Shown: in pieces, positions 1 through 48,461 of the stretch | Layout: each line of letters starts with the position of its first letter | How positions within the stretch are numbered: the first letter of the stretch is position 1 | Source: a virus | Lineage: Duplodnaviria > Heunggongvirae > Uroviricota > Caudoviricetes | IMG/VR virus record: IMGVR_UViG_2778261094_000010 | Span: 1 to 48,461 of that record | DNA length: 48,461 nucleotides | Reading direction: 5' to 3' (one strand) | Program-made: the position numbers and the translations under genes | The notes under the pieces: generated by a model | The model's input: the letters and a program-made list of their open reading frames with translations, nothing else | Database searches by the model: none | What the model was told of the DNA's origin: nothing

Positions 1-183
1 TCAAGGTTTTTCTGAGCTAACGACCAGTTTCCTGATTGAATGCAAATCCCCCAGACTGCTCAGTTCTTCCTTCATCTCCCTCCGACGGCGATAAATCTCG
101 TCATTGCGATCGACCTGAGTCTGCGCCATCAGTCAGCACACCTGATATCACTACAGACATAATTTTTCTCGCGATAAATTAAA

Positions 184-714
184 TCAGGAAGAGACTTCCG
201 GAGAGACGGGCCATTCAATGGCGTTATATGAGGTTTTATCAGTGATGGGGCTGAAATCCATCGCCTGCAGCGATTTCGCGTAAATGCGCCAGACTGTCAG
301 CTTTTCTTTTTCTTCATCACCGATGATTCCCAAAAGTAAATCCGTCTTCTTATCGGATATTTCCCGTTCGGCAATCGCAGTAAGACGTGCACGCTCCGAC
401 TCTGCCTGCTGCCTGTAGTCAACAGGGACCGGTAGTACTTCACCGTCTTTATAATACCAGCGCGCCTCTATACAAAAGCCATCCGGTAGTTCATCCACTT
501 CCACAATGGTAAAACCAACGGGATAAAGACGGGATACATCTTCCGCCACGGAATAAATAACGCCGGTTTCAGGATGCGTGCACAGCTTGTATTTCTTCGT
601 GAATTTATCCAGTGATTCATAAAAATCCTGCCCGTCTTCACTACGGAAATACTGAATGCCGTCACCATAAGGCATGTCTTCAGGGTAGTAACGCGTAATG
701 TTTGAGAGTTCCAT
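184..714 (-). CDS. Tail fibre assembly protein (Tfa-like chaperone)
   Basis: Translation from MELSNITRYYPEDMPYGDG resembles lambdoid/P2-type tail fibre assembly proteins; ATG at 714 is preceded by an AAGGAG ribosome-binding site; sits directly downstream of the tail fibre gene. The longer ORF start at 750 is rejected. Confidence 0.8.
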   Translation of the reverse strand: MELSNITRYYPEDMPYGDGIQYFRSEDGQDFYESLDKFTKKYKLCTHPETGVIYSVAEDVSRLYPVGFTIVEVDELPDGFCIEARWYYKDGEVLPVPVDYRQQAESERARLTAIAEREISDKKTDLLLGIIGDEEKEKLTVWRIYAKSLQAMDFSPITDKTSYNAIEWPVSPEVSS

Positions 715-728
715 TATTTTCTCCTTAA

Positions 729-1838
729 TTAACCTGATACAGATCGCCATGCACCATTAATATAAATCTGAGCCTGTTTGTAATACACGCCACCGATATT
801 GTCTGCAGAGTTACGGCCAGTATCCTGAACATTAATGCCTGACAAAACACAACCAGAAGGTGCTCGAAACGTCCAGCTGTGCTCGTTCCCGCCCGGGTTG
901 TAAAACACCTCACTGGTATACTGAAAATTCTGTACGCCACCTGTTTTGGTCTGGTAGCGGGTATCAAAGTTTCCGTAGTCTGACGGTATAACCTGATGCC
1001 CACATCGCCAGTTTCCCGCATCATCCATATACGCCTGACCGTCCGTACCATTATCCGTACGGCTATTATTTATCATGTAAATGCCAAACTGCTTATTCCC
1101 AAGACCAGCCAGGAAATACTTTCTGTCTGCATGATCCTGACGCAGAAGCGCCTGAGCAGCATCAGTATTTATCCTGTTTTTCCCGAAAATAACGTTGTTG
1201 TCACGCATCTGAATCCACGTTCCGTTACTGCTGTTAATCGCAAAACGGCCTGCAAATACATCTTCTGTAACATCCAGACCATGTCCCATAGTTATGCGAC
1301 CGGTCCTGAGATTAAGCGTAAAGGGGCGTAGCGGCCCAATATCACCACTCTCGCCCTGATTTTCCCGGGTAGGAATGAGGTACAGACACTCTTCCGAACG
1401 ACGAAAAATCAGACCAAAGGCTTCGTTGAAAATCCTCAGTGCATTAACGCCACGGATTTTCAGCTCCCCGGTCATGGTGTCTCCATCACGCTGAACGGCA
1501 TTTTTTGCCTTATCCACCGTGGGTTTTAATCCGAGGTTTTCAACAGCCTCATCACTGTCTTCGATATCCGAAAGATTATTTTTTATCAGCAATGCCTCTT
1601 CGTTAATCGCACCGCCAACCAGTAATAATATGGCTTTATATAACTGGTCGTGTTCCTCTTTATTCAGTTTTATCCCGGCCTTCTCAATGACACCACAGAT
1701 TTCCTCCTGAAGGGCATCCCACATGGCACTGTTCAGCCAGGTGGCATGACGCCCTGTACGAATATTCCCGTCAGTAAATCCGTTCTTGCCCGGGCCAAAT
1801 TTATCTTTAACTGCTGTCGGAGTGTCAATTCTGTGCAT
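729..1838 (-). CDS. Tail fibre protein (receptor-binding, side tail fibre C-terminal type)
   Basis: 369 aa, Gly/Asn/Thr-rich with a conserved fibre C-terminus (SDYGNFDTRYQ); strong GGGAGG ribosome-binding site before the ATG at 1838; followed by Tfa. Confidence 0.8.
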   Translation of the reverse strand: MHRIDTPTAVKDKFGPGKNGFTDGNIRTGRHATWLNSAMWDALQEEICGVIEKAGIKLNKEEHDQLYKAILLLVGGAINEEALLIKNNLSDIEDSDEAVENLGLKPTVDKAKNAVQRDGDTMTGELKIRGVNALRIFNEAFGLIFRRSEECLYLIPTRENQGESGDIGPLRPFTLNLRTGRITMGHGLDVTEDVFAGRFAINSSNGTWIQMRDNNVIFGKNRINTDAAQALLRQDHADRKYFLAGLGNKQFGIYMINNSRTDNGTDGQAYMDDAGNWRCGHQVIPSDYGNFDTRYQTKTGGVQNFQYTSEVFYNPGGNEHSWTFRAPSGCVLSGINVQDTGRNSADNIGGVYYKQAQIYINGAWRSVSG

Positions 1839-1868
1839 ATTAAACCTCCCGTGAATTAAATATCAGAA

Positions 1869-2918
1869 TTATGTCCTTGCCTGATTAAACAATTCCGCTG
1901 TGAAAGTCAGTTCACCCTTTGTGAAAGGCGTTTCTCCGCCTGGCTGGGCCATAAAACTCTGTGAGACAGTCGTCCAGCTGTTTGTGTCGCTTTGTACGCC
2001 ATTCTCTGTAATCGTTGCGCCTGCATGGCTGCCATTTTTCACTTTCCAGGCCAGGCGGTTATTGGGGGCATCAGCACCGCGGTAAGTGACCGAGGCCATA
2101 ACGGCCACAACATCACTGTTGACGTTATCCACCGCACCAAACGTGGCCTGTGCGGCATTCAGGGACGGCGAGAGCATCAGATATCCGGCCTCGCTGTCAG
2201 AGGTGTTCAGCCCCGTGACAATATCTTTATTCAGTGAGTTTTTGGCGCTTCCACCGGTAAATGCCGTTACCGGGCTGTATCTGACCTCAATGCTTCCGAG
2301 CAGGGCGGGTTCTGCACTATTATTTCTACCGTATGTCACTGTTCCACAGTACATATCACCCAGCATTAACGTGCCGGATGCACCCGATGAAAAAATATTG
2401 TTACCACCACCAATACTCACCTGAATTTTGTCAGTCCGGTCATCTGGTACATAAAACGATGTATTTCCAACTAATGAGCGGTTGCAGTACAGACTGGCTG
2501 AGACATAGCCGTTTTCGTTTCGCGTTGCGAAAATTTCATAGTAATAACTGGCTGCTTCATCAGGATACGGGGTTGTAAATGAATAGCCATTAATCCTGAT
2601 GTGGGATGGCGAAGATGAATATTTCTTTCCCGCACTTAATGTCAGACGAAATCCCAGCTGTACAGCTGAGGCTTTTAAGTCCGGAAGTGTGCTGTACAGT
2701 GTGACATATGAGGGTGTCGTAAAAATCAGCCCCGTTCTTTCTACAGTATTTACGGCCTGAGTGCCACGACAGACGGATGTTACAGAACCGGACATATCAT
2801 TGATAAGCGTGACACCGTTTTCGTTCAGTGCTGAAATAATATTTGTTGAATAATAGTTCTCGCACAATCCCTCATTCGCCGGAATTTGTCGAAAACTTTC
2901 GAGTTTAATAATATTCAA
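1869..2918 (-). CDS. Hypothetical tail fibre-associated protein, probable proximal fibre or adaptor
   Basis: 349 aa Ser/Thr/Gly/Asn-rich ORF between the DUF2313-like baseplate protein and the fibre gene. Apparent TTG start at 2916..2918 preceded by AAGGAGAG. Confidence 0.5.
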   Translation of the reverse strand: MNIIKLESFRQIPANEGLCENYYSTNIISALNENGVTLINDMSGSVTSVCRGTQAVNTVERTGLIFTTPSYVTLYSTLPDLKASAVQLGFRLTLSAGKKYSSSPSHIRINGYSFTTPYPDEAASYYYEIFATRNENGYVSASLYCNRSLVGNTSFYVPDDRTDKIQVSIGGGNNIFSSGASGTLMLGDMYCGTVTYGRNNSAEPALLGSIEVRYSPVTAFTGGSAKNSLNKDIVTGLNTSDSEAGYLMLSPSLNAAQATFGAVDNVNSDVVAVMASVTYRGADAPNNRLAWKVKNGSHAGATITENGVQSDTNSWTTVSQSFMAQPGGETPFTKGELTFTAELFNQART

Positions 2919-2941
2919 AGCGGCTCTCCTTTTATTTTATG

Positions 2942-3901
2942 TCATTCGGACGTGACCACAGCAAAATGCAGTCCCGGGTGATTAATCAATAACGGTTCAC
3001 GGGTTCTGCTGGCTGTCTGCAACTGCATACTGTTAACCGGTACGGGGGAGCGGGTCCTGTATCCCGTCTGCAACTGTGCGCTGTTCATGGTCATGGGGTC
3101 CGTTGTCGGCAGACCTGAGTGCAATTGCGCCCTGCTGAGTACCAGTGGTTCTGCCATCGGACGGGCGGCATAAAAGTTAATCCGGTTAATTGTCAGCGGC
3201 TTACCTGTCAGTGCCGGAACAACCGCAAAATGAACACCTGTATGATTAATCGCTAATGGCTCAGTCGTCTTGTGTCCGGCCTGAAAGGAGAGGCTGTTTA
3301 TAGTCAGGGCGGCTTGTTGCCCTTCACCAGACTCATCCGGATATGCAAAAAGGACAACAGTATGCGACGGACATAATTTATTAATCACGCACTCCGCAAC
3401 CGTATCACCCCACGTCCGGATCGGTGTGTTACAGGTGTCCGAACATGTCTGCCACTGAGCACCGGCATCCACCGGCAACGTCACACGCCAGAAATAACGC
3501 CAGCGATCACCCCATTCCGGATCGGGGCTTGCATCCAGGTGCTGGAACTGTTCGATCGTCACGCCGGTATATCCCAGCGCCTCAAGCTGCTCCAGGAAGA
3601 ACTGCTCATTTATGCCACCAGCCACATTGGCTTTTGCTTCCAGCCGTTGCTGACGCTGGCGTAATGTCTGGGCTCCAACAGGAGAGCAGGTGTCAGGTAA
3701 ACCATACAATTCTTCATAACGTTCAATCAGCTCTGTTGACTGACCAGGATCGATTTCAGCCATCAGTTCATCAGTCCGCTGATGAACACGTACAAGCGAT
3801 GGTGCCAGACCATCAAGCACGCCGTCGGTATCGCTCCATGCAGGCCCCGGCGGCATCAGTCCGTACAGCAGCTTTGTATAATCATCCTGTAACGAATCCA
3901 T
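2942..3901 (-). CDS. Baseplate/tail protein, DUF2313 (Mu gp48 / P2 gpI-like) with an internally repeated C-terminal extension
   Basis: N-terminal MDSLQDDYTKLLYGLMPPGPAW region resembles YmfQ/gp48-type proteins; C-terminus carries repeated PL.INH.G.HFAVV and QLQT/QLHS motifs. Confidence 0.7.
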   Translation of the reverse strand: MDSLQDDYTKLLYGLMPPGPAWSDTDGVLDGLAPSLVRVHQRTDELMAEIDPGQSTELIERYEELYGLPDTCSPVGAQTLRQRQQRLEAKANVAGGINEQFFLEQLEALGYTGVTIEQFQHLDASPDPEWGDRWRYFWRVTLPVDAGAQWQTCSDTCNTPIRTWGDTVAECVINKLCPSHTVVLFAYPDESGEGQQAALTINSLSFQAGHKTTEPLAINHTGVHFAVVPALTGKPLTINRINFYAARPMAEPLVLSRAQLHSGLPTTDPMTMNSAQLQTGYRTRSPVPVNSMQLQTASRTREPLLINHPGLHFAVVTSE

Positions 3902-4983
3902 TATTTACTCCTTGCCGGGTCATAAGCCTGCCAGGTGATCTCGCCGAGCACCGGAAGCTCGGTCTCCCCCAGGTCAATATCCGATGAAGGGACGATTAAC
4001 CGGTGGGCCACTTCACCAGCAGACAAACTGATGGCCTCACTGATTCTGGACAGATACATACGCCCCTCTGGCACACCATCCCGTAACATCAGTGCATTCA
4101 GCTCTGCTTTTATTGCAGTCCTGATCTGCGGTGTGTCTTTCGATAATGCAATCGTCATCGGGATGACTTTTTCTGTGGCACCGAATACATACAATCCACT
4201 TCCGGCAACCGGTGTCAGAGGAAGAATGTGTTCTCTGACTGCATTAATGACGCTTTCATCCGGAGCCGGATGTTCCGGATCGTTTGTCGCCACCATCACG
4301 CCAACCGTTCCAATGCCTTTCCAGTGTCTGAAAGTCCATGCACGGTTAATACCCTGAACTTCTTTCGCCCAGATAACATAATCAGGGTCTGCGCCCCCCT
4401 GTGGAATGTAGTAATAACGTTCCATAACGCGGGCACGCCATATTTCCAGATTTTCAATATCTTCACCGTCTGTAATGGTGTCCGCGTACCCTGTGGACGG
4501 CAGACCACTGACGGGTGTTCCCAGTTGCATGGCAATACCATCATCCGTATTCCCCGCCGCCCCCGGTTCATCTGCCACAACAGGCACCCGGAGAAGACCA
4601 TCGGCTGCGGTCACCGTCGCCGTCGTGGTGAAGGTCACCTGATCATCACGCTGGATCTGCGTTCCCGCTGGCAATACAGGTGTTCCCTCTACGCCATCCC
4701 AGCGCACAAATCCCCGGGCTGTCACCGCATCTTTTCGCAGGCAGCGTTTGATTCTGGCGTGCCGGTACAACCAGTCTTCATCACACATGTCCGGCAACAG
4801 ATTTCTGGCAAGATAATCGATATACCCGTACAACGTGTGTACGGCTGCAGCCTGTACACGGGCATACACTTCCGCATCCATACGACGAAGCAGCGTATCC
4901 TGCTCAAAGCGGGTTAATAAATCGCTCCGGATCATAGAAATAAGTTGCGGAAGGCCGGGGCGATAAAACTGACTGTCAGCCAT
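3901..4983 (-). CDS. Baseplate J-like protein (Mu gp47-like)
   Basis: 360 aa, position and sequence character of baseplate wedge J family, in a gp44-gp45-gp46-gp47-gp48 Mu-like series. Confidence 0.8.
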   Translation of the reverse strand: MADSQFYRPGLPQLISMIRSDLLTRFEQDTLLRRMDAEVYARVQAAAVHTLYGYIDYLARNLLPDMCDEDWLYRHARIKRCLRKDAVTARGFVRWDGVEGTPVLPAGTQIQRDDQVTFTTTATVTAADGLLRVPVVADEPGAAGNTDDGIAMQLGTPVSGLPSTGYADTITDGEDIENLEIWRARVMERYYYIPQGGADPDYVIWAKEVQGINRAWTFRHWKGIGTVGVMVATNDPEHPAPDESVINAVREHILPLTPVAGSGLYVFGATEKVIPMTIALSKDTPQIRTAIKAELNALMLRDGVPEGRMYLSRISEAISLSAGEVAHRLIVPSSDIDLGETELPVLGEITWQAYDPARSK

Positions 4984-5389
4984 TCAGTTCACTCCAGATA
5001 TCATCAAAAATAATGTTGTGAATATTGCCGTCACGCTGGTAAATGGTAATGGCAAGTGCCAGCGAGTCTGTCCCGGTCCGGACAGCGTTAATATCAAGAC
5101 GGGAAGCAACACCATCCTCCACCATCCACGCCAGCGCCTCACGGGCATAATCTCTGGCAAGCTGCGGGGTTTTATTTGTCAGTTTGCTGCGTCGCAGCAG
5201 ATACAGACGCGACCCCGTGCGATCATTCTGAACAGCAGGCCAGGTATCCCCCCACCATCCAAATATCTGCGGTGCATCATCATCCCGCCCGGCACGCCGC
5301 CAGGTAAAAAGCGAAATAATCACAGCACGCGTCAGAAGGTCGAGCAAAGCCCCGGTCGACACGGGTCGCCCGTTAACATTAATCATCAT
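4976..5389 (-). CDS. Baseplate protein (Mu gp46-like)
   Basis: 137 aa ORF between the V-like spike and J-like genes, overlapping the neighbour's start, as in Mu-type baseplate clusters. Confidence 0.65.
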   Translation of the reverse strand: MMINVNGRPVSTGALLDLLTRAVIISLFTWRRAGRDDDAPQIFGWWGDTWPAVQNDRTGSRLYLLRRSKLTNKTPQLARDYAREALAWMVEDGVASRLDINAVRTGTDSLALAITIYQRDGNIHNIIFDDIWSELNG

Positions 5390-5394
5390 GATTT

Positions 5395-5928
5395 TCAGCC
5401 CATCGGTTGATCCGGCGTGTCAGTGATCCCGCCACCATCACCATTTTCGGTGTGTTTGTGGGCATTGTAGGTCTGCCGCATTTGCTGCATGCTGAGTCCG
5501 CCACTGTCGCAATTGTCAGTAATATCGGCGGTGGATTCGACCGGCATTTCAAAGCGCGCTTTAGGCGCGTTTTGAAAAATAATGGGCTTCCCGGCCCCGT
5601 TCACCACAATACCGGAACGGGTCAGGACAACGGACTGTCCCAGATCGTCATAAAGCGCCACTTCCCCACGTTTCAGTCCTTTCAGCCGGTAACGTCTGTC
5701 AGACACGACCACAACCACACCATGAGAACGATCGCCCGCCGGAAATAAAGCAACGCCCTCAGCACCGTTCTGTGCGGCAGATGTAAAACCATAAGGTTCA
5801 AGGTGCTCAACGTGTTGTTTCTGATCTCCGGCTATCATTTTCAACCCTACAGACTGACACTTTCTGGCGGAATCCACCGCCGTGATGACAGCCCGGGAAA
5901 TCAGATTGCGAAGAGAAAACCCGTTCAT
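5395..5928 (-). CDS. Baseplate assembly protein V-like (Mu gp45-like spike)
   Basis: 177 aa with Gly-rich C-terminus; located between the gpD-like hub and gp46-like genes. Confidence 0.75.
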   Translation of the reverse strand: MNGFSLRNLISRAVITAVDSARKCQSVGLKMIAGDQKQHVEHLEPYGFTSAAQNGAEGVALFPAGDRSHGVVVVVSDRRYRLKGLKRGEVALYDDLGQSVVLTRSGIVVNGAGKPIIFQNAPKARFEMPVESTADITDNCDSGGLSMQQMRQTYNAHKHTENGDGGGITDTPDQPMG

Positions 5929-6983
5929 CAGAAATCCTCCTCAACATTTTTTTTCTTCCTGGCGGTAACAGGCTCGGGGAGATAAGCATCTGCCGGGCCA
6001 ACCCGTAATTCAGTCGTCGTGCCCCGGTCGTCCTGGTTATAGGTAACTTCTGCAATCACCAGTTCATCATTATCAAAATTATTCAGCGGGTCGAAAACGA
6101 TGACAGATAACCCCGGACGCCATAACGCGCCACTGCCCTGCCGCCAGCCCTGAACCGTATATGTTGTCTCACGGGTAAGCGCAGCCCGTTGGCGCGCTTC
6201 AAATTCACAACGGGCCTTACAGGTTGCTGTCGTTGCTGTGCCTGACTGCTGAATCAACAAAGGGCGATAACGGGTCACGCCATTGTCCTGAATGGTCTGA
6301 CGTATTGCGGCAATGGTGGCCTCACCAAAATCATCGTCGTTGCCCGGGCGCTGCCCACTGACCTGATATTCAGAAAACCGCTCTCTGATGCTTCTTTCCG
6401 TGTCACAGGAAAGAATATTCTCTCCCAGCACCAGTGCCGTCGCCGCTTTGCCTGTTCCGGGTTTCCCAAGAACCAGTCGCCCACATTCATCGTCATAAGC
6501 CAGCGTCTGAACCTGCCCCAGCAACCGGTTAAGACAATCGGCAACAGTTTCGCCGTGTTCCGGCTGTGCATCAATCACCGCAGTCTGAGGCACGCCAGCA
6601 TCAACAACAGTGATGCCAAATGGCGCAGCCAGTTCAGTGACTATTCTGAGCAGGTTTTTTCCGCTCTGCTGGAGTGGCAAAGCGGAGCAATCAACCAGAT
6701 CGGCTGTTTTGCTTCGCCCGACAATCCCCATACTGACGCTGCTGGCGTCATAACGAAGCGGTAGTGCCTCCACATATCCGGTGAGCACGGGCTCATCCCC
6801 GATAAGCACTTCAACCAGCTCACCATTTTTTATCCGGGGCTGATAATCCCGGCTGCCGGGCCAGCGGGTGGTAATGGCAACATTAAAATCCCGGGCAATA
6901 CGGTTAATGCCCGCACTGATACGGACGGATGTCCAGCCGCCCCATTCGCGACCGGAAACCCGAAGTAAAACGGTATTATTCAT
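5928..6983 (-). CDS. Tail protein gpD-like (Mu gp44-like baseplate hub)
   Basis: 351 aa; conserved position after the DNA circulation protein; P2 gpD / Mu P-like sequence character. Confidence 0.75.
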   Translation of the reverse strand: MNNTVLLRVSGREWGGWTSVRISAGINRIARDFNVAITTRWPGSRDYQPRIKNGELVEVLIGDEPVLTGYVEALPLRYDASSVSMGIVGRSKTADLVDCSALPLQQSGKNLLRIVTELAAPFGITVVDAGVPQTAVIDAQPEHGETVADCLNRLLGQVQTLAYDDECGRLVLGKPGTGKAATALVLGENILSCDTERSIRERFSEYQVSGQRPGNDDDFGEATIAAIRQTIQDNGVTRYRPLLIQQSGTATTATCKARCEFEARQRAALTRETTYTVQGWRQGSGALWRPGLSVIVFDPLNNFDNDELVIAEVTYNQDDRGTTTELRVGPADAYLPEPVTARKKKNVEEDF

Positions 6984-8371
6984 CTGACGGGTACCCTTAA
7001 TGTCCTGACCGGAACAAAGCCCGGGTGGGAGATGGCATTTCGATCCAGGATATCTGTTTCACGGGACGCATCGTCGTACCATGACGCAGCCAGAACAAGT
7101 GCAGGCAGCACCTCCGCTGGCGTTCGCTCTGCGGTTTCCTCCGTCTGAACCAGACGCGCCTGAATATCCCGGTTCAGCTCTGTACGTAATGACGTCAGCT
7201 GAAAAAACAGCCCGTCGTCCATCGTGCGTCTGAGCTCCTGTTCAATCGCCGCATTCAGCGATTCGCGTATGATGGTAAGTTTTTCCCGCGTGGGTGGTTG
7301 CGCTGTTTCATCCTGTTCTGTGCTGGCTGCCACGCTGCCAAGCGCCGGATGAGAAACATGAATAATATCGGACTGACGTTCAGTGGAACCACCAACAGCC
7401 ACAACCGCCTGCTGATTTTTCACCAGACTTCCGGGTTGCGGCAGTGAAGATACCGCCCTTACAGCCTCGCTGATTGCCGTCGTCCGGATGACGGCTGCCA
7501 CCAGATTTGTCTGCTGTTTTTGCCTCACAACCGATGCGGAATCTGTGGGCCACACCGCACGCGGTGCCAGTCCTGGATCCAGCGTAATACCGGACATTGT
7601 TGTTATGGACTGCACCAGATCCTGTGTGTTATCCACCAGTCTGGTTCCGGCCCGCCAGGTATCCTGCAACATATGCACAAAATCACTGGCAACCGACGGA
7701 GGCATCAGAATGACGGATAAATCGCCCTGCAGTAGTCTCGCTCCGGCAGAAACAGCCGAATTAACCATTTTGAAAGCTGTCTGAACGGTTCCCAGCATAT
7801 CGGTCGTCCGGGCAATCACATCGTTCTGAATAAAGTCCGGCATTCCCGCGAGATCAAAATCGCCGAACATGTCTTCAATCAACTCATCCAGGAATACGGA
7901 CGACTCCTCCAGTTTTCTGGCGGTTGCAGCTCCGGCGACCGGAAATGACAGTTCCCCGCTCTCAACAAACTGAAATGAAACCCGGCACATACGGCCTTCA
8001 GTGCCGGAGTGAGAAACGGTCACCTGCCCATCAATACAGCCCTGCATTTCACCGAACTGCGGATGGATCAGCGTCCCCGGCCCGGCGGTTTCAATCGCTG
8101 TAATCAGCCTGTCGCGCTGCTCTGCGTAATCATCACCAACGAGATACGCATTAATCGTCAGCCGTCGCGTGGCACGCCCGAGATCCTCCGTGTACGGTTT
8201 GTCACGGTTTGGATATTCATGAACCTGAACGCGGCGTCCGAACGAACCCTCGTCGCTCTCCACCGAAAACGGAACGCCGCGAAATGAAGCATCGTAAAGA
8301 TTATCGCGCCAGGTCGTTCCGGAAGATGAAAAAAACAAAGAGGACAAAGAAGGTAAGGAAGGAAAATCCAT
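6980..8371 (-). CDS. DNA circulation protein-like tail protein (Mu gp43-like)
   Basis: 463 aa ORF immediately downstream of the tape measure gene with 4-nt overlap to the next gene. Confidence 0.7.
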   Translation of the reverse strand: MDFPSLPSLSSLFFSSSGTTWRDNLYDASFRGVPFSVESDEGSFGRRVQVHEYPNRDKPYTEDLGRATRRLTINAYLVGDDYAEQRDRLITAIETAGPGTLIHPQFGEMQGCIDGQVTVSHSGTEGRMCRVSFQFVESGELSFPVAGAATARKLEESSVFLDELIEDMFGDFDLAGMPDFIQNDVIARTTDMLGTVQTAFKMVNSAVSAGARLLQGDLSVILMPPSVASDFVHMLQDTWRAGTRLVDNTQDLVQSITTMSGITLDPGLAPRAVWPTDSASVVRQKQQTNLVAAVIRTTAISEAVRAVSSLPQPGSLVKNQQAVVAVGGSTERQSDIIHVSHPALGSVAASTEQDETAQPPTREKLTIIRESLNAAIEQELRRTMDDGLFFQLTSLRTELNRDIQARLVQTEETAERTPAEVLPALVLAASWYDDASRETDILDRNAISHPGFVPVRTLRVPVR

Positions 8372-8386
8372 TCTGATACCCCATTA

Positions 8387-10300
8387 TTAACGCCTGAAAG
8401 GTGAATACCCAACGTCATGGGTTATTTTCATAAAGGGATCGCCTGTTTTCGGCAAATCGATAACGCGCATTCCCTGTGGCGCATTGTCAAACGTGACTTT
8501 GATTTCACCACGTGCTGCCACAGACGATATCGCCGGATTAAGCAAAGGAACATTCGGTTTGTACTGACGCGGCTGATTAAGGGATGCCTGGTATTCCTCA
8601 TAATTTTTTCGATTAAAAAACGGGGTCCAGTCAGAGGCCAGATATATGCCATGATCCCTGGCCCAGTTGACATCGCCCTCAGGCAGAATTGATTCAAGTG
8701 CATTTTCGACGGGCTCCCACATCATAGAAGCCAGCACCCCATATACACCGGCTTTTCCGATAACGCCCCCGCCTTTACCAAACAATCCGGTAGCGGCAGT
8801 GACCTTGCCGAGTGTGCGCATATCCTTCGTCACAATGCTGATTGATTTAGTGACATCGGTGACCCACTTTGTCGCCATAAAAATGGCGATTGCTTTAAGG
8901 ATCGTTTCCCATCCCCCCATAGCCTGGGCGGTGCTATCAATGACTTCCCAGACATTTTTAATAACCGGTCCAACGGTTTCCCAGTTATCAATTATGAGAT
9001 ATGCACCACCGACGAGAAGCGCAATTAATCCCTTTGCCGGCGTCATATTCATCACGCTACCCATGATTTTTGTTATGCGTGTCAATGTGCCAATCGCCAC
9101 GCCCATCGTCAGTAATGCCGCACCAGTTTTCGCGATGGTTTTTACGACCTCAGGATTTTCTCTGACAAACGTGCGCACTTCTTCCAGAAAAGGCTTCATC
9201 TCTTTTATGCCTTCATTGATTGAAGGCAGGAAGGTTTCCCCCAGCGTGGAAGAAATCGCATTGATCTGGTTCTGCAGCAGCAACAACTGATTTTCCGTCG
9301 TCGCGGCACGGGCGGCATATTCTTTCTGCATTGAGCCGCCATACTGCTGCGCATCCGCCACACGATTAAAGTTGGTTCGCAACAAATCCAGATTCGTGAG
9401 TAGAGGCGCGATGGATCCAGAAGATTCCTTGCCGAACAGCTCATTAAGCGCGGCGGCCTGTTTTTCTTTCGGCACTTTCGCCAGAGAATCCAGTACGTGC
9501 AGCATGGCCCCACGGGCGTCTTTCTGCATATCCGCCGCCAGTTTTTTCGGGCTAATGCGCAACGAGCGGAGCACTTTTTTCTGCGATTTGGTGGCAGAAT
9601 CCCCCGCTGTCAGCGACAACATAAAATTCTTTATCCCCGTCGCCGCAATTTCTGATTCCACCCCCATTCCGGCAATGGTTGCCCCCATTGCGGCAATCTC
9701 TCCGGAGGCCACACCCGCAACACTGCCTAAAGGGCCAATACGGGTCACAATATCAGAAATCTTTTTCGCACTTGCAGGACCGGTATTACCAAGATAGTTA
9801 ATCTTGTCCGCAAGTCCTGCCACCTCTCCCTGTGTCAGTTTAAAGGCAGTGCGCCACTGTGCCATCATCTGACCGGATTCTTCTGCCGTGGTGTCAAAAG
9901 CCACGCCCATCTTCACGGCGTCGTCAGTAAACTGCATCAGCTCGTCACGGGCGATACCAGCCTGACCACCCGCCGCCACAATTTCGGCGATACCTTCCGC
10001 CGACATGGGCAGCTCTGTTGACAGGTCGCGCACCTGCTCCGTCATTGCCTTAAACGCTTCCGGCGTATCCAGACCATCCACCACTTTCCGGACATCCGCC
10101 ATTTTTGATTCAAGGGCAATGGCAGATTTGACCGGGAGCGCCAGCGCCCCCAGTACTGCGGTTCCGGCACCCGCTGCGCCCAGTGACAGGCTGGCAAACT
10201 CCTTTTTAAAACCTTTCAGCTGGCGCTGCATTCCCTTCAGCGGTGCCGATACCTTATCCACGGCAGTGATGATCGCCTTCAGCTGAAAACTGTCAGCCAT
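8387..10300 (-). CDS. Tail tape measure protein
   Basis: 637 aa, Ala/Gly-rich with hydrophobic segments, located after the sheath/tube/chaperone genes. Confidence 0.85.
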   Translation of the reverse strand: MADSFQLKAIITAVDKVSAPLKGMQRQLKGFKKEFASLSLGAAGAGTAVLGALALPVKSAIALESKMADVRKVVDGLDTPEAFKAMTEQVRDLSTELPMSAEGIAEIVAAGGQAGIARDELMQFTDDAVKMGVAFDTTAEESGQMMAQWRTAFKLTQGEVAGLADKINYLGNTGPASAKKISDIVTRIGPLGSVAGVASGEIAAMGATIAGMGVESEIAATGIKNFMLSLTAGDSATKSQKKVLRSLRISPKKLAADMQKDARGAMLHVLDSLAKVPKEKQAAALNELFGKESSGSIAPLLTNLDLLRTNFNRVADAQQYGGSMQKEYAARAATTENQLLLLQNQINAISSTLGETFLPSINEGIKEMKPFLEEVRTFVRENPEVVKTIAKTGAALLTMGVAIGTLTRITKIMGSVMNMTPAKGLIALLVGGAYLIIDNWETVGPVIKNVWEVIDSTAQAMGGWETILKAIAIFMATKWVTDVTKSISIVTKDMRTLGKVTAATGLFGKGGGVIGKAGVYGVLASMMWEPVENALESILPEGDVNWARDHGIYLASDWTPFFNRKNYEEYQASLNQPRQYKPNVPLLNPAISSVAARGEIKVTFDNAPQGMRVIDLPKTGDPFMKITHDVGYSPFRR

Positions 10301-10384
10301 GCTTCATCTCCTCGTTAATGCGGACGGCCTCGGCTTCCAGTTCTGTAAACTGCGAAATAGCCACCCGTCGCAGCTCCAGTGGAT

Positions 10385-10720
10385 TCAGTTTCCAGAACCA
10401 GGCAACATTGTAGAGTCGTTTCCGGAGGTGCTTCCCGTCTCCGACTGGGTAAAAAAACGCAGGATCTGCATGCTGGTCTTAAAAATATCCAGTTTTGCCA
10501 TCTGCGCCGCCGATGAACGCGGGATCCCCGCCAGCAACGGGATATATTTCAGTGCCACCTGGCTGTCCAGTTTAATACTGCCTTCACCGGAAATAATGAA
10601 AGGAAAACCCAGCGCCTCGATTTCGTCATACGTGGGCTCGCGCAACTCCAGCACATGCAGCATTTCGTTATGCGCTGTCACCGGTTTTTTTAAAACAATT
10701 TCTGTAACGTTCATTGCCAT
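10385..10720 (-). CDS. Tail assembly chaperone (Mu gp41-like)
   Basis: 111 aa ORF between the tail tube and tape measure genes. Confidence 0.6.
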   Translation of the reverse strand: MAMNVTEIVLKKPVTAHNEMLHVLELREPTYDEIEALGFPFIISGEGSIKLDSQVALKYIPLLAGIPRSSAAQMAKLDIFKTSMQILRFFTQSETGSTSGNDSTMLPGSGN

Positions 10721-11076
10721 TACTGATACCCTCCCTCTTCGCCGTGGAATTCAAGATCTGCCGTGCCTTCTTCGGCATTATGGTTAGCCTCTCCGTGCAG
10801 CCATGCAGCCGAAAGCACATACACCATGCCGTTTGCCAGTTCAGCGGTAATCGTCATCTGGTCTGATGTGGTAATTTTGTCGACCGGAAAGTTTTTGGGC
10901 ACTTTAAACGTGCCTTTAACGTAAGGTGACCGCCAGGTCTCCTTGTAATCCACATCCCCTGCCATGCCGACAACATCATCCCGGACATTGGTGTTCATCG
11001 GCACTTCAATGCCACCTGTCAGCGATAACTGCTGACCATCCACTTTAAAAAAACAGGTTCCGGCGATCTTTGCCAT
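10720..11076 (-). CDS. Tail tube protein (contractile tail)
   Basis: 118 aa ORF directly after the sheath gene with start/stop overlap. Confidence 0.8.
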   Translation of the reverse strand: MAKIAGTCFFKVDGQQLSLTGGIEVPMNTNVRDDVVGMAGDVDYKETWRSPYVKGTFKVPKNFPVDKITTSDQMTITAELANGMVYVLSAAWLHGEANHNAEEGTADLEFHGEEGGYQ

Positions 11077-12572
11077 TATGCTGACTCCTCTGAATACTGA
11101 AGACGGAACTGGTTAACCACCGCAAAGACACGTAACTGATTAACATAATCCGGCGGGAACAGCGTATTCAGTCGGTTCGGGTTATCCGCATCACGCTCAA
11201 CTATCAGATACTGTTTAAACAGATCGTAATTTTCCACAATACCGGCACGCTCCATCTGACGATATGTCGCCAGAAGTTCCCCTTTGATAACGGCAGGAGT
11301 GACAATCGCCTGCCCCGGACCAAAACGGGTACCATCATTTGCCAGCTTGTGACGTCCGTACTTGCTTGTGATGACCGATTTCAGTTTGCGAAGAACATAT
11401 GCACTGGTATGCAGAGTTTCACTGTCCAGATAGCTGTTGTCTGCCACGCCATACGCATTCTTTTTGTAGGTGGTTACAGAACGCTGGATCCGCAACGTGC
11501 CGCCTTCCACATAAGCCGTCGCCACGCCGTGAGATAAAAGGGTCTGCTGCTCTGTCATGATGAATCGCTTACCTTTCGGTGCCGGAAGCATCCCCACCAG
11601 CTCCCCCGTCTGTGTCGGACGGGCAGGATCATTCCGGATAAATACCGCTTCACGGGCAAGGCGACTGGCAACCAGTTCATCGACAGGCGACTGGGTTTCT
11701 TTTTCGTAACCGGCAAGCGTGATATGTTGCTGATTATGCATATCTCCGGCACCAACCAGCTCTGACAGCGTTCCCAGTTTTGCGGTATAGACATGCCCGT
11801 ATAACTGGCGCGCATAACTCCAGCGACCGCTGCTGTCATTCATTTCGGTCATCATCATATTGATGGAGGCGGCATCGTTGAACGGCAGACCGATAAAATC
11901 GAATACCTCATCGCCCATAGCGGCAACAGCGGCGGTAAGATCAGGTGCTCCACTACCTGCAGTTCCGGCTTCCGTCACGACCTGAAGTCCCGCAGGCAGA
12001 ATTTCACCACCACCAGAACCATAATAATTCAGGCAGACAGGTAGCTCGTTACCATACAGCCCCTTATGACGGGCAGTCAGTGTCACCACACCTGCATCAG
12101 ATGACGCCGTAAACGGCAGGGTGATAACACCATTTACCGCTTCCTTAATCGCGGTGGCAACCGCAGTGGCATTATCGCCATTCACCACAGGCACCTGTAC
12201 ACGGGAGCGCCCGACATACAGACTCAGGGTGCCGCTTTCCTCTGCTTCTCCGGTAACCGTCACCCTGACCGTTGCCGCCGCCCCTTTGGCTTCCGGTACC
12301 GTAATAACATACAGTTCACCGAAAGGATCTGTCTGACGGTATACTTCGACCATACGCGCCAGCTGGCTCCCCGCTCCACAAATCTGACGGGCATAATCTG
12401 CCGACGGCATCAGCACCAGGCTGTTAACCTCAATGGCAGCATCGTTGCCTGCATGCCCAATCAGTAATGCAGGCGCGCTGGTCACCGCTGTATTTGCCGC
12501 AGAATTGTCCATCTCGGCGTAGAACAACGGCACCAGCGTATTCGACGGAACAGCACTAAAACTTATTGTCAT
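11076..12572 (-). CDS. Tail sheath protein
   Basis: 498 aa; sheath-like sequence and position upstream of the tube gene. Confidence 0.9.
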   Translation of the reverse strand: MTISFSAVPSNTLVPLFYAEMDNSAANTAVTSAPALLIGHAGNDAAIEVNSLVLMPSADYARQICGAGSQLARMVEVYRQTDPFGELYVITVPEAKGAAATVRVTVTGEAEESGTLSLYVGRSRVQVPVVNGDNATAVATAIKEAVNGVITLPFTASSDAGVVTLTARHKGLYGNELPVCLNYYGSGGGEILPAGLQVVTEAGTAGSGAPDLTAAVAAMGDEVFDFIGLPFNDAASINMMMTEMNDSSGRWSYARQLYGHVYTAKLGTLSELVGAGDMHNQQHITLAGYEKETQSPVDELVASRLAREAVFIRNDPARPTQTGELVGMLPAPKGKRFIMTEQQTLLSHGVATAYVEGGTLRIQRSVTTYKKNAYGVADNSYLDSETLHTSAYVLRKLKSVITSKYGRHKLANDGTRFGPGQAIVTPAVIKGELLATYRQMERAGIVENYDLFKQYLIVERDADNPNRLNTLFPPDYVNQLRVFAVVNQFRLQYSEESA

Positions 12573-12730
12573 GATTCTTTAGCCTTATCCTGTTTAACAC
12601 GTACCACATCACCCGCCGCTATACGGCGGAACCAGTAGCTGTTTTCTTCCACATTTCGCCCGTCAGAAGGCAAAAGGTCTCCACGGGCAGGGTCAGGAAC
12701 TGACCGCCCTTTCAGGGGTTTCACAAACAT
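12569..12730 (-). CDS. Small phage protein (DUF2635-like, Mu gp38-like)
   Basis: Unlisted 53-codon ORF (MFVKPLKGRSVPDPARGDLLPSDGRNVEEN...) filling the gap between the neck and sheath genes; its stop overlaps the sheath ATG. Confidence 0.4.
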   Translation of the reverse strand: MFVKPLKGRSVPDPARGDLLPSDGRNVEENSYWFRRIAAGDVVRVKQDKAKES

Positions 12731-12739
12731 GCGGGACTC

Positions 12740-13303
12740 TTATTTCTGAGGGAAACGCATTTCCAGATGGTGCTCAATGTCACCATCCGGGCCAGTACCA
12801 GGATCGATGTAATCCACATCAATACTCAGCAGGGATAAATCCGGCAGGGCATTCACGTCCTCTGCCTGTCGCGTGTCTTCTTCCGTGATTTCATACTTCG
12901 CCGTAAAATCAAACTGGTAATACAGTTCGTAACGGTTCAGATCCAGCAGGGTGCCACCGGCATAAACAATCTCGCCCCCCTGCGGATCCGGCATCCATCC
13001 AAGCAGGGCTTTCCAGAGTTCTCTCCGGACATCATGAACGGCGTCATAGGCTGCCCACTGCCCTTTTTCATCACGCTCATTGCTGAGCACAACAATCACG
13101 GAGAAGCCTTCTGTCAAATCCTGCCAGTAATCGGTCTGTGATTTTTGTTCCCCCGGTGCATCGTCAGAGGGAACCACATAGGCAGCAGGCAGTCGCAGTT
13201 TTCCGGCATCAGGGATCGCCTTAAACTGCGCCGCGCCACCAACACGATCCTCAAAACGCGGGCATCGCTCACGCAACGCCGCAATTATCGTTGTCAGTTT
13301 CAT
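12740..13303 (-). CDS. Putative tail completion / neck protein (Mu gp37-like)
   Basis: 187 aa acidic ORF between the head-tail adaptor genes and the sheath gene. Confidence 0.55.
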   Translation of the reverse strand: MKLTTIIAALRERCPRFEDRVGGAAQFKAIPDAGKLRLPAAYVVPSDDAPGEQKSQTDYWQDLTEGFSVIVVLSNERDEKGQWAAYDAVHDVRRELWKALLGWMPDPQGGEIVYAGGTLLDLNRYELYYQFDFTAKYEITEEDTRQAEDVNALPDLSLLSIDVDYIDPGTGPDGDIEHHLEMRFPQK

Positions 13304-13824
13304 TTATGCTTCCTTTTTACCGGACGTAACGAACGCTGCAGCTCACGGGACAACAGTTCCTGCGTCCAGTGACGCCGCCGCTCAATAACGTCAGCCATAA
13401 AGTTATTACGCGGGGCCAGCCGGAAAGTCGAAGAATGGTGCTTCTTCTGCCGCTTATCCTTTTTGTCCATTCCATACGCTGAATGGCGAACGCCGTAATA
13501 CAGAAATGCCGGATAATAGGATGCGCCTTCATGGAAACGGCGATTCCCCTGCCCGTTTTTCTGGTTAGGAGAAATTTTCACCATCAGTCCGGGGCGACGC
13601 GTCGTTTTTTTGGGAACGTAATAACCGATGGAGCGGGCCAGACGCCCGGTCTGATATCCCGGATTCTCTCCCGGACCGGAACGCCCGCGTTTAATCACCA
13701 GACGTCTGGCGTCGCGCATATAGACGCGCCCGATCTGCACAAATGCCCGCCGCAGACGGGCACGATTAAACTCCAGCTCCTTTGGTTGTTTAAAGTCGAC
13801 GTGTAAAAATGCTGTCTGATTCAT
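13300..13824 (-). CDS. Putative head-tail adaptor protein (HK97 gp10-like / Mu gp36-like)
   Basis: Basic protein following the head-tail joining gene; start assigned to the ATG at 13824 (MNQTAFLHV) rather than 13863 to limit overlap. Confidence 0.5.
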   Translation of the reverse strand: MNQTAFLHVDFKQPKELEFNRARLRRAFVQIGRVYMRDARRLVIKRGRSGPGENPGYQTGRLARSIGYYVPKKTTRRPGLMVKISPNQKNGQGNRRFHEGASYYPAFLYYGVRHSAYGMDKKDKRQKKHHSSTFRLAPRNNFMADVIERRRHWTQELLSRELQRSLRPVKRKHK

Positions 13825-14206
13825 GGCATTCACCCCATCGTCGCGCTGTACGCAGTTCCTCACATTCCAGTAATAAAAAACGTCGCTGACCGTTCAGGTC
13901 GCGTATTCGCCGGATCCGGTACTCCTGACCGTAATAAACCACCTCATGATCTGCCGTGATGCCGTGACGGAAACGGATTGTAAAATAATGCGTAACGACA
14001 TTTTCTGTCTGCACTGAGCCCTGATAAGCGGCAGCGCCTGGCTGAGCCACCTTTGCCCAGACATCAAACGACTCCGGATACGTTGGCTCCGTACCAAAAT
14101 CAGCGGTGGGTTCATCCACCCGAAGGCGGATCTTTATCCGGCGATTCAGCTCTCCGGGATCCGGTAAAAGGTAAGTGGCACTGGTCTGACTTTGCCTGAT
14201 TTTCAT
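13790..14206 (-). CDS. Head-tail joining (head closure) protein
   Basis: Translation from MKIRQSQTSATYLLPDPGELNRRIKI fits the head closure family; ATG at 14206 overlaps the gp6-like stop (ATGA). Confidence 0.7.
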   Translation of the reverse strand: MKIRQSQTSATYLLPDPGELNRRIKIRLRVDEPTADFGTEPTYPESFDVWAKVAQPGAAAYQGSVQTENVVTHYFTIRFRHGITADHEVVYYGQEYRIRRIRDLNGQRRFLLLECEELRTARRWGECHESDSIFTRRL

Positions 14207-14526
14207 AGCGGGACAATCCTGTAAGGGCCAGCAAGCCATCTGAAACTCATTGGCGTTTCCAGTTTCTCCACATCGGTGATCGTTGAGCGATTTTCATAAA
14301 AATGACTGACCAGCATCAGCATTGCCAGACGAACGTCATCAGTCAGATGCATCCCGTCAGGATCGTCTTCCGGAATCGTCTCTTCCGGTGCATACAACTT
14401 CCTGTTCAGGTATGTCTCTGTTCTTTTCTGTACCGCCTGTGCCAGCAATTTCAGAAAATCGCCGTCACTGTACAAACCATCATCGAGCCGGAGGTGAGAT
14501 TTAATTTCCTCTTCTTTCAGGAGCAT
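14203..14526 (-). CDS. Head-tail connector protein (gp6-like)
   Basis: 107 aa, MLLKEEEIKSHLRLDD...; follows the major capsid gene after a stem-loop and an AGGAGG ribosome-binding site. Confidence 0.75.
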   Translation of the reverse strand: MLLKEEEIKSHLRLDDGLYSDGDFLKLLAQAVQKRTETYLNRKLYAPEETIPEDDPDGMHLTDDVRLAMLMLVSHFYENRSTITDVEKLETPMSFRWLAGPYRIVPL

Positions 14527-14571
14527 ATTTTCCTCCTGTGCCCGCCATTACGCGGGCACAAAAAAACCGCA

Positions 14572-15798
14572 TTACGCAGTGGCTTTCTGGCGGGTTGCAG
14601 CCCCAATTTTCATCAGCTTAATCGCCTGAGAATCCACCAGCATACCGCCGGTTCGCTTGGTGGTATAAAAACCCACAAACGGTTTGTTGGTGTACGGATC
14701 GCGCAGGATACGGGTACCGATGCGATCAACGATGGTATAGCCACGTTTGAAGTTACCAAACGCAATGGCTTTTGCATCGGCGGCAATATCCGGCATCTGC
14801 TCATTCTCAACGATGCCATACCCTGCCAGAGAAGAAGGCTGACCCAGCTCAATACCCGGACGCCACAGATAATTTCCGTCGTTATCCTTCAGCAGACGAA
14901 TGGCAAACAGGCTGCTGTTGTTCATCATGAACTTCGCGCCGCTGCGGTGCGCCTTACGCAGGGTGTAAATCAGTTTAATGATCGCATCAGCGGTCACGCC
15001 GGAAGCCGCACCGGAAGCGATATGCTGAAGTTTGCCAAACTTACGGGTTTTGTCATCTTCATCGGTGGACTCATAAGCCAGAAAACCTTTTGGTTTTTTG
15101 CTGCCGTCGCCACTGGTAAAGGCCATTTCTTCCTGTTCGGCAAATTCCAGCGCCAGCTCACTGTTGATCCAGTCTTCCACATTGAAGAAAGCGTCATCGA
15201 GCATTTTCTGGGTGGCCTGCGGGTTGCCGTAGATTTCCCCCATAAAGGGTTCAATCAGCCCCAGTTTTGAGGTGGCGGTTTCCGGACGCGTATCCGTTTC
15301 CCCCACCCATCCGGACTTAGTGCCGCCCAGATTCACCAGTTTTTTATAATCCGAGCCACCGAGGGTGATCACGGTGGCTTCCTGGCGCATCACCACCTCA
15401 TCTTTCAGCAGCGTCAGGATGGTACGATCCAGTTCTTCCGGAATGGCATAACCACCATCTTCATCATTGCCCACCTGAAGCGCCTTACGTTCAAGTTCAC
15501 GCAGACCGTCTTCACGCCCCTTGCGCATAAATCCGATAAACGCTTCTTTGTGTTCACCGGCAACTTTATTTTTCGTGCCGCCTGCCGGACGCTTAACTTC
15601 AGCCAGCTCAGCCTCAAGATCGCTTTTCAGGTTTTCCAGCTCGCTGATTTGCCCGTTCAGGCTTTCCACCTGTTCGGCCAGCTTGCTTTTTTCCTGTTCG
15701 ATCGCGTCAATGCGCTTGTCGTTTTTTGCCTTAAAATCGTCAAACTTCTGCTGCAAATCCTGCGCGACCTGTTCAACGTCTTTAATATCAACAGCCAT
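14572..15798 (-). CDS. Major capsid protein, HK97 fold
   Basis: 408 aa with N-terminal coiled-coil delta-like region then an HK97 capsid core (GGYAIPEE motif); follows the prohead protease. Confidence 0.9.
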   Translation of the reverse strand: MAVDIKDVEQVAQDLQQKFDDFKAKNDKRIDAIEQEKSKLAEQVESLNGQISELENLKSDLEAELAEVKRPAGGTKNKVAGEHKEAFIGFMRKGREDGLRELERKALQVGNDEDGGYAIPEELDRTILTLLKDEVVMRQEATVITLGGSDYKKLVNLGGTKSGWVGETDTRPETATSKLGLIEPFMGEIYGNPQATQKMLDDAFFNVEDWINSELALEFAEQEEMAFTSGDGSKKPKGFLAYESTDEDDKTRKFGKLQHIASGAASGVTADAIIKLIYTLRKAHRSGAKFMMNNSSLFAIRLLKDNDGNYLWRPGIELGQPSSLAGYGIVENEQMPDIAADAKAIAFGNFKRGYTIVDRIGTRILRDPYTNKPFVGFYTTKRTGGMLVDSQAIKLMKIGAATRQKATA

Positions 15799-15811
15799 TA
15801 TTTACTCCTGG

Positions 15812-16462
15812 TTAAAATTTAAGATTTTTCAGTGCATTCAGTGCGACATCCACATCCTCAGCATCACGCAGGGATAAAGCGCCATATCCCCCGGCCATGA
15901 ATGCTTTGGCCTGGGTTCGCGAGAGTCCAACATCGCGCAGGACTCGCTCAATAATTTTCTGATCAGGGATCTCCCCACGCGCCAGCGCATTTTTCACATC
16001 GCTGATGCGTGCTTCATCATTGGAAGGAAACGTCACCAGACTGACCTCCCACAGGTCGATCTCTTTCAGCAGGAATACCCCTTTTTCCCGGTCGTACTCC
16101 CAGTCTTTCAGGATGTAGCCAACAGAAAGGCCGGTTAAAGAACCGGCCTTCATATGGGCGTGTGCACGTTTTGCCAGGGGATCATCATCAACGAGTAATC
16201 GCCCCCTGACATAAAGCCCGACATCATCTTCTTTCATTTCGGTGTACACACCGATGGGCTCATCCATGCGGTGCTGCCAGAGCAACGCAGGCAGCGCCTT
16301 TTTTTCGCTCCATTTCTCGAGTGTTGTGGTAAAGGCACCGGGGACCACCACATCATCGTGGCTGTCCTTTACACCAAAGACGGAGCCATACCCTTCAAAC
16401 TCACCGGAGTCACTGACAGATTTCAGACTCAGCGGTACATCAAGACGTTGTTTCGTCTGCAT
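15812..16462 (-). CDS. Prohead protease (HK97 family)
   Basis: HK97-type prohead protease sequence character; start assigned to the ATG at 16462 (MQTKQRLDVP) with an AAGGA ribosome-binding site rather than 16498. Confidence 0.85.
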   Translation of the reverse strand: MQTKQRLDVPLSLKSVSDSGEFEGYGSVFGVKDSHDDVVVPGAFTTTLEKWSEKKALPALLWQHRMDEPIGVYTEMKEDDVGLYVRGRLLVDDDPLAKRAHAHMKAGSLTGLSVGYILKDWEYDREKGVFLLKEIDLWEVSLVTFPSNDEARISDVKNALARGEIPDQKIIERVLRDVGLSRTQAKAFMAGGYGALSLRDAEDVDVALNALKNLKF

Positions 16463-17681
16463 TGGCGTTATCCTTCTGCTTACCGGCTTTACTGCCATCG
16501 GAGGGTTTCGTGGTCATGTTCATCGGTGTGAGATAGACATCCCCACCGGGACGCGGATTCATATCTTCCAGGTCGCGGCAGTCATTGGGAGAGTAAATTC
16601 CCCAGTTAATCCCGGTGGCGTAGGCTTCAAAACGGGATTTCATATCCCCGCGCAGTAACGCCCCGGCGTTAAATTTGGCGTAAAACTTCCCCTGTTTGCT
16701 CTCCCTGACCAGCCCTGTATTGATCCGTTGTTCAATACGGGTCAGATACGGCACAAGGGAATAGTTGATAAATCCGAGCCCCAGCTCTTCAATATTGTTG
16801 AAAGTGGCGCGATCGGTGTTCTGCACCATGTGCAGCGGCACGCGGAAAAGACGACAGATTTCTTCCAGCTGAAACTTGCGGGTTTCCAGGAACTGGCTGT
16901 CCTCGGCGTTCAGTGCCACCGGCTTCCAGTCCAGCCCCATTTCCAGAATCATCGGACGGTGCGCATTACCCAGCCCAAGATGACGCTCCTCAAAATCCCT
17001 CTTCATGCGCTCATAAGCATCCGGCGTGAGCTTTTGTTCCGTACGCAACACACCGGATGTCACAGCACCGTTACCAAACAGCCTGGCGCCGTGCTCCTCG
17101 GTTGCCGCTGCCAGTGAAATGGCCTCGCGCGCATATGCAATGGGATTCAGACCGACAAGTCCATCCAGCGTCAGGGTGCGCACATGCCAGATTTCATCCT
17201 GGGTCAACACATCCACGGAGCCATCCGGAAACGTCACCTGATAAACCGGCTGCCACTGGCTGTTCAGCTTCGGCTCCACACAGCCCGGATCTATCGGAAG
17301 AAGCTCCACTACTTCCCCCAGCGCCTTCACCTTGTAGGCGTAAAAATTCCCCCGCAGACACAGGCAGACAATAACCAGCTCCCAGAATTCCTGCGGCGTC
17401 ATGTAGCCATTGGGTTTTGCTGAAATCAGCTTATGCAGCCGTTCATCCACCGCCCGTGTTTTAAGGGTGCCGCTGATTTTGTAGAGACTGCAGGGCAGCA
17501 TACCAACAGACTCAGCCAGCACCCTGACGCAGGAATACACCGCCGTCAGCCGCATGGCCCGCTGGCTGCTGATCCGCTTTCCGGTATAGGTGTCGTATGA
17601 CAACCCCAGCTCTTCCGCAAGCATCCCGGGCGTTGTGACGGGGGTGTTATTTTTACGTTGAAAAAGCCCCTGGAAAAACAT
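16440..17681 (-). CDS. Portal protein (HK97 family)
   Basis: 413 aa portal-like sequence immediately downstream of the terminase fragment and upstream of the protease. Confidence 0.9.
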   Translation of the reverse strand: MFFQGLFQRKNNTPVTTPGMLAEELGLSYDTYTGKRISSQRAMRLTAVYSCVRVLAESVGMLPCSLYKISGTLKTRAVDERLHKLISAKPNGYMTPQEFWELVIVCLCLRGNFYAYKVKALGEVVELLPIDPGCVEPKLNSQWQPVYQVTFPDGSVDVLTQDEIWHVRTLTLDGLVGLNPIAYAREAISLAAATEEHGARLFGNGAVTSGVLRTEQKLTPDAYERMKRDFEERHLGLGNAHRPMILEMGLDWKPVALNAEDSQFLETRKFQLEEICRLFRVPLHMVQNTDRATFNNIEELGLGFINYSLVPYLTRIEQRINTGLVRESKQGKFYAKFNAGALLRGDMKSRFEAYATGINWGIYSPNDCRDLEDMNPRPGGDVYLTPMNMTTKPSDGSKAGKQKDNANADETTS

Positions 17682-17863
17682 TACTCACCTCCGGAGGCGA
17701 CCCGGTGACCGCGATCGAGATAACGCGCAACCAGCCACGACCAGCACAGACACAGCACCCCGGCAACAACAAAACCCGCCGGGGGATAAATCAGCCAGGC
17801 GCCATACGCCAGCAAAAGCACACCCAGCACGCCCACCAGAGGCGTGAGAATTATCAGAAACAT
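17681..17863 (-). CDS. Small hydrophobic membrane protein, unknown function
   Basis: 60 aa with two predicted transmembrane stretches between the terL C-terminal fragment and the portal gene. Confidence 0.4.
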
Positions 17864-17874
17864 AATGACCTCGG

Positions 17875-18611
17875 TTAAAGCGAGCGAATACCAACGCTGA
17901 CCAGATGTTCAGACAGATCCGGCTCCGGTTCACCGCCATTGACCAGCATCCGGCTCATTGCTGTAAACATCGCAACAGGGCCGTCGATTTTGGCTTCCGG
18001 CGTGGATTTATTCGGGAAGATATTGTCGTTTTTGTCCGGTTTTACCGTAACGTTAGACATCATCCAGTTCATGACCGGATGATTGCTGTGGTGGAAACGC
18101 CCGGCATAGACCAGTGATTCCGTTTCCTTCATGGCCTCTGACAGATTGCGGACCGTCTGCGGAACTTCCACCAGCGGTATACCTTCTTCAGTCAGCGCCA
18201 GACTGAACTGCATTGCGCTCCACGGGTCAAATCCCAGTTCCCTCAGGTTTTCACCGCCAATCCATTCCAGTAGGTCACTTTTGATCTGAGCATGATCGAT
18301 AACATCACCATCCGTCAGGATGAGCTTACCCATCTCCGCCCACTTCCGGTAAAGTTCTGCCTGCTGCCGTGAGCATCGTTCCAGCCGTCCTTCCGGAAGC
18401 CAGAATTTAAAATCGGCATGAACATGCCCGTTATCCGTTCGCCAGAGTTTTGCCGCCGCACAGATATCAATCTTATGAGCAAGGTCGACGCCGACCCACA
18501 TGGGATATGTTTTCAGCTCATGCTGTGGAGCAATGTATTCGCACTTCTCCCACTTAATCATGTCCATCCAGGCAGACTCTGCTGTTACCCACACATTCAT
18601 GTGTTTGGTAA
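17875..18611 (-). pseudogene. terL: Helper prophage terminase large subunit, C-terminal nuclease-domain fragment (3' half of a terL split by the satellite)
   Basis: Translation NVWVTAESAW...WVGVDLAHKID...KIDGPVAMFTAM aligns with the C-terminal nuclease domain of the intact satellite TerL (NIWCQGATPW...AGLDLSSTSD...KIDPSVAALMAF); the reading frame runs up to the 7-bp core at 18605..18611. Confidence 0.8.
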
Positions 18612-18620
18612 GAATATTTC
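18601..18620. repeat. Left attachment junction (attL-like): exact 7-bp core TTGGTAA at 18605..18611 plus imperfect flanking match
   Basis: TTGGTAAgAAtATT here versus TTGGTAAaAAaATT at 33522..33535; marks the boundary between the terL C-fragment and satellite DNA. Confidence 0.65.
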
Positions 18621-18894
18621 AAGTTTTTTAAAATCACCTGTATATCAATCGTTTAACATGAAAAAACAGTCTTTATAAATCATCAAGCAATACACAGCGC
18701 AATACACGTATCTGTATTGTTTTAATGCTGATACACACCGTTTTTTGATACAGTGATTCGACCTACCATCGCGAAGCATTTTTTATTTCTTGTGTGTAAC
18801 AATCTGACGAGGTGAGCACTCAAAGAGATAAGAGGCAGTAGAAATTTCGATCACCCCCCTGAATGCAATTTTTCGTATATATATACAAAACAGC

Positions 18895-19047
18895 GCGGGT
18901 TATGCGGGTTAGCGGGTTATCTTCGCGTGCTAAGTATTTTTTGCTCTTTAATATCAATGCGTTAAAAAACAACGTATTTAAATATCAGCCAGAATGTAAC
19001 CCGCAAGACATTCAAAATAACCCGCACCCCTCCCTCAAATAACCCGC
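18895..19047. repeat. Iteron cluster B: 3 tandem GCGGGTTA(T/G) repeats, AT-rich spacer, 3 inverted (A)TAACCCGC copies
   Basis: Direct copies at 18895..18920, inverted copies at 18997..19004, 19017..19025 and 19039..19047, preceded by a TATATATATA tract; same repeat unit as the cluster downstream of the replication gene. Confidence 0.7.
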
Positions 19048-19128
19048 AAAAACATCCCTGAAAGTGGGTACCGGTAATACTGAAAATTTATTCCATTAAA
19101 TGAGCATTGTCCTCTCTCATCCATTCCG

Positions 19129-20790
19129 TTACACACCATCAAACGCCGCAAGCCGCTCTTTGTGGCTGTCGCTCATATCGAATGCAAATTCCTCATGCTC
19201 TGCCTGGAATGTGCCAAACGCCATCAGCGCCGCAACGCTCGGGTCTATCTTGTTGGATGATTTTTTCTTGTTCGGCTTGATATTGGCGTTCGCGTCACTC
19301 TGCATCACAACATTACTCATTGACCAGGCCAGCACCGGATCGCCACGATGCACAATCACCTTCCGGTTAACAAAAACTTCGAACGATTTCGCCGCCGGAC
19401 TGAAACGAAGGTATGTTTGCGGGAACGGCTCCACCTCAAATCCTGCCCCCTGTAGCTGCGTCCTCAGGTGCGTGGCGTTCCATGTATCGAAGCCCACCAG
19501 CCTGATATTGAAATTCTCTGCATCCGCCATGATGTCATCACGGATACGGTCATAATCAATGCAGTCACCCGGTGTTGTGCGTATCCAGCCCGCCTTTACC
19601 CACTGGCGATAGATGGCGCGGTTTTTATTGGCGGGGTTCTGTAGCTGAAATTCAGGCAGATAGTGACGGGAAACCAGCATAATCTTTTTACCGACCGGAA
19701 AGGCATAGCACACGCTGGAAATATCGCTGGTTGATGATAAGTCCAGCCCCGCGTAGCACTCCTGCCCGTATAAATCCGCCTCCGCGAACGTTCCGGCGCA
19801 CTCCGCCCATGCACCGTTACCCATCCACGGCGTAGCCCCCTGACACCAGATATTGAATCGCTTGGTGAGCATTTCCACCCACTGCGACGGAATACCCCGC
19901 GCTTTCTGGATGGTTGAGGCCAGTTTTTCACGATCGACGGAAACATCGATATTGGGATTCGCCTTTATCCACATCGCCGGATCGTCAACCTCGCTTTCAT
20001 CATCCAGCTCGTAAATCAGCACGAACATGGATTCGTTCACCTCTTCACCATCCAGTATCTGGCAGCAATAGTCATAGTGTTGTTTACAGGCTGAAACAAC
20101 GTTGCTCCCCGATGTGGTGATGGCAAATAACAGCCCCTCCGGACGCGCCCCCATTCCCAGTTCAAGCGCGGAATAAACCCCGTTGTCAGGGTGCAGGTGA
20201 TATTCATCCACAATGGCAAGGCTCGGGTTTGTACCTTCAATGGTTGCCGCTTTTGCTGCCAGTGGCTTTAACAGGCTGTTGGTTTTCGGGTGTATCACCT
20301 TGTGTGCCTGAATATTTACCCGCTTTCGTAACGGTCGGGATAAAAGGCACATCTGACGCGCATCATCAAACACGATCCGCGCCTGATCACGACTCACGGC
20401 GGCGGTGTAAATATCCTGCTGCCCGTTTTCCATAACCAGAAACCAGTTAGCCAGGATAGCGGCGACCGTGGATTTGGCATTTTTTCGCGGCACTTCAATG
20501 AATGCGCTGGTGTATTTGCGCCGTCCGGTGGCCTTAACCTTAAAGCCCAGGATGCACGCAAAGGCGAACTGCTGCCACGGCTCCAGCTCAATGGGGCTAC
20601 CGCGCATTGCGCCTTTTACGTGCGGACACACCCTGGAAAAGGCAATAAACCGCTCCACGACCTCCGGATCGAACGTGTAAAGGGGGTTTTCAAGGTCAGA
20701 AAAATACCGTTTAACGGCCTGTTTCAGTCGTTTACAGGCCGTAATTTTGCCGTTTTTTACGCCTTCTGCGTACTCATGCCAGGCGGTCAA
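19129..20790 (-). CDS. terL: Satellite terminase large subunit (intact)
   Basis: 553 aa with N-terminal ATPase and C-terminal nuclease domain (AGLDLSSTSD, KIDPSVAALMAF); apparent TTG start at 20788..20790 overlapping the TerS stop, preceded by a GAGGAAGAGGA ribosome-binding site. Confidence 0.9.
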   Translation of the reverse strand: MTAWHEYAEGVKNGKITACKRLKQAVKRYFSDLENPLYTFDPEVVERFIAFSRVCPHVKGAMRGSPIELEPWQQFAFACILGFKVKATGRRKYTSAFIEVPRKNAKSTVAAILANWFLVMENGQQDIYTAAVSRDQARIVFDDARQMCLLSRPLRKRVNIQAHKVIHPKTNSLLKPLAAKAATIEGTNPSLAIVDEYHLHPDNGVYSALELGMGARPEGLLFAITTSGSNVVSACKQHYDYCCQILDGEEVNESMFVLIYELDDESEVDDPAMWIKANPNIDVSVDREKLASTIQKARGIPSQWVEMLTKRFNIWCQGATPWMGNGAWAECAGTFAEADLYGQECYAGLDLSSTSDISSVCYAFPVGKKIMLVSRHYLPEFQLQNPANKNRAIYRQWVKAGWIRTTPGDCIDYDRIRDDIMADAENFNIRLVGFDTWNATHLRTQLQGAGFEVEPFPQTYLRFSPAAKSFEVFVNRKVIVHRGDPVLAWSMSNVVMQSDANANIKPNKKKSSNKIDPSVAALMAFGTFQAEHEEFAFDMSDSHKERLAAFDGV

Positions 20791-21130
20791 GCTCGTCCTC
20801 TTCCTCTGTTTCCGGTGGATTTCTGCGGCGACTTACCGGGTCAAAACCCAGCAAAGAAGCCATTTTGATCATTATTCTTTCAGCGTCAGCCTTTGCGCTC
20901 AGGGCGGGGTTTCTGCTCTCGCTGCCCTGACTGTTAACAATGCTGAACCCGCGCGTGGCAAGGTCTTCGACGGCTTTGCGGTATATGGAGTAGTTAACAC
21001 AATACAGCTCCAGATTGCTCCAGTCGGCGGGGGTAAGGTCTTCCCGTCCGGAAAGCTGGCGCGATTTTTCCTTCCACTGCCTGACCGCGATTTCATCCAG
21101 GTAAGCGGGGGCTTTTGGTGGTCTTGCCAT
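20774..21130 (-). CDS. terS: Satellite terminase small subunit (P27-like family)
   Basis: Translation from MARPPKAPAYLDEIAVRQW resembles P27-family small terminases; start assigned to the ATG at 21130. Confidence 0.8.
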   Translation of the reverse strand: MARPPKAPAYLDEIAVRQWKEKSRQLSGREDLTPADWSNLELYCVNYSIYRKAVEDLATRGFSIVNSQGSESRNPALSAKADAERIMIKMASLLGFDPVSRRRNPPETEEEDELDRLA

Positions 21131-21418
21131 GTTCTTTTTTCGCCCAATTATTTTCAAAAAAATTCCCGTGCACAAAAATTTGAGGAGGCGGTCGGTGTCC
21201 GGCAGGGACGGTTTCGTCCTGAAAACCACCCCCACCCCCTCTGACGGCCTCACCAGCGATTGCGAAAACATTCCATGACCTCGCGGTCACGGTCGGTTAA
21301 TCACTTCGCTGTGGTGCGTTTTGTGCGCCCTGTCCTGTTGGCTTTGTGCCCTGTCTCCTGTGTCTTCCATAAGTCACGCTGCCTTATCAGTCCACGTATC
21401 AGCCTGGTTTGCTCCTGT

Positions 21419-21859
21419 TCAGTCATCATCGCCATACATCCAGTCGTTACGGTGTGCTGCCCGTTCTTCCTGCTCGCGATACATGCCCGCCTTACGGTTC
21501 GCTTTCGTGGCTGGATCTTCCCGTGTCGTCTTACGGTTGTGGCACGTCTGGCACAATGCCTGGTGGTTCCACTCAGGCCAGAAGAGAACATCACCGCCGC
21601 CATTGATGGGGATGATGTGATCCACCACAAGAGCTGGCGTATAAATCCCCTTAGCCAGACAACGCACGCATAACGGGTTTTTGCTCAGGTACAGGGCGCG
21701 GTATTTGTCCCACTGTCGGGAATACCCGCGCGCGCGGCGGTGTCCCCGTCTGGCATCCTCTGCACGCCATGCAGCCCGTCTGTGCTCTTCACACTTGCCG
21801 GACTTCACGCGCTTATTACAGCCCGGCTCAGTGCATCGCCTTAATGGTTGCCACGGCAT
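21419..21859 (-). CDS. HNH endonuclease (terminase-associated)
   Basis: Cys-rich zinc-finger motifs (CNKRVKSGKCEEH, CVRC, CQTCH) and HNH-like His/Asn; located upstream of terS-terL as in HK97-like packaging modules. Confidence 0.85.
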   Translation of the reverse strand: MPWQPLRRCTEPGCNKRVKSGKCEEHRRAAWRAEDARRGHRRARGYSRQWDKYRALYLSKNPLCVRCLAKGIYTPALVVDHIIPINGGGDVLFWPEWNHQALCQTCHNRKTTREDPATKANRKAGMYREQEERAAHRNDWMYGDDD

Positions 21860-22161
21860 CAGTACACCCCCACATCACGATAAACCGACCAGAGCGCAGA
21901 AATAGCCATAGGCAGTTCAGACTGCTCCACTGGTGAAACTGCTTCCCTGTTCTCGTACAGGAAAGCGATGTACATCAGGCAACCAACACGCATTGCCGGG
22001 GTAAATTCCAGCCCGTCTTCAAAACGTTTCCCGATATGCTTCTGGCAGGCTTCCAGCGCCGCATCGGTATACATTTTCAGAAGTTCGCCTTCACCGGATA
22101 AATCATCATCAAGTCGAAGATGTGCCCTGACTTCATCAGGTGTAATTCTGGCTTCACTCAT
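21859..22161 (-). CDS. Satellite head-tail connector protein (gp6-like)
   Basis: Translation from MSEARITPDEVRAHLRLDDDL parallels the helper gp6-like protein (MLLKEEEIKSHLRLDD); GGGAGA ribosome-binding site before the ATG at 22161. Confidence 0.7.
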   Translation of the reverse strand: MSEARITPDEVRAHLRLDDDLSGEGELLKMYTDAALEACQKHIGKRFEDGLEFTPAMRVGCLMYIAFLYENREAVSPVEQSELPMAISALWSVYRDVGVY

Positions 22162-23368
22162 CTTTTCTCCCTTTAATTTCCACAGTCTGTTTCCATGCCT
22201 GGCTGAACTCATCACCACCTTCACGCGGCGGCATACCCTCGCGTTCGCGAGCTTCGTTCGGATTCATGATCCCGCTCTTAATCCCTTTCTCATACGTGGC
22301 ATAACGTTCGGTGGGTGTGGCGCGCAGTAAATCGGCTGAATCAAACTCAACCAGATAACGGGTACCAGGTACGGGAGAAGTCACCAGCAAAGCGGCCTTG
22401 ATTTGCTGTTCGAAGTTCGCCAGCCACGGGCGCATTGTCATGGTCAGAAATGCGCGGCTCGCCTCACTGAAATTGCTGTAGGTGCTGTTGCTGTATTCCT
22501 GAAGAAAAATCGGCGACACGTTGAACATCCTGGCGATGTCTTCAATGGAGAAGCGACGGGAGGCCAGCCATTCCGCATCCTGGTTACTCATCCCCAGCTG
22601 CCTGTAATCCATGCCCCCTTCAAGGATTGGCGTTTTTCCGGCATTTTTCGCCCCCTTGTAGCGTTCCAGTGCGTCTAATGCCTGTTTACCTTTCACGCCG
22701 TCCAGCCATTCACCTGACGTGATAATCCCTGCCGCCATCATGCCATCTTTCATAATGCTGGCTCCGTGACGCTGTTGAGCAAGGCCAAGCCCCAGCGCCT
22801 CACGGCAAATCGTGACGGGGGAACGCCCCAGAAAGCCATCATCCGAGGCATAGCGGAGATGCAGAACTTCTTCCTGTAAATACGTGCGCACCGTTCCTGT
22901 ACAGGGTTCGGTGATGGTATAGCGGTATTTGTGTGTGCCTGTGCGTTCCGGTACAACACACCCCGGCGCATAAGGATGAAGTGATTTTGGCTGCCCGTCC
23001 CGCCCCCACTCAATAACCGCATAGGCGTTACCGTTCAGCAGGCAGTGACGCATCATTGTGCGTTTAAACTGGTAAGGTGTCAGGCACGAATTAGGCTGCT
23101 CATTCAGCAGAATATCTACCGGGTGACTGTCCAGCCATTCCCGCGCCTCTCTGCCCTTATCATTGCGTACCAGATACAGGTAACACGGCATCGTGGCCAC
23201 CGCCTCAGCGATGACAGAAACCGCGTTCATCACAGCAGGCAATGATTCAGCCGTCCCGGCAGAAACATATTCTCCGGATCCGGTATTTGGTACACCAGAC
23301 AACGCCAGAAAATCATCAATGGACAGGTTACGCAGATCGCTTTTTTTACGACTAAAAGGCCACCACAT
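22154..23368 (-). CDS. Satellite portal protein (HK97 family)
   Basis: Portal-like sequence; start assigned to the ATG at 23368 (MWWPFSRKK), one nt after the protease stop. Confidence 0.85.
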   Translation of the reverse strand: MWWPFSRKKSDLRNLSIDDFLALSGVPNTGSGEYVSAGTAESLPAVMNAVSVIAEAVATMPCYLYLVRNDKGREAREWLDSHPVDILLNEQPNSCLTPYQFKRTMMRHCLLNGNAYAVIEWGRDGQPKSLHPYAPGCVVPERTGTHKYRYTITEPCTGTVRTYLQEEVLHLRYASDDGFLGRSPVTICREALGLGLAQQRHGASIMKDGMMAAGIITSGEWLDGVKGKQALDALERYKGAKNAGKTPILEGGMDYRQLGMSNQDAEWLASRRFSIEDIARMFNVSPIFLQEYSNSTYSNFSEASRAFLTMTMRPWLANFEQQIKAALLVTSPVPGTRYLVEFDSADLLRATPTERYATYEKGIKSGIMNPNEAREREGMPPREGGDEFSQAWKQTVEIKGRKDE

Positions 23369-23369
23369 A

Positions 23370-23930
23370 TCACAACCCCGCCAGTTCAGCCCAGCGATGA
23401 CGATTATTTCCTGCCGGGCGTAATTCAGGGTACTGTGCAAACAACGAACGGTGGGCAATCTCCACGCCGGATTCGGGATAAGCAGGCATCGATGTTATCG
23501 TGATTTCACGGAGTTCTGCGGCGGTTACAGTACGCAGATACGGTTTTTGCGCGATATTCCACTCCTCGCATAATGCGCGAAAGCCAAAGCTCATTCCTGT
23601 AATATCGCCACGTTCCACCAGCGTAAGCACATCTTTTCCAAGCTGGGTATTTGGCGGTGTCAGTTCAAAACGTAGCCCGGTGTTATCCTCAGTCAGTACC
23701 AGTGAGCCGGATTTGGTACGCCCCAGCAGTTGGGTATAGTCATGCTCATACAGACAGCGCACATCATTACCCGCCGCCAGATAGTCAGCAAAAGCCCCCG
23801 GCGTGAACTGTTCGCGAAACTCGTCCCAGATAATTTCTGAAAGGCTGTTCCAGCGAACGGCATAACCCACCAGTTTTTTATCGCTGGCGGTCAGTTCAGA
23901 TGTACGGATTTCAAAATCGGTGTTTTTCAT
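23370..23930 (-). CDS. Satellite prohead protease (HK97 family)
   Basis: Translation from MKNTDFEIRTSELTASDKKLVGYAVRWN with conserved His/Ser regions (YEHD, GMSFGF); GGAG ribosome-binding site before the ATG at 23930. Confidence 0.85.
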   Translation of the reverse strand: MKNTDFEIRTSELTASDKKLVGYAVRWNSLSEIIWDEFREQFTPGAFADYLAAGNDVRCLYEHDYTQLLGRTKSGSLVLTEDNTGLRFELTPPNTQLGKDVLTLVERGDITGMSFGFRALCEEWNIAQKPYLRTVTAAELREITITSMPAYPESGVEIAHRSLFAQYPELRPAGNNRHRWAELAGL

Positions 23931-23979
23931 CGGTGTACTCCATAAAGCTGAAAAAGGAGGCCGAAGCCCCCTTTGCTCA

Positions 23980-25125
23980 TTACTTGCCAGCCTGAATTTC
24001 CAGAATCTTGATGGCGTTCGAATCCACCACACCACCGCCCAGATATTTCTGGGTATAGATGTTAATGAATCCAGGCTCGCTGAAATCCGGACGGGTACGC
24101 GTACCGGTTTTATGGTCAACGATGAAATAACCGCGCTTAAAGTCACCGACTGCAATCACACCGTCCGGCATAAATTCCAGATATTCAACCGGAAGCCCCA
24201 GCAGAGAATCAGGATCACCAGCCTGTAAACGATCGCGCCAGATGTAATCACCAGTGGCATTTTTCAGTTTTTGTGCGGAGGCGGCTGTATTTGAGTTCAT
24301 CACCCATACAGCTTTTTTGCGGTACTTATTGCGCAGCGTAAATTTCAGGTCAATCAGCATATCGGCGCTGAGACTGCCAGTCACTTTTTTCGTCTGGAGC
24401 GTACCGAAAGGACGGGTTTTGTCATTATCCGTAGTGCGCGGGAAAGTCAGGAAACCTTTGGCTTTTTTCTCGCCATCACCGGAAACCAGATCCGTTTCTT
24501 CGGTATCAACGAAAGTGTCGCCAATTTCAGAAGATAACCAGCCCATAATATCGACTTCGGAAAAATCGATAATTTCCTGAGTGGTTTTCGGGTAAGCGTA
24601 GATCGGATACAGGCGGATACTGACTTCATTCAGTTTTGGGGTTGCCGTCTGGTTACGTGCCGCACCTTCTTCGCCGTGTCCCACGACCGCACCCCCGGCA
24701 GAAACCAGTTGCTTAAATTCATTACTGTGAATGGTTTTAACAGTACAGATTTTACGCATCACCGACTCATCAGAAAGCTGACGCATAATTTCTCTGTTCA
24801 GTTCCGGGATAACCGTATAACCACCATCAGCCGGAACACTGCCGGACAGGTTGCGGGTTTCCCCGGTCAGAATGTAAGAGCGTAGCTCGTCTTTGGTGAT
24901 TTTATCTTCGACGGGAACACCAGGCTGGTTACGTTCTTCATCAGCCACAGACTCGAGGCGGGAAATTTCTGTGTCGAGGGAATCGGCTTTTGCACGCAGT
25001 TCATCAAACTGTTTGCCCTCGTCATCGGTTAGACTGCGGTTTTCACTGTCGGCTTTTTCCAGCAGGGATCGCATCTGGTTTTTCAGGGCGGTTTTTTGCT
25101 GGCGGAGTTCGATTAATTTCTTCAT
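23980..25125 (-). CDS. Satellite major capsid protein (HK97 fold)
   Basis: 381 aa; N-terminal coiled-coil delta-like domain followed by an HK97 core (ADGGYTVIPEL); homologous in outline to the helper capsid protein but clearly diverged. Confidence 0.9.
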   Translation of the reverse strand: MKKLIELRQQKTALKNQMRSLLEKADSENRSLTDDEGKQFDELRAKADSLDTEISRLESVADEERNQPGVPVEDKITKDELRSYILTGETRNLSGSVPADGGYTVIPELNREIMRQLSDESVMRKICTVKTIHSNEFKQLVSAGGAVVGHGEEGAARNQTATPKLNEVSIRLYPIYAYPKTTQEIIDFSEVDIMGWLSSEIGDTFVDTEETDLVSGDGEKKAKGFLTFPRTTDNDKTRPFGTLQTKKVTGSLSADMLIDLKFTLRNKYRKKAVWVMNSNTAASAQKLKNATGDYIWRDRLQAGDPDSLLGLPVEYLEFMPDGVIAVGDFKRGYFIVDHKTGTRTRPDFSEPGFINIYTQKYLGGGVVDSNAIKILEIQAGK

Positions 25126-25360
25126 GAAGGTTTTCTCGCATTGGTTAAGATTCAGGACGTGAAACCAACACGGGGGGAGCGCCGCCCGACACTCTCGGCA
25201 TCTCGCAGATCAACCCGGCATCGCGCAGGGGGTCAGGCGGCATTGTGGCGGCTCACGTCTGAGTGCCACACGCCAACATATACATAAAAATCAGTATGTA
25301 AACATCAGCCAGAATCACCGAACAACCTGGAACAACCACGAACAAATAATTTACAAAACC

Positions 25361-25396
25361 TGAAAAAAGGCCCGGAAAAAATCCGGGCCTTTATCG
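25361..25396 (-). terminator. Rho-independent terminator (bidirectional hairpin GGCCCGG-N7-CCGGGCC flanked by A and T runs)
   Basis: Perfect 7-bp stem with A6 upstream and T-rich downstream, immediately 3' of the minus-strand gene ending at 25399. Confidence 0.7.
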
Positions 25397-25398
25397 CT

Positions 25399-25647
25399 TT
25401 ATTGTTTCACTGGCTCCCGCATTCTGCGTCTTATTTTCCACAAATATTCGATCATCGCTTCCACCTGCTCACGGTTGGTTGCGAAAATTTCCCCGGTCAG
25501 TGAGCTACGCAGAAAATCATGATGATCCACAAAAAATAACGCATCGGAAGAAAGCAACCGACGATATTTTTTTGCTGTCGTGGTTTCCAGATCATCAAAA
25601 CCATGAAGCTTTTTATGTTGCTGAACTTCTTCAAATGTCACTGGCAT
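25399..25647 (-). CDS. Hypothetical satellite protein
   Basis: 82 aa ORF overlapping the upstream gene end and followed by a terminator; no recognisable motif. Confidence 0.4.
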   Translation of the reverse strand: MPVTFEEVQQHKKLHGFDDLETTTAKKYRRLLSSDALFFVDHHDFLRSSLTGEIFATNREQVEAMIEYLWKIRRRMREPVKQ

Positions 25648-26180
25648 GTATCCCCCTTTGCTGCCCGGCGCTGGCGCTTGTGCTTCTCATTCAGCACCAT
25701 CAGCCGTGTTTCTGCCTCCTGCTGTTCCTGTGGTGTCACTTCCCCACATGGCTGGCCTTTCAGGTCGTAACGTGCGCCACCAGCTATCAGGGCGCGGTAA
25801 TAGCGCGGAGACTGCGCATAGGATGCCAGCGTCGCACGTAATACCCCCGACCCGAATGCCAGCCCCCTGACGGCGATATCCTGCATCAGGTCGTCGAATA
25901 TCCCCACCTTAAGCGGCTTCGGTGCTTTATGGCTGAATAAGTCAGGCCACATCTCAGTGAGGCGGTTAACGCGTCGGCGGTTTTTGCGCTGCCTTTTGGT
26001 CATATGCTGCCACGGTGTCGCCCCTGCGGTCTTCTGTTTGCGGCTCTGCTGTGCGTTCTGATTATCGGGTATCACTTTATGCGCCGATGTGGTTTTATCC
26101 TGCTCTTGCGCCGCCTGCGTCGTTTTCTGCGGCGTGCCGTAAATGCCTTTCGGCTTCCGGTTAATGGTCAGCGTTGTCAT
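25638..26180 (-). CDS. ProQ/FinO-family RNA-binding protein (putative RNA chaperone)
   Basis: Basic N-terminus, then a FinO/ProQ-like core (PLKVGIFDDL...RYDLKG). Confidence 0.55.
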   Translation of the reverse strand: MTTLTINRKPKGIYGTPQKTTQAAQEQDKTTSAHKVIPDNQNAQQSRKQKTAGATPWQHMTKRQRKNRRRVNRLTEMWPDLFSHKAPKPLKVGIFDDLMQDIAVRGLAFGSGVLRATLASYAQSPRYYRALIAGGARYDLKGQPCGEVTPQEQQEAETRLMVLNEKHKRQRRAAKGDTCQ

Positions 26181-26216
26181 GCCTTCCCCCGTAATTACTC
26201 TGTTCGCTGTTGTGAA

Positions 26217-26642
26217 TTAAAACGGTATGTTATCCCCGTACGGGTCATCGTGCTGGCTTGTCTGTTGTTTTGCCCTGTTCAGTGCGTCAGTGGCCTGGCC
26301 CTGTTGACCTTTTTTGCCGCCCGGTCGCGCCGTTCGCGCACTGATTACGCTGTCTGCAATAACCTGCCAGCCCTGCCGCGTTTCCCCGTTCTGGCCTGTC
26401 CACTGGCTCACCTGCATGTTACCCGCCACGCTCACCAGTTCGCCTTTGTGGTGTTTTGCCAGTGCGTCGGCCTGTCTGCCAAACGCCAGGACAGATAACC
26501 ACATCGTCGCCGTTCCGTCATCTGCCTGGCTGCACGGCAGGGGAACCGCCATACTCGCCATCGCCATTTGTGTCCCTTTGCTGGTGGTCTTTAACTGCGG
26601 GTCAGCCACCAGCCGCCCGTAAGCCGCTATCTGTGCTGTCAT
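26217..26642 (-). CDS. ssb: Single-stranded DNA-binding protein (SSB)
   Basis: OB-fold-like N-terminal region, Gly/Gln-rich linker and an acidic C-terminal tail ending DDPYGDNIPF (compare the canonical SSB DDDIPF tail). Confidence 0.7.
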   Translation of the reverse strand: MTAQIAAYGRLVADPQLKTTSKGTQMAMASMAVPLPCSQADDGTATMWLSVLAFGRQADALAKHHKGELVSVAGNMQVSQWTGQNGETRQGWQVIADSVISARTARPGGKKGQQGQATDALNRAKQQTSQHDDPYGDNIPF

Positions 26643-26706
26643 GCTGTCTGTTCTCCGGTTTTAACGTTGATTGTTACGCTTGTTTACACCCTTACGGTGA
26701 AATTCT

Positions 26707-26829
26707 GCGGGTTATAATCGCACTTTTGCGGGTTATAACTGCCGTTTTGCGGGTTACGTGCGGGTTATTGATTTCCTTTTTATTCATACAGTTAATGCAC
26801 TTATACACAGGATAACCCGCATAACCCGC
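26707..26829. repeat. Iteron cluster A (putative satellite replication origin): 4 direct GCGGGTTA(T/C) repeats, AT-rich spacer, 2 inverted ATAACCCGC copies
   Basis: Direct copies at 26707..26715, 26728..26736, 26749..26757 and 26760..26768; inverted copies at 26812..26829; located just downstream of the replication protein gene. Confidence 0.7.
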
Positions 26830-26852
26830 AACTTTTTACATCACACAGGGGG

Positions 26853-28976
26853 TTAATCTTCTGCCTCAGGCTGGAACATCAGCACGTAAAAAACATGCTG
26901 CTTCCCCCCAATTTTGCTGAGCGCCTTTTTCTTGTAACGGCGGTCGTTCCCCTTTTCCAGCATCCCCGCCGCATCAAGCGCTCTTGCAAAATGCGACGGG
27001 TTAAATCCCTGTGCGATCTCACCTTCAAACACATGCGGGAACGTGTAAAAACGGAACTCGTCATCTTCGTTTCTGATACTCCCCTTTCTGTATCCGGCAA
27101 GTTCTTTAATCGGTAAATCACGCTCGTCGGTGTTGGGCCACGGAAGGTATCTGCTGAATCCGAACGACGCTAAAAAAGCCTCTGCCTGTTCAACCATCTG
27201 TTTAAATTCCCTGTTACCCGTGCCGAACTCCTTCACCCAGGCATTAAAATTATGCTGTATGGCATCGCGGCACGCCTGAACATCCCAGCCAGTAATATGA
27301 CCGGACAACACTAACGCCGCCTCAAGCATGGCAAATCGCTCCCCCACACGGTGAACCTGTTCGCCGTAGCTCTCCGGTATCAGGTTGCGCCACCGTTCAC
27401 GGCATGCCCTTACCGTGTCCTTTGCTTCCTGCTGGTGGTTTGCCAGCCATTTAACCCACTCTCGACCCGCCGCCCCGTGATTTTCTGTCCAGGCATCCTT
27501 TAACGCGTCTGCGTGCGCCTTTCCGGTGCTGTATTCGTGAAACTGCGTGGCTTTTTCCATCGGCACGTTAAGCAGGCGGACAAGCTGCCCCGCCTTGACT
27601 TTTATCCCCTCCGTTTTGAGGAATGTTTCAACGTCCATTTCTCCGGTGCTGATTGCCACCGTGCGCCAGTGTTTGATCTCCCTGTTGCCGCCGTCCTTCG
27701 CCCCCTGTAATTTCCCCGAACCGTTAAACAGCGTATAGGCTGACGTGGACACCTCCCGCGCGTTTCCGGCCTGACCTATTTCATCCAGGGGTAACAGCCC
27801 ATCATTATGTGCTTCGGCCTCGTTGGCGATACCTAACGCCGTGCCGTACCAGGTCAGCCGTTGTGCGTCCGGCTCTCCCCATAAACTGGATGCGATGTTC
27901 TGTGTGGTGGTTTTCCCTGCCGATGACTGTTCGAAAAGATGTACCCCGAAGCCGTCAGCCCCCACCAGCCCGATTAATGGTGCGGATAACGATACCGCCA
28001 CACCCAGCATCATGGACGGATTACCACCAGCCAGCCGCGCCACGGTATCGCGCCAACCCTCCGCCGTTCCTGCCACGGAATAGCCATTAACAGCAGCCGT
28101 TTTTCCGGTAAACAGGGCTGGCTTTTCGCAATCACCAATGACCGAACCGTCCGGCATGATGTACGCGCCAAAATGCCAGCCCGTTGTTGTGCTTAACTGC
28201 CATTCCTCATGGCTTCCGCTTAACTGCATCCAGTCAGCCAGGATAGCCCTGTATTTGCCGTTAGTTGTTACGTTCAGTCCGTGGTCTTTCAGCAGCCGCC
28301 AGCCGTCACGGTCGCCAATGCCACCGCACGGAACCGCCATTGTGATGACTTCATGGTTTGCTAATTTTTTCCAGCGCATCACGCGGTAATGCTCTTTACC
28401 GATTGTCCCCGTTCCCAGTAGTTCAAGCGGGGAACATAACCACGTCTCAGGCCGGATAATTTCGCCTGACTGCTTATCCACTTTTGGCGTTACCCAGAAA
28501 ACACCATCGGCGCGACTTTCAACGCGGGGCTTTAATTCATCATCGCCCTGGCTTTCTGTAATTTTTTTCTTTAAAGGCAACACCAGACTTTCCCCGCGCT
28601 CGTATTCGTCTTTGAGGCGAGGCAACTGGTCGGATAAATCCGCCGGGCTGGTGTCAGTTATACCCGCGTATTCGTATACGGTCTTCACGCCAGCCACAGC
28701 CAGCAACGTGACGATCTGTGTAAGGCTACGTTCAGTGATGTGCCCTGCGCGGTAAACACGCACACACTGACGGCTATCATCAATAATTTGATAACCGGTA
28801 ATATCTTTCAGGTGTTCATCTGACAGAACGACAGGTGGCACATTGTCGGCGGCAATATGCTTACCTGCCCATTCCTGCCACTCTTTCGCATGGCTCCACG
28901 CATCACTACCCGCAAAGATGATAACCTCCGTCATTTTGTCGGCTGGCTGGTGCTTTAAGTTTGGTGCGCGCTTCAT
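26853..28976 (-). CDS. Replication protein, DUF927-type primase/helicase (P4 alpha-like or PICI Rep-like) with Walker A motif
   Basis: 707 aa; Walker A-like SSAGKTT within a DUF927-like helicase core; adjacent iteron cluster; ATGA-type overlap with the upstream ORF. Confidence 0.75.
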   Translation of the reverse strand: MKRAPNLKHQPADKMTEVIIFAGSDAWSHAKEWQEWAGKHIAADNVPPVVLSDEHLKDITGYQIIDDSRQCVRVYRAGHITERSLTQIVTLLAVAGVKTVYEYAGITDTSPADLSDQLPRLKDEYERGESLVLPLKKKITESQGDDELKPRVESRADGVFWVTPKVDKQSGEIIRPETWLCSPLELLGTGTIGKEHYRVMRWKKLANHEVITMAVPCGGIGDRDGWRLLKDHGLNVTTNGKYRAILADWMQLSGSHEEWQLSTTTGWHFGAYIMPDGSVIGDCEKPALFTGKTAAVNGYSVAGTAEGWRDTVARLAGGNPSMMLGVAVSLSAPLIGLVGADGFGVHLFEQSSAGKTTTQNIASSLWGEPDAQRLTWYGTALGIANEAEAHNDGLLPLDEIGQAGNAREVSTSAYTLFNGSGKLQGAKDGGNREIKHWRTVAISTGEMDVETFLKTEGIKVKAGQLVRLLNVPMEKATQFHEYSTGKAHADALKDAWTENHGAAGREWVKWLANHQQEAKDTVRACRERWRNLIPESYGEQVHRVGERFAMLEAALVLSGHITGWDVQACRDAIQHNFNAWVKEFGTGNREFKQMVEQAEAFLASFGFSRYLPWPNTDERDLPIKELAGYRKGSIRNEDDEFRFYTFPHVFEGEIAQGFNPSHFARALDAAGMLEKGNDRRYKKKALSKIGGKQHVFYVLMFQPEAED

Positions 28977-29287
28977 TTTGCCTTTCCCCGTTCACGAATA
29001 ATTTCACGTACTGCCTTAATGCGTTCCATTCCTGTAACGCGCATGATTCTGTCGATGTCGCTTAATTCTGCTGGTGGTGCTTTGCTTACCAGGGGGAACT
29101 CCCTTTCAAAGCGCATATGCGACGACACGCAGGGATGCGCATAACCTTCGCGGATATAGGTCACGCGAAAATCATCGACGGTTTTAATCGTTATCGTGCT
29201 GCCGTATTTATCCCGGAAAATATCGCCGGGGCGGATTTCAGGCCGAGCGTGACCGCTGGCAGTAAAGCCAGAATTTTTCTTTTTCAT
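28973..29287 (-). CDS. Hypothetical satellite protein
   Basis: Start assigned to the ATG at 29287 (MKKKNSGF); translationally coupled to the replication gene. Confidence 0.4.
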   Translation of the reverse strand: MKKKNSGFTASGHARPEIRPGDIFRDKYGSTITIKTVDDFRVTYIREGYAHPCVSSHMRFEREFPLVSKAPPAELSDIDRIMRVTGMERIKAVREIIRERGKAK

Positions 29288-29294
29288 GTTTTTT

Positions 29295-29543
29295 TTACTC
29301 CAGAGGCAGCTTTTTAGCGGCGAGCTCAATATCAGATGTCAGAGAAACCTGTGTATTTGCCAGGTCTAACAACAAAGAAATAAGAATTTCTTCTCTGCTA
29401 TCGGATTTATCGGTGCTAAGGCTGTTCATCCACATATTGACGACTTCCCTGATTTTTTTCGCAGAGTGCAGGGCTTCAAATGCCAGGCCTTCAATATCAT
29501 GTTTATTTCGCATAATCGCCCCCGCCATTTTCACAATCAGCAA
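29295..29543 (-). CDS. Hypothetical satellite protein
   Basis: 82 aa ORF in the early operon; no recognisable motif. Confidence 0.35.
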   Translation of the reverse strand: MLIVKMAGAIMRNKHDIEGLAFEALHSAKKIREVVNMWMNSLSTDKSDSREEILISLLLDLANTQVSLTSDIELAAKKLPLE

Positions 29544-29748
29544 TCAGGATGGCTTTTGCCTCATTCAGCGCCATATCAGCACTAAATTGCATAAGAGCCA
29601 GTGAGTGAGGAACGAAAGCCCCGGTATATTCTGTTTCGCTGGTGGCGTGCTTATGCGCCTTGTCTGCGATAACAGAAATATCAATCAGCGCGTGCATCAG
29701 CGTTTTGATGGCTTCGGCGGCTGCGTCCGGTGTGGTTTTATTATGCAT
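29503..29748 (-). CDS. Hypothetical satellite protein
   Basis: 81 aa ORF in the early operon; no recognisable motif. Confidence 0.35.
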   Translation of the reverse strand: MHNKTTPDAAAEAIKTLMHALIDISVIADKAHKHATSETEYTGAFVPHSLALMQFSADMALNEAKAILIADCENGGGDYAK

Positions 29749-29944
29749 AGGTTTCCCCCTGGCGAATACGGGCGGCGAATACCATCACGCAGCCATCAGG
29801 AGATTGCTGACGCGCTTCCTGTTCGCTGGTGGCCTCAATGGTAATCACGCGCGGTTGTGCCGTGCTCAGGGCGATAAAACGCCAGATGTATTTATTCAGG
29901 TTGTACGAGTCCCGCCCTTGCGGGTGTCTGGTATAATTTCTCAT
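29741..29944 (-). CDS. Hypothetical small protein, first gene of the minus-strand early operon
   Basis: 67-codon ORF (MRNYTRHPQGRDSYNL...) with a GAGG ribosome-binding site, transcribed divergently from the operator region. The listed 349-aa ORF is treated as a read-through artefact. Confidence 0.4.
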   Translation of the reverse strand: MRNYTRHPQGRDSYNLNKYIWRFIALSTAQPRVITIEATSEQEARQQSPDGCVMVFAARIRQGETYA

Positions 29945-30041
29945 AGCTACCTCGATACGCTTTCTATCGTTGGTGGTTAGAAGCCCGGTTAGTGTTAGCG
30001 CACTGCCGGGTTTCGTCGTTTCTGCACCTTGCATCAGTAAG

Positions 30042-30093
30042 GTGTTGAACACCAATTTAAGCCCTGGTGTTAAACACGTCAAGTGTTGAACAC
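30042..30093. promoter_or_regulatory. Operator-like triple palindrome GTGTT(G/A)AACAC in a divergent promoter region
   Basis: Near-palindromic 11-mers at 30042..30052, 30067..30077 and 30083..30093, between the minus-strand early operon and the plus-strand small regulator gene. Confidence 0.6.
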
Positions 30094-30143
30094 TTATTTT
30101 TTTTCCTGCATACTGCATTTGTTTTTTGTAAGGGGTACACAAC

Positions 30144-30323
30144 ATGGCAACAAAAGCAGTAAACGCAAAATCACAAACAGTTGCGGCAAGGGTTCCGCAT
30201 GAAGTTATGAACAATGTTGAGGCGGTAAAAATGCCTGGTGAAAGTACAGGGCAGTTTGTAACAGCAGCATTAAAGCGAGAAGTTGAATACCGCCAGCGTC
30301 GCAAGGCCAAAGAGCAGGAATAA
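30144..30323 (+). CDS. Small putative DNA-binding regulator (59 aa)
   Basis: ATG at 30144 preceded by an AAGGGG ribosome-binding site, immediately downstream of the operator palindromes; small basic protein with a KREVEYRQRRKAKEQE tail. Confidence 0.5.
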   Translation: MATKAVNAKSQTVAARVPHEVMNNVEAVKMPGESTGQFVTAALKREVEYRQRRKAKEQE

Positions 30324-30380
30324 CCATCACCAGCGCCGTGGTGTAAGGTATTACGGCGCATTGCTATGCAGGACAACACA

Positions 30381-30554
30381 ATGACCGATAAAGAATTGAC
30401 CAAAACATTATCACCGACACGGAAAAGACGGCGCAGAAAGATAGAGCATGAATCAGAAAGATTCGCACCTTGTTCGTTTGCTCTTGAGAAATTCCTTAAA
30501 GAGCGCAGGAAAAAACTCTCGTTGCAAACCTTGGAACGAACCAAATCTGACTGA
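30381..30554 (+). CDS. Hypothetical small basic protein
   Basis: 57-codon ORF (MTDKELTKTLSPTRKRRRRK...) with an AGGA ribosome-binding site, followed by tandem terminators. Confidence 0.3.
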   Translation: MTDKELTKTLSPTRKRRRRKIEHESERFAPCSFALEKFLKERRKKLSLQTLERTKSD

Positions 30555-30620
30555 TCACATTGCCCACCAGCCGCAAATGTGGCATTGTTGGTGATGCTTT
30601 TGTTTTCCCTTGTTCCCACT

Positions 30621-30650
30621 GGCGACCCTTTTGCGGTCGCCTTTGTTTTG
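30621..30650 (+). terminator. Rho-independent terminator (GGCGACC-CTTTTGC-GGTCGCC followed by TTTGTTTTG)
   Basis: Perfect 7-bp stem followed by a T tract, downstream of the plus-strand small ORFs. Confidence 0.7.
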
Positions 30651-30745
30651 CCTGTTATCCTGCAACTATGGTCATTTCGACCACGGTTGATATAATCCCC
30701 CCGCACAGATTCATTTTTTGCGCAGTAGGTTAATTGTTCGCAAGG

Positions 30746-30780
30746 GCGCTCCGGTAACGGGGCGCTTTTTGTTTTTACCC
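30746..30780 (+). terminator. Rho-independent terminator (8-bp stem with GTAA tetraloop followed by TTTTTGTTTTT)
   Basis: GCGCTCCG-GTAA-CGGGGCGC hairpin (one G-U pair) followed by a T-rich run; second of two tandem terminators. Confidence 0.65.
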
Positions 30781-30934
30781 ACCAGCACAATAAAAATCTT
30801 CATTTTCCATTTTTGTAAAATTTCATGCTTTCCGGACGACTGGTAATATGTCATTTTTTAGCAGAAGATTTTGCCTTGCTGGTGGGTAGCTTCCCGGTCA
30901 ACACGATGTACCGTATAATCAACACCGCGTGTGG

Positions 30935-31531
30935 TTACTGAATACGCTCACCAAAGTAAAACTCAGGCTGGTATTCACGTATCAGCCTTTTTTCTTCTTC
31001 CTCCAGTTCACGCTTTTTGCGCTTACATGCCTGTAGCTCCCTCCCCTTCTCGCTGGCACTTATCTGGTATTGCTCTTTGCGGCGGGAAAAATCCTGTAAT
31101 GCTCCCCACGGGATACCATAAGCCCCCGTTTTTCTGATACCCGGTATCACATTTCTGAATACCCAATTACTGAAACGATGGGCGAACGTGCCAGGATTAA
31201 CAGCTTTGCGACTTCTGGCGATCAACTTGTAAAAACCTGATTCTGATACAACATTCCAACTTCTGGCACCACCACGCTTACCTGAATGACCCTCGGTTAA
31301 AGCTAGGGTCATTACCTCATCGCTATCCAGAACTGAAACAGCATCGGTAACGTTGCTAATTTCCAGCGCCGCACACACATCAGCGCCAACAAACCACGGA
31401 TCGCCGTTCAGATACACCACGCGAACGTTCACACTATCAAAGCGCAGAACGACCAGATCACGAATATCACAGAATTTTTTCACATGACGTGCGTCACCCT
31501 TGCCCGTCGCGGCAATATTTTTATTCATCAC
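30935..31531 (-). CDS. Bro-N domain protein (antirepressor-like)
   Basis: Bro-N signature (FDSVNVRVVYLNGDPWFVGADVCAALEI...SGFYKLIARSRK) with a Lys/Glu-rich coiled C-terminus. Confidence 0.7.
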   Translation of the reverse strand: MMNKNIAATGKGDARHVKKFCDIRDLVVLRFDSVNVRVVYLNGDPWFVGADVCAALEISNVTDAVSVLDSDEVMTLALTEGHSGKRGGARSWNVVSESGFYKLIARSRKAVNPGTFAHRFSNWVFRNVIPGIRKTGAYGIPWGALQDFSRRKEQYQISASEKGRELQACKRKKRELEEEEKRLIREYQPEFYFGERIQ

Positions 31532-31585
31532 TTTCTACCTCACATACAAAAAACCCCGCATTGCGTGGTGCGGGGTTGTCGGTAA

Positions 31586-31864
31586 TTACTTATTGGCGTT
31601 TTTGTATGGGCTGTTTACTTCCTTTACTCCTGGCGGATGCATAACCCACCAGAGCACATCAGAGAGCAACCAGGAAACAGACACTTTCCCTAAATGAGCA
31701 CGAGCAGGAAATGCTCCCTCCTGTTCAAGTACCCAACGTCTGCTTCTTGAAAGCCCGGTACGATTGGCACACTCATGTTCGCGTATACGGCGATCATACG
31801 GTTCGCCATGTTCTTTCAGAATCTGAATGCGTTCTTCGGGTGTAGGATAAATAAATTTTTGCAT
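31586..31864 (-). CDS. AlpA-like helix-turn-helix regulator (second copy)
   Basis: Translation from MQKFIYPTPEERIQILKEHGE with an AlpA-type C-terminal helix-turn-helix (TGLSRSRRWVLEQEGAFPARAHLGKVSVSWLLSDVLWW). Confidence 0.5.
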   Translation of the reverse strand: MQKFIYPTPEERIQILKEHGEPYDRRIREHECANRTGLSRSRRWVLEQEGAFPARAHLGKVSVSWLLSDVLWWVMHPPGVKEVNSPYKNANK

Positions 31865-31927
31865 AAAAATATCACCTATAAAAAAACCCGCCAAAAGACG
31901 GGTTGATTATATCTCATTTAATTTAGT

Positions 31928-32161
31928 TCAGGGTTTCCATTCACCCTTTACCCATTCCAGCACCTCAGATAAGCGCCAGACTTTTGTTTGTGGGCCAATA
32001 CATATTTTCCGTGGAAATTTTCCTTCCTTTTCAAGTAATGCTCTGTGTCTCCTGCCAAGAGCTGTTAACCATGCACATTCATCTTCCTTAATCATCCTGT
32101 CGATTGTTTTATCATTTTCAAGTTCTTCACGCGTAACTATTTCAATCATTACCGTCACCAC
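31928..32161 (-). CDS. alpA: AlpA-family transcriptional regulator / excisionase-like protein
   Basis: 77 aa with AlpA-like helix-turn-helix (LTALGRRHRALLEKEGKFPRKICIGPQTKVWRLSEVLEWV); immediately downstream of and overlapping the integrase gene. Confidence 0.75.
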   Translation of the reverse strand: MVTVMIEIVTREELENDKTIDRMIKEDECAWLTALGRRHRALLEKEGKFPRKICIGPQTKVWRLSEVLEWVKGEWKP

Positions 32162-33350
32162 TAATTAGCTTATTCAGATAGTCGTACCACCAGTTCATAG
32201 CTTCTTTTTTTCTGTCCATATACTGACTTCTGTTATAAACCCCGGCAACACCGCCTAATGTGTGCCCAAGCAACTGTTCAACCACATTATGTTCAAAACC
32301 ATGATCACTTAGCTTTGTGGCAAACACTCTTCGCATATCATGCGCCGTCCATTTTTCCGAGTGTTTCATCCTTTTCCATGTCTTACCGATAGTTACGCTT
32401 GCCGTACACTGACGCATATCAAACCCAATCACATTTTCTTTGTTACCTGTTATTTTTTTTAACGTAACTAACCAGTTAAACATGCCATCAGGAATCGGTC
32501 TGATTATTTCCCTGCCATTTTTGCTATGATCAGCGGGAACGCGCCATAATTTCTTATCAAAATCCCACTCTACCCAGGACGACAGTAATACTTCTGACAG
32601 TCGACAACCAAAAACTACCAGGAAACGTAAAATAATTCGGTTTTCATATGATAATTCGTGATTGTCATAATCAGTATTAATACTTCGCCATAAATCTCTG
32701 ATTTCATCATCTGTTAAAACCCTGCTTCTTCGCGCAGACTTTTTTCCCACATCACAGACCTCAAGATCATCAATTTCATGACTAATCGCGTATTTTCTTA
32801 CCCTACAAAATTTAAGCGCCTGTTTTGATATACGCAACAAAGCTCCGGCCTGTACAGGTGCTACTTTTTTTATTTTGTCAAAACACTTGATCCACATAGA
32901 TATAGAGCAATCACTAAGTGGTACATGACCAATCACCGGATAAATATGTTTACCAAAGCACTGCCTGATATGTTCTGCTCCCCTACGCTTATCCATTGCA
33001 TAATTATCAAGCCAGTATTCAAGTGCCTCACGAACGGTAACAGGTTGCAAGGTGGCTTCCCGTTCAATTTTTATCTGAATCCGTGGATCTCTGCCCTCCG
33101 CAAGCCAGGTTCGACACTGATCGCGCATCTCTCTCGCTGATTTGAGACTCAGATCAGGATATTTTCCAAGTGTCAGCCAGATGGGCGCGGTTCCCCTTCC
33201 CGCCAGTCTGTAAAAGAAAACAAAACTAACACATCCGTATTTACTGACCCGTACCGAAAGCCCGTTACCATCAGCGATGGTTTCCTGCCTCTCACTCCTG
33301 CGCCCAAGCAGGGAACGAAGTTTTTTATCGCTCAGTTTGTTTAGCGCCAT
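32142..33350 (-). CDS. int: Tyrosine integrase (P4-type site-specific recombinase)
   Basis: C-terminal catalytic motifs (HDMRRVFAT, LLGH, GVYNRSQY); start assigned to the ATG at 33350 (MALNKLSDKKL); lies about 170 bp from the right junction core. Confidence 0.9.
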   Translation of the reverse strand: MALNKLSDKKLRSLLGRRSERQETIADGNGLSVRVSKYGCVSFVFFYRLAGRGTAPIWLTLGKYPDLSLKSAREMRDQCRTWLAEGRDPRIQIKIEREATLQPVTVREALEYWLDNYAMDKRRGAEHIRQCFGKHIYPVIGHVPLSDCSISMWIKCFDKIKKVAPVQAGALLRISKQALKFCRVRKYAISHEIDDLEVCDVGKKSARRSRVLTDDEIRDLWRSINTDYDNHELSYENRIILRFLVVFGCRLSEVLLSSWVEWDFDKKLWRVPADHSKNGREIIRPIPDGMFNWLVTLKKITGNKENVIGFDMRQCTASVTIGKTWKRMKHSEKWTAHDMRRVFATKLSDHGFEHNVVEQLLGHTLGGVAGVYNRSQYMDRKKEAMNWWYDYLNKLISGDGND

Positions 33351-33517
33351 GTGATTTATAACCCGTTTTTGCAATACACAGTGCAATACACAAATGATGA
33401 AAACAGCCAGAACCTTCCAGAAAAAACAAAAACGACGAACAAGAAAAAATCTTTTTCTTTCATTTGGTTACTAAAAAAATCAGGACAGGTCGCACTGTTG
33501 TTACGGCGTGATGTTAC

Positions 33518-33537
33518 TTTCTTGGTAAAAAAATTCA
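33518..33537. repeat. Right attachment junction (attR-like): exact 7-bp core TTGGTAA at 33522..33528 plus imperfect flanking match
   Basis: Direct repeat of the 18605..18611 core; boundary between satellite DNA (integrase side) and the helper terL N-terminal fragment. Confidence 0.65.
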
Positions 33538-34549
33538 CCCGCGCAGAGACCTGTTCTTTCGCTTTTTTCGCCAGGCGACGCAGATCATCCCAGCGTTTAC
33601 AGATGCCCAGGCCGGGATTCGCTTTCTGCCAGACCGTTTCATCAAACGGATCATCTCCCTCATCGAGGGTGTAAATAATCGCAAAGTAGGAGTCGTCTTT
33701 TACCGCGCCCTCCACGTCGCTGTTATAGCCTCGCAATACCTTGATGGCGTAATCGCGTTGCTCGTAACAAATCCCTTCCTTGTTAAAGCCAGCCGTGGTG
33801 ATACCAAATAACAGGGACTGCAGACGGGCACCGGTTGCCGTTTCCAGAACGTCCCACACGTCGCGGGTTTTATGTGCATGCAGCTCATCAATAATGGCGC
33901 AGTGGATGTTCAGACCATCCAGGTTGTTTGCATCCGAGGAAAGCGGTTCAAATTTTGATGCGCTCTGCTCCTGGTAAATCGCCAGCTTGTTGAAATCAAA
34001 CAACCGCCCGAGTGTCGATCGGGCTTTTCTGACCATATTTTTGGCGTCTTCAAACACGATTCTGGCCTGGTCACGCGTGGTTGCGGCTGAATACACCTCA
34101 GCCCCGCCTTCACCATCTGCCCCCGTCATATACAGACCGATACCTGATGACAGGGTTGATTTTGCGTTTTTACGGGCGACTTCGTTGTACGCTGTCCGGA
34201 AACGGCGCACCATCACCGGGCGTCCGCTGCCATCGCTGCGCATGACAACTTCCCCGGTCTCTTCATTCACCAGCGGAATGACAAAACCAAAAATATTAAT
34301 GAGGATAAAAACATGCCAGTCCATCAGTTCAATGGGCTGACCTGCCAGCGCCCCTTTTACATGGGGCACAAATTTGTAGAAATTCAGGATGTGCTGCGCA
34401 CGGGGTTCACTGAAATAAATCCCCCGCTCTTCGCCGTACTTCAGATCATCAAGAAAACGCTGGCAGGCCAGACGGACAAATTCACCAGCGACAATTTCTC
34501 CTGCAACAACACGTTCGGCGTAGCGGATCCCGTCAGCCACTTTTGCCAT
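33522..34549 (-). pseudogene. terL: Helper prophage terminase large subunit, N-terminal ATPase-domain fragment (5' part of a terL split by the satellite)
   Basis: Translation through DETVWQKANPGLGI...ARVNFFTKK parallels satellite TerL (DDPAMWIKANPNID...EMLTKRFNIW), then runs into unrelated low-complexity sequence (VTSRRNNSATCPDFF...) after the junction at about 33522; the ORF's true stop is at 33356. Confidence 0.8.
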
Positions 34550-35031
34550 CAGTCTCTCGCTTTTAAAAGTTCTGCCAGCGGATCAACATCATCCGGTCCG
34601 GCGATATTTACTTTCGCCCGGCTTGCCGGTGACATACCAAATTCTGCAAGCATCGCCCGGATCCGCTTCCAGGCATCCGCTTTCATCGCAGCAGCCGGGT
34701 GTGCCTTAATCAGCACATCACCGTTCTGCGTTTCCGTGCGGTAGGTATAACCCTCAACATCGAGTGTTTCGCAGTGATGCCGGTATTCGGTGTAGGCTTC
34801 CACCAGCAACTCGAGTGCACGCGCATCAAGCTGAGAAATGATCCCTTCCGCATTCAGCTCTTCCGCCATTCGCCTGAACCAGTACTTTCCCTGCGCCCCT
34901 AAATGCTGCGGAATTTTAGGGAGACCTTTTTCGTCCTTTTTAGCGGTTTTTTTGGCGTCTTTAACGGGACGCTTTGAGGGATTGCCTCGTATCAAATGCA
35001 GGCGTGGCGGGGTTTTCGGGGGTCCTGACAT
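34549..35031 (-). CDS. terS: Helper terminase small subunit (P27-like family)
   Basis: 160 aa, MSGPPKTPPRLHLIRGNPSKRP...; its stop overlaps the terL ATG; homologous in outline to the satellite TerS but diverged. Confidence 0.8.
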   Translation of the reverse strand: MSGPPKTPPRLHLIRGNPSKRPVKDAKKTAKKDEKGLPKIPQHLGAQGKYWFRRMAEELNAEGIISQLDARALELLVEAYTEYRHHCETLDVEGYTYRTETQNGDVLIKAHPAAAMKADAWKRIRAMLAEFGMSPASRAKVNIAGPDDVDPLAELLKARD

Positions 35032-35178
35032 AATCGATTTTACCTATCAATCGTTTGATCGCATTCCCAAAAAAAAGTTTTCGAACCTGCGGCGATGCGA
35101 GGAAGGGTTGGCGGGCGGTCCCGGACAGCCAGGGCTGCAGGGATTTGCCCCGCCCCTCCCTACAAGTGAGAATAATTA

Positions 35179-35529
35179 TCACCTGATTCGTTCGCGCGCT
35201 GTTTTCGCTTTATGGCAGGGCCAGCACAGACTCTGCAGGTTGCTGTCTGCGTCTGTTCCGCCATGCGCTTTCGGGCTGATGTGGTCGACGGTTTTCGCCT
35301 CGCTCACCACACCGGCACGCAGACACAACTGACACAGACCTTTATCGCGCTTCAGAATACGGGCACGAATCACCGTCCATTTTGAGCCATAGCCACGCTG
35401 GTGGCGGCTCAGTCCGCGCTGGTGCTGCACCCAGCCTTCACCGCGATGCTTATCGCAGTAACCCGAACTGTCTGTTGTTGTGCCTGCACATCCACGCTTA
35501 CGACAGGCGCGGGGTATTCGTGATGGCAT
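35179..35529 (-). CDS. HNH endonuclease (terminase-associated)
   Basis: Cys-rich zinc-finger and HNH motifs (CRKRGC, CDKH, CQLC, CWPCH); start assigned to the ATG at 35529 with an AAGGAGA ribosome-binding site. Confidence 0.85.
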   Translation of the reverse strand: MPSRIPRACRKRGCAGTTTDSSGYCDKHRGEGWVQHQRGLSRHQRGYGSKWTVIRARILKRDKGLCQLCLRAGVVSEAKTVDHISPKAHGGTDADSNLQSLCWPCHKAKTARERIR

Positions 35530-35871
35530 TGGAATCTCCTTAATACCGACATTATCGCAGCCCCTCACTGAAGGGCTGCTGTAATGCCTGTTACTCACGA
35601 ATCAATCGAGCATGTTGACCGCTCATTTCAATGCGTAAGTATTGTGGCTTGCCGTCAATCAACGCGGTGATTAACTTATCACCTGTAGGTTTCCACATAA
35701 TTTTCTCCTGTTTTAATGCCCCTTGCCGCCGGGCAGTTGATCAAAGTTCATCTTGATTCGGCAAGATTTAGAATGAATAAGATAAAATTGGCACACGCAG
35801 CAGAATTTCATGCTTTCCGGACGCTGACGCACCCTTCATTTTTCAGCAAAATATTCTGCTCTTACAGGCGA

Positions 35872-36054
35872 TCAGTTCTGCAGACACTGCCGAACACCGT
35901 CGACAATTTCACAGACCTGAGACGCGGTATCGAAAAGCTGGCGCGCCTTATCCAGGCTGACGCACCCCACCAATAAAAAAGGCACCAGTATCGCTACCAG
36001 TGCCCGTTTCACCGCCGTTCGCGGCATTCTGTGTGTCCAGTGTTTTCGCGCCAT
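35872..36054 (-). CDS. Putative small lipoprotein (possible Rz1-like or Bor-like)
   Basis: 60 aa with signal-peptide-like N-terminus and LVGC lipobox; downstream of the lysis cassette. Confidence 0.35.
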   Translation of the reverse strand: MARKHWTHRMPRTAVKRALVAILVPFLLVGCVSLDKARQLFDTASQVCEIVDGVRQCLQN

Positions 36055-36254
36055 ATCACCACCAACGCACAGCCCAAATCAGAACAGCGACCGCCACAAG
36101 GCGAATTGCAAAGGCCGCAGCCCTTGTCAAATCAAGGCTCGCGGGAGTTTCCATTTCAATACCTTTCATAATGGACAACCTCAAAAAGAATCTTTTATAC
36201 TTTCCCACGAGGATTTTCTCCCTACTCACTAATCACAATTTCCCCTTTGACGTG

Positions 36255-36300
36255 AAAACTAAAAACCCCGGACTGTTCCCCCAGCCGGGGTTTTGTTTTA
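36255..36300 (-). terminator. Rho-independent terminator (bidirectional; CCCCGG...CCGGGG stem flanked by A and T runs) after the endolysin gene
   Basis: GC-rich hairpin at 36266..36290 with T tracts on both strands, immediately 3' of the endolysin stop at 36302. Confidence 0.65.
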
Positions 36301-36301
36301 C

Positions 36302-36685
36302 TTATCGCTTCAGCTGAAAGTGAGGTCCGTCTTTCAGCGTTTTCCAGTCCCCGCCCCATTCGATAGCGATCCCCAGCTCTGCGGCAGCCTGCTTAAATGC
36401 CTGTGCGATTTTCTCGTACAGAGGCCACTCCCATGACACCTGACTGCCAATGTAGGCCACAACATCCACCGCATCACCGGTCAGGTGGCGGCTGTTCATG
36501 GTCTGGCTTTTCCCTTCCGCAACCAGCTGTTTCTGGCGATACTTACTGCGCAGGCCTTCCGTAATACCGAAATCAACCTCCGTCAGCTCCAGCGCACGGC
36601 GAACTACAGCAACCAGCTGTGGTTTGACACCCTCCAGATTTTTTTCACTGCGACGGCTGAATCTGAATTTACCCGGCATATTCAC
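36302..36685 (-). CDS. Endolysin, peptidase M15-type (D-Ala-D-Ala carboxypeptidase-like)
   Basis: 127 aa with M15-family character (SRHLTGDAVDV, WGGDW); follows two membrane-protein genes with ATGA-type coupling. Confidence 0.8.
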   Translation of the reverse strand: MNMPGKFRFSRRSEKNLEGVKPQLVAVVRRALELTEVDFGITEGLRSKYRQKQLVAEGKSQTMNSRHLTGDAVDVVAYIGSQVSWEWPLYEKIAQAFKQAAAELGIAIEWGGDWKTLKDGPHFQLKR

Positions 36686-36957
36686 CTCAACAATGGAAAG
36701 ATTTTTGTGACGTTCCCGCGTGCGCGTATCACCAGCACGCAGAACAGCAGATTAAAAAACACTTCCAGCCAGCCCGTTGCTAACGGGCGACCACACAGAT
36801 AGCTGAGGGGCGCAAAGGCATACAGCAGCATCAGCAGCCAGGCCAGCCATGACACCAGCGGTTTATGTCTGGAATCACGGCGACGATAAAAAAAGAGCGT
36901 CAGCACGATAACCGTGCATAACGCCACATTCAGCAATCCGGGAAGGTTACTTAACAT
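36682..36957 (-). CDS. Lysis-cassette membrane protein (holin or antiholin candidate)
   Basis: Translation from MLSNLPGLLNVALCTVIVLTLFFY shows 2-3 predicted transmembrane segments; lies between the holin candidate and the endolysin. Confidence 0.45.
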   Translation of the reverse strand: MLSNLPGLLNVALCTVIVLTLFFYRRRDSRHKPLVSWLAWLLMLLYAFAPLSYLCGRPLATGWLEVFFNLLFCVLVIRARGNVTKIFPLLR

Positions 36958-37339
36958 TGCCGCCTCCTCCACCCCGCAGGCGGGAGAACACACCGGACAC
37001 CAGCGATGCAATATCCTGCTGGTGGATGAACGAGAGAATCTTCACCGACACCACCGAGACCAGCACCGCGCAAAGCGCATCTGCTGATGTACCGTCATAC
37101 CCTGTTTTTGATGCAATCCAGGCTGACAGCACACGCGCTCCCAGCACACCGACAATAAACGACACCAGAAAATGTGCCACCACGCGCCAGACTGAAAGTG
37201 ACTGCGGCATCGTTGCCACAAATAACGCCCCGGCGAACGCGCCAAACACAATCCCGAAATCCATTCCGGTAAACAGCCCGAATACCGTCGCGCCACCCAG
37301 CGCAGCAGCCGTGCCGGAACCGGATAAGGGTTCAGACAT
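36947..37339 (-). CDS. Putative holin
   Basis: 130 aa with multiple hydrophobic Gly/Ala-rich segments and a charged C-terminus; first gene of the lysis cassette. Confidence 0.5.
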   Translation of the reverse strand: MSEPLSGSGTAAALGGATVFGLFTGMDFGIVFGAFAGALFVATMPQSLSVWRVVAHFLVSFIVGVLGARVLSAWIASKTGYDGTSADALCAVLVSVVSVKILSFIHQQDIASLVSGVFSRLRGGGGGNVK

Positions 37340-37426
37340 ACTTCCTCCTGAAAATAAAAAAGGGCCACCAGCGACCCGTAAAAAAACACCCCGTCAAAGG
37401 CATCCGCAGATGCCTTTTGTGTGATG

Positions 37427-37579
37427 TTATTCAGATTTACGCAGTAAAGGCCGGAGCACGACCAGCGCCATCGCCACCAGCACACCATCTGCCAGCACCG
37501 ACATCAGTCGTCCGGTGAAATCAACCACCACTACCAGAAACAACAGGATGACAGCCAGCACAAGGCGCGCACTTTTCAC
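37427..37579 (-). CDS. Small hydrophobic protein, apparent GTG start overlapping the TerB-like gene stop
   Basis: Unlisted 50-codon ORF (VKSARLVLAVILLFLVVVVDFTGRLMSVL...) between the TerB-like gene and the holin; GTGA overlap with the upstream stop. Confidence 0.3.
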   Translation of the reverse strand: MKSARLVLAVILLFLVVVVDFTGRLMSVLADGVLVAMALVVLRPLLRKSE

Positions 37580-38001
37580 AGGTACTGCTCCAGCGGCAAC
37601 TGCAGCGCCTGCGCAATTTTCTTCAGTTGCGCTTCTTCTTCCTGACCGATACCGTCCTGGTCAGCGATATCCAGACACAGGCACAGCACATTAACTGCAT
37701 CATCAGTACCGGCAACATCAGCCAGCTGACGAAGAGCTTCGGCATTGGCAGAACGCGGCGACGCTTCATAACGGGCGCGGATATTTGCACTCATTTGTGC
37801 AATCTCACCGGAGAACGGCGCAAAGACAGGAAGTGCTGCAATGGTTTTTTCCAGTACCGCGATTTCTTTCGCGTCACAGGTGCCGTCAGCGTATGCAATG
37901 GAGTACGCGCCCCAGACGGTCGCCTCCACTGCGTCACGGTTCTCCATCTTCTTCACTTCGGTAATGGCCTTGCGGGTTTTCTTTTTGAAAATACCAAACA
38001 T
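37576..38001 (-). CDS. TerB-like (tellurite resistance TerB domain) protein
   Basis: 141 aa with TerB-like helical pattern (AYADGTCDAKEIAVLEKTIA ... LCLDIADQDGIGQEEEAQLKKIA); AAAGGAAAAG ribosome-binding site; lies between the tRNA cluster and the lysis genes. Confidence 0.65.
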   Translation of the reverse strand: MFGIFKKKTRKAITEVKKMENRDAVEATVWGAYSIAYADGTCDAKEIAVLEKTIAALPVFAPFSGEIAQMSANIRARYEASPRSANAEALRQLADVAGTDDAVNVLCLCLDIADQDGIGQEEEAQLKKIAQALQLPLEQYL

Positions 38002-38176
38002 CGTGACTTTTCCTTTTAGTGGGTGAGCCTGCGCCCGGGGGTGACCAGCCCACAGAGAAAGTCACACTGACCATCCCGTAAGCTCACCCCTGAAAGGCTC
38101 TGTGGTTTTTTGATGTGCGCCGGGCGTGGCGCGGATATGAAAAAGGCCCGCCGAAGCGAGCCTGGAAAAATAAGCG

Positions 38177-38253
38177 TGGCGCGTTGTACTGGATTCGAAC
38201 CAGTGACCGATTGCTTAGAAGGCAATTGCTCTGTCCGGCTGAGCTAACAACGC
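38177..38253 (-). tRNA. tRNA-Arg (anticodon UCU)
   Basis: Manual cloverleaf: acceptor GCGTTGT/ACAACGC, anticodon stem ATTGC/GCAAT, loop CUUCUAA, T-loop GGTTCGAATCC, 3' CCA. Confidence 0.85.
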
Positions 38254-38266
38254 AGGGTACAGATAA

Positions 38267-38343
38267 TGGACCGCCATCGAGGACTCGAACCCCGCGCAAC
38301 CAGCTCCGAAGGCTGGCGCTCTATCCTGATGAGCTAATGGCGG
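38267..38343 (-). tRNA. tRNA-Arg (anticodon UCG as parsed)
   Basis: Manual cloverleaf: acceptor CCGCCAT/ATGGCGG, anticodon stem CCAGC/GCTGG, loop CUUCGGA, T-loop GGTTCGAGTCC, 3' CCA. Confidence 0.8.
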
Positions 38344-38350
38344 TATGTGA

Positions 38351-38426
38351 TGGTGGCCCTTGCTGGATTTGAACCAGCGACCTGGCGATTATGAGTCGCT
38401 CGCTCTCACCACTGAGCTAAAGGGCC
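38351..38426 (-). tRNA. tRNA with CAU anticodon (tRNA-Ile2 lysidine type or tRNA-Met)
   Basis: Manual cloverleaf: acceptor GGCCCTT/AAGGGCC, anticodon loop CUCAUAA, T-loop GGTTCAAATCC, 3' CCA; first of three tandem tRNAs in an ileZ-argN-argO-like arrangement. Confidence 0.8.
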
Positions 38427-38475
38427 GGGAGCAGAATAATAATGGTGCGTAATTAATTCTGCAATCTCATCCGTT

Positions 38476-39525
38476 TCAAACGATTAAATCCTGAACTTCC
38501 CTGACTGTCTGTTCAAAACGTCCGGTCTCCAGCTCAACACCAATCGCACAACGCCCCAGTGCCATCGCCGCTTTTACCGTTGAACCTGAACCCATAAAAA
38601 AATCTGCAACCAGGTCTCCCGGACGACTGCTCGCGTTGATTATCTGCTGCAGCATTTCTGCCGGTTTTTCGCACGGATGTTTCCCTGGATAGTACTGCAC
38701 CGGTTTATGCGTCCAGACATCGGTGTACGGAACCTGCGCCGTCACACCGAAATACCGCCGCAAATTTTTATATTCACTCAGCAGTTCCGTATACTGCCGG
38801 TTCAGCTCACTGTATGTGCTGACCAGCTGGTGGTGTGGCTTTTCCAGTTCCCCGCGCTGATGTTTTTCTGCCGCAACACGCGCAAACAACGCCTGCAATT
38901 TATTGTAATCACCCTCGTTCGGTAACTGCCACTGACTGGCACCAAACCAGTGCGAAGCCATGTTTTTCTTTCCGGTGGCTTCCGCTATCTGTTTTGACGT
39001 TATTCCCAGTGATTTACGCGCATCACGAAAGTAAGAAATCAGCGGGGCCATGACGTGCTGTTTTAGCTCGCGCCCCTGCTCCACATAGCCATCATCTTTC
39101 GGGCGATACGGTCCCTGATAATGTTCTGCAAACAGAATGCGCTCTGTTGCCGGAAAATACGCCCGCAGACTTTCCTTATTGCACCCGTTCCAGCGTCCGG
39201 ACGGCTTCGCCCAGATAATGTGGTTCAGCACATTAAAGCGCTCACGCATCATGATTTCGGTGTCAGATGCCAGGCGATGACCACAGAACAGGTAAAGACT
39301 TCCGGCAGGCTTCAGTACCCGCCAGAACTGCGCCAGACACTGGTCCAGCCATTTCAGGTAATCATCGTCGCCCTCCCACTGGTTATCCCAGCCCTCGGGC
39401 TTCACTTTAAAGTATGGCGGGTCTGTGACTATCAGATCGACAGAATTTTCCGGTAAGGTCTGGATAAATTCCAGGCAATCAGCGTTGATTAACTCACAAC
39501 TGGATATTTTTACAGTATTAATCAT
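38476..39525 (-). CDS. DNA methyltransferase (N6-adenine/N4-cytosine type, DPPY motif, beta-class order)
   Basis: Catalytic motif LIVTDPPYF near the N-terminus and SAM-binding FFMGSGST near the C-terminus. Confidence 0.85.
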   Translation of the reverse strand: MINTVKISSCELINADCLEFIQTLPENSVDLIVTDPPYFKVKPEGWDNQWEGDDDYLKWLDQCLAQFWRVLKPAGSLYLFCGHRLASDTEIMMRERFNVLNHIIWAKPSGRWNGCNKESLRAYFPATERILFAEHYQGPYRPKDDGYVEQGRELKQHVMAPLISYFRDARKSLGITSKQIAEATGKKNMASHWFGASQWQLPNEGDYNKLQALFARVAAEKHQRGELEKPHHQLVSTYSELNRQYTELLSEYKNLRRYFGVTAQVPYTDVWTHKPVQYYPGKHPCEKPAEMLQQIINASSRPGDLVADFFMGSGSTVKAAMALGRCAIGVELETGRFEQTVREVQDLIV

Positions 39526-39675
39526 AGATCAATAAGCACTTCTCTGATAGGCTCATACCGCTTTTGCGCAAAGCAGATGGGCCTGAGGTTTGCTTGTGAC
39601 CCCAACGCATGAGCAGATGGCTGGCAGGTGCCGCTAACACCCACCAGCCGCCCATTACCACAAATTAAAAAGCCT

Positions 39676-39873
39676 TCACTGCGGAAGGCGTCTGTAACAA
39701 CCGAACTGATAATCTGCCAGACCCGCCATAACAAGCTGGGTCAGGATTAACTGGCAGCGTTCGCGTGAAAGGTAAGTATTCTGCGCAATTTCCCCGACGG
39801 TCGCCGGTTCGGTGACGCTTAATTCATTAAACACCACTCTGGCGGTTTCGGTCATATCCTGCTGTTTTAGCAT
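39676..39873 (-). CDS. Small winged-helix-like DNA-binding protein (hypothetical)
   Basis: 65-codon ORF from MLKQQDMTETARVV with an AAGGGA ribosome-binding site; helix-turn-helix-like segment PATVGEIAQNTYLSRERCQLILTQL. Confidence 0.4.
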   Translation of the reverse strand: MLKQQDMTETARVVFNELSVTEPATVGEIAQNTYLSRERCQLILTQLVMAGLADYQFGCYRRLPQ

Positions 39874-40092
39874 GTCTTTTTCCCTTTTCTGGTTAACGTG
39901 ACATACCAATAACTCTTGTCTAAAAAGCCAGCAAGCTGAAAGACCGGTATTCGCAACCACCAGCGCGTTTAACGTACTGCATCAATTTTCGAGCATAAAA
40001 AGACCGCCTGAGGGCAGCCTTTTTACATTAAAATTAAGTTTTCTTTAACTATGTTGTATGTGAAATTAGCATTCCCTACTGAGTTTATACAA

Positions 40093-40836
40093 CTAATCTG
40101 ACGTCACACGCACCATTATACTTACTAAAGAAAAGTCATCATCAGGTCCGGCTCTCTCTATACGACGCAAAATGCCATTAGAAAACTTCTGACTATTACT
40201 CATCGTATTTGATGTAAATCTGGGGCGTTTTTCCCAAACGTTATGAACCCCATCAGACATGATACACAGATGATATACCCCGTTAATACTAGGTAAATCT
40301 TTCCATGTGATAAAATCACAGTCGTATTCCATATCAACATTTGAGGCTATAGCCGTCGTTAAGATATTTTTGCCCGGTTTATCCTTCAAATCTCTGGGTT
40401 TAAAAATATTCTGATCAATTAGCATCTGATGCCTGGTATCGTCCTTCGTCAATTGGTATGCTTTCTTCTCTCCAATGCAATACAAACGACAATCACCAAT
40501 ATGACCAATAATAATTCCGCTATCACAAACATAACAAAACGTAAGTGTAGTAGCAGCTTTATCGAACTCATCATTAACATCAGCTAACGACATAACCTTT
40601 CGCTTAACTTCATCAAATACATCCGGAACTGTGTCAAAAGATAAGCTTGTCAATGCTGAAAGTTCAGCAATTGCCATTGATGAAGCCTGACTGGCACCAG
40701 TGTATGAACCTACACCATCAGCTACGGCAAATAAGATGCCATCCCCTACAATTTTGGGAGGAAGCAATGAATCTTCGTTGACCCTACCTGGTTCTTTTGG
40801 ATACGAGAATGATGAAGTCGCTATCAGCTGAATCAT
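40093..40836 (-). CDS. PP2C-family Ser/Thr protein phosphatase
   Basis: PP2C metal-binding motifs (NED, FAVADGVGS, GDCR, MSDGV); ATG overlaps the kinase stop (ATGA); AT-rich codon usage. Confidence 0.85.
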   Translation of the reverse strand: MIQLIATSSFSYPKEPGRVNEDSLLPPKIVGDGILFAVADGVGSYTGASQASSMAIAELSALTSLSFDTVPDVFDEVKRKVMSLADVNDEFDKAATTLTFCYVCDSGIIIGHIGDCRLYCIGEKKAYQLTKDDTRHQMLIDQNIFKPRDLKDKPGKNILTTAIASNVDMEYDCDFITWKDLPSINGVYHLCIMSDGVHNVWEKRPRFTSNTMSNSQKFSNGILRRIERAGPDDDFSLVSIMVRVTSD

Positions 40837-41597
40837 GACTCACTCCTTAAAAAAGAATGCACAAAATCAAACGCCACATCATCTATTGTCTGATATCTAT
40901 CATCTTTATCCATCCTGGTACACTTCGCTATGATAGGCTTTATTTTTTTATCATCTAAATTTAAGTCCTCAATTAACCGCCCCACCGCATAAACATCAGT
41001 CTTAACTGAATACTCGGCATTATATAAAATCTCGGGAGCCATATATCTTGTACTTCCCATACGGGTACCGATCTCGGTCAATTTAGTGGTATCCCCTTCG
41101 GGATTTGTATCTTTTACCAGACCAAAATCAGACACCTTGTATGTTCCGTCGCTAAATCGCAAGACATTAAATGGTTTTATATCTCTGTGTAAATAGCCTT
41201 TCGCATGGATGTGAGCTACACCATCTAATACCATTTTCACTATTGAAATTTTTTGATCTGTTGTAAGAAGGTTGTTCGTTATTTCGTGCTCAAGATCACA
41301 TTCTGCTTTATCCATAATGAACCATGGATTCTCGGCAAACAAATCGCACAAATAAATAGGAACAATATTGCTATGTACGCAATGTGATTGATACACGACC
41401 TCCCTTTTAAAACGCCTTCTAAACTGCTCTATTTGCGCCAAAAGCTCTGGTTTTTCGGGGGCTAAAACCTTTCTAGCATAATCCCCACATTCACCCTTGT
41501 TGAGGTTGTAAACCTTAACGTGTTCAACAAAGCCAAATGCACCCCTTCCAATCAACTGAATTCGTTTTATAAAGTAATTACCGTGCTGTTCTTCCAT
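40833..41597 (-). CDS. Hanks-type Ser/Thr protein kinase (kinase domain only)
   Basis: Complete kinase subdomain set: glycine loop GRGAFGFV, catalytic Lys in YARK, HRDIKPFNV, DFG, TRYMAPE, DVYAVG. Start assigned to the ATG at 41597 (MEEQHGNYF). Confidence 0.85.
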   Translation of the reverse strand: MEEQHGNYFIKRIQLIGRGAFGFVEHVKVYNLNKGECGDYARKVLAPEKPELLAQIEQFRRRFKREVVYQSHCVHSNIVPIYLCDLFAENPWFIMDKAECDLEHEITNNLLTTDQKISIVKMVLDGVAHIHAKGYLHRDIKPFNVLRFSDGTYKVSDFGLVKDTNPEGDTTKLTEIGTRMGSTRYMAPEILYNAEYSVKTDVYAVGRLIEDLNLDDKKIKPIIAKCTRMDKDDRYQTIDDVAFDFVHSFLRSES

Positions 41598-41669
41598 TAA
41601 GCTCACCGACCTAAATTGTAAGAATATCCATATCTTACAACTACAGATAAAAAGGTCCACAGAGTTAAG

Positions 41670-41695
41670 CAAAAAACCCGCATTTAAGCGGGTTT
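41670..41695 (-). terminator. Rho-independent terminator downstream of the Q-like gene (possible tR'-like site)
   Basis: Hairpin ACCCGC-ATTTAA-GCGGGT followed on the minus strand by a T6 run, about 50 bp after the Q-like stop. Confidence 0.6.
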
Positions 41696-41741
41696 ACACA
41701 CTATACGGCAAAATATCACATTTACATAAAATGTATGCGAT

Positions 41742-42437
41742 TTAATTGACTTTTGCAATATCTCGTCGTGAAAAGGTCGCTTTTTGTTGCGATCTCATTT
41801 TCACGGTGCAAATCAAGGATTCTGTATCGAGTTTCTTAAAAATGTCGCACATCTCACGCCAGTAGTTCGCATAATTATGGCTCCAGTTGTCAGGCTTAAC
41901 TCCACACAGTCTGGCAAGTTCCTGTCGCTGGTAGACGTCACGCCCAGTAATCCTCCCCCTGACATCCTGCGCCGCCAGCCAGATTAATTTCTTCAGACGC
42001 TCAAGCGTTTTCCCTGTAATTTTTCTGGTGCCAAAATGCACCTGAAACTTATCCCACGCCCATTTCGCAATGACCACCTGATAATCCCAACTCGGATTTT
42101 CACTGTATACCCACAGCACCCACGCCTTCTGATGCTCTTCAAGAGACAGAACGGCGCGTCGCCATGATGATGTCGAAAACTCAACCGGACTGACCAGGGC
42201 AATTGATGAACCTTTCGCCAGCGATTGCTTTCCCGGGATCGGTGGATTATCCAGCGTTACCATTTTTCCAGTGACCTTATCGCGGTACCGGATTTTTTTA
42301 CGTCTGTAACGCCCTGTATCAAACATGGCATTCTCCTGCCAGGCTTCAAGCTGACCTTTTGTTGCCCCACTCAAATCGGCGGTGGCGATAATGAGCTGCT
42401 CACGAACAAACTGTAAATACTGGTTATTCATGCGCAC
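41742..42437 (-). CDS. Putative late-gene antiterminator Q-like protein
   Basis: 231 aa basic protein directly after rusA and directly before an intrinsic terminator and the late-region morons; assignment rests mainly on conserved lambdoid gene order. Confidence 0.45.
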   Translation of the reverse strand: MRMNNQYLQFVREQLIIATADLSGATKGQLEAWQENAMFDTGRYRRKKIRYRDKVTGKMVTLDNPPIPGKQSLAKGSSIALVSPVEFSTSSWRRAVLSLEEHQKAWVLWVYSENPSWDYQVVIAKWAWDKFQVHFGTRKITGKTLERLKKLIWLAAQDVRGRITGRDVYQRQELARLCGVKPDNWSHNYANYWREMCDIFKKLDTESLICTVKMRSQQKATFSRRDIAKVN

Positions 42438-42787
42438 TCCAGCTCTGTGATTTTTATCCCCAACCGACCACCAGGAACAGGCAGTCCGCGCACAATATTG
42501 ATTTCATCAAACTGCTCGTCGTCGATAAGCAACCCCGCATGTGTCAGTGCATCCAGTGGTGCTTTCAGAATATTGTCCAGGTCACGACGGCGCTTATCCG
42601 GTGGCTCTGCAATAATCTTTATCGCCAGCCGTCCGGACAGGTTTAATTTCAGCCGCTGCTCGCGAACAATTAGCGCCACATCCCGGCGATAACGCTCACC
42701 GGCTTTTGATACAAAATATGTGTTGTCACGACGTCGCCAGTAGGTGTTCACCGTTGGCGGATAAGGCAAAACAAACTCTATACGCAT
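42428..42787 (-). CDS. rusA: Holliday junction resolvase RusA
   Basis: 119 aa, MRIEFVLPYPPTVNTYWRRR... with the conserved acidic patch (RRRDLDN) typical of the RusA family. Confidence 0.85.
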   Translation of the reverse strand: MRIEFVLPYPPTVNTYWRRRDNTYFVSKAGERYRRDVALIVREQRLKLNLSGRLAIKIIAEPPDKRRRDLDNILKAPLDALTHAGLLIDDEQFDEINIVRGLPVPGGRLGIKITELECA

Positions 42788-42799
42788 CAGTAACCTCTT

Positions 42800-43774
42800 T
42801 TACCCAAGCACGCCGGTTGCAAAGGCGTGATCAAGAAAATGAAAAATTAAATCAACCTGGGAACCATGCTTTTCTTCGAATGCCAGCGGATCCGCATGAA
42901 GCTCGTTGTGATGCTCCCGACACAGCGGTAGTGTGAAAATATCGTGGGATTTTGTTCCCATTCCACCCTGACCGTGGCCTATCAAGTGGTGGGGATCATC
43001 AGCAGGCTTTCCACAACATGCACACGGCTGTGTCTTAACCCAGCGCGTGTATTTCTCGTTAAGCCAGCGGCGACGTTTAGGTCGTTTCATGAAAGATTCC
43101 GGAGACTCCGGCTCAACGGCAATGCTGACCACCGTCTTTTCCTGTGGCGGGTTTTGCTGGTGGGCGTGAGGCAGCGGCGCAATATTTTTTGTGCGCTGCT
43201 TCAGCATGCTGGTGGCAGTCTGCTCTCCCGGCACGATGTCGCTCTCGCGGTATACTGAGCGAATTTTTTCCGCACGTAACCCCAGAGAACGACGTAACAC
43301 CGTCTCCGGTAGTGCGTCCGCTACGTTATTTATGGTTGCCCACCAGGATAATTCAGCCAGCGATAATTCCCGCTCCTGCGTGCCATTCATTGCGTGGCGG
43401 ATGACATCAATCATCCATGCTGACAGGTTTTGGTGAGCAAGCTGCCCGAGTGATTCGGAAGTCTGGTTACGCAGCTGGTTGTCGCAGTGCCAGCACAACA
43501 CCATCGCGCCGGTACCGTAACGATGTATGACGGTTTCACTGTGATGGTAGTCACCATGAGGCCACTGGCAGGATTTAACGTGGCGTAACAGCCAGTCAGA
43601 CAATGCACCAGCACCACCAGCAGCACGAATCACCCGCTCATCGCTGAAAAATGGCAGTAATGATTTATCCTCCGCCAGCGGCTGGCGAACAGCAGGAACG
43701 ACTCCGGACGGCAGACCGCGCATGCTTTTCGGTTCCGGCTCCACCAGAACTCGAGGGTTATGAAATACCTGCAT
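42800..43774 (-). CDS. DUF968-family protein with C-terminal HNH-like Cys/His motif (YdfU-like, nin region)
   Basis: C-terminal CACCGKPADDPHHLIGHGQGGMGTKSHDIFTLPLCREHH motif; start uncertain (ATG at 43774 chosen; ORF extends to 43918). Confidence 0.55.
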   Translation of the reverse strand: MQVFHNPRVLVEPEPKSMRGLPSGVVPAVRQPLAEDKSLLPFFSDERVIRAAGGAGALSDWLLRHVKSCQWPHGDYHHSETVIHRYGTGAMVLCWHCDNQLRNQTSESLGQLAHQNLSAWMIDVIRHAMNGTQERELSLAELSWWATINNVADALPETVLRRSLGLRAEKIRSVYRESDIVPGEQTATSMLKQRTKNIAPLPHAHQQNPPQEKTVVSIAVEPESPESFMKRPKRRRWLNEKYTRWVKTQPCACCGKPADDPHHLIGHGQGGMGTKSHDIFTLPLCREHHNELHADPLAFEEKHGSQVDLIFHFLDHAFATGVLG

Positions 43775-43847
43775 GGATTCACGGCCCGGTTTTAGCACCA
43801 CCAGCCCAAGTTCCGGTACCGGAACAGGTCGAAGTAATACCCGCACG

Positions 43848-44120
43848 TTACCTCCAGATGCGTTGCTGGAATGTGCGGGACGGACGCGGTGGGCGTTCGG
43901 AATAAGGGAGCCTGACATAGATTATCCAGTGACGATAATCGAGGCTGAGGGCTTTCTTAATCTCGTATCCGCGTCTGCGGTAGTTATGAATTAGCCATTC
44001 GGCCTGTTCTTCAGTACATGGTGGGTGTTGGTACCAGTCGGTTTTAAATGCGTGTGAACGCCGCCCATGCCGGATGGCAAGGGCGGTATCAGAATTGTGA
44101 AATTTGGTTTTGTGCGCCAT
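43848..44120 (-). CDS. Hypothetical small protein (possibly Rem-like)
   Basis: ORF from MAHKTKFHNSDTALAIRHGRR located between hok and the DUF968 gene, as in Qin-type prophage gene order. Confidence 0.35.
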   Translation of the reverse strand: MAHKTKFHNSDTALAIRHGRRSHAFKTDWYQHPPCTEEQAEWLIHNYRRRGYEIKKALSLDYRHWIIYVRLPYSERPPRPSRTFQQRIWR

Positions 44121-44287
44121 CGGTTGTCTCTGCTGGCGCAGCAGGTGCCAGTTGTTCAGGCTGGCGTGCGAATTGTAAACCAGAATGCCAGGAAAAAACA
44201 AAACCCGCCGAAGCGGGTTAAGTGCGGGTGCGTTGAGGATGCCTGACTCATCAGAGGTGGCGAGGGATTTCTCCCTCACCTGGTCTC

Positions 44288-44443
44288 TTACTCCTCAGGT
44301 TCGTAAGCTGTGAAGACAGCGACCTCCGTCTGGCCGGTTCGGATTCGTACCTCGCAGAGGTCTTTCCTCGTTACCAGTGCCGTCACTATGACGGTTAAAC
44401 AGATGACGATCAGGGCGATTAACATCGCCTTTTGCTGCTTCAT
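44288..44443 (-). CDS. hokD: Hok/Gef-family type I toxin (HokD/RelF-like small membrane toxin)
   Basis: 51 aa MKQQKAMLIALIVICLTVIVTALVTRKDLCEVRIRTGQTEVAVFTAYEPEE: single transmembrane helix plus conserved Cys and EVAVF motif of Hok proteins; GGAGA ribosome-binding site before the ATG at 44443; an in-frame N-terminal extension exists in the longer listed ORF. Confidence 0.8.
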   Translation of the reverse strand: MKQQKAMLIALIVICLTVIVTALVTRKDLCEVRIRTGQTEVAVFTAYEPEE

Positions 44444-44734
44444 AGCCTGCTTCTCCTTGCCTTTCGGCACGTAAGAGGCTAACCTACATTTGTGAGACAT
44501 AGATTGGGCCTCAGATTAATGTTAAGCGTCGTGCAGGACGCGTAATGTTAACTGGGGCTTTTCTCTATCTGCCTTTTGGTGTTCATGCCTGAGACAGATA
44601 GCCTCAAGCACCCGCAGTCATTCTACTTAACTAAGATTTCCCCGCAAACCGTTTTTATCCCCAGCTGCAAATCGAATACACAACAAGTGCTGCCGCCATT
44701 GCAATTCCTGTCGTTGTGAATGCCTCCGGCCAGG

Positions 44735-45157
44735 TCATCGTAAAACATCCTCCGCGCTTATCAGCCCATTCCGCTCCAGATACCCCATCGCCATATCCGG
44801 TAATTTGCAATCTGGTTTCGCTTTTTTCAACTGACTTACCAATTGTTTAACCAGCATTGCCAACTCTTCCTCATGTGAAAGTGATGCCGGTTGCGCAGCG
44901 TACAGGGGTTTTGGCGCAATGGCTGAGTGTTTTGCGTATGCCGCAACAGATTCAGCATTGAACAAAACCATATTGTGAGCACAGGACCATGCAACTGGCA
45001 TTGCTTCAAGTGAGGCAAGCGCAATACGGGCAAGCGCAAGATCCATTTCAATGGCAACTCTTGAAGTCTTAAACACGGTCTGTCGCGCAGCAAATTTCAT
45101 GGATTTCACACTTTCATTAGCATGAGCAATCAATTGCTCTCTGGTAAATTTCGTCAT
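44735..45157 (-). CDS. Hypothetical phage protein
   Basis: ORF from MTKFTREQLIAHANESVKSMKF (ATG at 45157); no recognisable motif. Confidence 0.45.
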   Translation of the reverse strand: MTKFTREQLIAHANESVKSMKFAARQTVFKTSRVAIEMDLALARIALASLEAMPVAWSCAHNMVLFNAESVAAYAKHSAIAPKPLYAAQPASLSHEEELAMLVKQLVSQLKKAKPDCKLPDMAMGYLERNGLISAEDVLR

Positions 45158-45328
45158 ATTTTTCTCATCCAGTCCTGTCGCTATGCCTGCGCAACCATTA
45201 CCCCACAATTACATCACAGGGGGTAATGGTTGCAATTCAGTGGCCACCGCGAGATTCACATCATTCACAATAAATCATAAAAATACACGCAATCACAGAC
45301 CATAATAAAAGAACTGTTTCGGCCACAA

Positions 45329-45679
45329 TCACAAGACCTTCCCACATTTCTTTTTCCCACACCTCCTGAAACCAGAGAGTCGGCATATCGCCCCCCTCTG
45401 AAAAACAACCACATGTCCTAGCTTCTCCGCCAGAGCCAGTTCCGCTTTAGCGCCTGCTGACCGTTGCCAGTCTTTCAGCATATAAATCGCATCCACGCTA
45501 CGTATCATTGCCATGCAGATATCCATGTAGTGCGGCTGTGTCAGCCCGTCCGGAAGTACTGCCGGGTTCAAGACTGTATGCCCTTCCCGTTTCAGTTCCT
45601 CTTCCGCCTTGTGGAACGCCTCACGGTTGAAATTTTTATACCCGGTCATTGGACCGGCAATATAAACTCTCACCCTCAC
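45329..45679 (-). CDS. DUF4406-like protein (nucleoside 2-deoxyribosyltransferase-like fold)
   Basis: N-terminal MRVRVYIAGPMTGYKNFNREAF motif typical of the deoxyribosyltransferase-like family; ATGA-type coupling to the upstream gene. Confidence 0.55.
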   Translation of the reverse strand: MRVRVYIAGPMTGYKNFNREAFHKAEEELKREGHTVLNPAVLPDGLTQPHYMDICMAMIRSVDAIYMLKDWQRSAGAKAELALAEKLGHVVVFQRGAICRLSGFRRCGKKKCGKVL

Positions 45680-45957
45680 TCCTGAACTCTCCTGTCGAAA
45701 TAAACGTAGTTATTCACTGTGCGCAACGGCATTCCAAATTTTCTGGCGATTTCTCTCCTGGGTACGCCACGCTGATGCAGCTGTCGCGCCAGTTCAATAT
45801 CACTCTGCGGATATTTTGTTGACTGGTGATAATCACCCCGTAACATCAGGCTGACACCCAGTTCCCGCGCTTTCGTTCTGACAGCACCACCTGTACGACC
45901 GGTCAGCCTCCCAATGCTTTCGACCGTCATCGTTCCCGCACACTGCCGGAGTATCAT
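45676..45957 (-). CDS. Putative helix-turn-helix DNA-binding protein
   Basis: ORF from MILRQCAGTMTVESIGRLTGRTGGAVRTKARELG with a second helix-turn-helix-like segment (PRREIARKFGMPLRTVNNYV); the start at 46080 was rejected because of overlap. Confidence 0.4.
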   Translation of the reverse strand: MILRQCAGTMTVESIGRLTGRTGGAVRTKARELGVSLMLRGDYHQSTKYPQSDIELARQLHQRGVPRREIARKFGMPLRTVNNYVYFDRRVQE

Positions 45958-45989
45958 GATTTCAGCCTCGTACCACTTCTTCCAGCCAC

Positions 45990-46751
45990 TCACCGCTGCA
46001 GCTCTCCGGTCGCGGTAATATCCCGAAGAATATCCCGGTGCTTGTTCAGCTCCCGCAGCGCGGCGCAGACTCGTTCCCACTTCTGGACATGACTTTTCGC
46101 CCGACGCAGTTCGAGGTTTGCCATATGCAGCGATGGTAAAATCAGGTCATCCGCTCGCGTTTCAGTAAACGATGGCAGCGACTGCACAATGCCCGCTACA
46201 GTTTCTGTTTTAATTTCTTCCTGTGTTGCGGCTTCCCGGACTGGTAACGCAACACCTGCTGGCTGAGGAAAGGCCTTACCATCATTTTCCGTTACCGATG
46301 CTGCTTTCGGCTCTGCTGGTAAATTACCGCCCGGCATGCAGTAACGAAATTTACCGCTCTGATTAACGCGTGCCAGCCGCCCCGTTGCGGTTACCACCGC
46401 CAGCGTGGAAGCAACCTTGCGAGTACTGATGCCGAACTTACCCGCCAGTTCCTCACACGTTTTAGCCCCATCCTGACCGATAAACTCAATCATCATGTCT
46501 GCGGTAACTTTTTGTTCGACCTCCCCGGTCAGCATATCCTGTGCTTCAGATTTTACTGGCCGCTCTTCGGTTACCAGGGATTCACCTTCGCCAGCCAGAA
46601 ACCAGGTGTGACCAGTTTTATCAACGACGCCATTTCTTTTGAGTTCCCACAGCTCGTTGAGAACCTCTTCACGACTGATATCAAGTCGCGCGGCCAGTTC
46701 TACCGATGTGGCTTTTCCCATTGCTTTCAGTGCGTCAAAAACGGTTTCCAT
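45990..46751 (-). CDS. Winged-helix domain protein of the replication region (DUF1627-like)
   Basis: N-terminal winged-helix-like segments ([28 protein letters not shown]; [20 protein letters not shown]), Glu/Thr-rich middle. Confidence 0.5.
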
Positions 46752-46772
46752 TAAAATTTCCTCCGGACAAAA

Positions 46773-47519
46773 TTACTTCACAACCCTCAGGTGTCTGACA
46801 TTCGAACGCCAGCTCTCCCAGTTAAAATTCACCCAGCGACCACCGTTCATGACCATGCGGTCCATCACACGCTCGCCAAGAAGCGTACTCATCGCTACGT
46901 GGTTCAGGTTCGTCAGCATTCCGACACTACGCATCGAAGCCGTTCTGCGGTCGACTATCTGGTTCAGTGTGACCTGCTCGTTGCGCGTATCCCGCTGCAT
47001 TCCAATTTCATCCAGGACAAGCAGGTCAACATCACACAACCCCTGTAAAAATTTTTCGCCTGAGTTTTTGTTGTCGTAGCTGTTGTGTAACGCCAGCATC
47101 ACATCAGCCACCGTTATCACAATCACGCTGCGACCTTTCGCCAGAAGATGATTGCCAATGGCGGCTGCAAGGTGGTTCTTTCCGGTACCCGGCTTACCGC
47201 TGAACACAAAATTCGTGCACCCGGTCATCAGTTCGTCAGCGATGGATTTTGCCTGGCTCAGCGCGTGTTTTTGCCCGTCGTTCTGCACCTGATAATTCGC
47301 AAACGAGCATTTGCTGTGCAGAGGCTGGATGCCCGAACGATTCAGGATTTTTTCCACCCGCAACTGGCGATTCTGGCGGTTGATCTCCTCGCTACGTTTT
47401 CGCCCTTCAGCCAGTTGCCACTCGCGCCACTCATCCACTGTCCGGTACGGCGCGATTACATGCTGCGGGGTCAGCTTACGGATACGCTCAAGAACACCAC
47501 CTGCCGCGATATTTTTCAT
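46773..47519 (-). CDS. DnaC-like replicative helicase loader (IstB-like AAA+ ATPase)
   Basis: Walker A GKPGTGKNHLA and Walker B DLLVLDEIG; follows the replication initiator gene. Confidence 0.85.
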   Translation of the reverse strand: MKNIAAGGVLERIRKLTPQHVIAPYRTVDEWREWQLAEGRKRSEEINRQNRQLRVEKILNRSGIQPLHSKCSFANYQVQNDGQKHALSQAKSIADELMTGCTNFVFSGKPGTGKNHLAAAIGNHLLAKGRSVIVITVADVMLALHNSYDNKNSGEKFLQGLCDVDLLVLDEIGMQRDTRNEQVTLNQIVDRRTASMRSVGMLTNLNHVAMSTLLGERVMDRMVMNGGRWVNFNWESWRSNVRHLRVVK

Positions 47520-47525
47520 GGCCCG

Positions 47526-48440
47526 TTACCCCCTGAACCCCGGCGGAATTTCGGTATCCGGCTCAGAAATATGATTCACACAACGCTGTACAGACGAACG
47601 CCCCAGGCGGATAACCAGTTCATCCCATTTTTCGCGAAGCTTTGACGGACTCATGATATTTTTTACCCAGAATGGATCCCGCTGCACCCGACCAAACATT
47701 TCACAAATTTGTCTGTGAGTTCTGCCATCCAGCATCCGCATTGTGCGCACGTCGTTGGCCCATGCGGTCCAGTTGGGTTCTTTCGGTCGCGAAATCTCGC
47801 CATCATCGCTGGCGGCCTGCTCGTAAAGACTCACGATTCGTCCCCAGATCCACTGCGCACACGCCAAATCTTCCTGGTTGCCCCACTGGCGTTTTTTTGC
47901 ACTGAACACAACCGCGTCAGGGTGTCGGGTTAAAAAATCCTGTTCAACCGTCTGCGGGTCCGGTTGCGAAGCTTCCGGACGAGAAGTGTTTTTATTCTCT
48001 GTAGTAATCTCTGTTGTATTCTCTGTAAGATCATCAGGCCATTTTGACCCGATGACATTGAGTCGTTTTGAACCAATGGAGCGTTTCATTTTGATCTCTT
48101 CCATCGTGTCATTTTGACCTGATGGAGCGGCGCATTTTGAACCGATGGATTCGCTCACTTTGCCACCATCTAAAAGCTCGTTCCCGTAGTTGATCGTGTA
48201 GAAATTGGTCATATCGCGCTTTGATTTATTGAGCTTTTCACAACGCAAAAGCCCCAGCGTTTTCAGACTTGCAAACGCGCGCTTTAACGTTGACTCTGAC
48301 CAGAACGGGAACTGTTCCAGCCATTGTTCTGTTGTGTTATAAATCCAGCGAACACCATCACATTCCATGCCGGAACCGGTATCTCTTAACCAGTAATGCA
48401 ACTGCTGCAACACGATGGCTTCGTTCAGACCAATTTTCAT
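47526..48440 (-). CDS. Replication initiation protein (O-like, helix-turn-helix N-terminus, DnaT-like C-terminal region)
   Basis: 304 aa from the first ATG; the frame stays open to the window edge, so the true start may lie outside the window. Confidence 0.6.
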   Translation of the reverse strand: MKIGLNEAIVLQQLHYWLRDTGSGMECDGVRWIYNTTEQWLEQFPFWSESTLKRAFASLKTLGLLRCEKLNKSKRDMTNFYTINYGNELLDGGKVSESIGSKCAAPSGQNDTMEEIKMKRSIGSKRLNVIGSKWPDDLTENTTEITTENKNTSRPEASQPDPQTVEQDFLTRHPDAVVFSAKKRQWGNQEDLACAQWIWGRIVSLYEQAASDDGEISRPKEPNWTAWANDVRTMRMLDGRTHRQICEMFGRVQRDPFWVKNIMSPSKLREKWDELVIRLGRSSVQRCVNHISEPDTEIPPGFRG

Positions 48441-48461
48441 CGCCAGCTGCGTGTTTATAAC

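Follow-up and report, generated by a model that had tools for sequence, protein, structure and literature searches.

A candidate replication origin in two dispersed modules in a capsid-forming satellite embedded in a prophage terL gene

Does a cluster of short repeats beside a DUF927 replication gene form the origin read by the product of that gene, and to what kind of element does it belong? The question is raised by a stretch of 48,461 nucleotides (IMG/VR record IMGVR_UViG_2778261094_000010; this whole stretch is hereafter the window), for which an earlier note had proposed an iteron-type origin of the satellite and plasmid kind, bound by its own initiator. A scan with TGCGGGTTAY located four copies on the plus strand, starting at positions 26706, 26727, 26748 and 26759, i.e. 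at steps of 21, 21 and 11 bp; they make up a spaced arm (26706 to 26768). Two abutting inverted copies (26812 to 26821 and 26821 to 26830, a 9-bp step) form a tight arm on the minus strand (26812 to 26830), and the 43 bp lying between the two arms (26769 to 26811) contain 70% A+T and are, with their low stability, a candidate melting site. This cluster, which we call M1, occupies most of the 210-bp gap between rep, the DUF927 gene, and ssb, its nearest iteron being 23 bp from the rep stop codon. The direct repeats, the A+T-rich stretch, the inverted copies and the position immediately 3' of the replication gene had all been described in the earlier note, and each was recovered here, the direct repeats with exact coordinates and spacings. 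For the shorter motif GCGGGTTAY the window has 11 copies where 0.74 would be expected, and none of 100 shuffles gave as many as 11. All 11 copies fall in only two clusters, M1 and a second one at positions 18894 to 19048 (M2), which was absent from the earlier note.

The element that carries these clusters spans positions 18619 to 33521, that is 14.9 kb between its att cores. Its minus-strand genes encode an integrase, two AlpA-type regulators, BRO-N, Icd-like, DUF4222 and DUF927 proteins, SSB, a ProQ/FinO protein, and an HK97-type capsid protein, prohead protease, portal, connector, HNH, TerS and TerL proteins; tail or lysis genes were not found in this satellite gene set. Such a gene content is that of the capsid-forming PICIs (cf-PICIs; 10.1101/2022.09.08.507074), and the size (within 10–18 kb), the int gene, the alpA-type regulators, the replication module and the element's own capsid and packaging genes are all as in that class. 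Judged by its genes, the satellite is a capsid-forming PICI and not a plasmid; of the two kinds of origin named in the earlier note, the satellite is retained and the plasmid is dropped.

The limits of the satellite come from phage ON470580, whose terL is intact: its positions 1 to 744 align to 17875 to 18618 and 731 to 1758 to 33522 to 34549, with an overlap of 14 bp. This 14-bp att core, TTGGTAAGAATATT, is found at 18605 to 18618, the M2-proximal and terL-distal end opposite int, and again at 33522 to 33535. The integrase gene (32142 to 33386, minus strand; Pfam Phage_integrase and Arm-DNA-bind_3) is at the end far from M2. The satellite thus splits terL of a lambdoid prophage, and the two are co-oriented, on the minus strand. 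A satellite within a prophage late gene, co-oriented with it and flanked by short att identities, is a helper-embedded PICI (PMC10111431); the same three features are found here, where the element is a capsid-forming PICI. Since it sits inside terL, the prophage would be unable to make TerL until the satellite is excised. At least 80% of the satellite is present in 33 complete E. coli genomes, the window itself being E. coli DNA, and RefSeq genomes annotate an equivalent satellite-in-terL arrangement. The 11-bp repeat GCAATACACAG near both satellite ends was also considered as the att core and was rejected, as the alignment with the intact terL gave the 14-bp core. Repeats of the form GCAATACACAG(Y)GCAATACAC are present at 18687 to 18707 and 33371 to 33391, 70–150 bp inside from the att cores, and the GCAATACACAG repeats are possibly arm-type sites of the integrase. 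In the surrounding prophage, Rfam recognised a sok antitoxin RNA (120 bits) at 44438 to 44613 and three tRNA genes at 38180 to 38426.

The rep gene (26853 to 28976, minus strand) encodes a 707-residue protein with the sequence features of an initiator-helicase. It consists of an N-terminal domain of about 140 residues, a DUF927/AAA+ core and a variable C-terminus of about 100 residues; Pfam recognised only DUF927 in it (1.4e-45, residues 168 to 435), and no sequence of the Rep alignment departs from it at the Walker A GKT (354 to 356) or at Walker B D398 E399. A profile built from 16 homologues matches the SaPIbov1 replication initiator-helicase (PDB 8TCH, E 6e-16) and the SCCmec Cch helicase (PDB 5DGK, E 2e-5). 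When a low-confidence model of Rep was submitted to Foldseek, these same two structures were the only significant matches (probability 1.0), with 8TCH on top. By profile and fold comparison, the Rep of the window is homologous to the SaPIbov1 Rep initiator-helicase. The C-terminus was more difficult to place. AlphaFold2 gave a pLDDT of 47 for the full protein (16-sequence alignment) and of 50 for residues 560 to 707 (24 sequences), and both poor models draw two helices followed by a beta-hairpin at 648 to 696. Foldseek returned nothing at E < 0.3 with the C-terminal model, and a 21-sequence C-terminal profile gave only chance-level matches among PDB sequences; given these poor models and the lack of a significant fold or sequence match, a winged helix in this region is assigned from knowledge of the family.

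The N-terminal domain (residues 1 to 140, encoded at 28557 to 28976) is the sole part of the model with a pLDDT around 80. It is common to Rep and to the Pri-Rep of the E. coli PICI EcCICFT073 (L036, 8242 to 9996; E 2e-27), and since the rest of that protein is of the D5_N/DUF5906/Pox_D5 type (P4-alpha type), this domain is a module that has been exchanged between helicases of two unrelated families. Rep as a homologue of P4 alpha was itself considered and rejected, the best BLASTP E value being 0.07 and the Pfam domain set being different. H44, which has no DUF927 annotation, was likewise rejected as a different replicon, because its rep is frameshifted and shortened (1288 versus 2124 nt).

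Origins of PICIs and SaPIs lie immediately 3' of rep and consist of two opposed iteron sets around an A+T-rich region (PMC6092414, PMC9371898); in a minimal SaPI origin, two or more iterons flank this region on either side in opposed orientation, and SaPI Reps melt the DNA and load themselves as hexamers without ATP or a loader (PMC9371898). In E. coli, Fillol-Salom and colleagues described in 2018 PICI origins that lie 3' of pri-rep, with an A+T-rich region between two sets of iterons, and proved the function of the EcCICFT073 origin (PMC6092414). M1 taken alone is thus an ordinary annotation, since this layout of PICI origins has been known since 2018. The window resembles SaPIbov1, SaPI1 and SaPI5 in having a homologous Rep and, directly downstream of rep, opposed short iterons around an A+T-rich region; in SaPIs too there are 6–12 sites in total and specificity lies in the Rep C-terminal domain (PMC9371898). 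It differs from them in its iterons of 9–10 bp instead of 5–6 bp, in the lack of a separate pri gene, in its Gram-negative host and in its pair of mirror-image modules, whose sites keep fixed steps of 9 and 21 bp and one of which has moved 7.8 kb. As to EcCICFT073, the element class, the origin 3' of pri-rep with two iteron sets flanking an A+T-rich region, the shared N-terminal domain and a tight site pair straight after the stop codon are alike; in contrast, its helicase and C-terminus are not of the DUF927 type, its iteron is CTGTCTACC and its origin is contiguous. We know of no replication test in the literature for this DUF927 Rep allele, as the tested EcCICFT073 protein shares only the N-terminal part described above.

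Iteron plasmids such as pSC101, R6K, RK2 and pPS10 also have their own initiator and repeated sites beside an A+T-rich region, and the two distant clusters of the window could in principle pair. In these plasmids the initiator is a winged-helix protein of the Rep_3 type, dependent on DnaA and DnaB loading, and the iterons are 17–22-bp tandem direct repeats. In the window, on the contrary, the initiator is itself predicted to be a helicase, the iterons are half as long and occur in both orientations, and no DnaA box stands above background: the only relaxed 9-mer match is in the M1 spacer, at background frequency, and is not conserved among loci. An iteron-plasmid origin is ruled out by the DUF927 initiator, the 9–10-bp iteron length and the mixed orientation.

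The second cluster, M2, contains five exact GCGGGTTAY copies and one with a single mismatch. Its tight arm (18894 to 18920, plus strand) is made of the abutting iterons CGCGGGTTAT, TGCGGGTTAG and AGCGGGTTAT, its A+T-rich spacer (18921 to 18995) is 75 bp long with 69% A+T, and its spaced arm (18996 to 19048, minus strand) has three iterons at 18996, 19017 and 19039 (steps of 21 and 22 bp). M2 starts 81 bp beyond the stop codon of the PICI terL gene (19129 to 20790, minus strand; Pfam TerL_ATPase and TerL_nuclease) and lies about 270 bp from att. The distance from M1 to M2 is 7.8 kb, of which 7.7 kb are genes, from ssb (26217 to 26642, minus strand; Pfam SSB 4e-16), directly downstream of M1, to terL, the last gene of the block. 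The gene of the ProQ/FinO-family RNA-binding protein (25638 to 26180) adjoins ssb, and ProQ and/or PerC are found at the equivalent place in relatives.

What M2 is became apparent from the relatives. The comparison set comprised 27 loci with Rep homologues 49–97% identical to that of the window, taken as one genome per species together with contigs carrying chosen E. coli variants. About 24 of the 27 loci have the same layout at nearly equal offsets after the rep stop: two sites 9 bp apart at about +23 and +32 (the pair being kept near +22 to +36), an A+T-rich spacer of 55–65 bp, and four sites of opposite orientation at steps of 11, 21 and 21 bp between +87 and +152. The layout is weak or unclear in the distant relatives L011, L015, L016 and L019. 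The iteron itself varies from locus to locus; it measures 8–10 bp and takes at least 12 different sequences, among them GCGGGTTA, GTGGGTTA, ACGGGTTA, GGGACAAG, GGGACAACA, GAGGCAAC, TGAACCAAC, TGAACCACG, TGGTACAAC and TGACCCGAC. A fixed architecture with a changing repeat is the behaviour expected for sites read by a co-evolving protein.

In most relatives M2 follows M1 directly: two or three sites at 21-bp steps come first, then some 53 bp of spacer and three sites that abut (the 9-bp triple near +292 to +310), the full contiguous origin being a quasi-palindrome of about 310 bp with 11–12 sites. The prototype cf-PICI Sakai Sp7 (= EcCIEDL933) has such a contiguous origin with GCGGGTTA iterons; it shares with the window the Rep family, a 90% identical C-terminal domain, the iterons and both modules, and differs in that M1 and M2 adjoin each other there, in the interval from rep to a small ORF preceding ssb, the window having the ssb-to-terL block between them. 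M2, its spaced arm included, is colinear with and homologous to the corresponding half of the origin in L028, L029, L030 and Sakai Sp7, which are contiguous, the M2 spacer and flank are similar in sequence to those of L028, and the orientation of M2 relative to rep is that seen in contiguous origins. From these alignments, M2 is the mirror-image second half of the origin, and the two modules are separated by the ssb-to-terL block without inversion.

The window is not the only case of a split origin. In L003 and L023 the modules are 2.3 kb apart, with SSB, ProQ and PerC between them and the iteron GGGACAAG, and in L031 they are 4.5 kb apart with the iteron GAGGCAAC. In L027, an E. coli PICI, a contiguous M1 and M2 (12165 to 12491) are accompanied by an extra M2-like module (18067 to 18162) 5.6 kb downstream, with GAGGCAAC iterons. 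Scanning IMG/VR with the sequence of the tight pair gave 61 loci, of which 13 have contiguous modules, 8 have modules 7.5–10.5 kb apart, 39 are fragments with a single module and one is without a cluster. The cf-PICIs of the Sp7 type, whose TerL is 92% identical, have contiguous origins.

A 26-nt box, GTTTTGTATATATATACGAAAAATTG (18866 to 18891, minus strand), flanks the tight arm of M2 and is kept beside M2 despite unrelated iterons. It is exact in L003, L023, L025 and L028, only its (TA)n core being present, with divergent flanks, in L027 and L031, and it accompanies contiguous as well as split origins. This box could be an unwinding element or a promoter; in the latter case it could, in the excised circle, read across attP towards int.

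Which protein reads the iterons? In the Rep alignment the last 100 residues or so are swapped between otherwise nearly identical proteins. Compared with the window Rep, that of the E. albertii locus L003 is 100% identical in the N-terminus and 95% in the core, yet 36% in the C-terminus, and its iteron is TGGGACAAG; likewise L023 and L025 (N-terminus 63% and 50%, core 95–96%, C-terminus 36–37%) have the iterons TGGGACAAG and GGGACAACA. In L028, L029, L030 and Sp7, on the other hand, the N-terminus is 42–65%, the core 86–96% and the C-terminus 87–94% identical, and the iteron is GCGGGTTA, as in the window. L004, L017 and L021 (N-terminus 46–47%, none found for L021; core 62–74%; C-terminus 67–69%) have one-base variants of GCGGGTTA. 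Over 325 pairs, iteron distance correlated with Rep C-terminal identity (Spearman −0.64) and far less with core identity (−0.17), the pairs being related sequences and non-independent, so that p-values mean little here. The identities of Int, both AlpA proteins, DUF4222, SSB, ProQ and TerS did not track the iteron class. These natural domain swaps support, on a comparative basis, the view that iteron specificity is set by the last 100 or so residues of the DUF927 Rep, and in SaPI Reps it is a C-terminal winged-helix domain that recognises the iterons (PMC9371898).

Both spacers are also predicted to open easily. When the non-overlapping 40-bp windows of the whole element are ranked by nearest-neighbour free energy, those that come fifth and sixth in instability belong to these spacers, at about 3 sd over the element mean; for M1 the least stable 40-bp window overlapping the spacer (26765 to 26805) ranks fifth and the exact spacer bounds stand at the 99.1 percentile, and the M2 spacer stands at the 99.85 percentile. 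The M2 spacer contains in addition a match to the IHF consensus, TATCAATGCGTTA, at 18952 to 18964; it is a consensus match only, and similar M2-spacer matches occur in 7 loci (the window and six others), not family-wide, against a background of 0.11 per kb.

Altogether, position 3' of rep, opposed iterons (4+2 in M1 and 3+3 in M2), a DUF927 MCM-like helicase and specificity in its C-terminus are all those of the PICI/SaPI Rep-origin systems. We put at roughly 80% the probability that M1 is an origin module of the 14.9-kb cf-PICI satellite, read by its Rep, with M2 as its displaced second half. The initiator-bound origin of the earlier note keeps, in this form, the backing of the SaPI Rep homologue, of the conserved layout and of the C-terminal tracking, but the cluster it described is only one of two modules. 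In the scheme suggested by SaPI Rep biochemistry, Rep would act as a self-loading MCM-like helicase whose C-terminal domain binds the 9–10-bp iterons on both sides of the A+T-rich spacer; after induction, binding would melt the M1 spacer, Rep would load itself as hexamers, and replication would start. In the family layout M1 begins with the tight pair, which its spacer separates from four spaced sites; M2 mirrors this, three spaced sites coming first and three tight ones after the spacer, and it lies at 18894 to 19048 in the window because the gene block sits between the two. As M2 fits the minimal origin definition and stays matched to Rep, it probably still binds Rep. It may give Rep a further place to load, or act in cis from a distance, by analogy with the ori and crr sites of P4.

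The serious rival to this origin in two modules is that M1 alone is the complete origin, M2 being a non-functional recombination leftover of the insertion of the ssb-to-terL block, or a redundant duplicate. Indeed, M1 by itself, with four iterons on one side of its spacer and two opposed ones on the other, fits the minimal SaPI definition (PMC9371898), and the distance of M2 from M1 varies between elements (0, 2.3, 4.5 and 7.5–10.5 kb). However, all six M2 sites retain the GCGGGTTA core, and M1 and M2 are both intact in two related E. coli genomes. Moreover, wherever a sampled locus combined a TerL of 98% or higher identity to that of the window with readable DNA directly past its stop, M2 was present; two TerL loci were uninformative, because of a contig end or of another gene after terL. 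Finally, M2 iterons match those of M1 in every split locus seen, and this in three specificities, a match that would decay in a relic. We consequently hold a relic M2 to be rather unlikely. In E. coli ETEC4090 (L002, 9626 to 10913), the rep of the same satellite is frameshifted and shortened and both origin modules are intact.

A second possibility is that the sites are Rep operators, used mainly in transcriptional or copy-number control, by autoregulation or by handcuffing of M1 and M2, and not for replication start. Initiators of iteron plasmids take part in both replication and regulation. M1 does lie inside the rep-ssb operon, a terminator scan finding no intrinsic terminator on the relevant strand in either region, and contiguous elements have M2 and the TA-rich box just upstream of the next gene. 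Against a purely regulatory use, the promoter scan found no sigma-70-like promoter in M1 or M2, its one weak promoter-like site being outside M2 and below shuffle expectation. Rfam, run on the whole window, gave no match in the M1 or M2 region. M2 is not the promoter of the operon, since in split elements ssb has no M2 upstream. Opposed arms around an easily melted spacer 3' of rep are, furthermore, the origin signature of SaPIs and EcCICFT073 (PMC9371898, PMC6092414). Regulation is compatible with origin function and could be an extra role of these sites; as their sole function we consider it improbable. That another satellite protein binds the sites (TerS at a packaging site, the integrase at arm sites, or AlpA) is scarcely credible even though signals for packaging or recombination could plausibly be located where M2 is, between terL and att, because GCGGGTTA iterons also occur in PICIs with no TerS homologue detected in the fetched flank and with integrases only 26–48% identical, and because the window TerS is unmatched in three of the four loci sharing its iterons and has a 78% match in two loci with different ones; chance repeats are excluded by the 11 copies against 0.74 expected.

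How could an origin in two modules work at a distance? In satellite P4, both clusters of sites are needed in cis. Like the window, P4 has two clusters of a single iteron kilobases apart, one directly 3' of the initiator gene and one near attP; in P4 the iteron is 8 bp long, crr lies directly 3' of alpha and ori 4.7 kb off, and GenBank annotates alpha as a helicase whose C-terminal domain binds DNA. Within the clusters the sites are arranged differently, and alpha is unrelated in sequence to Rep, with Zn-ribbon, Toprim, D5_N, DUF5906 and Pox_D5 domains: two dispersed clusters of the same iteron are found here, an alpha-type initiator is not. Since the initiators are unrelated, the resemblance bears on how the system may work and not on family membership. 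On the excised 14.9-kb circle M1 and M2 would be nearly opposite, 7.8 and 7.1 kb apart. It is tempting to picture two mirror-image modules, each complete for loading by itself, that keep working at a distance of kilobases, either as two one-sided helicase-loading sites or by looping through Rep, but we hold this only tentatively, as somewhat doubtful. In the looping variant Rep would bridge the modules as P4 alpha does ori and crr, which would make a convergent counterpart of that system with an unrelated, MCM-like initiator.

Beyond the layout that was already known for PICIs, the comparison adds M2, shows that the family builds its origin from two modules, and provides, through natural domain swaps, evidence that specificity lies in the Rep C-terminus. 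A widespread cf-PICI lineage has a whole capsid and packaging block between its modules, which are still matched. The matched pairs of Rep C-termini and iterons could be useful for predicting incompatibility or cross-replication between satellites. If the two modules do work at a distance, the gap between them would be a slot that captures gene cassettes, even the entire set of capsid and packaging genes. Should M2 prove functional in its distant place, then loading sites of a self-loading MCM-like helicase can be dispersed, which would suggest how satellites may gain large gene modules and yet keep their replicon.

Follow-up and report, generated by a model that had tools for sequence, protein, structure and literature searches.

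The window, that is, the whole stretch of 48,461 bp that was analysed, contains a helper-embedded, capsid-forming PICI (cf-PICI) that lies within a late gene of a prophage and encodes an integrase, AlpA, a primase and its own capsid, portal, protease, HNH, TerS and TerL proteins. Genes were assigned through Pfam and NCBIfam matches and the RefSeq annotation of a 99.7% identical copy. On the minus strand are the integrase gene (32142-33386), two AlpA-family genes (31928-32161 and 31586-31894), a Bro-N gene (30935-31531) and a gene for a 67-aa Icd-like protein (29741-29944), which is the first gene of the icd-like-to-primase operon served by the leftward promoter P_L. A DUF4222 gene, also on the minus strand, stands in gene order between the icd-like gene and a DUF927 primase gene (26853-28976, minus strand), and the satellite further carries SSB and ProQ-like genes, then those for capsid, protease, portal, connector, HNH and TerS, and its own complete TerL gene (19129-20790, minus strand). 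The TerL gene of the prophage is split by the satellite, which measures about 14.8 kb, into an N-terminal part (33356-34549, minus strand) holding the ATPase domain and the beginning of the nuclease domain, and a C-terminal part (17875-18600, minus strand) with the remainder of the nuclease domain. Such a helper-embedded arrangement has been described by Tommasini et al. (PMC10111431) and agrees with bioRxiv 10.1101/2022.09.08.507074, and the genes of the satellite run in the same direction as the helper late operon (cf. PMC10111431). Three tRNA genes of the prophage, for Arg-TCT, Arg-TCG and Met-CAT, are found at 38177-38426 on the minus strand.

Between the icd-like gene (minus strand, ATG at 29944) and a divergent gene for a 59-aa protein (plus strand, 30144-30323, with the Shine-Dalgarno AAGGGG at 30131-36) lie three short repeats, O1 (GTGTTGAACAC, 30042-30052), O2 (GTGTTAAACAC, 30067-30077) and O3 (GTGTTGAACAC, 30083-30093). 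All three are 11-bp palindromes of the form GTGTT-N-AACAC, with an odd centre, and the start-to-start distances are 25 bp (O1-O2) and 16 bp (O2-O3). A pattern search for GTGTTRAACAC returned exactly these three matches in the 48,461 bp, where dinucleotide shuffles predict 0.03 and none of 100 shuffles reached three. A sequence-only reading of this DNA had placed three near-palindromic operators here, between a minus-strand early operon and a plus-strand 59-aa gene; the direct read of the sequence and the search confirm the palindromes, and their location was given correctly. In a set of 32 distinct close relatives, O3 is invariant and variation within O1 and O2 is confined to the central base, while the spacer between these two (30061-30065) is variable in 6-16 of the 32. 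Constant as they are beside so variable a spacer, the sites clearly bear the mark of selection.

The repeats coincide with predicted promoter elements. A consensus promoter scan gave a single match, P_L on the minus strand (30054..30082), with the -35 TTGACG (30082-30077), a 17-bp spacer and the -10 TAAATT (30059-30054). O1 lies 2 bp downstream of this -10 and over the predicted P_L start (~30047), O2 fills the spacer and abuts the -35, overlapping it by 1 bp, and O3 is placed just upstream of the -35. O3 also includes the -35 of P_R, the predicted plus-strand promoter of the 59-aa gene (30086..30114; TTGAAC at 30086-30091, 17 bp, CATACT at 30109-30114). P_R was read from the sequence and agrees with the consensus at 8 of 12 positions, which is under the scan threshold, and its -10 position is kept as TATACT or CATACT among relatives; the start predicted from it is ~30121. 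A terminator-like hairpin with a T-run at 30621..30641 on the plus strand may end the transcript of the 59-aa gene. In all the specificity classes set out below, the P_L -35 (TTGAC) and a TAnnnT -10 are kept at 17-18 bp, though the intervening sequence differs. The position of O2 is conserved in every class, always abutting the P_L -35, and across relatives O1 stands 22-26 bp upstream of O2 on the plus strand, over the P_L start. Spacer, start site and -35 are repressor positions, as judged from these predicted elements, and O3 is a probable autoregulatory site.

The third site takes different positions in different lineages. In most classes it lies 45-46 bp from O2 and overlaps the -10 and start of P_R (TATACT adjoining GTCAGCCAC). 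The allele of the window, QTVAAR (136 loci), has no site at the P_R -10/start and carries one 16 bp from O2 instead; at 30112-22, CTGCATTTGTT agrees with the lost third site at just 3 of 11 positions. QTIAAR relatives hold both third-site positions, four sites in all, and only the QTVAAR and QTIAAR alleles have a site at the O3 position. Autoregulation should be expected from either position. Because the position of the third site differs between lineages, "three operators" is, on the alleles compared here, a trait of the QTVAAR allele and not of the system. The resemblance to a three-operator switch that had been suggested therefore stands as regards topology, that is, three sites with divergent promoters, but not as regards the third site, the position of which is lineage-specific. 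The 59-aa gene has its Shine-Dalgarno and start codon enclosed by a 13-nt inverted repeat (30111-30123 / 30149-30161, 92% complementary), the left arm of which replaces the operator that other lineages hold there; this repeat may be due to chance or may be a translational control element.

The 59-aa protein, the candidate repressor, belongs to the YlcI/YnfO family. It passes the NCBIfam YlcI/YnfO model NF041551 over residues 9-50 (59.7 bits against a cutoff of 30) and falls into phrog_949 (E 4.7e-22), a PHROG that K-12 YlcI also matches. The AlphaFold model of the protein with 28 relatives (pLDDT 82) has an extended segment at 12-18 (predicted strand ~11-17), a helix at 19-28, a G32-E-S34-T35 turn and a second helix at 35-58. 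The strand is not called by DSSP in the monomer model, and G32, E33 and S34 are invariant in the 28 relatives. The modelled layout is that of RHH proteins, namely an N-terminal strand, a helix, a tight G-x-S/T turn and a helix, and an RHH fold is accordingly what the model predicts. Homology searches did not extend this assignment: Pfam holds no family for the protein, its alignment or 10 distant relatives; phmmer and profile searches of PDB sequences gave chance matches alone; Foldseek of the model against the PDB gave no meaningful match; and an hhalign comparison with Arc was not significant (probability 4%). The family is small, with 81 representative clusters at E <= 0.001 among 1.84 billion proteins. 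Because tblastn with the 59-aa protein, representing the subfamily of the window, found no match in 50,697 phage records, and because no homologue occurs elsewhere in the window, helper prophage included, a helper-encoded paralogue acting on the sites seems unlikely.

We compared the sites and proteins of 251 loci encoding relatives of the 59-aa protein, drawn from genomes, viral contigs and metagenomes and comprising 106 distinct protein/upstream combinations. Across these loci the repeated site changes in step with residues 9-17 of the protein, and in every class all two to four site copies within a locus change together. At least eight protein/site specificity classes are present, with no exception in the 251 loci. 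The loci are related by descent and the class counts given here are not independent events. Proteins with QT[VIL]AAR at residues 11-16 stand beside GTGTTRAACAC (148 loci), those with [KR]KLEAR beside GTGTCAGCCAC (49 loci), with KKIDVR beside GTGTCAGACAC (2 loci), with KR[FI]D[VA]R beside GTGTCSGACAC or GTGTGGGACAC (19 loci), and with QALKAR or QSLKSR beside GTGTGGYCCAC (13 loci). When residues 11-17 are considered, QK[LV]Q[AT]RA goes with GTGGAMTCCAC (9 loci), QSVTARI with GTGTAAGACAC in both orientations (8 loci), and AQKKIRF, from a YlcI-like Klebsiella protein, with a 12-bp site of the GTGYACCCCCAC type (1 locus). The residues most informative about operator class are 14, with a mutual information of 2.45 of 2.96 bits, and 12 (2.05), and R16 is invariant. 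Residues 12, 14 and 16 alternate along the strand, on the side that an RHH ribbon would turn towards the DNA, and in the alignment they are in register with Arc Q9, N11 and R13, the strand residues with which Arc reads its DNA. We suggest that residues 12 and 14 of the beta-strand would read the variable centre of the site, and that the invariant R16 and a conserved N-terminal arm probably read the conserved GTG...CAC frame.

Protein and sites also appear to move together. When identity to five relatives from other classes was followed along the window, an exchangeable specificity cassette emerged at approximately 29960..30285. On one side, the icd-like gene is 92-100% identical at the nucleotide level across the cassette boundary. 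Within the zone itself, at roughly 29980-30280, identity is only 45-65%, compared with 87-100% in the flanks, and from ~30285 onwards it is 87-100%, the last ~14 codons of the 59-aa gene included. According to these three identity zones, the exchanged unit takes in some of the leader, the operators and ~45 codons at the 5' end of the 59-aa gene, the only gene inside it. A regulator and its sites are thus swapped as a unit between otherwise similar elements, as is characteristic of immunity-type regions.

The genes next to the cassette behave differently, and this bears on the other proteins that might bind the sites. The sequence-only reading had named the 67-aa first early protein as a candidate alongside the 59-aa one. 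That this Icd-like protein binds the sites and autoregulates its own operon would agree with its match to PHROG families labelled 'transcriptional repressor' (phrog_6196, E 2e-41; the NCBIfam label is cell division inhibitor). However, Icd-like proteins that are 94-97% identical in amino acids stand beside other sites (GTGTGGCCCAC or GTGTCAGCCAC), others that are only 52-56% identical stand beside the same sites as in the window, the nucleotide identity of the gene persists across the cassette boundaries as described above, and in some genomes the gene adjoining the cassette is annotated 'ash family protein' rather than icd-like. We give this explanation next to no chance; the icd-like gene is the presumed regulated target and not the specificity determinant. 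The sites could alternatively be bound by AlpA, which would then switch on the replication operon; it is the only regulator shown experimentally for Gram-negative PICIs, where it activates downstream genes (PMC6092414), and two AlpA-family genes lie upstream of the sites. Yet AlpA is 96-100% identical in four loci with other operator classes (L089, L092, L096 and L074), loci with identical operators have AlpA proteins of 45-52% identity or no detectable match, and sites that overlap core promoter elements have the geometry of a repressor, all of which makes AlpA a very improbable binder. Nor is it at all credible, in our view, that the repeats are iterons of a satellite replication origin bound by the primase or initiator, even though they are short, lie by a T-rich tract and have the primase gene ~1 kb downstream. 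Loci bearing GTGTCTTACAC or GTGTGGTCCAC sites encode a primase N-terminus of 99% identity, and most of those with the sites of the window one of 47-69%; published mapping puts the PICI ori downstream of pri (PMC6092414; PMC10111431), and the sites fall precisely on -35, -10 and +1 elements. DUF4222 showed no association with site class. With assortment independent of the sites, neither the 67-aa protein nor AlpA nor replication iterons can account for the specificity, and a host factor as the site binder was rejected since the site core changes by class.

It is also conceivable, but unlikely, that the 59-aa protein does bind the sites and yet serves chiefly as an activator or architectural factor, as some RHH proteins such as AmrZ and TraY do, or as a determinant of satellite-versus-satellite exclusion, and not as the P_L repressor. 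Exclusion would be in keeping with the many specificity classes and with a near-single copy per genome, the cassette class of the window being present at 505 places in 494 of 5,426 complete E. coli genomes against 2,202 places in 1,687 genomes for the flanking region, which is a crude and uncontrolled comparison. Activation is harder to reconcile with the positions of O2 and O1, in the spacer and on the start of P_L, since protein bound there should keep polymerase out. A type II toxin-antitoxin system with an RHH antitoxin was rejected as there is no credible co-oriented partner; the downstream 62-aa ORF (30366-30554, plus strand) was itself discarded as a gene, having no family match and DNA that is conserved but with mostly amino-acid-changing differences, and the icd-like gene as a toxin partner is divergent and assorts independently. 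A lambda-type tripartite switch was likewise discarded in view of the 25/16 bp spacing, a cassette with no second regulator gene and a third site that shifts between lineages. Operator/beta-strand co-variation, the cassette boundaries and the RHH-like fold together argue for the 59-aa protein as the binding protein and for the sites as operators in a divergent control region of the satellite, and both of these proposals of the earlier reading are upheld, leaving aside its 67-aa candidate.

We therefore favour, with good confidence, a reading in which the palindromes would be the operators of the 59-aa RHH protein, the two forming one exchangeable, autoregulated, immunity-type cassette that silences P_L. 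The protein likely binds the three sites as dimers. Since the sites sit on the spacer, the +1 and the -35, it would probably repress P_L through O1 and O2, and through O3 it would restrict its own production. What the computation shows is the enrichment of the sites, the promoter geometry, the fold class and a co-variation that is independent of neighbouring genes, and from these we infer binding, repression, autoregulation and any part in helper induction. A dimer on O1, at the start, and another on O2, in the spacer and abutting the -35, would block RNA polymerase at P_L, and the icd-like/replication/packaging operon would stay silent while the satellite is integrated; a dimer on O3, at the P_R -35, would hold down production of the protein itself.

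How the helper might lift such a lock is suggested by the arrangement upstream. The control region may be the induction switch at which helper signals act, as the sequence-only reading proposed. In the published model, induction of Gram-negative PICIs proceeds through helper-triggered expression of the activator AlpA (PMC6092414), and the cf-PICI prototype is likewise induced via alpA expression (bioRxiv 10.1101/2022.09.08.507074). In the window, strong intrinsic terminators on the minus strand directly follow each AlpA-family gene (31904-31885 and 31577-31552), and leftward int/alpA transcription would stop at both unless antiterminated, which would fit a role of AlpA as an antiterminator or read-through by helper Q-modified polymerase. 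No minus-strand terminator is present between Bro-N and the operators. Given these terminators, the free passage beyond Bro-N and the shared orientation with the helper late operon, the most plausible route, speculative as it is, would be that the lock is overridden by terminator-resistant leftward transcription from alpA or from the helper late operon. Such read-through would pass antisense through the 59-aa gene, across the operators and into the operon. A helper-encoded anti-repressor, as for SaPI Stl, is a speculative alternative.

A second control layer on the icd-like operon is probably provided by a cis-antisense small RNA of ~80 nt that resembles SymR (29929-30028, plus strand) and is itself a probable feature, recognised by its promoter, hairpins and covariation. 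Its promoter has an extended -10, TGgTATAAT, at 29929-37 inside the first codons of the icd-like gene, and the predicted RNA starts at ~29944, has two hairpins with a terminator stem at 29980-30014, and is the complement of the icd-like mRNA over the Shine-Dalgarno and start codon of the latter. The Rfam SymR model (RF01809) matches over its full length at 32.8 bits, under the gathering score of 61, and the folding z-score is -4.7. In 38 diverse relatives, 14 of the 24 predicted pairs show compensatory changes. Paired cells amount to 96.5%, versus 86.3% in shuffles (0/500 reach the observed value) and 35-45% with the partners slid. About 144 of 907 cells are G-U on the plus strand, equivalent to A-C on the minus strand, and the structure thus belongs to a plus-strand RNA. 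SymR of the SymE/SymR system is similarly a ~80-nt cis-antisense RNA with its promoter just inside the target, and covers the Shine-Dalgarno and start codon, although its target is symE whereas here it is the icd-like gene. Rfam over 18000-34000 returned no immunity RNA of the C4/isrK type. Another small RNA gene may be present at 30669-30780 (plus strand), between Bro-N and the 59-aa gene, where a promoter-like TGGTCA-16-TATAAT with a TG is followed by a strong terminator (30742-30769). In 17 distinct relatives this promoter and the hairpins are retained and compensatory changes are seen; Rfam gave no match for the candidate.

Several known systems share parts of this organisation. P22 immI, with Arc and Mnt at Pant/Pmnt, also has small RHH repressors whose operators overlap back-to-back promoters, controlling an early operon and their own synthesis, as we propose for the window, and the beta-strand registers of the two match (R-V-P-x-E-V in the 59-aa protein against R-W-P-R-E-V in Arc). 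However, the hhalign comparison reported above shows no significant sequence similarity, P22 has two regulators where there is one here, its single 21-bp operator is bound by a tetramer whereas the window has three separate 11-bp palindromes, and P22 is a phage and not a satellite. In the Gram-positive PICIs (SaPIs), the master repressor Stl/Rpr is encoded divergently from the replication/packaging operon and between the integrase side and the replication side, as is the regulator of the window, but it is larger, unrelated to the 59-aa protein and inactivated by binding a helper protein (PMC6092414), whereas for Gram-negative PICIs AlpA is the known inducer. In lambda O_R, too, three sites stand between two divergent promoters, and the gene of the regulator is transcribed from one of these; the HTH repressors, two competing regulators and adjacent 17-bp cooperative sites of lambda were not seen in the window. 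YlcI (DLP12) and YnfO (Qin) of E. coli K-12 share NF041551 and phrog_949 with the 59-aa protein and are similar in size and predicted layout, yet they are annotated without a function and, unlike the gene of the window, lie beside cos/nohD in lambdoid cryptic prophages.

EcCIEDL933, the prototype cf-PICI, has no YlcI-type gene. It does hold an unannotated 63-aa ORF (L262 3802-3993, plus strand; NZ_CP120944.1) that matches the PHROG 'Arc-like repressor' phrog_228 (E 5e-7) and, as in the window, lies in divergent orientation between the Bro-zone and icd-like genes. Two GGTGACCAC repeats and a TTGACA P_L -35 face the icd-like gene there, as in the window, while the RHH ORF is of another protein family than the 59-aa protein (hhalign probability 1.5%). 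From these two loci it would seem that such satellites carry, as a standard and replaceable part, a divergent RHH gene together with sites of its own.

The kind of mechanism, an RHH repressor with palindromic operators on divergent promoters, is already known. In the papers we consulted there is no description of a repressor for Gram-negative PICIs, nor of a function for the YlcI/YnfO family (PHROG 949). The present analysis names a concrete candidate for the repressor that published work describes as missing, with its sites mapped to the base pair and residues 12 and 14 predicted to set specificity, and offers the first functional hypothesis for the YlcI/YnfO family; the different RHH protein at the same place in EcCIEDL933 points to a general module. 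The specificity classes would also constitute a natural set of orthogonal repressor/operator pairs, and class swaps bear on whether satellites are "heteroimmune". A wider proposal, which we advance tentatively and regard as somewhat less than an even bet, is that the cassette is the missing master repressor, or immunity determinant, of Gram-negative PICIs, that its at least eight specificities do not cross-react and are shuffled between satellites, that it forms a two-layer lock together with the SymR-like RNA, and that the helper overrides this lock by AlpA- or Q-type read-through or by an anti-repressor.

Some of the annotations around these loci deserve comment. A 349-aa open frame (29741-30790, minus strand) continues in frame into the icd-like gene, antisense to the 59-aa gene, and NCBI annotates a near-identical copy with an Icd-like CDS extended to 135 aa. 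The 349-aa ORF was rejected as a gene, having no family match and changes atypical of coding, and both it and the extended CDS are probably annotation artefacts. In EcCIEDL933, RefSeq annotates a low-complexity 247-aa minus-strand ORF (L262 3693-4436) in place of the RHH ORF. Finally, in Edwardsiella hoshinae NBRC 105699 (L020) the 59-aa protein is identical at 58 of 58 residues and the three operators are the same, consistent with the spread of cf-PICIs across genera that has been described (bioRxiv 10.1101/2025.02.11.637232).

What the first reader, a model, noticed from the sequence alone, without database searches (positions are those of the whole stretch)
30819..30875. Conserved ~57-bp element shared between satellite and helper (second copy at 35804..35860)
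An exact 20-mer AATTTCATGCTTTCCGGACG occurs at 30819..30838 in the satellite and at 35804..35823 in the helper. In both, a non-conserved 12-nt spacer is followed by TCATTTTT and a similar 17-nt stretch (TAGCAGAAGATTTTGCC versus CAGCAAAATATTCTGCT). The helper copy lies upstream of its HNH-terS-terL block; the satellite copy lies between convergent transcription units. Two conserved boxes with a variable spacer suggest a protein-binding or promoter-like site, possibly a signal both elements respond to, or a trace of past recombination.
Basis: seen in the sequence. Interest (0 to 1): 0.55.

Follow-up and report, generated by a model that had tools for sequence, protein, structure and literature searches.

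The report
Conserved 60-bp palindromic phage spacer element
The sequence shared by the satellite and its helper prophage is real, but it is one copy of a widespread, previously unannotated ~60-bp non-coding element that sits just after lysis-module genes in E. coli lambdoid phages (including Shiga-toxin phages) and in some satellites; its function is still only inferred.

Summary
The exact 20-mer occurs only at 30819 and 35804 (0.01 expected by chance), followed by a variable 12-nt centre, TCATTTTT and a 12/17-similar stretch. It is not specific to this pair. Both copies belong to a family found at 221 places in the DNA fetched here and in about 1,000 of 5,426 complete E. coli genomes, including phiP27, 933W and VT2-Sakai. 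The element is about 60 bp and nearly fixed in length. It has two boxes more conserved than the flanking DNA, a hypervariable and often palindromic centre, and dyad symmetry between the boxes. In phages it starts 0-13 nt after the stop codon of lysozyme R, a small lipoprotein gene or an HNH gene, co-oriented with late transcription. Sequences on both sides differ between phages, so it lies at mosaic joints. The satellite copy lies in an optional ~285-bp cassette together with a predicted sRNA gene, inside a long hairpin (z = -5). The element is not cos, att, a sigma-70 promoter, an intrinsic terminator, an ORF or any Rfam family. My best guess (confidence 0.35) is a REP-like or sib-like stem-loop in the co-directional transcript that also serves as a recombination joint. 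A DNA protein-binding site is not excluded. Satellite and helper copies do not strictly co-occur.

The parts
30815..30876 (-). Satellite copy of the element. Read on the minus (gene-sense) strand it is box 1 (GCAAAATCTTCTGCTAAAAAATGA), then the variable centre (CATATTACCAGT), then box 2 (CGTCCGGAAAGCATGAAATT).
   Evidence: profile match E = 3e-13. Box 2 is identical in three diverged satellites, while three of the differences among them fall in the centre.
35799..35862 (-). Helper copy of the element: box 1 GCAGAATATTTTGCTGAAAAATGA, centre AGGGTGCGTCAG, box 2 CGTCCGGAAAGCATGAAATTCTGC. It starts 11 nt after the stop codon of the upstream lipoprotein ORF. Homology to phiP27 stops at 35801.
30775..30889 (.). 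Long imperfect inverted repeat that encloses the satellite copy (outer 11-13 bp ACCCACCAGCA/TGCTGGTGGGT, then AAAATCTTC/GAAGATTTT).
   Evidence: MFE -37.7 and -36.9 kcal/mol, z = -5.1 and -5.0 on the two strands, with 0 of 200 shuffles folding as well. The helper copy has no such extension (z = +1.0 and +0.6).
30651..30935 (.). Optional ~285-bp cassette in the satellite's 'Bro zone'. It holds the sRNA promoter, the predicted sRNA, its terminator and the element. It is nearly identical in three satellites and missing precisely in E. coli EC28.
30669..30777 (+). Predicted sRNA gene linked to the satellite copy: promoter TGGTCA-16-TATAAT with an upstream TG (30669-30696), and a terminator with a 12-bp stem (30742-30769) plus a U tract.
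   Evidence: Homologues with the same terminator occur in many P4-like satellites. In L175 and L242 the sRNA homologue lies on the other side of the element.
35872..36054 (-). Helper 60-aa lipoprotein ORF (lipobox LLVGC) immediately upstream of the helper copy. Its lipobox codons (35956-35967) repeat the element's 12-nt centre.
35105..35165 (-). The helper's real cos region, homologous to the experimentally annotated 10-bp cos site of phiP27, between HNH and terS. It is single copy in the window and is not the element.
18610..33600 (-). Helper-embedded, capsid-forming PICI-type satellite (boundaries approximate) that splits the helper terL gene. An imperfect 22-bp direct repeat GCAATACACAG[C/T]GCAATACAC lies at 18687 and 33371.
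   Evidence: tblastn with phiP27 TerL: aa 8-293 at 34525-33602 and aa 319-570 at 18609-17878. The satellite's own HNH, TerS and TerL lie at 21859-19213. Annotation of near-identical genomes.

Best explanation
Both copies belong to an unannotated family of ~60-bp, non-coding, imperfect-palindrome elements carried by Escherichia lambdoid phages and by some PICI/P4-like satellites. Shown: two boxes are conserved more strongly than neighbouring DNA, their spacing is fixed, the centre is hypervariable and often palindromic, the outer parts of the boxes are complementary, and the element is co-oriented with the gene just upstream of it and lies at mosaic joints. Inferred: it acts in cis as a stem-loop in the co-directional transcript. 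That transcript is the helper's Q-dependent late mRNA, or the satellite's int-alpA-bro mRNA, which helper late transcription can also read into. The stem-loop would punctuate the polycistronic RNA at the end of the upstream cistron by protecting or processing its 3' end, in the manner of REP elements or lambda sib. The conserved unpaired box sequences would be recognised by a common host or phage factor. Because it is conserved between otherwise unrelated modules, it also serves as a joint for homologous recombination. That would explain the mosaic flanks and how a copy entered the satellite's dynamic Bro zone.
For: The family and its anatomy: 221 profile hits in the loci held; 86 of 94 unique sequences have identical length; the variability profile is conserved-variable-conserved. 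Within four classes the boxes vary 0-3%, the flanks 1-11% and the centre 6-23%. Dyad symmetry: 85% of cells pair in the three-helix model against 34-48% when partners are slid, and the covariation score is 0.144 against 0.085 in shuffles (0 of 500 reach it). RNAalifold gives the same architecture in all classes. Centre palindromes of 8 bp or more occur in 22 of 86 sequences against about 5% of shuffles, with compensating variants such as CGTTGGCCAACG, CGTTGATCAACG, GCGTGGCCACGC and TGTCGACA. The satellite copy sits in a hairpin with z = -5.1, and its box 1 has diverged so that it pairs with a new flanking partner. Position: 0 nt after the stop codon of lysozyme R in 933W, 11-12 nt after the lipoprotein ORF, 13 nt after an HNH/Ref-like ORF and 59 nt after BRO-N, always on the same strand as that gene. 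Mosaic joints: one upstream flank type pairs with five different downstream flank types, and phiP27 homology ends at 35801. The idea that helper late transcription reads into embedded satellites has been proposed in PMC10111431.
Against: No expression or RNA-end data were available. Fold energies of the helper copy are not significant (z = -1.0 to -1.6 for 81 nt; +0.6 and +1.0 for 121 nt). Truly compensatory changes are few: 4 pairs changed on both sides, the same as in shuffles. Whole classes carry uncompensated A.C mismatches (pairs 15-66 and 24-57 in the lysozyme-linked class; 12-69 in the satellites), and G.U versus A.C asymmetry does not pick a strand. The centre's hairpin energy is no better than shuffled sequence (-5.1 against -4.2 kcal/mol). 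Fixed spacing with conserved boxes would fit a double-stranded DNA protein-binding site equally well. The element is dispensable: K-12 Qin lacks it, as do the helper prophage in EC28 and several related satellites.
Confidence: 0.35

Rival explanations
1. It is a double-stranded DNA binding site. A dimeric or bipartite DNA-binding protein contacts the two boxes at a fixed distance, and the centre is free to vary. The protein could be a Bro-N/KilA-N/Ant-type protein or a host factor. Satellite and phages would then share a regulatory input.
For: Conserved boxes, nearly invariant spacing and a hypervariable centre. Palindromic centres and dyad symmetry suit dimeric proteins. Bro-network genes lie next to the element in several contexts: BRO-N in the window satellite, AntA/B in L175 and L242, ant in 933W and KilA-N in pPE4. 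No strand preference is detectable.
Against: Most contexts have no Bro-type gene nearby: the window helper, phiP27, SF-088 and L051. Inverted repeats 46 bp apart would be unusual for a single operator. The element keeps a fixed orientation and distance relative to the upstream stop codon, which a DNA site would not need. No binding data exist.
Confidence: 0.2
2. It has no function of its own. It is a short sequence that persists and spreads because recombination among lambdoid phages and satellites keeps copying it (a module-boundary 'linker' or scar), and the shared 20-mer is a trace of such an exchange.
For: It lies at mosaic breakpoints on both sides. It is optional in both phages and satellites. 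Its taxonomic range is narrow: in the one-genome-per-species scan essentially only Escherichia matched. This fits recent spread better than ancient constraint.
Against: The boxes are more conserved than adjacent coding and non-coding DNA in each of four classes, while the centre between them is the most variable zone. A neutral scar should decay evenly. In the satellite, box 2 is a 20-nt island of identity flanked on both sides by satellite-specific sequence, which would need two crossovers within about 30 nt. Length is preserved across classes.
Confidence: 0.17
3. It mediates RNA cross-talk between satellite and helper. A plus-strand satellite transcript, either the adjacent sRNA or read-through across the element, would pair with the helper's minus-strand late mRNA at the shared boxes to tune helper late genes.
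For: The element and an sRNA gene are linked in two different satellite arrangements. The sRNA's 5' region (UUCAUUUUUUGC) resembles box 1 on the same strand, so it is complementary to GAAAAAUGAA in late transcripts, giving runs of 10-11 nt. Antirepressor genes are classically controlled by antisense RNAs (review PMC12197685).
Against: The sRNA's best minus-strand targets in the window do not include either copy. In the O157 146N4 composite the sRNA's 5' region differs but the helper's element does not co-vary. Many satellites carry the sRNA without the element. The sRNA terminator is strong, and no plus-strand promoter was found at the element.
Confidence: 0.08
4. It is a packaging signal: a cos or cos-like site that the satellite copies from its helper, as P4 copies the P2 cos site.
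For: A roughly 57-bp helper/satellite shared element upstream of HNH-terS-terL recalls the 55-bp P2/P4 cos region (from my own knowledge of that system; it is also cited in the cf-PICI preprint).
Against: The phiP27 cos site is annotated between HNH and terS. Its homologue is at 35105-35165, about 650 bp from the element, and it is single copy in the window. The satellite encodes its own HNH, TerS and TerL. The same element precedes unrelated terminase modules (pPE4) and lies between R and Rz in Stx phages.
Confidence: 0.01
5. It is a sigma-70 promoter, an intrinsic terminator or a small ORF.
For: On the plus strand a T-run follows the centre. ATG codons occur in both boxes on the minus strand. 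The plus-strand frame FHAFRT-xxxx-SFFS is open in all classes (by inspection).
Against: The scans found no promoter-like or terminator-like site at either copy. Plus-strand centre hairpins are no more stable than shuffles. The minus-strand ATGs are ATA or ACG in the lysozyme-linked class. Centre lengths of 9-13 nt break the frame in some copies. The plus-strand frame has no start codon in four of the five classes (by inspection).
Confidence: 0.05

Closest known systems
REP / BIME (repetitive extragenic palindromic) elements of E. coli
   Same: Short imperfect palindromes that lie outside genes but inside operons, just after stop codons, with a variable apex. They are known (from the literature, not tested here) to stabilise upstream mRNA and, when close to a stop codon, to affect the upstream gene. 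The apex of many helper-type centres (GACGC-TGGC-GC) even resembles a REP apex as I recall the consensus.
   Different: The sequence is different. Copies are confined to prophages and satellites (1-8 places per genome). I saw no GTAG/RAYT signature, but I did not test this formally. Long unpaired box sequences are conserved, which REPs lack. Evidence for a hairpin is weak for the helper type.
Lambda sib/tI retroregulator and T7 intercistronic RNase III sites
   Same: A stem-loop placed 3' of a cistron in a transcript made by terminator-resistant RNA polymerase. The satellite copy lies 3' of an int-containing operon that helper late transcription can enter.
   Different: No sequence similarity. 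RNase III cleavage was not tested. The helper copy lacks a long continuous helix.
Module-boundary ('linker') sequences of mosaic lambdoid phages
   Same: A conserved island between exchangeable modules, with homology between phages starting or stopping exactly at its edge.
   Different: It has an internal conserved-variable-conserved anatomy, a fixed length and dyad symmetry, which imply constraint beyond being a crossover point.
P2/P4 shared cos region
   Same: A helper/satellite shared non-coding element of about 55-60 bp located near the packaging genes.
   Different: It is not at the cos position. The satellite has its own terminase and no copy of the helper's cos. The element also occurs between lysis genes in other phages.
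Helper-embedded PICIs (HE-PICIs; Tommasini, Mageeney & Williams 2023, PMC10111431) and capsid-forming PICIs
   Same: This is the context, not the element. The satellite has int-alpA, a Bro zone, a primase and a late zone with capsid and terminase genes, and it is integrated in a helper late gene in the same orientation.
   Different: In the passages I searched, that paper does not describe this element. It reports C4/isrK-type immunity RNAs in Bro zones, and none was detected here.

Membership tests
cos packaging site (phiP27/HK97-type, HNH-dependent) | Lies at the position of the mapped cohesive-end site next to terS | tested here: not met
   The phiP27 cos feature lies between HNH and terS. 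Its homologue in the window is at 35105-35165, while the element is at 35799-35862.
cos packaging site (phiP27/HK97-type, HNH-dependent) | The satellite carries the helper's cos sequence | tested here: not met
   GGCGGGCGGTCCCGGACAGCC is single copy with up to 3 mismatches allowed. The satellite has its own HNH, TerS and TerL.
Integrase attachment site (attL/attR) | Identity block at the two junctions of the integrated element | tested here: not met
   The junctions are near 18.6 kb and 33.4-33.6 kb. The copies lie 2.5 kb inside the satellite and 2.4 kb outside it.
Sigma-70 promoter | -35 and -10 hexamers with 16-18 bp spacing, conserved across copies | tested here: not met
   The scans report none at either copy. 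The candidate hexamers fall in the hypervariable centre or in class-specific flanks.
Intrinsic (Rho-independent) terminator | A stable GC-rich hairpin directly followed by a U tract | tested here: not met
   The scan did not call one. The only U tract is on the plus strand, where the centre hairpins are no better than shuffles (-3.28 against -3.26 kcal/mol).
Protein-coding small ORF | Conserved start codon and reading frame across homologues | tested here: not met
   The minus-strand ATGs are lost in the lysozyme-linked class. Centre lengths of 9, 11 and 13 nt occur. The plus-strand frame lacks a start codon in four of the five classes.
Any Rfam RNA family (including C4/isrK immunity RNAs and ribozymes) | A covariance-model match | tested here: not met
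   No match at gathering threshold over the window apart from tRNAs and sok. Nothing credible at E up to 10 over either copy.
REP/BIME elements | An imperfect palindrome located outside genes, just 3' of a stop codon and within an operon | tested here: met
   85% of cells pair, against 34-48% in slid controls. Gaps to the upstream stop codon are 0-13 nt in phages.
REP/BIME elements | REP consensus with a GTAG head, many chromosomal copies, RAYT association | not tested
   Not compared formally. The copies are restricted to prophages and satellites. The box sequences do not look like REP as I recall the consensus.
Structured cis-regulatory RNA | Base pairs maintained by compensatory substitutions on a defined strand | tested here: inconclusive
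   The covariation score exceeds every shuffle, but only 4 pairs change on both sides, the same as in shuffles. G.U versus A.C asymmetry conflicts between helices.
CRISPR repeat-like solitary unit (RNA anti-CRISPR) | Close match to a host CRISPR repeat, including the hairpin and the handle | tested here: not met
   Compared by eye with the E. coli type I-E repeat, recalled from memory. Only the 9-nt apex GCGCCAGCG is shared, and only in some variants of a hypervariable centre.
Helper-embedded / capsid-forming PICI (context of the satellite copy) | int-alpA, primase and own capsid and terminase genes; integrated in a helper late gene, co-oriented | tested here: met
   Annotation of genomes 96% identical. 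The split helper terL and the satellite's HNH, TerS and TerL were confirmed in the window. The definition is in PMC10111431.

The most novel reading that the evidence does not exclude
The element is a new class of cis-acting signal of Escherichia lambdoid late operons, with conserved recognition boxes presented on a variable stem-loop. A common host or phage factor would read it, and helper-embedded satellites would have adopted it, together with a linked sRNA, to plug their int-alpA-bro operon into the helper's late-gene programme. The hypervariable centre would act as a specificity or arms-race determinant.
Probability: 0.15. Interest if true: 0.7.

Novelty: new variant of a known kind. Interest (0 to 1): 0.45.

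Why it matters
If the element is functional, it is an unrecognised control point in the late operon of Shiga-toxin phages (933W, VT2-Sakai, Stx1 and Stx2 prophages) and of phiP27-like phages. It sits right after the endolysin or spanin-side genes, where it could set lysis-gene dosage, and therefore toxin release and timing. The same element in helper-embedded satellites would be a rare example of a shared cis-element between a satellite and many possible helpers. Even if it is only a recombination joint, it marks a precise and recurrent breakpoint that explains how lysis, moron and packaging modules are reshuffled, and how phage DNA enters the satellites' Bro zone. It is currently unannotated: at most, automatic annotation calls a hypothetical protein over it.

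Tried and rejected
1. cos-site mimicry was my first idea. I rejected it using the phiP27 cos annotation and the single-copy cos homologue.
2. An att site was rejected by position.
3. A lysozyme gene fragment: about 800 weak BLAST hits were labelled 'lysozyme', but they overlap the gene by only one base. The element starts right after the stop codon.
4. Small ORFs on either strand were rejected.
5. A promoter or terminator was rejected.
6. Known RNA families: none matched.
7. Literature: neither box sequence appears in any held paper. The EHEC anti-sRNAs (PMC4104026) and the Pas sRNAs (10.64898/2026.05.13.724894) map elsewhere.
8. Joint acquisition with the BRO-N gene: the protein has only distant phage homologues.
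9. Kissing-loop or specificity partner for the centre. The only significant match is the helper centre repeated at the lipobox codons of the upstream ORF, and co-variation there is only partial. This remains unexplained and may reflect templated mutation.
10. The satellite sRNA targeting the element was not supported.
11. Strand assignment from G.U versus A.C asymmetry gave conflicting results.
12. Strict co-occurrence of satellite and helper copies was not found. The satellite/helper states were (+,+) three times, (+,-) twice and (-,-) once.
13. An automated ORF-orientation test was too noisy to use.
14. Resemblances to the CRISPR I-E repeat, the lac operator, a DnaA box and a CsrA site were noticed by eye and judged to be chance.

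Full report
OBSERVATION. The exact 20-mer AATTTCATGCTTTCCGGACG is present at 30819-30838 and 35804-35823 on the + strand and nowhere else in the window, even allowing 3 mismatches; 0.01 matches are expected by chance. It is the only notable repeat shared between the two elements in 24-38.5 kb.

CONTEXT. Nearly all genes here are on the minus strand. Annotated E. coli genomes that are 96% identical, and a tblastn with phiP27 proteins against the window, show a lambdoid, phiP27-like prophage. Its late region runs Q, tRNAs, holins, M15 endolysin, a small membrane protein, a 60-aa lipoprotein, HNH, terS, terL. The terL gene is split (aa 8-293 at 34525-33602; aa 319-570 at 18609-17878) by a satellite of about 15 kb. 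The satellite carries int, two HTH genes (one alpA-like), BRO-N, an opposite-strand ylcI/ynfO gene, icd-like, DUF4222, a DUF927 primase, SSB, ProQ/FinO, and its own capsid, protease, portal, connector, HNH, TerS and TerL genes. It is therefore a capsid-forming PICI in the 'helper-embedded' configuration, which Tommasini, Mageeney and Williams have already described (PMC10111431). The arrangement itself is known.

WHAT THE ELEMENT IS NOT. My first idea was that the satellite mimics the helper's cos site, as P4 does with P2. It fails. phiP27 has an annotated 10-bp cos site between HNH and terS. The homologous sequence in the window is at 35105-35165, is single copy, and lies about 650 bp from the element. 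The satellite has its own packaging enzymes. The same element also precedes an unrelated terminase module in phage pPE4. It is not an att site, because the junctions are at about 18.6 and 33.5 kb. No sigma-70-like promoter or intrinsic terminator is called at either copy. No Rfam family matches. Small ORFs are excluded: the minus-strand ATGs are ATA or ACG in one large class, centre lengths of 9-13 nt occur, and the open plus-strand frame lacks a start codon in four of the five classes. About 800 weak BLAST hits labelled 'lysozyme' turned out to touch that gene by only one base, because the element starts right after its stop codon.

A WIDESPREAD FAMILY. A scan with box 1 alone found a further large class. 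About 1,000 of 5,426 complete E. coli genomes carry a copy. Named phages with the element include phiP27, 933W, VT2-Sakai and many Stx1 and Stx2 phages. K-12 Qin lacks it. A degenerate two-box pattern scanned over one genome per species matched essentially only an Escherichia contig, so the family is narrow taxonomically.

ANATOMY. Read on the window's minus strand, which is the sense of the surrounding genes, the element is box 1 (GCAGAATATTTTGCTGAAAAATGA), a centre of about 12 nt, and box 2 (CGTCCGGAAAGCATGAAATTCTGC). Of 94 unique sequences, 86 have exactly the same length. Per-column variability is low in the boxes, high in the centre and high outside the element. Within four separate classes the boxes vary 0-3%, the flanks 1-11% (including the upstream coding DNA) and the centre 6-23%. 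The boxes are therefore constrained. The centre is either a mutational hotspot or under diversifying pressure.

POSITION AND MOSAICISM. In phages the element begins 0 nt after the stop codon of lysozyme R (933W and Qin-like prophages), 11-12 nt after the 60-aa lipoprotein ORF (the window helper and phiP27) and 13 nt after an HNH/Ref-like ORF. In satellites it lies 59 nt after BRO-N, or 162 nt after an AntA/B gene with an antisense sRNA gene in between. It is always on the same strand as that upstream gene. Among 131 loci with 1.3-kb flanks there are 12 upstream and 19 downstream flank types, and they are reassorted. The lipoprotein-type and R-type upstream flanks each pair with five different downstream flanks. 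Homology between the window helper and phiP27 ends exactly at 35801. The element therefore travels with the gene upstream of it, and its downstream edge is a recurrent recombination joint.

SYMMETRY AND STRUCTURE. The outer parts of the boxes are complementary (GCAGAAT/ATTCTGC and TGCT/AGCA), and the centre often forms its own palindrome. In a three-helix model 85% of cells pair, against 34-48% when partners are slid by 1-3 columns, and the covariation score exceeds all 500 shuffles. Centre palindromes of 8 bp or more occur in 22 of 86 sequences against about 5% of shuffles, and they differ between copies in a compensating way: CGTTGGCCAACG, CGTTGATCAACG, GCGTGGCCACGC, TGTCGACA. The case for a defined RNA fold is nevertheless weak. 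Only 4 pairs change on both sides, no more than in shuffles. Whole classes carry uncompensated A.C mismatches, and G.U versus A.C asymmetry points to different strands in different helices. The helper copy does not fold better than shuffled sequence. The satellite copy is different. It is enclosed by about 29-nt imperfect inverted repeats that give a 115-nt hairpin with z = -5.1 on either strand, and its diverged box 1 pairs with a new flanking partner. That suggests pairing matters, at least in the satellite.

THE SATELLITE COPY IS PART OF AN OPTIONAL CASSETTE. Across E. coli genomes many related satellites share the ylcI-terminator-sRNA segment or the BRO-N gene but lack the element. Three satellites that do carry it are almost identical over about 285 bp (roughly 30651-30935), although their neighbouring ylcI terminator regions have diverged. 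Within the cassette, three of the differences among the copies fall in the element's centre, with a few others in the sRNA 5' region and nearer BRO-N. E. coli EC28 lacks exactly this segment. The cassette also contains a predicted sRNA gene, with a 10/12 sigma-70 promoter that has an extended -10 and a terminator with a 12-bp stem. Two AntA/B-type satellites (L175 and L242) carry the element and an sRNA homologue in the opposite order. I tested whether the sRNA targets the element. Apart from its own antisense region, its best minus-strand targets in the window are elsewhere. In an O157:H7 composite, where the satellite sits in the terL of the Stx1 prophage, the sRNA's 5' region differs but the helper's element does not co-vary. 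That idea is not supported.

IS IT A SHARED SATELLITE-HELPER SIGNAL? Satellite and helper copies co-occur in the window, in TUM1881 and in O157 146N4. ETEC4090 and GPT24-02 have the satellite copy without a helper copy, although the ETEC4090 helper is degraded. EC28 has neither. The element is therefore not a private signal of this pair, and the satellite copy does not require a helper copy.

AN UNEXPLAINED DETAIL. The helper's 12-nt centre (GCTGACGCACCC, 35822-35833) recurs at 35956-35967, where it encodes the lipobox (G-C-V-S) of the upstream lipoprotein ORF; 0.006 such matches are expected. Across phages the lipobox site is nearly constant, while the centre is a noisy version of it with only partial co-variation. 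Templated (quasi-palindrome or quasi-repeat) mutation could explain both this and the hypervariability, but I could not test it.

MOST LIKELY MECHANISM. What is shown is a constrained, fixed-length, dyad-symmetric, non-coding element. It is co-oriented with the gene upstream, lies immediately 3' of it, and marks mosaic joints. From this I infer a cis-acting stem-loop in the co-directional transcript that marks the end of the upstream cistron by protecting or processing its 3' end, as REP elements and lambda sib do. The conserved unpaired box sequences would serve as a recognition surface, and the element would act incidentally as a homologous-recombination joint. I put this at 0.35. A double-stranded DNA protein-binding site, perhaps for Bro-network proteins whose genes neighbour the element in several contexts, fits the fixed spacing equally well (0.2). 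A functionless recombination linker is disfavoured by the box/centre/flank contrast but is not excluded (0.17). An antisense cross-talk model is at about 0.08. The promoter, terminator and ORF readings together are at about 0.05, and cos is effectively excluded (0.01). About 0.14 remains for something not considered here.

NOVELTY AND INTEREST. Neither box sequence occurs in any searchable paper, and at most automatic annotation calls a hypothetical protein over it. The helper-embedded satellite arrangement is already published. The element itself looks like a new variant of known kinds of feature (extragenic palindromes, module-boundary sequences) rather than something categorically new, and its function remains inferred. 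Its presence directly after the endolysin gene of Shiga-toxin phages makes it worth a simple deletion and RNA-end-mapping experiment. Interest: 0.45.

Noticed in passing
window 17878-34525: The satellite is embedded in the helper's terL gene, co-oriented with the late operon. Related satellites sit in the terL of an Stx1a prophage (O157:H7 146N4) and in a portal gene (EC28). This helper-embedded PICI configuration is already described in PMC10111431.
   Followed up: yes
window 30669-30777 (+): A predicted sRNA of about 75 nt with a strong promoter (TGGTCA-16-TATAAT plus an upstream TG) and terminator, convergent with the BRO-N operon. Its 3' half is conserved and its 5' region varies among hundreds of E. 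coli satellites. Its 5' part resembles box 1 of the element. No Rfam family matches.
   Followed up: partly
window 35956-35967 versus 35822-35833: The helper element's hypervariable 12-nt centre is an exact direct repeat of the lipobox codons of the upstream 60-aa lipoprotein ORF. Across phages the coding copy is stable and the element's copy is noisy.
   Followed up: partly
window 35980-36005 (-): A terminator-like hairpin (11-bp stem plus a T tract) lies inside the signal-peptide coding part of the lipoprotein ORF, about 105 nt upstream of the helper element.
   Followed up: no
window 30037-30058 and 30078-30099: Two 22-bp direct repeats, each containing the palindrome GTGTTGAACAC, lie in the short divergent region between the icd-like operon and ylcI. 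They are probably operators of the satellite's regulatory switch.
   Followed up: no
window 25638-26180 (-): The satellite encodes a ProQ/FinO-family RNA-binding protein (named from the annotation of a genome 96% identical). It is a possible partner for the satellite sRNA or for structured RNAs such as the element.
   Followed up: no
window 44438-44613 (-): A full-length sok antitoxin RNA (Rfam RF01794, 120 bits), so the helper prophage carries a hok/sok-type locus. Three tRNA genes (Arg-tct, Arg-tcg, Met) lie at 38177-38426, upstream of the lysis genes in minus-strand sense.
   Followed up: no
window 30851-30937, 35841-35874; L234 3069-3097: In three contexts (BRO-N, the lipoprotein ORF and lysozyme R of 933W) the reading frame of the upstream gene continues past its stop codon, in phase and without further stops, to the TGA inside box 1 (…GAA AAA TGA). 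This may be chance (rough p about 0.04).
   Followed up: no
L234 (phage 933W) 2255-3100; L243 5030-5870: In Stx phages the element lies between lysozyme R and an ant (Bro-network) moron that separates R from Rz. Phages whose R and Rz genes overlap (K-12 Qin) lack both the element and the moron.
   Followed up: partly

Follow-up and report, generated by a model that had tools for sequence, protein, structure and literature searches.

The window, meaning the whole stretch of 48,461 nucleotides that was analysed, carries a satellite inserted in the terL gene of a helper prophage, and the cluster under study (alpA1, alpA2 and bro) adjoins the integrase gene int of this satellite. The genes and borders concerned are the following.

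41742..42437, minus strand: Q antiterminator of the helper prophage (PF06323, 5.2e-84), co-oriented with the satellite and upstream of it
33356..34549, minus strand: N-terminal fragment of the helper terL (TerL_ATPase, and TerL_nuclease positions 2-68 of 286)
18605..33528, minus strand: whole satellite (14.9 kb) flanked by the 7-bp TTACCAA, a helper-embedded PICI (HE-PICI) in prophage terL whose late module is of the capsid-forming type
33522..33528, no strand: attL core TTACCAA, matching the published att identity
32142..33350, minus strand: int, tyrosine integrase (Arm-DNA-bind_3 1.1e-17, Phage_integrase 1.4e-18; 1209 nt in RefSeq)
31928..32149, minus strand: alpA1 (Phage_AlpA PF05930, E 2.5e-9, 37.3 bits), candidate excision (directionality) factor
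31586..31864, minus strand: alpA2 (Phage_AlpA PF05930, E 7.2e-10, 39 bits), candidate master activator
30935..31528, minus strand: bro, Bro-N protein of 197 aa (Bro-N PF02498, E 2.1e-16, 60.7 bits)
18605..18611, no strand: attR core TTACCAA, the other border of the satellite
17875..18604, minus strand: C-terminal fragment of the helper terL (TerL_nuclease positions 64-283 of 286, 2.8e-37)

The full open reading frames extend over 30935-31531 (bro), 31586-31894 (alpA2), 31928-32161 (alpA1) and 32142-33386 (int). The likely true starts are ATG 33350 for int, ATG 32149 for alpA1, which overlaps the int stop codon, ATG 31864 for alpA2, preceded by AGGTGA, and ATG 31528 for bro, preceded by GAGG; these agree with the starts annotated in RefSeq for a copy of 99.8% identity. 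All cluster matches exceed the curated Pfam cut-offs (25.6 bits for Bro-N, 21 bits for Phage_AlpA), confirming the two AlpA-family genes and the Bro-N gene that a preliminary description had placed beside the integrase on the basis of the letters of the sequence.

The satellite interrupts terL at TTACCAA, at about position 66 of the nuclease domain, and carries no replacement for the sequence that it disrupts. The att cores are precise and their joining restores terL exactly: the flanks joined in silico match the intact gene over 600/600 positions in six genomes, and the uninterrupted site is present in 905 of 5426 complete E. coli genomes. The minus strand is used throughout by Q, the lysis genes, HNH, terS, the terL fragment, int, the alpA genes, the primase and the capsid genes, so that the key satellite genes are co-oriented with the helper late operon. 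In every class-A locus with enough upstream sequence, int is preceded at about 144 nt by the same terL fragment. The att identity and the attL sequence both coincide with the Eco...15.A_Terminase_1_246 entries in the supplement of PMC10111431, and it is this agreement that places the integrase in the late-gene-targeting clade with site-specific att.

A doubled motif was located in both attP arms:

33371..33391, minus strand: GTGTATTGC-N3-GTGTATTGC in the attL arm, some 20 nt before the int ATG
18687..18707, minus strand: second copy of the doubled GTGTATTGC motif, in the attR arm (motif scan of the window)

The four occurrences of GTGTATTGC in the window all fall in these two doublets, one per arm; the distance to the core is 79-99 bp in the attR arm and 134 bp in the attL arm. 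The motif is accordingly doubled on both sides of the attP centre, as in the HE-PICIs, for which PMC10111431 gives about 81 bp upstream and about 132 bp downstream of that centre. The zones are also in the order of the HE-PICIs, with int, alpA1 and alpA2 followed by Bro-N, then by the Icd-like gene, DUF4222, DUF927 primase and SSB, and finally by the genes from capsid to TerL. These features identify int, alpA1 and alpA2 as the Integration zone, and bro as the Bro zone, of an HE-PICI belonging to A:Terminase_1:246, a published group from E. coli. Genes for capsid, protease, portal, connector, HNH, TerS and TerL are present and tail genes are absent, according to the RefSeq annotation of the copy that is 99.8% identical over int-bro and to open reading frames of matching size in the window. 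The satellite is, to judge by this gene content, PICI-like with its own capsid operon, as had been proposed initially; as a capsid-forming PICI (cf-PICI) it would build small capsids of its own and need only the tails of its helper.

The complete cluster was found in 36 of the 5426 complete E. coli genomes and in about 30 IMG/VR loci, several of which are overlapping stretches of the same contigs. A scan of genome contigs with the integrase returned only two loci, both from Xenorhabdus. Between alleles of alpA1, alpA2 and bro, pN/pS was 0-0.3 in most informative comparisons, and the highest value, 0.48, is based on very few differences; int, alpA1, alpA2 and bro all evolve under purifying selection. 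Together with the recurrence of the cluster and the conservation of the AlpA pair in Salmonella and Xenorhabdus, this shows that the genes are no chance reading frames. A decaying remnant with no current function would be consistent with the frameshifts in int or bro of some relatives and with the truncated appearance of many helper prophages of HE-PICIs noted in PMC10111431, but all four reading frames are intact in the window, pN/pS is low, the att cores restore terL exactly and the module recurs in 36 complete genomes, all of which make such decay very improbable.

The preliminary description regarded the two AlpA genes as a duplication. Two genes there are, but a recent tandem duplication is ruled out by the 46% identity of their products and by their membership of two separate orthologous groups, which are kept paired in Escherichia, Salmonella and Xenorhabdus. 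Members of the AlpA1 group share 46-60% identity and a C-terminal W-x-K-G-x-W-K motif, and their divergence follows that of Int. The AlpA2 group is more conserved than Int or AlpA1 (63-76% identity), its representatives are nearly invariant among the sampled E. coli class-A elements, and it is the group closest to the AlpA of EcCICFT073 (49-53%). AlpA2 also matches phrog_2790 over its full length (2.4e-34) and has an extra N-terminal helix.

The linkage between alpA1 and int goes beyond their overlap. In two lineages (L102 and L106/L107) AlpA1 is fused in frame to Int in a protein of 474-477 aa, the AlpA domain scoring 30 bits against the cut-off of 21, and in L143-L146 the two genes are in one frame, separated by a single stop codon. 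In a different integrase class the position of alpA1 is occupied by a Xis-like HTH gene. Such fusions are rare, since a profile search of 1.84 billion representatives yielded 536 AlpA1-like proteins with none of integrase size among the best 150, and since int and alpA1 overlap without fusion in six further IMG/VR relatives. The overlap with int and the fusions in two lineages suggest that AlpA1 is probably the excision (directionality) factor and partner of Int. AlpA2 may be the counterpart of the EcCICFT073 master activator and is a candidate activator. That AlpA proteins are known activators of induction and excision in Gram-negative PICIs, as the preliminary description stated, is supported by the literature (PMC6092414; 10.1101/2022.09.08.507074). 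It must be noted that one AlpA is enough for excision in EcCICFT073, so that either paralogue could be the directionality factor here.

Both proteins score above the Phage_AlpA gathering threshold, and the AlphaFold model of AlpA2 (pLDDT 81.7) adopts a winged-helix fold resembling excisionases and MerR-type domains, with the GIsul2 excisionase 8c3t as best PDB match (rmsd 1.0 A). No relevant literature on PDB entry 8C3T was found. These properties bear on whether one AlpA could be a processive antiterminator like AlpA of Pseudomonas aeruginosa, which bypasses intrinsic terminators lying directly upstream of its targets (PMC7969949), a geometry similar to that of the terminators T1 and T2 described below. 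The P. aeruginosa protein is an eight-helix Q-like protein (PMC9371919), whereas AlpA1 and AlpA2 are winged-helix proteins of 73-92 aa that fall outside the Q-like family, a PDB search with their profile returned no entry other than the GIsul2 excisionase 8c3t, and the AlpA2 model is of the excisionase and MerR type. An antiterminator of the P. aeruginosa type is rejected on the grounds of size and fold, processive antitermination by one of these AlpA proteins is hardly credible, and the common name appears to be a coincidence.

Two intrinsic terminators are predicted within the cluster from a scan, from folding and from their position, each with a hairpin and a U-tract:

31885..31904, minus strand: T1, between alpA1 and alpA2 (eight-pair stem and T7 tract; -13.8 kcal/mol, z -3.2)
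31552..31577, minus strand: T2, directly upstream of bro (nine-pair stem and T6 tract; -17.5 kcal/mol, z -2.8)

Among 200 shuffled sequences none folded as well as T1 and two as well as T2. In all lineages examined, alpA2 has an intrinsic terminator ahead of it; hairpins with a U-tract but with differing stem sequences occupy the T1 position in Xenorhabdus, Salmonella and other lineages, and T1 was seen in about ten distinct sequences with several different stems. T2 is present in all 18 distinct sequences upstream of close bro homologues; these represent three integrase classes, and one compensatory change in the stem was read directly from the sequences. Xenorhabdus has no T2, and there an AntA/AntB gene directly follows alpA2.

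In the three chromosomal PICIs compared, alpA is preceded by a gap of 195-430 nt, with a promoter-like site in two of the three, and no strong terminator follows it; one of them, L110, has a short hairpin and a T8 run upstream of its alpA. The Xenorhabdus element L004, at a chromosomal, non-prophage site, has a weak hairpin at the T1 position (four pairs, -5.5 kcal/mol, z +0.5), and T1 may therefore not depend on the embedded position. An exclusive association of T1 and T2 with embedded satellites is thus only partly supported, by their absence from the three chromosomal PICIs and with the weak T1 of L004 to set beside it.

Our best explanation, of which we are about half convinced, is that the cluster consists of the Integration and Bro zones of an HE-PICI with a capsid-forming late module, driven by Q-antiterminated read-in from the helper. 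Read-in from helper late transcription has been proposed earlier for the HE-PICI class in PMC10111431. Upon induction of the helper prophage, Q-modified, terminator-resistant RNA polymerase from the late promoter would read terS, then the terL fragment and then int-alpA1, and Int with AlpA1 as directionality factor would excise the satellite and restore terL. The same polymerase would cross T1 and T2 and thereby switch on alpA2 and bro; AlpA2 would then sustain satellite gene expression, with Bro-N as a DNA-binding or antirepressor-type accessory. Transcription that is not antiterminated would end at T1 or T2 and leave alpA2 and bro silent in the lysogen. The order of coupled int-alpA1, T1, alpA2, T2 and bro is compatible with the layered switch suggested in the preliminary description, and the "helper-directed" input invoked there may already be supplied in cis by the position of the satellite inside the helper terL in late-operon orientation, the decisive context, which that description had overlooked.

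A trans-regulated PICI front end may be envisaged instead, in which a diffusible helper factor acts on weak activator-dependent promoters at alpA2 and perhaps alpA1, T1 and T2 are punctuation or insulators, and the two AlpA proteins are partly redundant. We rate this as possible but rather doubtful. Helpers do induce alpA of EcCICFT073 in trans from a plasmid reporter (PMC6092414; for induction in trans see also PMC11773190), so that cis read-through is not needed for AlpA induction generally, and a weak T1 is kept in the chromosomally placed L004. In the excised circle, furthermore, the att structure would place int-alpA1 downstream of the satellite late operon, and T1 would then be the natural end of that transcript. 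Against this, both U-tracts lie only about 20 nt from the next start codon, leaving no intergenic room for a promoter, and no sigma-70-like promoter matching at least 9 of 12 positions was found on the coding strand in the alpA2 and bro gaps, where the matches were weak (8 of 12). A TATAAT lies just upstream of T1 in the window and is not conserved in relatives. Redundancy fits poorly with two groups that are distinct across three genera, unequally conserved and unequally linked to int. The chromosomal PICI comparison, it must be said, rests on three elements only.

Q-antiterminated read-in can also be extended into a three-layer, cis-wired sensor of helper late expression, composed of terL-coupled int, Int-linked AlpA1 and T1/T2 as Q-filters, and this extension we put forward tentatively. 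The frame of the terL N-terminal fragment continues into satellite DNA as far as a stop codon 5 nt ahead of the int ATG, and T6 and T7 frame variants occur at this junction. In the first layer, int would have no ribosome-binding site of its own and would be translated by ribosomes finishing (T6 allele) or continuing from (T7 allele) the broken terL frame. In the second, AlpA1 would be a dedicated directionality factor, hence the natural fusions to Int in some lineages. In the third, T1 and T2 would be passable only by Q-modified, terminator-resistant polymerase, so that AlpA2 and Bro would be licensed by the helper antiterminator and not by a diffusible inducer.

The Bro-N domain scores 60.7 bits against a cut-off of 25.6. 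The model of the protein has a disordered basic N-terminus, a Bro-N core with pLDDT 70-85 and a long C-terminal helix (141-186), and its best PDB match is the N-terminal domain of a baculovirus protein, 4ye7. [quoted passage not shown] This role for Bro would be in line with the full-length match to phrog_2593, "anti-repressor" (1.3e-77), with the name "antirepressor protein" given to homologues in their source annotations, and with the AntA/AntB antirepressor genes that take the position of bro in related satellites. The alleles also vary only in a central patch, residues ~48-94, as expected of a specificity determinant. However, these annotations derive from the family name alone, Bro consists of Bro-N and one helix with no KilA-C/ANT-type C-terminal domain detected by Pfam, and the embedded bro, with two terminators ahead of it in the late operon of the helper, would be made only after helper induction. 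The one Bro-network satellite protein for which PMC10111431 cites a function, PLE CapR, is moreover a DNA-binding repressor. Taken together, these observations make the antirepressor role unlikely.

The control region announced in the preliminary description proved to be real, with a divergent promoter region between the YlcI/YnfO-family and Icd-like genes that spans about 29945-30145:

30621-41, 30742-69 and 30965-88, plus strand: three terminator-like hairpins (terminator scan)
30144..30323, plus strand: YlcI/YnfO-family small protein (NCBIfam NF041551, 2.1e-16), divergent from the replication operon; candidate repressor
30037..30099, minus strand: control region, promoter-like TTGACG-17-TAAATT and three GTGTT-N-AACAC palindromes
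29741..29944, minus strand: Icd-like gene, first of the replication/late operon (NCBIfam NF033153, 9.6e-20)

The plus-strand hairpins would end convergent transcripts from the ylcI side before they reach the 3′ end of bro, or within that end. The only Rfam hit within 18000-34000 resembles symR and lies antisense to the leader of the icd-like gene; at 32.8 bits it falls short of the gathering score of 61.

The phage factor that turns on alpA in Gram-negative PICIs is still sought (PMC6092414), and for embedded satellites the cue may be nothing more than the antiterminated transcript of the helper itself. The punctuation of int-alpA1, alpA2 and bro by terminators makes this idea concretely checkable. 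Furthermore, classical PICIs combine the excisionase and activator roles in one AlpA, and the conserved AlpA pair together with the natural Int-AlpA fusions could allow these roles to be separated.

Among known proteins, AlpA1 and AlpA2 match best, in sequence and in structure, the GIsul2 excisionase (8c3t) and RdfS (8dgl), which are excisionases of the AlpA/MerR-like winged-helix fold, but identity is only about 33% over 51 residues and a shared function is putative. In P4 the AlpA-family vis, required for excision, is followed by the Bro-network eta, the expression of which is gated by transcription termination (PMC10111431). P4 differs in using CI RNA/seqA, whereas a P4-like immunity RNA (C4/isrK) in or near bro was rejected here, with no Rfam match at E<=1 in 18000-34000; P4 also has one AlpA homologue, uncoupled from its int. 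EcCIMP1 resembles the satellite in having two AlpA-family genes, with tested roles as master regulator and excisionase-like protein (PMC11773190). Its genes are at opposite ends and on opposite strands, and the second acts on helper excision, whereas those of the window are in tandem on the same strand and adjoin int.

In EcCICFT073, AlpA stimulates its own promoter and sets off induction (Fillol-Salom et al. 2018, PMC6092414). Identity between AlpA2 and this protein is 53%, and an activator role of AlpA2 is proposed from the similarity. The downstream backbone is also alike, with YlcI/YnfO divergent from Icd-like and then DUF4222, primase, SSB and PerC. EcCICFT073 differs in having a single alpA, which lies 365 nt downstream from int, follows a promoter-like site and has no terminator after it, and in having only a degenerate Bro-like ORF, while AlpA2 of the window adds an N-terminal helix and a C-terminal tail. 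The cf-PICI prototype EcCIEDL933 (10.1101/2022.09.08.507074) has a similar late module from capsid to TerL without tail genes, and its alpA is essential for induction (10.1101/2022.09.08.507074). It differs in its single alpA, its int and alpA being described as "identical" to those of classical PICIs, and in that the paper treats chromosomal attB sites whereas the site here is a prophage gene.

The closest known system is the HE-PICI group A:Terminase_1:246 (PMC10111431). The available passages of this paper make no mention of two AlpA orthologous groups, Int-AlpA fusions, T1/T2 or the terL-int frame junction, and the two old AlpA lineages and the conserved terminators between the genes appear to be unreported details. 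Its sister group A:Terminase_1:132 has "Int,Phage_AlpA,Phage_AlpA" profiles in the supplement (Tommasini, Mageeney & Williams 2023, PMC10111431). The group A:Terminase_1:246 shares with the satellite of the window the location inside prophage terL in late-gene orientation, the 15 kb size, the TTACCAA att, the attL sequence, the doubled motif in both arms and the zone order Integration (Int and AlpA), Bro, Replication and Late, with no structural difference. The cluster is ordinary in that it comprises the standard front-end modules of an already catalogued satellite, and it is already known as a standard part of this published element family.

The preliminary description had read two AlpA-family genes and a Bro-N gene beside the integrase as a layered or helper-directed switch with a duplicated activator. 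The genes themselves were confirmed, all above the Pfam cut-offs and on the minus strand, which carries the genes of the window, the YlcI/YnfO gene of the satellite lying on the opposite strand. The interpretation found partial support. Together with the intervening terminators (T1, T2) and the helper antiterminator Q, the genes are:

41742-42437, minus strand: helper Q, upstream of the satellite (5e-84)
32142-33350, minus strand: tyrosine integrase, int (Arm-DNA-bind_3 1.1e-17, Phage_integrase 1.4e-18)
31928-32149, minus strand: alpA1 (Phage_AlpA 37.3 bits, cut-off 21)
31904-31885, coding (minus) strand: T1, alpA1/alpA2 gap, canonical in the terminator scan
31586-31864, minus strand: alpA2 (Phage_AlpA 39 bits, cut-off 21)
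31577-31552, coding (minus) strand: T2, alpA2/bro gap, canonical in the scan
30935-31528, minus strand: bro (Bro-N 60.7 bits, cut-off 25.6)

Both AlpA proteins carry the PHROGs label 'excisionase and transcriptional regulator' (phrog_2790 matches AlpA2 over its full length, 2.4e-34, and AlpA1 more weakly, 2.2e-13), and Bro that of 'anti-repressor' (phrog_2593, 1.3e-77). The cluster was found again in 36 of 5426 complete E. coli genomes, and a bro homologue alone (~82-86% identity) in ~190 further ones. For all three small genes pN/pS was 0-0.3 in most informative allele comparisons, the highest value (0.48) coming from very few differences, and alpA2 was near-invariant across the eight loci compared of class A, the integrase class of this element.

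The helper terL frame upstream of int encodes the ATPase domain and, of the 286 nuclease-domain positions, only 2-68; the remainder of that domain (positions 64-283) picks up at 17875-18604. TTACCAA stands at both ends of the 14.9-kb insert (33522-33528 and 18605-18611), the flanks joined in silico are identical (600/600) to intact terL of six genomes, and 905 of 5426 genomes have the site without an insert. Gene content was taken from a RefSeq-annotated copy, 99.8% identical across the int-bro region, in which int, two HTH regulators, BRO-N, YlcI/YnfO (opposite strand), Icd-like and DUF4222 genes are followed by DUF927 primase, SSB and PerC genes and then by a late module of major capsid, protease, portal, connector, HNH, TerS and TerL; the annotation of this copy holds no tail genes. 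Upstream on the same strand the helper prophage encodes a kinase, a phosphatase, a methylase, three tRNAs, lysis genes, HNH and terS. The kinase (eukaryote-type Ser/Thr, 40833-41672) and the PP2C phosphatase (40093-40836) lie directly downstream of Q, and are followed by the DNA methylase and the tRNA genes Met, Arg and Arg (38177-38426). Other late-gene sites are used by relatives in O157:H7 F3113 (L002) and GZEC065 (L003), namely a lambda-type gpA terminase and a portal gene, and in Xenorhabdus (L023), just after gpA-gpW, each satellite being co-oriented with the late operon of its prophage.

The notion of a fresh duplication did not hold, since AlpA1 and AlpA2 share 46% identity over 57 residues and belong to two orthologous groups when the window is set beside E. 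coli, Salmonella and Xenorhabdus relatives. Group A1 (46-60% identity) has a C-terminal W-x-K-G-x-W-K motif and its gene was always directly 3' of int, while group A2 (63-76%) has an N-terminal extension, K-F-x-Y-P-T-P-E-x-R-I-Q-I-L, and its gene always came next. The AlpA of the chromosomal PICI EcCICFT073, shown in experiments to be an autoactivator that sets off excision and replication when expressed (PMC6092414), is nearest to A2 (49-53%). The start codon of alpA1 overlaps the stop codon of int, the two genes overlap by 23 nt in six other IMG/VR relatives, and in L143-L146 int and alpA1 share one frame with a single stop codon between. Three relatives encode Int-AlpA1 as one in-frame ORF of 474-477 aa with Arm-DNA-bind_3, Phage_integrase and Phage_AlpA domains:

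184-1608 of L102 (E. coli): Int-AlpA1 fusion
2949-4382 of L106 (Salmonella): Int-AlpA1 fusion
1458-2891 of L107 (Salmonella): Int-AlpA1 fusion

Such fusions are rare as judged from sequence, no integrase-sized protein being among the best 150 of 536 AlpA1-like representatives, and the literature covered on these satellites yielded no description of a natural fusion of a tyrosine integrase and an excisionase-like protein. Where satellites of this family carry an integrase of another class, int is followed by a gene for an Xis-like protein with a weak HTH_17 match. On these grounds we infer a directionality-factor role for AlpA1 and an activator role for AlpA2. The AlpA fold alone cannot discriminate between these roles; in the model of AlpA2 (pLDDT 81.7) one additional helix precedes the winged helix at the N-terminus, and the structures that match it best are the GIsul2 and RdfS excisionases. 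Some public proteins (P0166, P0170, P0174 and others) have tandem AlpA-type domains, two to four per polypeptide, with four matched stretches in the 301 aa of P0166.

At the junction (33340-33530) the broken terL frame crosses attL and ends at a TAA (33358-33356) 5 nt 5' of the int ATG (33350), where no obvious ribosome-binding site was seen. In 8 related loci, including L010, L014, L015 and L021, a T6/T7 homopolymer difference at ~33445-33450 joins terL-N and int in a single open frame of 808 aa. The shared or adjoining frame and the lack of an obvious ribosome-binding site suggest that int is translationally coupled to helper terL.

The region 29500-33600 holds 11 terminator-like sites against 4.4 +/- 2.2 expected, and folding supported both T1 (z -3.2, 0/200 shuffles as good) and T2 (z -2.8, 2/200). 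T1 keeps its position in every examined lineage with an A2 gene, in about ten distinct sequences with several different stems, and is weak in one Xenorhabdus locus. T2 lies ~22 nt 5' of the bro ATG in 18 of 18 distinct upstream sequences, representing ~90 fetched loci (some overlapping) of three integrase classes, and its stem shows one compensatory change (CCCCGC/GCGGGG versus CCCCTC/GAGGGG). At both terminators only ~20 nt separate the U-tract from the next start codon, and no sigma-70-like site of at least 9 of 12 was found on the coding strand in 30850-33600. The A/T-rich motif AAATTAAATG precedes the T1 hairpin by 10-20 nt in the window (31905-31925) and in L142/L143, distant relatives with ~68% identical A2.

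One may envisage that upon helper induction Q-modified polymerase, coming from the late promoter, would traverse terS and the terL fragment and enter int-alpA1, that Int and AlpA1 would excise the satellite and thereby repair terL, and that the same terminator-resistant polymerase would cross T1 and T2 and express alpA2 and bro, whereupon AlpA2 would run the satellite programme as in EcCICFT073. Unmodified polymerase would halt at T1 and T2, and the activator is therefore proposed to be off in the lysogen. We give this scheme roughly even chances. Against it as the whole story, the alpA of a classical PICI is induced in trans (PMC6092414), a weak hairpin at the T1 position is kept in a chromosomally located relative, and T2 is absent in Xenorhabdus. 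The AlpA of P. aeruginosa, which bypasses terminators just upstream of its targets (PMC7969949), was rejected as an analogy, being an eight-helix Q-like protein (PMC9371919) unrelated to the small AlpA1 and AlpA2; the common name is misleading.

In the Bro model the N-terminus is basic and disordered, the Bro-N core has a pLDDT of 70-85, and a single long helix forms the C-terminal part, the nearest solved folds being a baculovirus protein N-terminal domain (4ye7) and Ski/Dachshund DNA-binding domains. Allele differences are almost confined to one central Bro-N patch (residues ~48-94), both ends being invariant. One int-alpA1-alpA2 module is paired with two bro alleles, and alleles are common to different integrase classes; T2, the ribosome-binding site and the bro 5' end form a junction conserved in three of these. 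The pairing and the shared junction fit cassette exchange, as PMC10111431 describes it for the 'Bro network'.

The control region (29945-30145) contains three GTGTT-N-AACAC palindromes around a promoter-like TTGACG-17-TAAATT, a layout shared with different palindromes by related satellites including EcCICFT073. The palindromes look like immunity-type operators for the divergently encoded YlcI/YnfO, possibly a master repressor; as far as we are aware, such a repressor is said to be missing in the Gram-negative PICI literature. A second small ORF after ylcI (30366-30554, plus strand) matches phrog_21027, of unknown function (2e-13), and is annotated differently in RefSeq in the near-identical copy L001. 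The icd-like leader (29945-30017, plus strand) forms a hairpin whose stem varies among relatives with pairing kept, and its opposite strand gives a sub-threshold symR-like Rfam match (32.8 bits, gathering score 61); antisense RNA may control the replication operon. There are 14 occurrences of the 8-mer GCGGGTTA/TAACCCGC in the window, and two clusters account for 11 of these. One cluster (26707-26830) lies shortly after the primase gene, where an ori would be expected; the other (18895-19047), between satellite terL and attR, might be a cos site or a further ori.

Helper-embedded PICIs were described by Tommasini, Mageeney and Williams (PMC10111431). According to that account, their integrases form a clade that uses 14 target sites in late genes of prophages, the satellites point the same way as the late operon, their genes fall into four zones, namely Integration (Int, AlpA), Bro, Replication and Late, and both attP arms carry a doubled DNA motif; entry of helper late transcription into the satellite is proposed there as well. 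Within the window the doubled motif GTGTATTGC-N3-GTGTATTGC is confined to 33371-33391 and 18687-18707, and its distances from the att core are close to the published ones. The supplement lists E. coli elements 'Eco...15.A_Terminase_1_246' with att identity 'ttaccaa' and the same attL sequence as in the window, and, for the sister group A:Terminase_1:132, profiles with 'Int,Phage_AlpA,Phage_AlpA,...' at the start and a capsid-to-terminase module at the end. The late module corresponds to the capsid-forming PICI type, in which alpA is essential (10.1101/2022.09.08.507074). Given this layout and late module, the cluster is a known module of a catalogued element and had been correctly described; our confidence in the identity of the element is far higher than in the mechanism. 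Neither the element nor its gene order is new, and for the sister group tandem AlpA genes have been tabulated. Incremental additions, drawn from sequence comparison, are the two putative AlpA orthologous groups, the predicted Int-AlpA fusions, the conserved candidate terminators T1 and T2 and the apparent terL-int frame junction. In contrast to the ~20-nt spacing here, three chromosomal PICIs (EcCICFT073, EcCIMP1 and a tRNA-Gly element) have a gap of 195-430 nt upstream of alpA, with a promoter-like site in EcCICFT073 and EcCIMP1, and tightly packed downstream genes in place of a strong terminator after alpA.

Follow-up and report, generated by a model that had tools for sequence, protein, structure and literature searches.

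The closest described systems are the helper-embedded PICIs (HE-PICIs), of which Tommasini, Mageeney and Williams reported 491, distributed over 14 sites in cognates of lambda late genes (NAR Genom Bioinform 2023, PMC10111431). Their integrases form a single clade, the elements are co-oriented with the late gene in which they sit and their genes are laid out in four zones, in the order Integration, Bro, Replication, Late. HE-PICIs also have a doubled motif unique to them, tgTGTATTGCantgTGTATTGCa, with two copies in the same orientation, one 81 ± 2 bp upstream of the centre of attP and the other 132 ± 2 bp downstream of it; whether its ligand is the arm domain of Int, AlpA or something else was left undecided in that study. 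The founding HE-PICI, 11capE, comes from E. coli NRG857c, where it interrupts a lambda-like capsid gene E. Its precise excision is induced by mitomycin, as monitored by qPCR and deep sequencing, and was seen only after the composite had been excised and replicated (PMC10111431); the published experiments are confined to this capsid E group. Another of the groups, A_Terminase_1_246, is made up of E. coli elements of ~15 kb with the block ‘ttaccaa’ (PMC10111431 Supp. File 1). It has ~61 rows, a size estimated from 122 occurrences of the string at two per row, and some of its elements are found within 57-kb prophages at potB (PMC10111431).

The other relevant systems are the capsid-forming cf-PICIs (Alqurainy et al, 2023; prototype EcCIEDL933; SatelliteFinder model, PMC10085698), elements of ~14–15 kb that have the same gene set as the element described here and are without tail and holin genes. 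The cf-PICI preprint gives six chromosomal attB sites in E. coli, with no wording such as ‘within prophage’ or ‘inside’, whereas our element sits inside one of its helper's late genes. The HE-PICI paper, for its part, does not use the name cf-PICI. The members of the HE-PICIs that are embedded in terL would be capsid-forming satellites with their own terminase, a link that is not drawn in the HE-PICI paper or in the cf-PICI preprint.

The DNA analysed here, referred to below as the window, is a stretch of 48,461 nucleotides from a virus of the Caudoviricetes (IMG/VR record IMGVR_UViG_2778261094_000010). Within it, positions 33522–33528 are very probably a recombinant att site, the one nearest the integrase gene (attL when read in the orientation of the satellite), of a capsid-forming satellite of the PICI type that is embedded in its helper. 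The inserted satellite spans 18612–33528 on the minus strand (14,917 bp including one copy of the core), is co-oriented with the terL gene that it splits and has the same layout in E. coli 042. The original prediction had read this position as the integrase-proximal junction of an insertion splitting terL, and on this point the empty site, the division of the Pfam domains and the identity of the rebuilt 585-aa TerL with an intact protein all agree. Both the class of satellite and the exact insertion site were already published in 2023 by Tommasini, Mageeney and Williams, and the junction itself adds nothing new, since class, site, 7-bp core and arm motif are all in that paper and its supplement.

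The 5′ part of the helper terL (33529–34549, minus strand) encodes the ATPase domain together with the first portion of the nuclease, approximately residues 1–340, as judged from Pfam and from matches to intact terL genes, while the 3′ part (17875–18604, minus strand) encodes the remainder of the nuclease domain. The Pfam matches in the 33356–34549 fragment are to TerL_ATPase and to positions 2–68 of the TerL_nuclease profile, and those in the ORF at 17875–18600 are to TerL_nuclease positions 64–283. As the nuclease profile ends at position 68 in one piece and resumes at position 64 in the other, terL has been cut once, with an overlap of a few codons. Each piece is incomplete and the gene, split at the start of the nuclease, is whole only without the insert. 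In-silico removal of 18605–33521 gives a 1758-nt open frame encoding a TerL of 585 aa, which is 100% identical to the annotated intact protein WP_001140898.1 of E. coli E200086. An empty-site query of 1000 bp, in which 18105–18604 was joined to 33522–34021, matched two E. coli chromosomes with 100% identity over the 1000 bp and reached a coverage of 80% or more in 905 of the 5426 complete genomes, where the annotation was always terminase large subunit. Genomes without the insert match a query of 32900–34100 only from query position 623, which corresponds to window position 33522. With the gene split at the start of the nuclease and no replacement sequence supplied, the helper would have no functional large terminase while the satellite is embedded.

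The truncated gene is contained in a 397-aa ORF (33356–34549, minus strand) that follows TerL through ...ARVNFFTK, the terminase portion ending ...KEQVSARVNFFTK, and then runs on for 59 codons of VTSRRNNSATCPDFF..., the portion after the junction reading VTSRRNNSATCPDFFSNQ.... The original prediction described this tail as nonsense, and it is indeed out of context: the stretch at 33356–33521 (minus strand) is the noncoding attP arm of the satellite (VTSRRNNSATCPDFF...), is absent from intact terL genes and was not found as conserved protein sequence in homologues. The frame of the truncated terL stays open across the whole 166-bp attP arm, with its stop a few bases before the ATG of int. That the open tail reaches int is probably chance rather than a feature of the family, because the interrupted ORF in 11capE stops after 11 codons, compared with 59 here; the alternative would be translational coupling to int.

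At the integrase-proximal junction the 14-mer TTGGTAAAAAAATT is found on the plus strand at 33522–33535, within the segment 33518–33540 that had been put forward as a copy of the core. Its partner, TTGGTAAGAATATT at 18605–18618, is identical at 12 of 14 positions. A copy of the core is therefore present where it was predicted, but the block that is shared is the 7-bp TTGGTAA rather than the 14-mer, the other seven positions of which include two mismatches. In a three-way alignment of attB with the two junctions in the window, the 7-bp TTACCAA is the sole block common to all three; attB tracks the 33.5-kb junction through TTACCAA and the 18.6-kb junction from TTACCAA on. On the minus strand this core lies at 33522–33528 in the integrase-proximal junction, with near-identity running on to 33535, and at 18605–18611 in the distal junction, where the near-identity runs on to 18618. 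The alignment places the strand exchange within these 7 bp. The core of attB reads ...GTGAATTTTT-TTACCAA-ACACATGAAT..., over the codons N-F-F-T-K, and that of attP is reconstructed as ...AATATTC-TTACCAA-GAAAGTAAC.... Excision is predicted to produce the joint GAATTTTTTTACCAAACACATG in the restored terL (in the longer attB form ...GGTGAATTTTTTTACCAAACACATGAATG...) and ATATTCTTACCAAGAAAGTAAC in the circular satellite (in the longer attP form ...GAAATATTCTTACCAAGAAAGTAACATC...). The repeat by itself is no rarer than would be expected by chance. When up to two mismatches are allowed TTGGTAAAAAAATT has four matches in the window against 0.87 expected, a number reached in 4 of 100 shuffles, and the exact 7-mer TTGGTAA occurs eight times in the window when both strands are counted. 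The case for the junction rests instead on the comparison with the empty site.

The gene for the tyrosine integrase of the satellite (32142–33350, minus strand; 402 aa; Pfam Arm-DNA-bind_3 and Phage_integrase) starts with an ATG at 33350, 172 bp from the core, and in this reading the arm-binding domain recognised by Pfam begins at residue 6. A short identity of ~7 bp with an integrase gene adjacent to it, the arrangement looked for at the att site of a tyrosine recombinase, is what is seen with TTACCAA, and the usual int–att geometry claimed from the start of the gene holds. A comparison of the arms with P4-type patterns had been proposed; the arm sites are not generically of that type but are the doubled TGTATTGC motif reported as specific to the HE-PICIs (PMC10111431). 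One copy, tgTGTATTGCactgTGTATTGCa, is at 33370–33392 (minus strand), ~133 bp from the centre of the core on the integrase side, and the second, cgTGTATTGCgctgTGTATTGCt, is at 18686–18708 in the same orientation, ~78–79 bp from the centre of the core on the other arm. The doubled pattern has exactly two matches in the window where 0.01 would be expected. The spacing is that published for the HE-PICIs, the ~78–79 bp being 0–1 bp outside the reported range according to the definition of the centre. The integrase matches that of 11capE along its full length (50% identity over 396 aa, E = 4e-144), and the identity of its att and arm sequences would place it in the A_Terminase_1_246 subclade.

The att sequences published for this group can be followed by eye in the window, where the attL, ...gcgcgggtgaatttttTTACCAAgaaagtaacatcacgccgtaacaacagtgcgacctgtcctgatttttttagtaaccaaatgaaag..., is the minus strand of 33545–33430 and the attR, ...aaaaacttgaaatattcTTACCAAacacatgaatgtgtgggt..., is the 18.6-kb junction. 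The target gene, the codon position, the ‘ttaccaa’ block, the arm sequence (again by eye) and the zone layout are all the same. The position given in the name of the group is also accounted for, with the 178 profile positions of TerL_ATPase and ~66 of the nuclease adding up to ~244–246 of the old Terminase_1 profile. Nothing essential is different, the element here being 14,917 bp and the listed Eco1645.15 being 14,645 bp. Like our element, 11capE has the doubled motif at both ends and interrupts a late gene of which it brings a homologue of its own, but its target is capsid E, its identity block is 10 bp, it is 11 kb in length, it lacks terS, terL and portal genes and it has a lambda-like helper, not a phiP27-like one. 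In regulated gene integrity, or active lysogeny, a gene is likewise disrupted without replacement and its ORF rebuilt by precise excision. There, however, the gene is one of the cell's own, while here it belongs to another mobile element and the arrangement presumably serves the satellite, as argued for the HE-PICIs (PMC10111431).

All of the genes of the satellite, among them int, alpA and the primase gene, share the minus strand with terL, and they follow the order of zones described for the HE-PICIs. In the Integration zone int is accompanied by two genes of the AlpA family (Pfam Phage_AlpA; 31928–32161 and 31586–31894, zone 31586–32161), which are candidates for an excisionase or regulator. 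The Bro zone (29741–31531) has a gene resembling Bro-N and anti-repressors (30935–31531) and a 349-aa ORF whose C-terminus is repressor-like (29741–30790). The Replication zone (26217–29329) contains a DUF4222 gene, a DUF927 primase/helicase of 707 aa (26853–28976), an SSB gene (26217–26642) and an iteron cluster (26707–26829). Between the SSB gene and the capsid gene is an accessory slot, occupied here by a gene with a ProQ/FinO domain (25638–26180, minus strand); in the E. coli 042 element the same slot holds a PerC-family regulator (L001 13033–13329) and other small ORFs. The Late zone (19129–25125) encodes an HK97-type capsid protein, an S78 protease, a portal, a head–tail adaptor, an HNH protein, a P27-type TerS and the satellite's own TerL (19129–20790, 553 aa). 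Each member of the core gene set of the cf-PICIs is thereby recognised through Pfam and PHROG matches, with a single adaptor/connector gene, and a scan of 20 ORFs in 18612–33528 revealed no gene for a tail, holin or lysis protein. The gene content fits a capsid-forming PICI-type satellite, and the formation of its own capsids is predicted.

The TerL of the satellite is ~30% identical to that of the helper. At the position equivalent to attB the satellite terL reads CTCACCAAG where the helper terL has TTTACCAAA, a difference that makes insertion of the satellite into its own terL unlikely. The cores themselves are one base apart, TCACCAA in the satellite terL compared with TTACCAA in attB, and the flanks differ as well. 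An E. albertii member in the published att files has TCACGAA as its identity block, which indicates that there are core variants within the group (PMC10111431).

The same junction recurs, with 97.8–99.3% identity, in 36 complete E. coli genomes; their sources are swine, poultry, cattle, humans and the environment, and one of them is the enteroaggregative reference strain 042, with the junction at around 2,250,955 of NC_017626.1. A query with int and its arm returned the same 36 genomes and no others, the best match always being annotated as overlapping a terminase large subunit. In a sensitive DNA search with the int gene the only matches in E. coli genomes beyond these carriers were short and of 66–78% identity, and in this collection the integrase occurs only at terL. 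The site is occupied in 36 of the 935 genomes that have this terL, or ~4%, so that there is natural material for experiments. In E. coli 042 the two terL pieces, which flank a 15-kb element of the same kind, are called by PGAP as pseudogene fragments, ‘incomplete, missing C-terminus’ and ‘incomplete, missing N-terminus’. Labels of this type are easily mistaken for decay of the prophage, when the gene may be restorable by excision.

Judged from its sequence, the helper is a phiP27/ST64B-like E. coli prophage. Its head region has 92.5% DNA identity to phiP27 and ~84% to ST64B, and its genes include an HNH–terS–terL module, an HK97-type head, a contractile tail with a Mu-like DNA-circulation protein, a lysis cassette, a Q antiterminator and a DNA methylase. 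The late, lysis and Q regions are intact within the window. No match to the potB-type att reported for one published helper was found in the window, and the ends of the helper therefore either lie outside it or are of another type. When the HNH–terS gaps of the helper and the satellite were aligned in search of a shared cos there was no convincing similarity. Just downstream of Q (41742–42437) the helper also encodes a Ser/Thr kinase of the eukaryotic type together with a PP2C phosphatase (40093–41672, minus strand) in a block of low GC (0.38–0.40) that looks like a moron or exclusion cassette.

These data bear on whether the junction belongs to a working element. The integration could have been site-specific and either this copy or its helper now be defective, leaving a fossil that simply inactivates the terL of the prophage. 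Many of the helpers of HE-PICIs look truncated and no virions were recovered even for the founding 11capE (PMC10111431), and the helper here ends outside the window, with no potB-type att in it. All of the satellite ORFs scanned, however, are full-length with strong domain matches, the helper regions that can be seen are not decayed, and the junction and int are ~98–100% conserved in 36 genomes from pigs, poultry, cattle and humans. We therefore regard a stranded relic as unlikely. Two matches to the int region are present in each of NZ_CM135183.1, NZ_CP128979.1 and NZ_CP122620.1; these may be second copies, in which case they would speak for recent mobility.

Homologous recombination between two prophages that each carry a terL, or their tandem fusion, could in principle also give two terL genes in one region, and the satellite terL does share short stretches of similar DNA with that of the helper (families D2 and D11). 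With two proteins that are so divergent, breakpoints that share 7 bp and leave a perfect ORF at the empty site, and identical boundaries in 36 genomes, this seems very improbable; the insert moreover has no tail or lysis genes, and has AlpA beside an inward-pointing int together with replication genes of the PICI type. Introns and inteins are common in terminase genes and there is an HNH gene within the insert, but a self-splicing or homing element, whether a group I intron, an intein or a homing endonuclease cassette, can be given next to no credence for an insert of 14.9 kb that has ~20 genes, encodes a tyrosine integrase and has arm sites for it, and in which the HNH gene is part of the usual HNH–terS–terL packaging arrangement, as in the helper. 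An assembly artefact can be given equally little when the junction is common to independent complete assemblies.

The comparison shows that the tyrosine integrase of the satellite recombined its attP with the attB inside the terL of a phiP27/ST64B-like prophage. For an embedded satellite that can still excise, the following course of events may be proposed. Tetramers of Int probably bridge the core and the two doubled arm sites ~79 bp to one side and ~133 bp to the other. After induction of the helper, late transcription from terS and the 5′ piece of terL probably enters int and alpA. Such read-through is possible because the genes have the same orientation and a scan of the interval between the 5′ piece of terL and int found neither promoter-like nor terminator-like sites. 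It would lead to precise excision and to restoration of the 585-aa terL. The satellite would then replicate from its own primase and iteron origin, and its DNA would be packaged by its own HNH–TerS–TerL into its own HK97-type capsids, with only tails and lysis taken from the helper.

The iterons are copies of an 8-mer, GCGGGTTA. The window has 14 of these where 1.2 would be expected, 12 of the 14 being in two clusters in the satellite. The first (26707–26829), with four direct and two inverted copies, is in the usual position of a PICI origin, just 3′ of the primase gene. The second (18895–19047) is in the noncoding end beside the distal att, with three direct copies at 8–9 bp spacing and three inverted copies at 21–22 bp that surround an AT-rich stretch. 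Both clusters are kept in the E. coli 042 copy. The second cluster may be a second origin, a handcuffing site or a site related to packaging.

It is possible, though we suggest it only tentatively and from the arrangement of the genes, that the split in terL is actively used by the satellite as a cis-acting ‘terminase swap’. The embedded state would let the helper build heads and tails without a packaging motor, the divergent HNH–TerS–TerL of the satellite would serve its own DNA only, and read-through of helper late transcription into int and alpA would time the release. The iterons beside the att site (18895–19047) might in addition tie replication or packaging to the circular form that excision yields. 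Members that are embedded in terL and have a terminase of their own would make a good system in which to study competition between helper and satellite packaging under embedding.

Two further observations concern the Bro and Late zones. Immunity RNAs of the C4/isrK type are known from some Bro zones, and no match to these P4-type RNAs was found in the satellite at E ≤ 0.1. A match resembling the SymR antitoxin RNA is present at 29945–30017 on the plus strand, antisense within the 349-aa ORF with the repressor-like C-terminus; at 32.8 bits, against a gathering score of 61, and E = 0.006 it is below threshold. The portal–capsid region of the satellite has ~75% DNA identity to LR881103.1, a 16.5-kb entry named ‘Escherichia phage vB_KppS-Ant (induced prophage)’, which, judging by its size, may be a capsid-forming satellite filed as a phage.

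Follow-up and report, generated by a model that had tools for sequence, protein, structure and literature searches.

The slot between the tRNA genes and the lysis genes of a lambdoid late region carries Shiga toxin genes in Stx2a phages and in phiP27, and the locus described here raises the question of what a phiP27-like Escherichia coli prophage carries in the same position, and what that cargo does. In the 48,461-nt stretch of viral DNA that was analysed (hereafter the window), the slot holds two overlapping minus-strand genes, situated between ileZ/argN/argO-like tRNA genes and the holins. They form the tciA-tciB cassette, which took its name from phage P1 and is already annotated and not a novel family; the P1 record (GenBank AF234172) lists tciA, tciB and tciC in succession, each of them named 'by homology'. 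The searchable literature on tciA, tciB and DUF3927 yielded annotation-level mentions, and no functional study was found.

Gene order and annotation of the locus

The features of the late region are collected in Table 1. The sequence from 33.5 to 46.0 kb of the window matches a prophage of E. coli FDAARGOS_1077 at 99.9% identity, and at 100% over 36.2-39.6 kb around tciAB. In that genome, PGAP names the two products 'tellurite resistance TerB family protein' and 'DUF3927 family protein', and it gives the PF05449 holin a shorter gene of 276 nt than the ORF listed here. The order Q, methyltransferase, tRNAs, cargo, holin and endolysin, which an earlier note on this DNA had read from the sequence, was found as described, but three further genes (kinase, phosphatase and a wHTH ORF) stand between Q and the methylase. 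The Ser/Thr kinase matches the PD-T4-6/mad6 defence models of PADLOC. No TerC or TerD is encoded in the late region examined (36.2-42.7 kb), and no TciC-like ORF was present among the listed ORFs, the gap between tciB and the holin being only 87 nt long and filled with hairpins. The named P1 cassette (86% identity), annotated by PGAP at this same locus, had been missed by the earlier note.

Table 1. Positions of genes, tRNAs and RNA features in the late region around tciAB (window coordinates)
Feature	Position	Strand	Remarks
Antiterminator Q	41742-42437	minus	Phage_antiter_Q, 5e-84
Terminator-like hairpin after Q	41674-41695		
Ser/Thr kinase	40833-41672		between Q and methylase
PP2C phosphatase	40093-40836		between Q and methylase
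Small wHTH ORF			between PP2C phosphatase and N6 methylase
N6/N4 DNA methyltransferase	38476-39525	minus	upstream of tRNAs
tRNA(CAT), ileZ-like	38351-38426	minus	PGAP name tRNA-Ile
tRNA-Arg(TCG)	38267-38343	minus	
tRNA-Arg(TCT)	38177-38253	minus	
Intrinsic-terminator-like hairpin with T-run	38139-38163	minus	tRNA-Arg(TCT) to tciA leader; 8 pairs, 6 of them GC, then TTTTTC
Small GC hairpin GCGCCACGCCCGGCGC	38117-38132	minus	5' edge of the sequence travelling with the cassette
Conserved tciA leader, ~105 nt	37999-38105	minus	
Leader hairpin	38012-38097	minus	long, imperfect; 5' CCUUU pairs with AAAGG of the tciA Shine-Dalgarno
tciA Shine-Dalgarno region	38007-38017	minus	
tciA	37576-38001	minus	141-aa ORF, cytoplasmic TerB-family protein
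tciB	37427-37579	minus	50-aa hydrophobic DUF3927 protein, GTG start
GC hairpin AAAGGCATCtgcgGATGCCTTT	37396-37417	minus	right after tciB stop; kept in phiP27
Intrinsic-terminator-like hairpin with T-run	37351-37377	minus	tciB to holin start; conserved in phiP27 and pPE4
Holin PF16931	36947-37339	minus	downstream of tciB
Second holin, 3-TM, PF05449	36682-37011	minus	listed ORF
M15 endolysin	36302-36685	minus	

TciA, a TerB homologue outside the ter operon

TciA matches the Pfam TerB family (PF05099) with E 1.3e-7 and 32.4 bits against a cut-off of 24.4, only residues 11-57 being aligned, and PHROG 632 ('tellurite resistance') at 2.8e-64. It is 85.8% identical to TciA of phage P1 across all 141 residues (tblastn), and every TciA homologue found carries a precomputed PF05099 assignment. 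When the single TciA sequence was compared with PDB sequences by phmmer no TerB was found, so a profile was needed; built from 10 diverse TciA sequences, it matched the Klebsiella TerB structure 2JXU at E 9.9e-17, with positions 14-137 aligned onto residues 20-144. The AF2 model has an all-alpha TerB-like fold, for which the TerB-like entries 2h5n and 2ou3 are the nearest structures, and a search of NCBIfam gave just one sub-threshold DjlA match and nothing useful.

The protein starts with a conserved basic-hydrophobic segment (MFGIFKKKTRK), followed by an acidic body of six helices with a pI of 4.8. Two A-D-G-x5-E acidic motifs are present, D39-G40..E46 and D116-G117..E122, and all six of these residues are invariant or nearly so in comparisons of 10 to 32 TciA sequences. 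Based on the Pfam and PHROG matches, the identity to the P1 protein, the profile match to 2JXU and the conserved motifs, we regard TciA as a genuine full-length, stand-alone TerB homologue encoded outside any ter operon, and the TerB-like character that the earlier note had ascribed to the 141-aa product is thereby borne out by profile searching.

Among the closest known proteins is Klebsiella TerB of the terZABCDE operon, which TciA resembles in its near full-length domain, its size, its all-helical fold and its paired acidic motifs. The differences are that TciA is phage-borne, that it occurs without terZ, A, C, D and E, and that the similarity is too low for a single-sequence phmmer search. 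According to published work, host TerB is amphitropic and builds a core complex with TerC, a membrane protein beside which it works at the inner membrane, whereas the partner of TciA is a 50-aa peptide unrelated to TerC.

TciB and its coupling to TciA

The 50-codon hydrophobic ORF and its GTGA overlap, both noticed earlier from the sequence, were confirmed by the ORFs and by the TCAC at 37576-37579 of the plus strand, where the GTG start of tciB and the TGA stop of tciA share 4 nt; a GGAG Shine-Dalgarno is located 8 nt before the GTG. TciB matches Pfam DUF3927 (1.4e-14, 54.2 bits against a cut-off of 25) and PHROG 1470 'TciB-like' (3.3e-23). Aligned with TciB of P1 it shows only about 46% identity, and R5, D20-F21, S27, D31-G32 and P44 are the invariant or near-invariant residues of the alignment. 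The GRAVY value is 1.50. The prediction of membrane topology proposed in the earlier note gave a divided answer: two hydrophobic segments are seen (6-19 and 25-43), but AF2 models a single long helix (residues 2-48, pLDDT 91) and not a hairpin. TciB has no match among the holin families of Pfam and PHROG, and PADLOC returned no family for TciA or TciB at E <= 0.1. The possibility that TciB is a fragment or relative of TerC was considered and rejected, the hhalign probability being 0.05.

A TciB-like ORF lies within 150 nt of a full-length TciA gene in 207 of the 219 loci collected, some of which are duplicates. Given that the same arrangement recurs in hundreds of public loci, the pair and its overlap are far beyond chance, and TciB is, as judged from this conservation, a real and translationally coupled hydrophobic protein. 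The coupling extends to TciA proteins of only 30-46% identity, for which P1, P7, the N4-like phage Pollock, a jumbo Erwinia phage, Pseudomonas phage phiK7B1 and Pantoea phage LIET2 were compared; in these the partner ORF (50-60 aa, hydrophobic and with the same motif) begins at an offset of -7 to +4 nt. The partners in phiK7B1 and LIET2 score above the DUF3927 cut-off and that of the Erwinia phage falls just under it. In a clade comprising Pseudomonas, Paracoccus and phage AF sequences, a different conserved ORF of 65-73 aa with one transmembrane segment overlaps the stop of the TerB gene, and in a lytic Vibrio phage a TerC gene is placed immediately upstream of the TerB gene. Since distant phages thus keep a DUF3927 ORF, another single-segment ORF or TerC, phage TerB genes are nearly always paired with an inner-membrane partner, and this coupling of TerB to a small membrane ORF across very different phages is a new point. 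Natural TciA-TciB fusions (P0060, P0107, P0264 and P0291) were rejected as evidence for an interaction of the two proteins; with one to three members and a single contig each, they look like products of frameshift or misassembly.

Distribution and allelic exchange

The window-type pair was found in 180 of 5426 complete E. coli genomes (~3%), almost always on the chromosome, while P1/P7-type sequences occur in 297 genomes, almost all of them on plasmids. A genome scan with a narrower TciA alignment located the pair also in Citrobacter, Enterobacter, Erwinia, Pantoea, Rosenbergiella, Buttiauxella, Serratia, Pectobacterium and some Pseudomonas genomes. The TciA alleles of the P1 and P7 types are only 33% identical, yet the 3' halves of their tciB genes are almost identical, and at least three TciA alleles (33-45% identity) are found swapped behind the same leader or before the same 3' part of tciB.

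Compared with tciABC of P1, the present cassette shares the DUF3927 ORF overlapping or abutting the stop of tciA, the tRNAs and DNA methyltransferase nearby, and an expression apparently tied to the lytic phase. It differs from the P1 locus in that P1 has tciC and a site in the ban operon and has no leader of ~105 nt, whereas the genes of the window stand in a Q-dependent late region before the holins. Eight hypervariable regions are described in P1-like phage-plasmids; tciABC is among them, and about half of one P1-like subgroup has lost it. In a CRISPRi study of P1, the genes tciA, tciB and tciC were non-essential, their knockdown leaving plaque formation unaffected.

The cargo slot and the Shiga toxin operon of phiP27

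The earlier note had proposed that tciAB takes the position of toxin cargo in related phages, and the comparison with stx phages upholds this. Stx2a phages share the methylase-tRNA block at 89% identity and have stxA and stxB directly after argO. The closest sequenced phage is phiP27, 90% identical on both flanks and with holins and endolysin downstream, and it carries stxA2e/stxB2e in the slot occupied here by tciAB; in both the phiP27 stx2e and the Stx2a comparison, the flanks are the same as here and the cargo is unrelated.

The borders of homology in phiP27 go further. Followed from the endolysin, homology stops at window position 37521, having covered ~95 nt of tciB with a 1-nt indel, and it restarts at position 38128 in the tciA leader. 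Because phiP27 keeps the last ~95 nt of tciB, its ancestor had tciAB, and the stx2e operon replaced tciA together with the 5' part of tciB. This displacement is a new point, and the tciB remnant shows in concrete terms how a Shiga toxin operon came into a late region, in place of an accessory cassette that was there before it. The P1 CRISPRi result, the hypervariable loss in a P1-like subgroup and the replacement in phiP27 all speak for tciAB being non-essential and accessory. The LT-IIb toxin was also considered as a user of the same slot and was rejected, as the eltIIb genes of SerU-LTIIb come after the endolysin.

A conserved structured leader

In lambdoid contexts, a leader of ~105 nt accompanies the cassette whatever lies further upstream. 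An exact 24-mer of this leader was found in at least 119 IMG/VR contigs; among 112 usable cases the next gene encodes a window-type TciA in 91, a third TciA allele (~45% identical) in 17 and an unrelated ORF in one. Given that the 24-mer precedes divergent TciA alleles, the leader is more conserved than the coding sequence that it precedes. The tciA gene of P1 has no such structured leader.

The leader folds into a long hairpin that reaches into the Shine-Dalgarno region of tciA, with a fold z-score of -3.6. Across 27 distinct leader sequences (RNAalifold and pair counts), its 29 pairs are 97.4% paired, four of them with double changes, one of which is UA/AU at 13:13. The covariation score exceeds that of all 500 shuffles and slid registers are paired at <50%, with the caveat that one and the same alignment served both to derive and to score the structure. 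Rfam has no family for the leader; nothing within 38000-38170 was better than E 0.25, all matches lying far below the gathering scores, and in the tested region the thresholds were reached by the three tRNAs alone. The conserved structured leader is a new point. We infer that the hairpin may gate tciA translation, with cleavage of the late transcript by RNase III as a possible mechanism, and a conserved leader that occludes the Shine-Dalgarno may represent an undescribed regulatory RNA.

Timing of expression

Several lines of evidence bear on when the pair is expressed. In this prophage, in Fostie and in pPE4, tciAB lies within a Q-dependent late operon directly upstream of the holins, and the late transcript is presumed to start at Q and to read through to tciAB and the holins. 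In P1 and P7, the pair lies downstream of C1-operated ban promoters, in the C1-controlled ban operon. The N4-like phage Pollock has tciA among its early/middle genes, jumbo Erwinia phages have the pair beside tRNAs at the genome start, and many carriers of tciAB are strictly virulent phages. Transcription of tciA has moreover been reported during P1vir infection. A crude consensus scan of the leader, which could miss a weak or non-sigma-70 promoter, found no sigma-70-like promoter between the upstream terminator and tciA. The Q operon, the ban operon, the position in Pollock, the virulent carriers, the P1vir transcription, the outcome of the promoter scan and the terminator-like hairpins on both sides of the cassette are the grounds on which lytic-phase expression is proposed, and this pattern points to a lytic-phase function rather than to lysogenic conversion.

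Proposed role and competing explanations

Given these observations, we tentatively propose, with a probability of roughly 0.4, that tciAB is a lytic-phase, membrane-tethered TerB module guarding the inner membrane, gated by its leader and accessory to phage growth. The pair would have no promoter of its own; the Q-antiterminated late transcript would be its sole source and would confine its production to lytic growth, and the leader hairpin would occlude the ribosome-binding site until RNase III processing or another trigger. TciB would insert into the inner membrane, and TciA would act at that membrane, reaching it by its basic-hydrophobic N-terminus, through TciB, or by both, much as host TerB does with TerC. 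The paired acidic motifs of TciA, together with two intramembrane aspartates that are invariant in TciB, suggest cation binding. The module would stabilise or monitor the inner membrane of the infected cell against depolarising insults (for example pore-forming colicins, superinfecting phage or abortive-infection effectors that act on membranes) which would otherwise end the phage programme early. Under this proposal, tciAB would not be a toxin, nor would it confer tellurite resistance by itself. The functional part of the model is extrapolated from the phenotypes of ter operons and from TerB-containing defence systems, as a search of the literature turned up no experiment on either protein. 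In the same vein, a looser role in membrane stress, which the earlier note had also raised, is plausible, and the interpretation given in that note is partly supported overall.

The systems from which the model borrows are only partly alike. Bunzi (BnzA), Shango (SngA) and Dionysus (DinB with the pore-former DinC) combine, as tciAB does, a TerB-type domain with membrane components, and 'membrane surveillance' has been proposed for TerB domains in these defence systems. In contrast to them, tciAB has no PADLOC match, no helicase or ATPase and no large pore-former, and whereas they sit in host defence islands, tciAB is carried by phages, virulent ones included. As a gene pair, tciAB is ordinary and its value is indirect: a two-gene, non-essential, phage-borne set of TerB and membrane peptide is far simpler to dissect than the ter operon or the defence systems. 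A bolder version, which we consider quite unlikely, would have the leader and cassette together form a regulated, minimal two-protein TerB machine that is turned on in lytic growth by phages of many lineages and maintains the energised state of the inner membrane in the face of membrane-acting host immunity, colicins or superinfection, with the leader as a new class of cis-regulatory RNA. Should this version be correct, the cassette would be the simplest genetic handle on TerB-domain action in the ter operon, Bunzi, Shango and Dionysus.

The same literature can be read in favour of lysogenic conversion, in which a pair expressed in the lysogen would protect it against phages and colicins, either by superinfection exclusion at the inner membrane or, on the analogy of Bunzi and Dionysus, as a minimal abortive-infection pair with the TerB protein as sensor and TciB as pore-forming effector. 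The ter cluster inhibits phages and gives resistance to colicins, and Dionysus, like Bunzi and Shango a TerB-domain system, couples a TerB-like protein with a transmembrane pore-former. The location also suits a moron-type hot spot, since the cassette is bracketed on both sides by terminator-like hairpins in the manner of a moron, lies beside the kinase with matches to defence models and belongs to a region that is hypervariable in P1-like elements. However, neither TciA nor TciB has a PADLOC match, the consensus scan gave no promoter-like site between the upstream terminator and tciA, the P1 genes are placed under repressor control in the ban operon, and strictly virulent phages, among them N4-like and jumbo ones, commonly carry the pair although they have no lysogen to protect. 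We therefore judge a defence function in the lysogen unlikely.

A role in cation handling, with TciB oligomers and the acidic TerB protein moving or buffering a divalent cation (Mn, Zn, Ca or Mg) as a minimal TerC-TerB analogue, appears more improbable still. The twin acidic motifs of TciA and the invariant aspartates D20 and D31 of TciB speak for it. The TerC gene directly before TerB in the lytic Vibrio phage fits such an activity, as do the reports that terC affects resistance to Zn and Mn and that ter genes are induced by these metals. Nevertheless, TciB shows no detectable similarity to TerC, and a 50-aa peptide would be an unusual transporter.

Yet less probable in our estimation is a counter-defence decoy, in which the phage TerB homologue, by titrating out or imitating its host counterpart, would knock out TerB-dependent host systems, either the phage inhibition exerted by the ter operon or Shango, Bunzi and Dionysus. 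A protein of the lytic programme carried by many virulent phages would suit this purpose, since hosts restrict phages by means of the ter operon and of TerB-domain systems, and the swapping of at least three strongly differing alleles fits an arms race. It is, however, not evident why a decoy should require an obligatory partner in the membrane, conserved from host to host.

The earlier note had suggested a role in lysis timing, an idea for which holin adjacency is the one ground. An antiholin-like or holin-modulating action on the neighbouring holins would agree with the position of the pair directly before the holin genes, on the same late transcript, in this prophage, pPE4 and Fostie, and with the nature of TciB as a small membrane protein like holins and antiholins. 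The wider comparison does not support this explanation. In P1/P7, Pollock, the Erwinia jumbo phages, phiK7B1 and LIET2 the pair lies away from the lysis genes, and it occurs alongside quite different holin types. As the linkage is confined to lambdoid phages and phiP27, which lost the pair, remains functional with the same holins, the idea is considerably weakened, and the P1 knockdown gave no plaque phenotype; we hold a function in lysis timing to be very unlikely.

Hardly credible, finally, is a literal determinant of tellurite or colicin resistance, or a cell-division inhibitor, as the historical name would have it, or a toxin-antitoxin addiction pair with TciB as the membrane toxin: name and homology, and the resemblance of TciB in size and hydrophobicity to small hydrophobic toxins, are what speak for it, but the usual companions of terB in clusters for tellurite resistance, terC, terD and terE (present, for instance, in the terBCDEF construct), are absent here, and an addiction module would make no sense in virulent phages. 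The authors describing a phage with terB alone likewise argued against tellurite resistance for their phage.

Recombination and Decay of the tciAB Cassette

The TciA alleles of phages P1 and P7 show a relatedness of only ~33% identity, each having been measured against the TciA of the window, yet their TciB proteins are near-identical from residue ~16 onward. When P7 was used as the query, 184 E. coli records, nearly all of them P1-like plasmids, matched at 90-95% at the DNA level, and the matches listed are confined to the final 134 nt of tciB. The divergent TciA alleles, the near-identical TciB from residue ~16 and the matching 3' DNA of tciB place a recombination breakpoint inside tciB. In one IMG/VR contig (L014), tciB is cut after 16 codons and joined in frame to a 333-aa ORF, and this cassette is a rearranged copy.

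An unannotated remnant of the tciB 3' end, carrying a 1-nt indel, was detected in phiP27 between stxB2e and the holin gene. The phiP27 gene L27, annotated as hypothetical, starts at the stx-proximal edge of this remnant and overlaps it by ~14 nt; L27 is probably a spurious annotation.

Coordinates of the features described in this section
Feature	Locus	Position	Strand
tciB 3'-end remnant	phiP27 (L001)	~4120-4216	
L27	phiP27 (L001)	4203-4400	+
Rearranged cassette	IMG/VR contig (L014)	4423-5424	
TerC-family gene and TerB homologue	Vibrio phage vB_VpaP-MS02 (L090)	378-1926	
tciA leader	window	37999-38105	-
tRNA genes	window	38177-38426	
Kinase/phosphatase pair	window	40093-41672	-
14.9-kb insertion	window	18607-33521	
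Tyrosine integrase of the insertion	window	32142-33386	
ORF of N-terminal terL remnant	window	33356-34549	

Leader and Membrane Partners of Phage TerB Genes

A conserved, structured leader lies 5' of tciA in the window and is also found in L005, L077, L085 and L126-L242. Covariation supports the leader, the Shine-Dalgarno site is occluded in its predicted structure, and no match to it was obtained in Rfam. This element stands ahead of no fewer than two TciA alleles, which share ~45% identity, and in one case (L241) ahead of an unrelated ORF.

A different conserved ORF, 65-73 aa long, comes after the TerB gene in Pseudomonas phage AF and in genomes of Pseudomonas and Paracoccus (loci L091, L116, L118-L121, L123 and L124). 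It overlaps the TerB stop codon by 4-8 nt, and its product begins with a TM helix and contains the motif C-x-YYGYQTDRETRYAAFVGCMV..W.PR.ELR; the one member scanned belonged to no Pfam family. In the lytic Vibrio phage vB_VpaP-MS02, from which TciB is absent, the gene immediately 5' of the TerB homologue codes for a TerC-family membrane protein.

Neighboring Genes and the Insertion in terL

Between Q and the methylase gene, the window has two overlapping genes, one for a Ser/Thr protein kinase and the other for a PP2C phosphatase, and this pair shares the late operon with the TerB protein. The kinase matches the PADLOC models mad6 (3e-40) and PD-T4-6 (1.5e-34). This combination recalls the TerY-phosphorylation triad, although it lacks a TerY/vWA gene. 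Transfer RNA genes occur within a few hundred bases of the TerB gene in five unrelated phage lineages, namely P1 (L004), P7 (L089), an Erwinia jumbo phage (L087), Pseudomonas phage phiK7B1 (L088) and the window, and a DNA methyltransferase is also found near the TerB gene in P1, in the Pantoea phage LIET2 and in lambdoid prophages.

Relative to the prophage of E. coli FDAARGOS_1077, which is elsewhere 99.5-99.9% identical, the window carries an extra 14.9 kb inserted in the terL of the prophage and dividing that gene in two. Besides its integrase, the insert encodes Bro-N, a DUF927 primase-like protein and ProQ/FinO together with an HK97-type capsid protein, portal, TerS and TerL, and no tail genes were found among the ten insert ORFs scanned. 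The insert looks like a capsid-forming satellite of the PICI type that has integrated into a potential helper, within the gene for the large terminase. The sole repeat detected at its junctions is 7 bp long (TTGGTAA).
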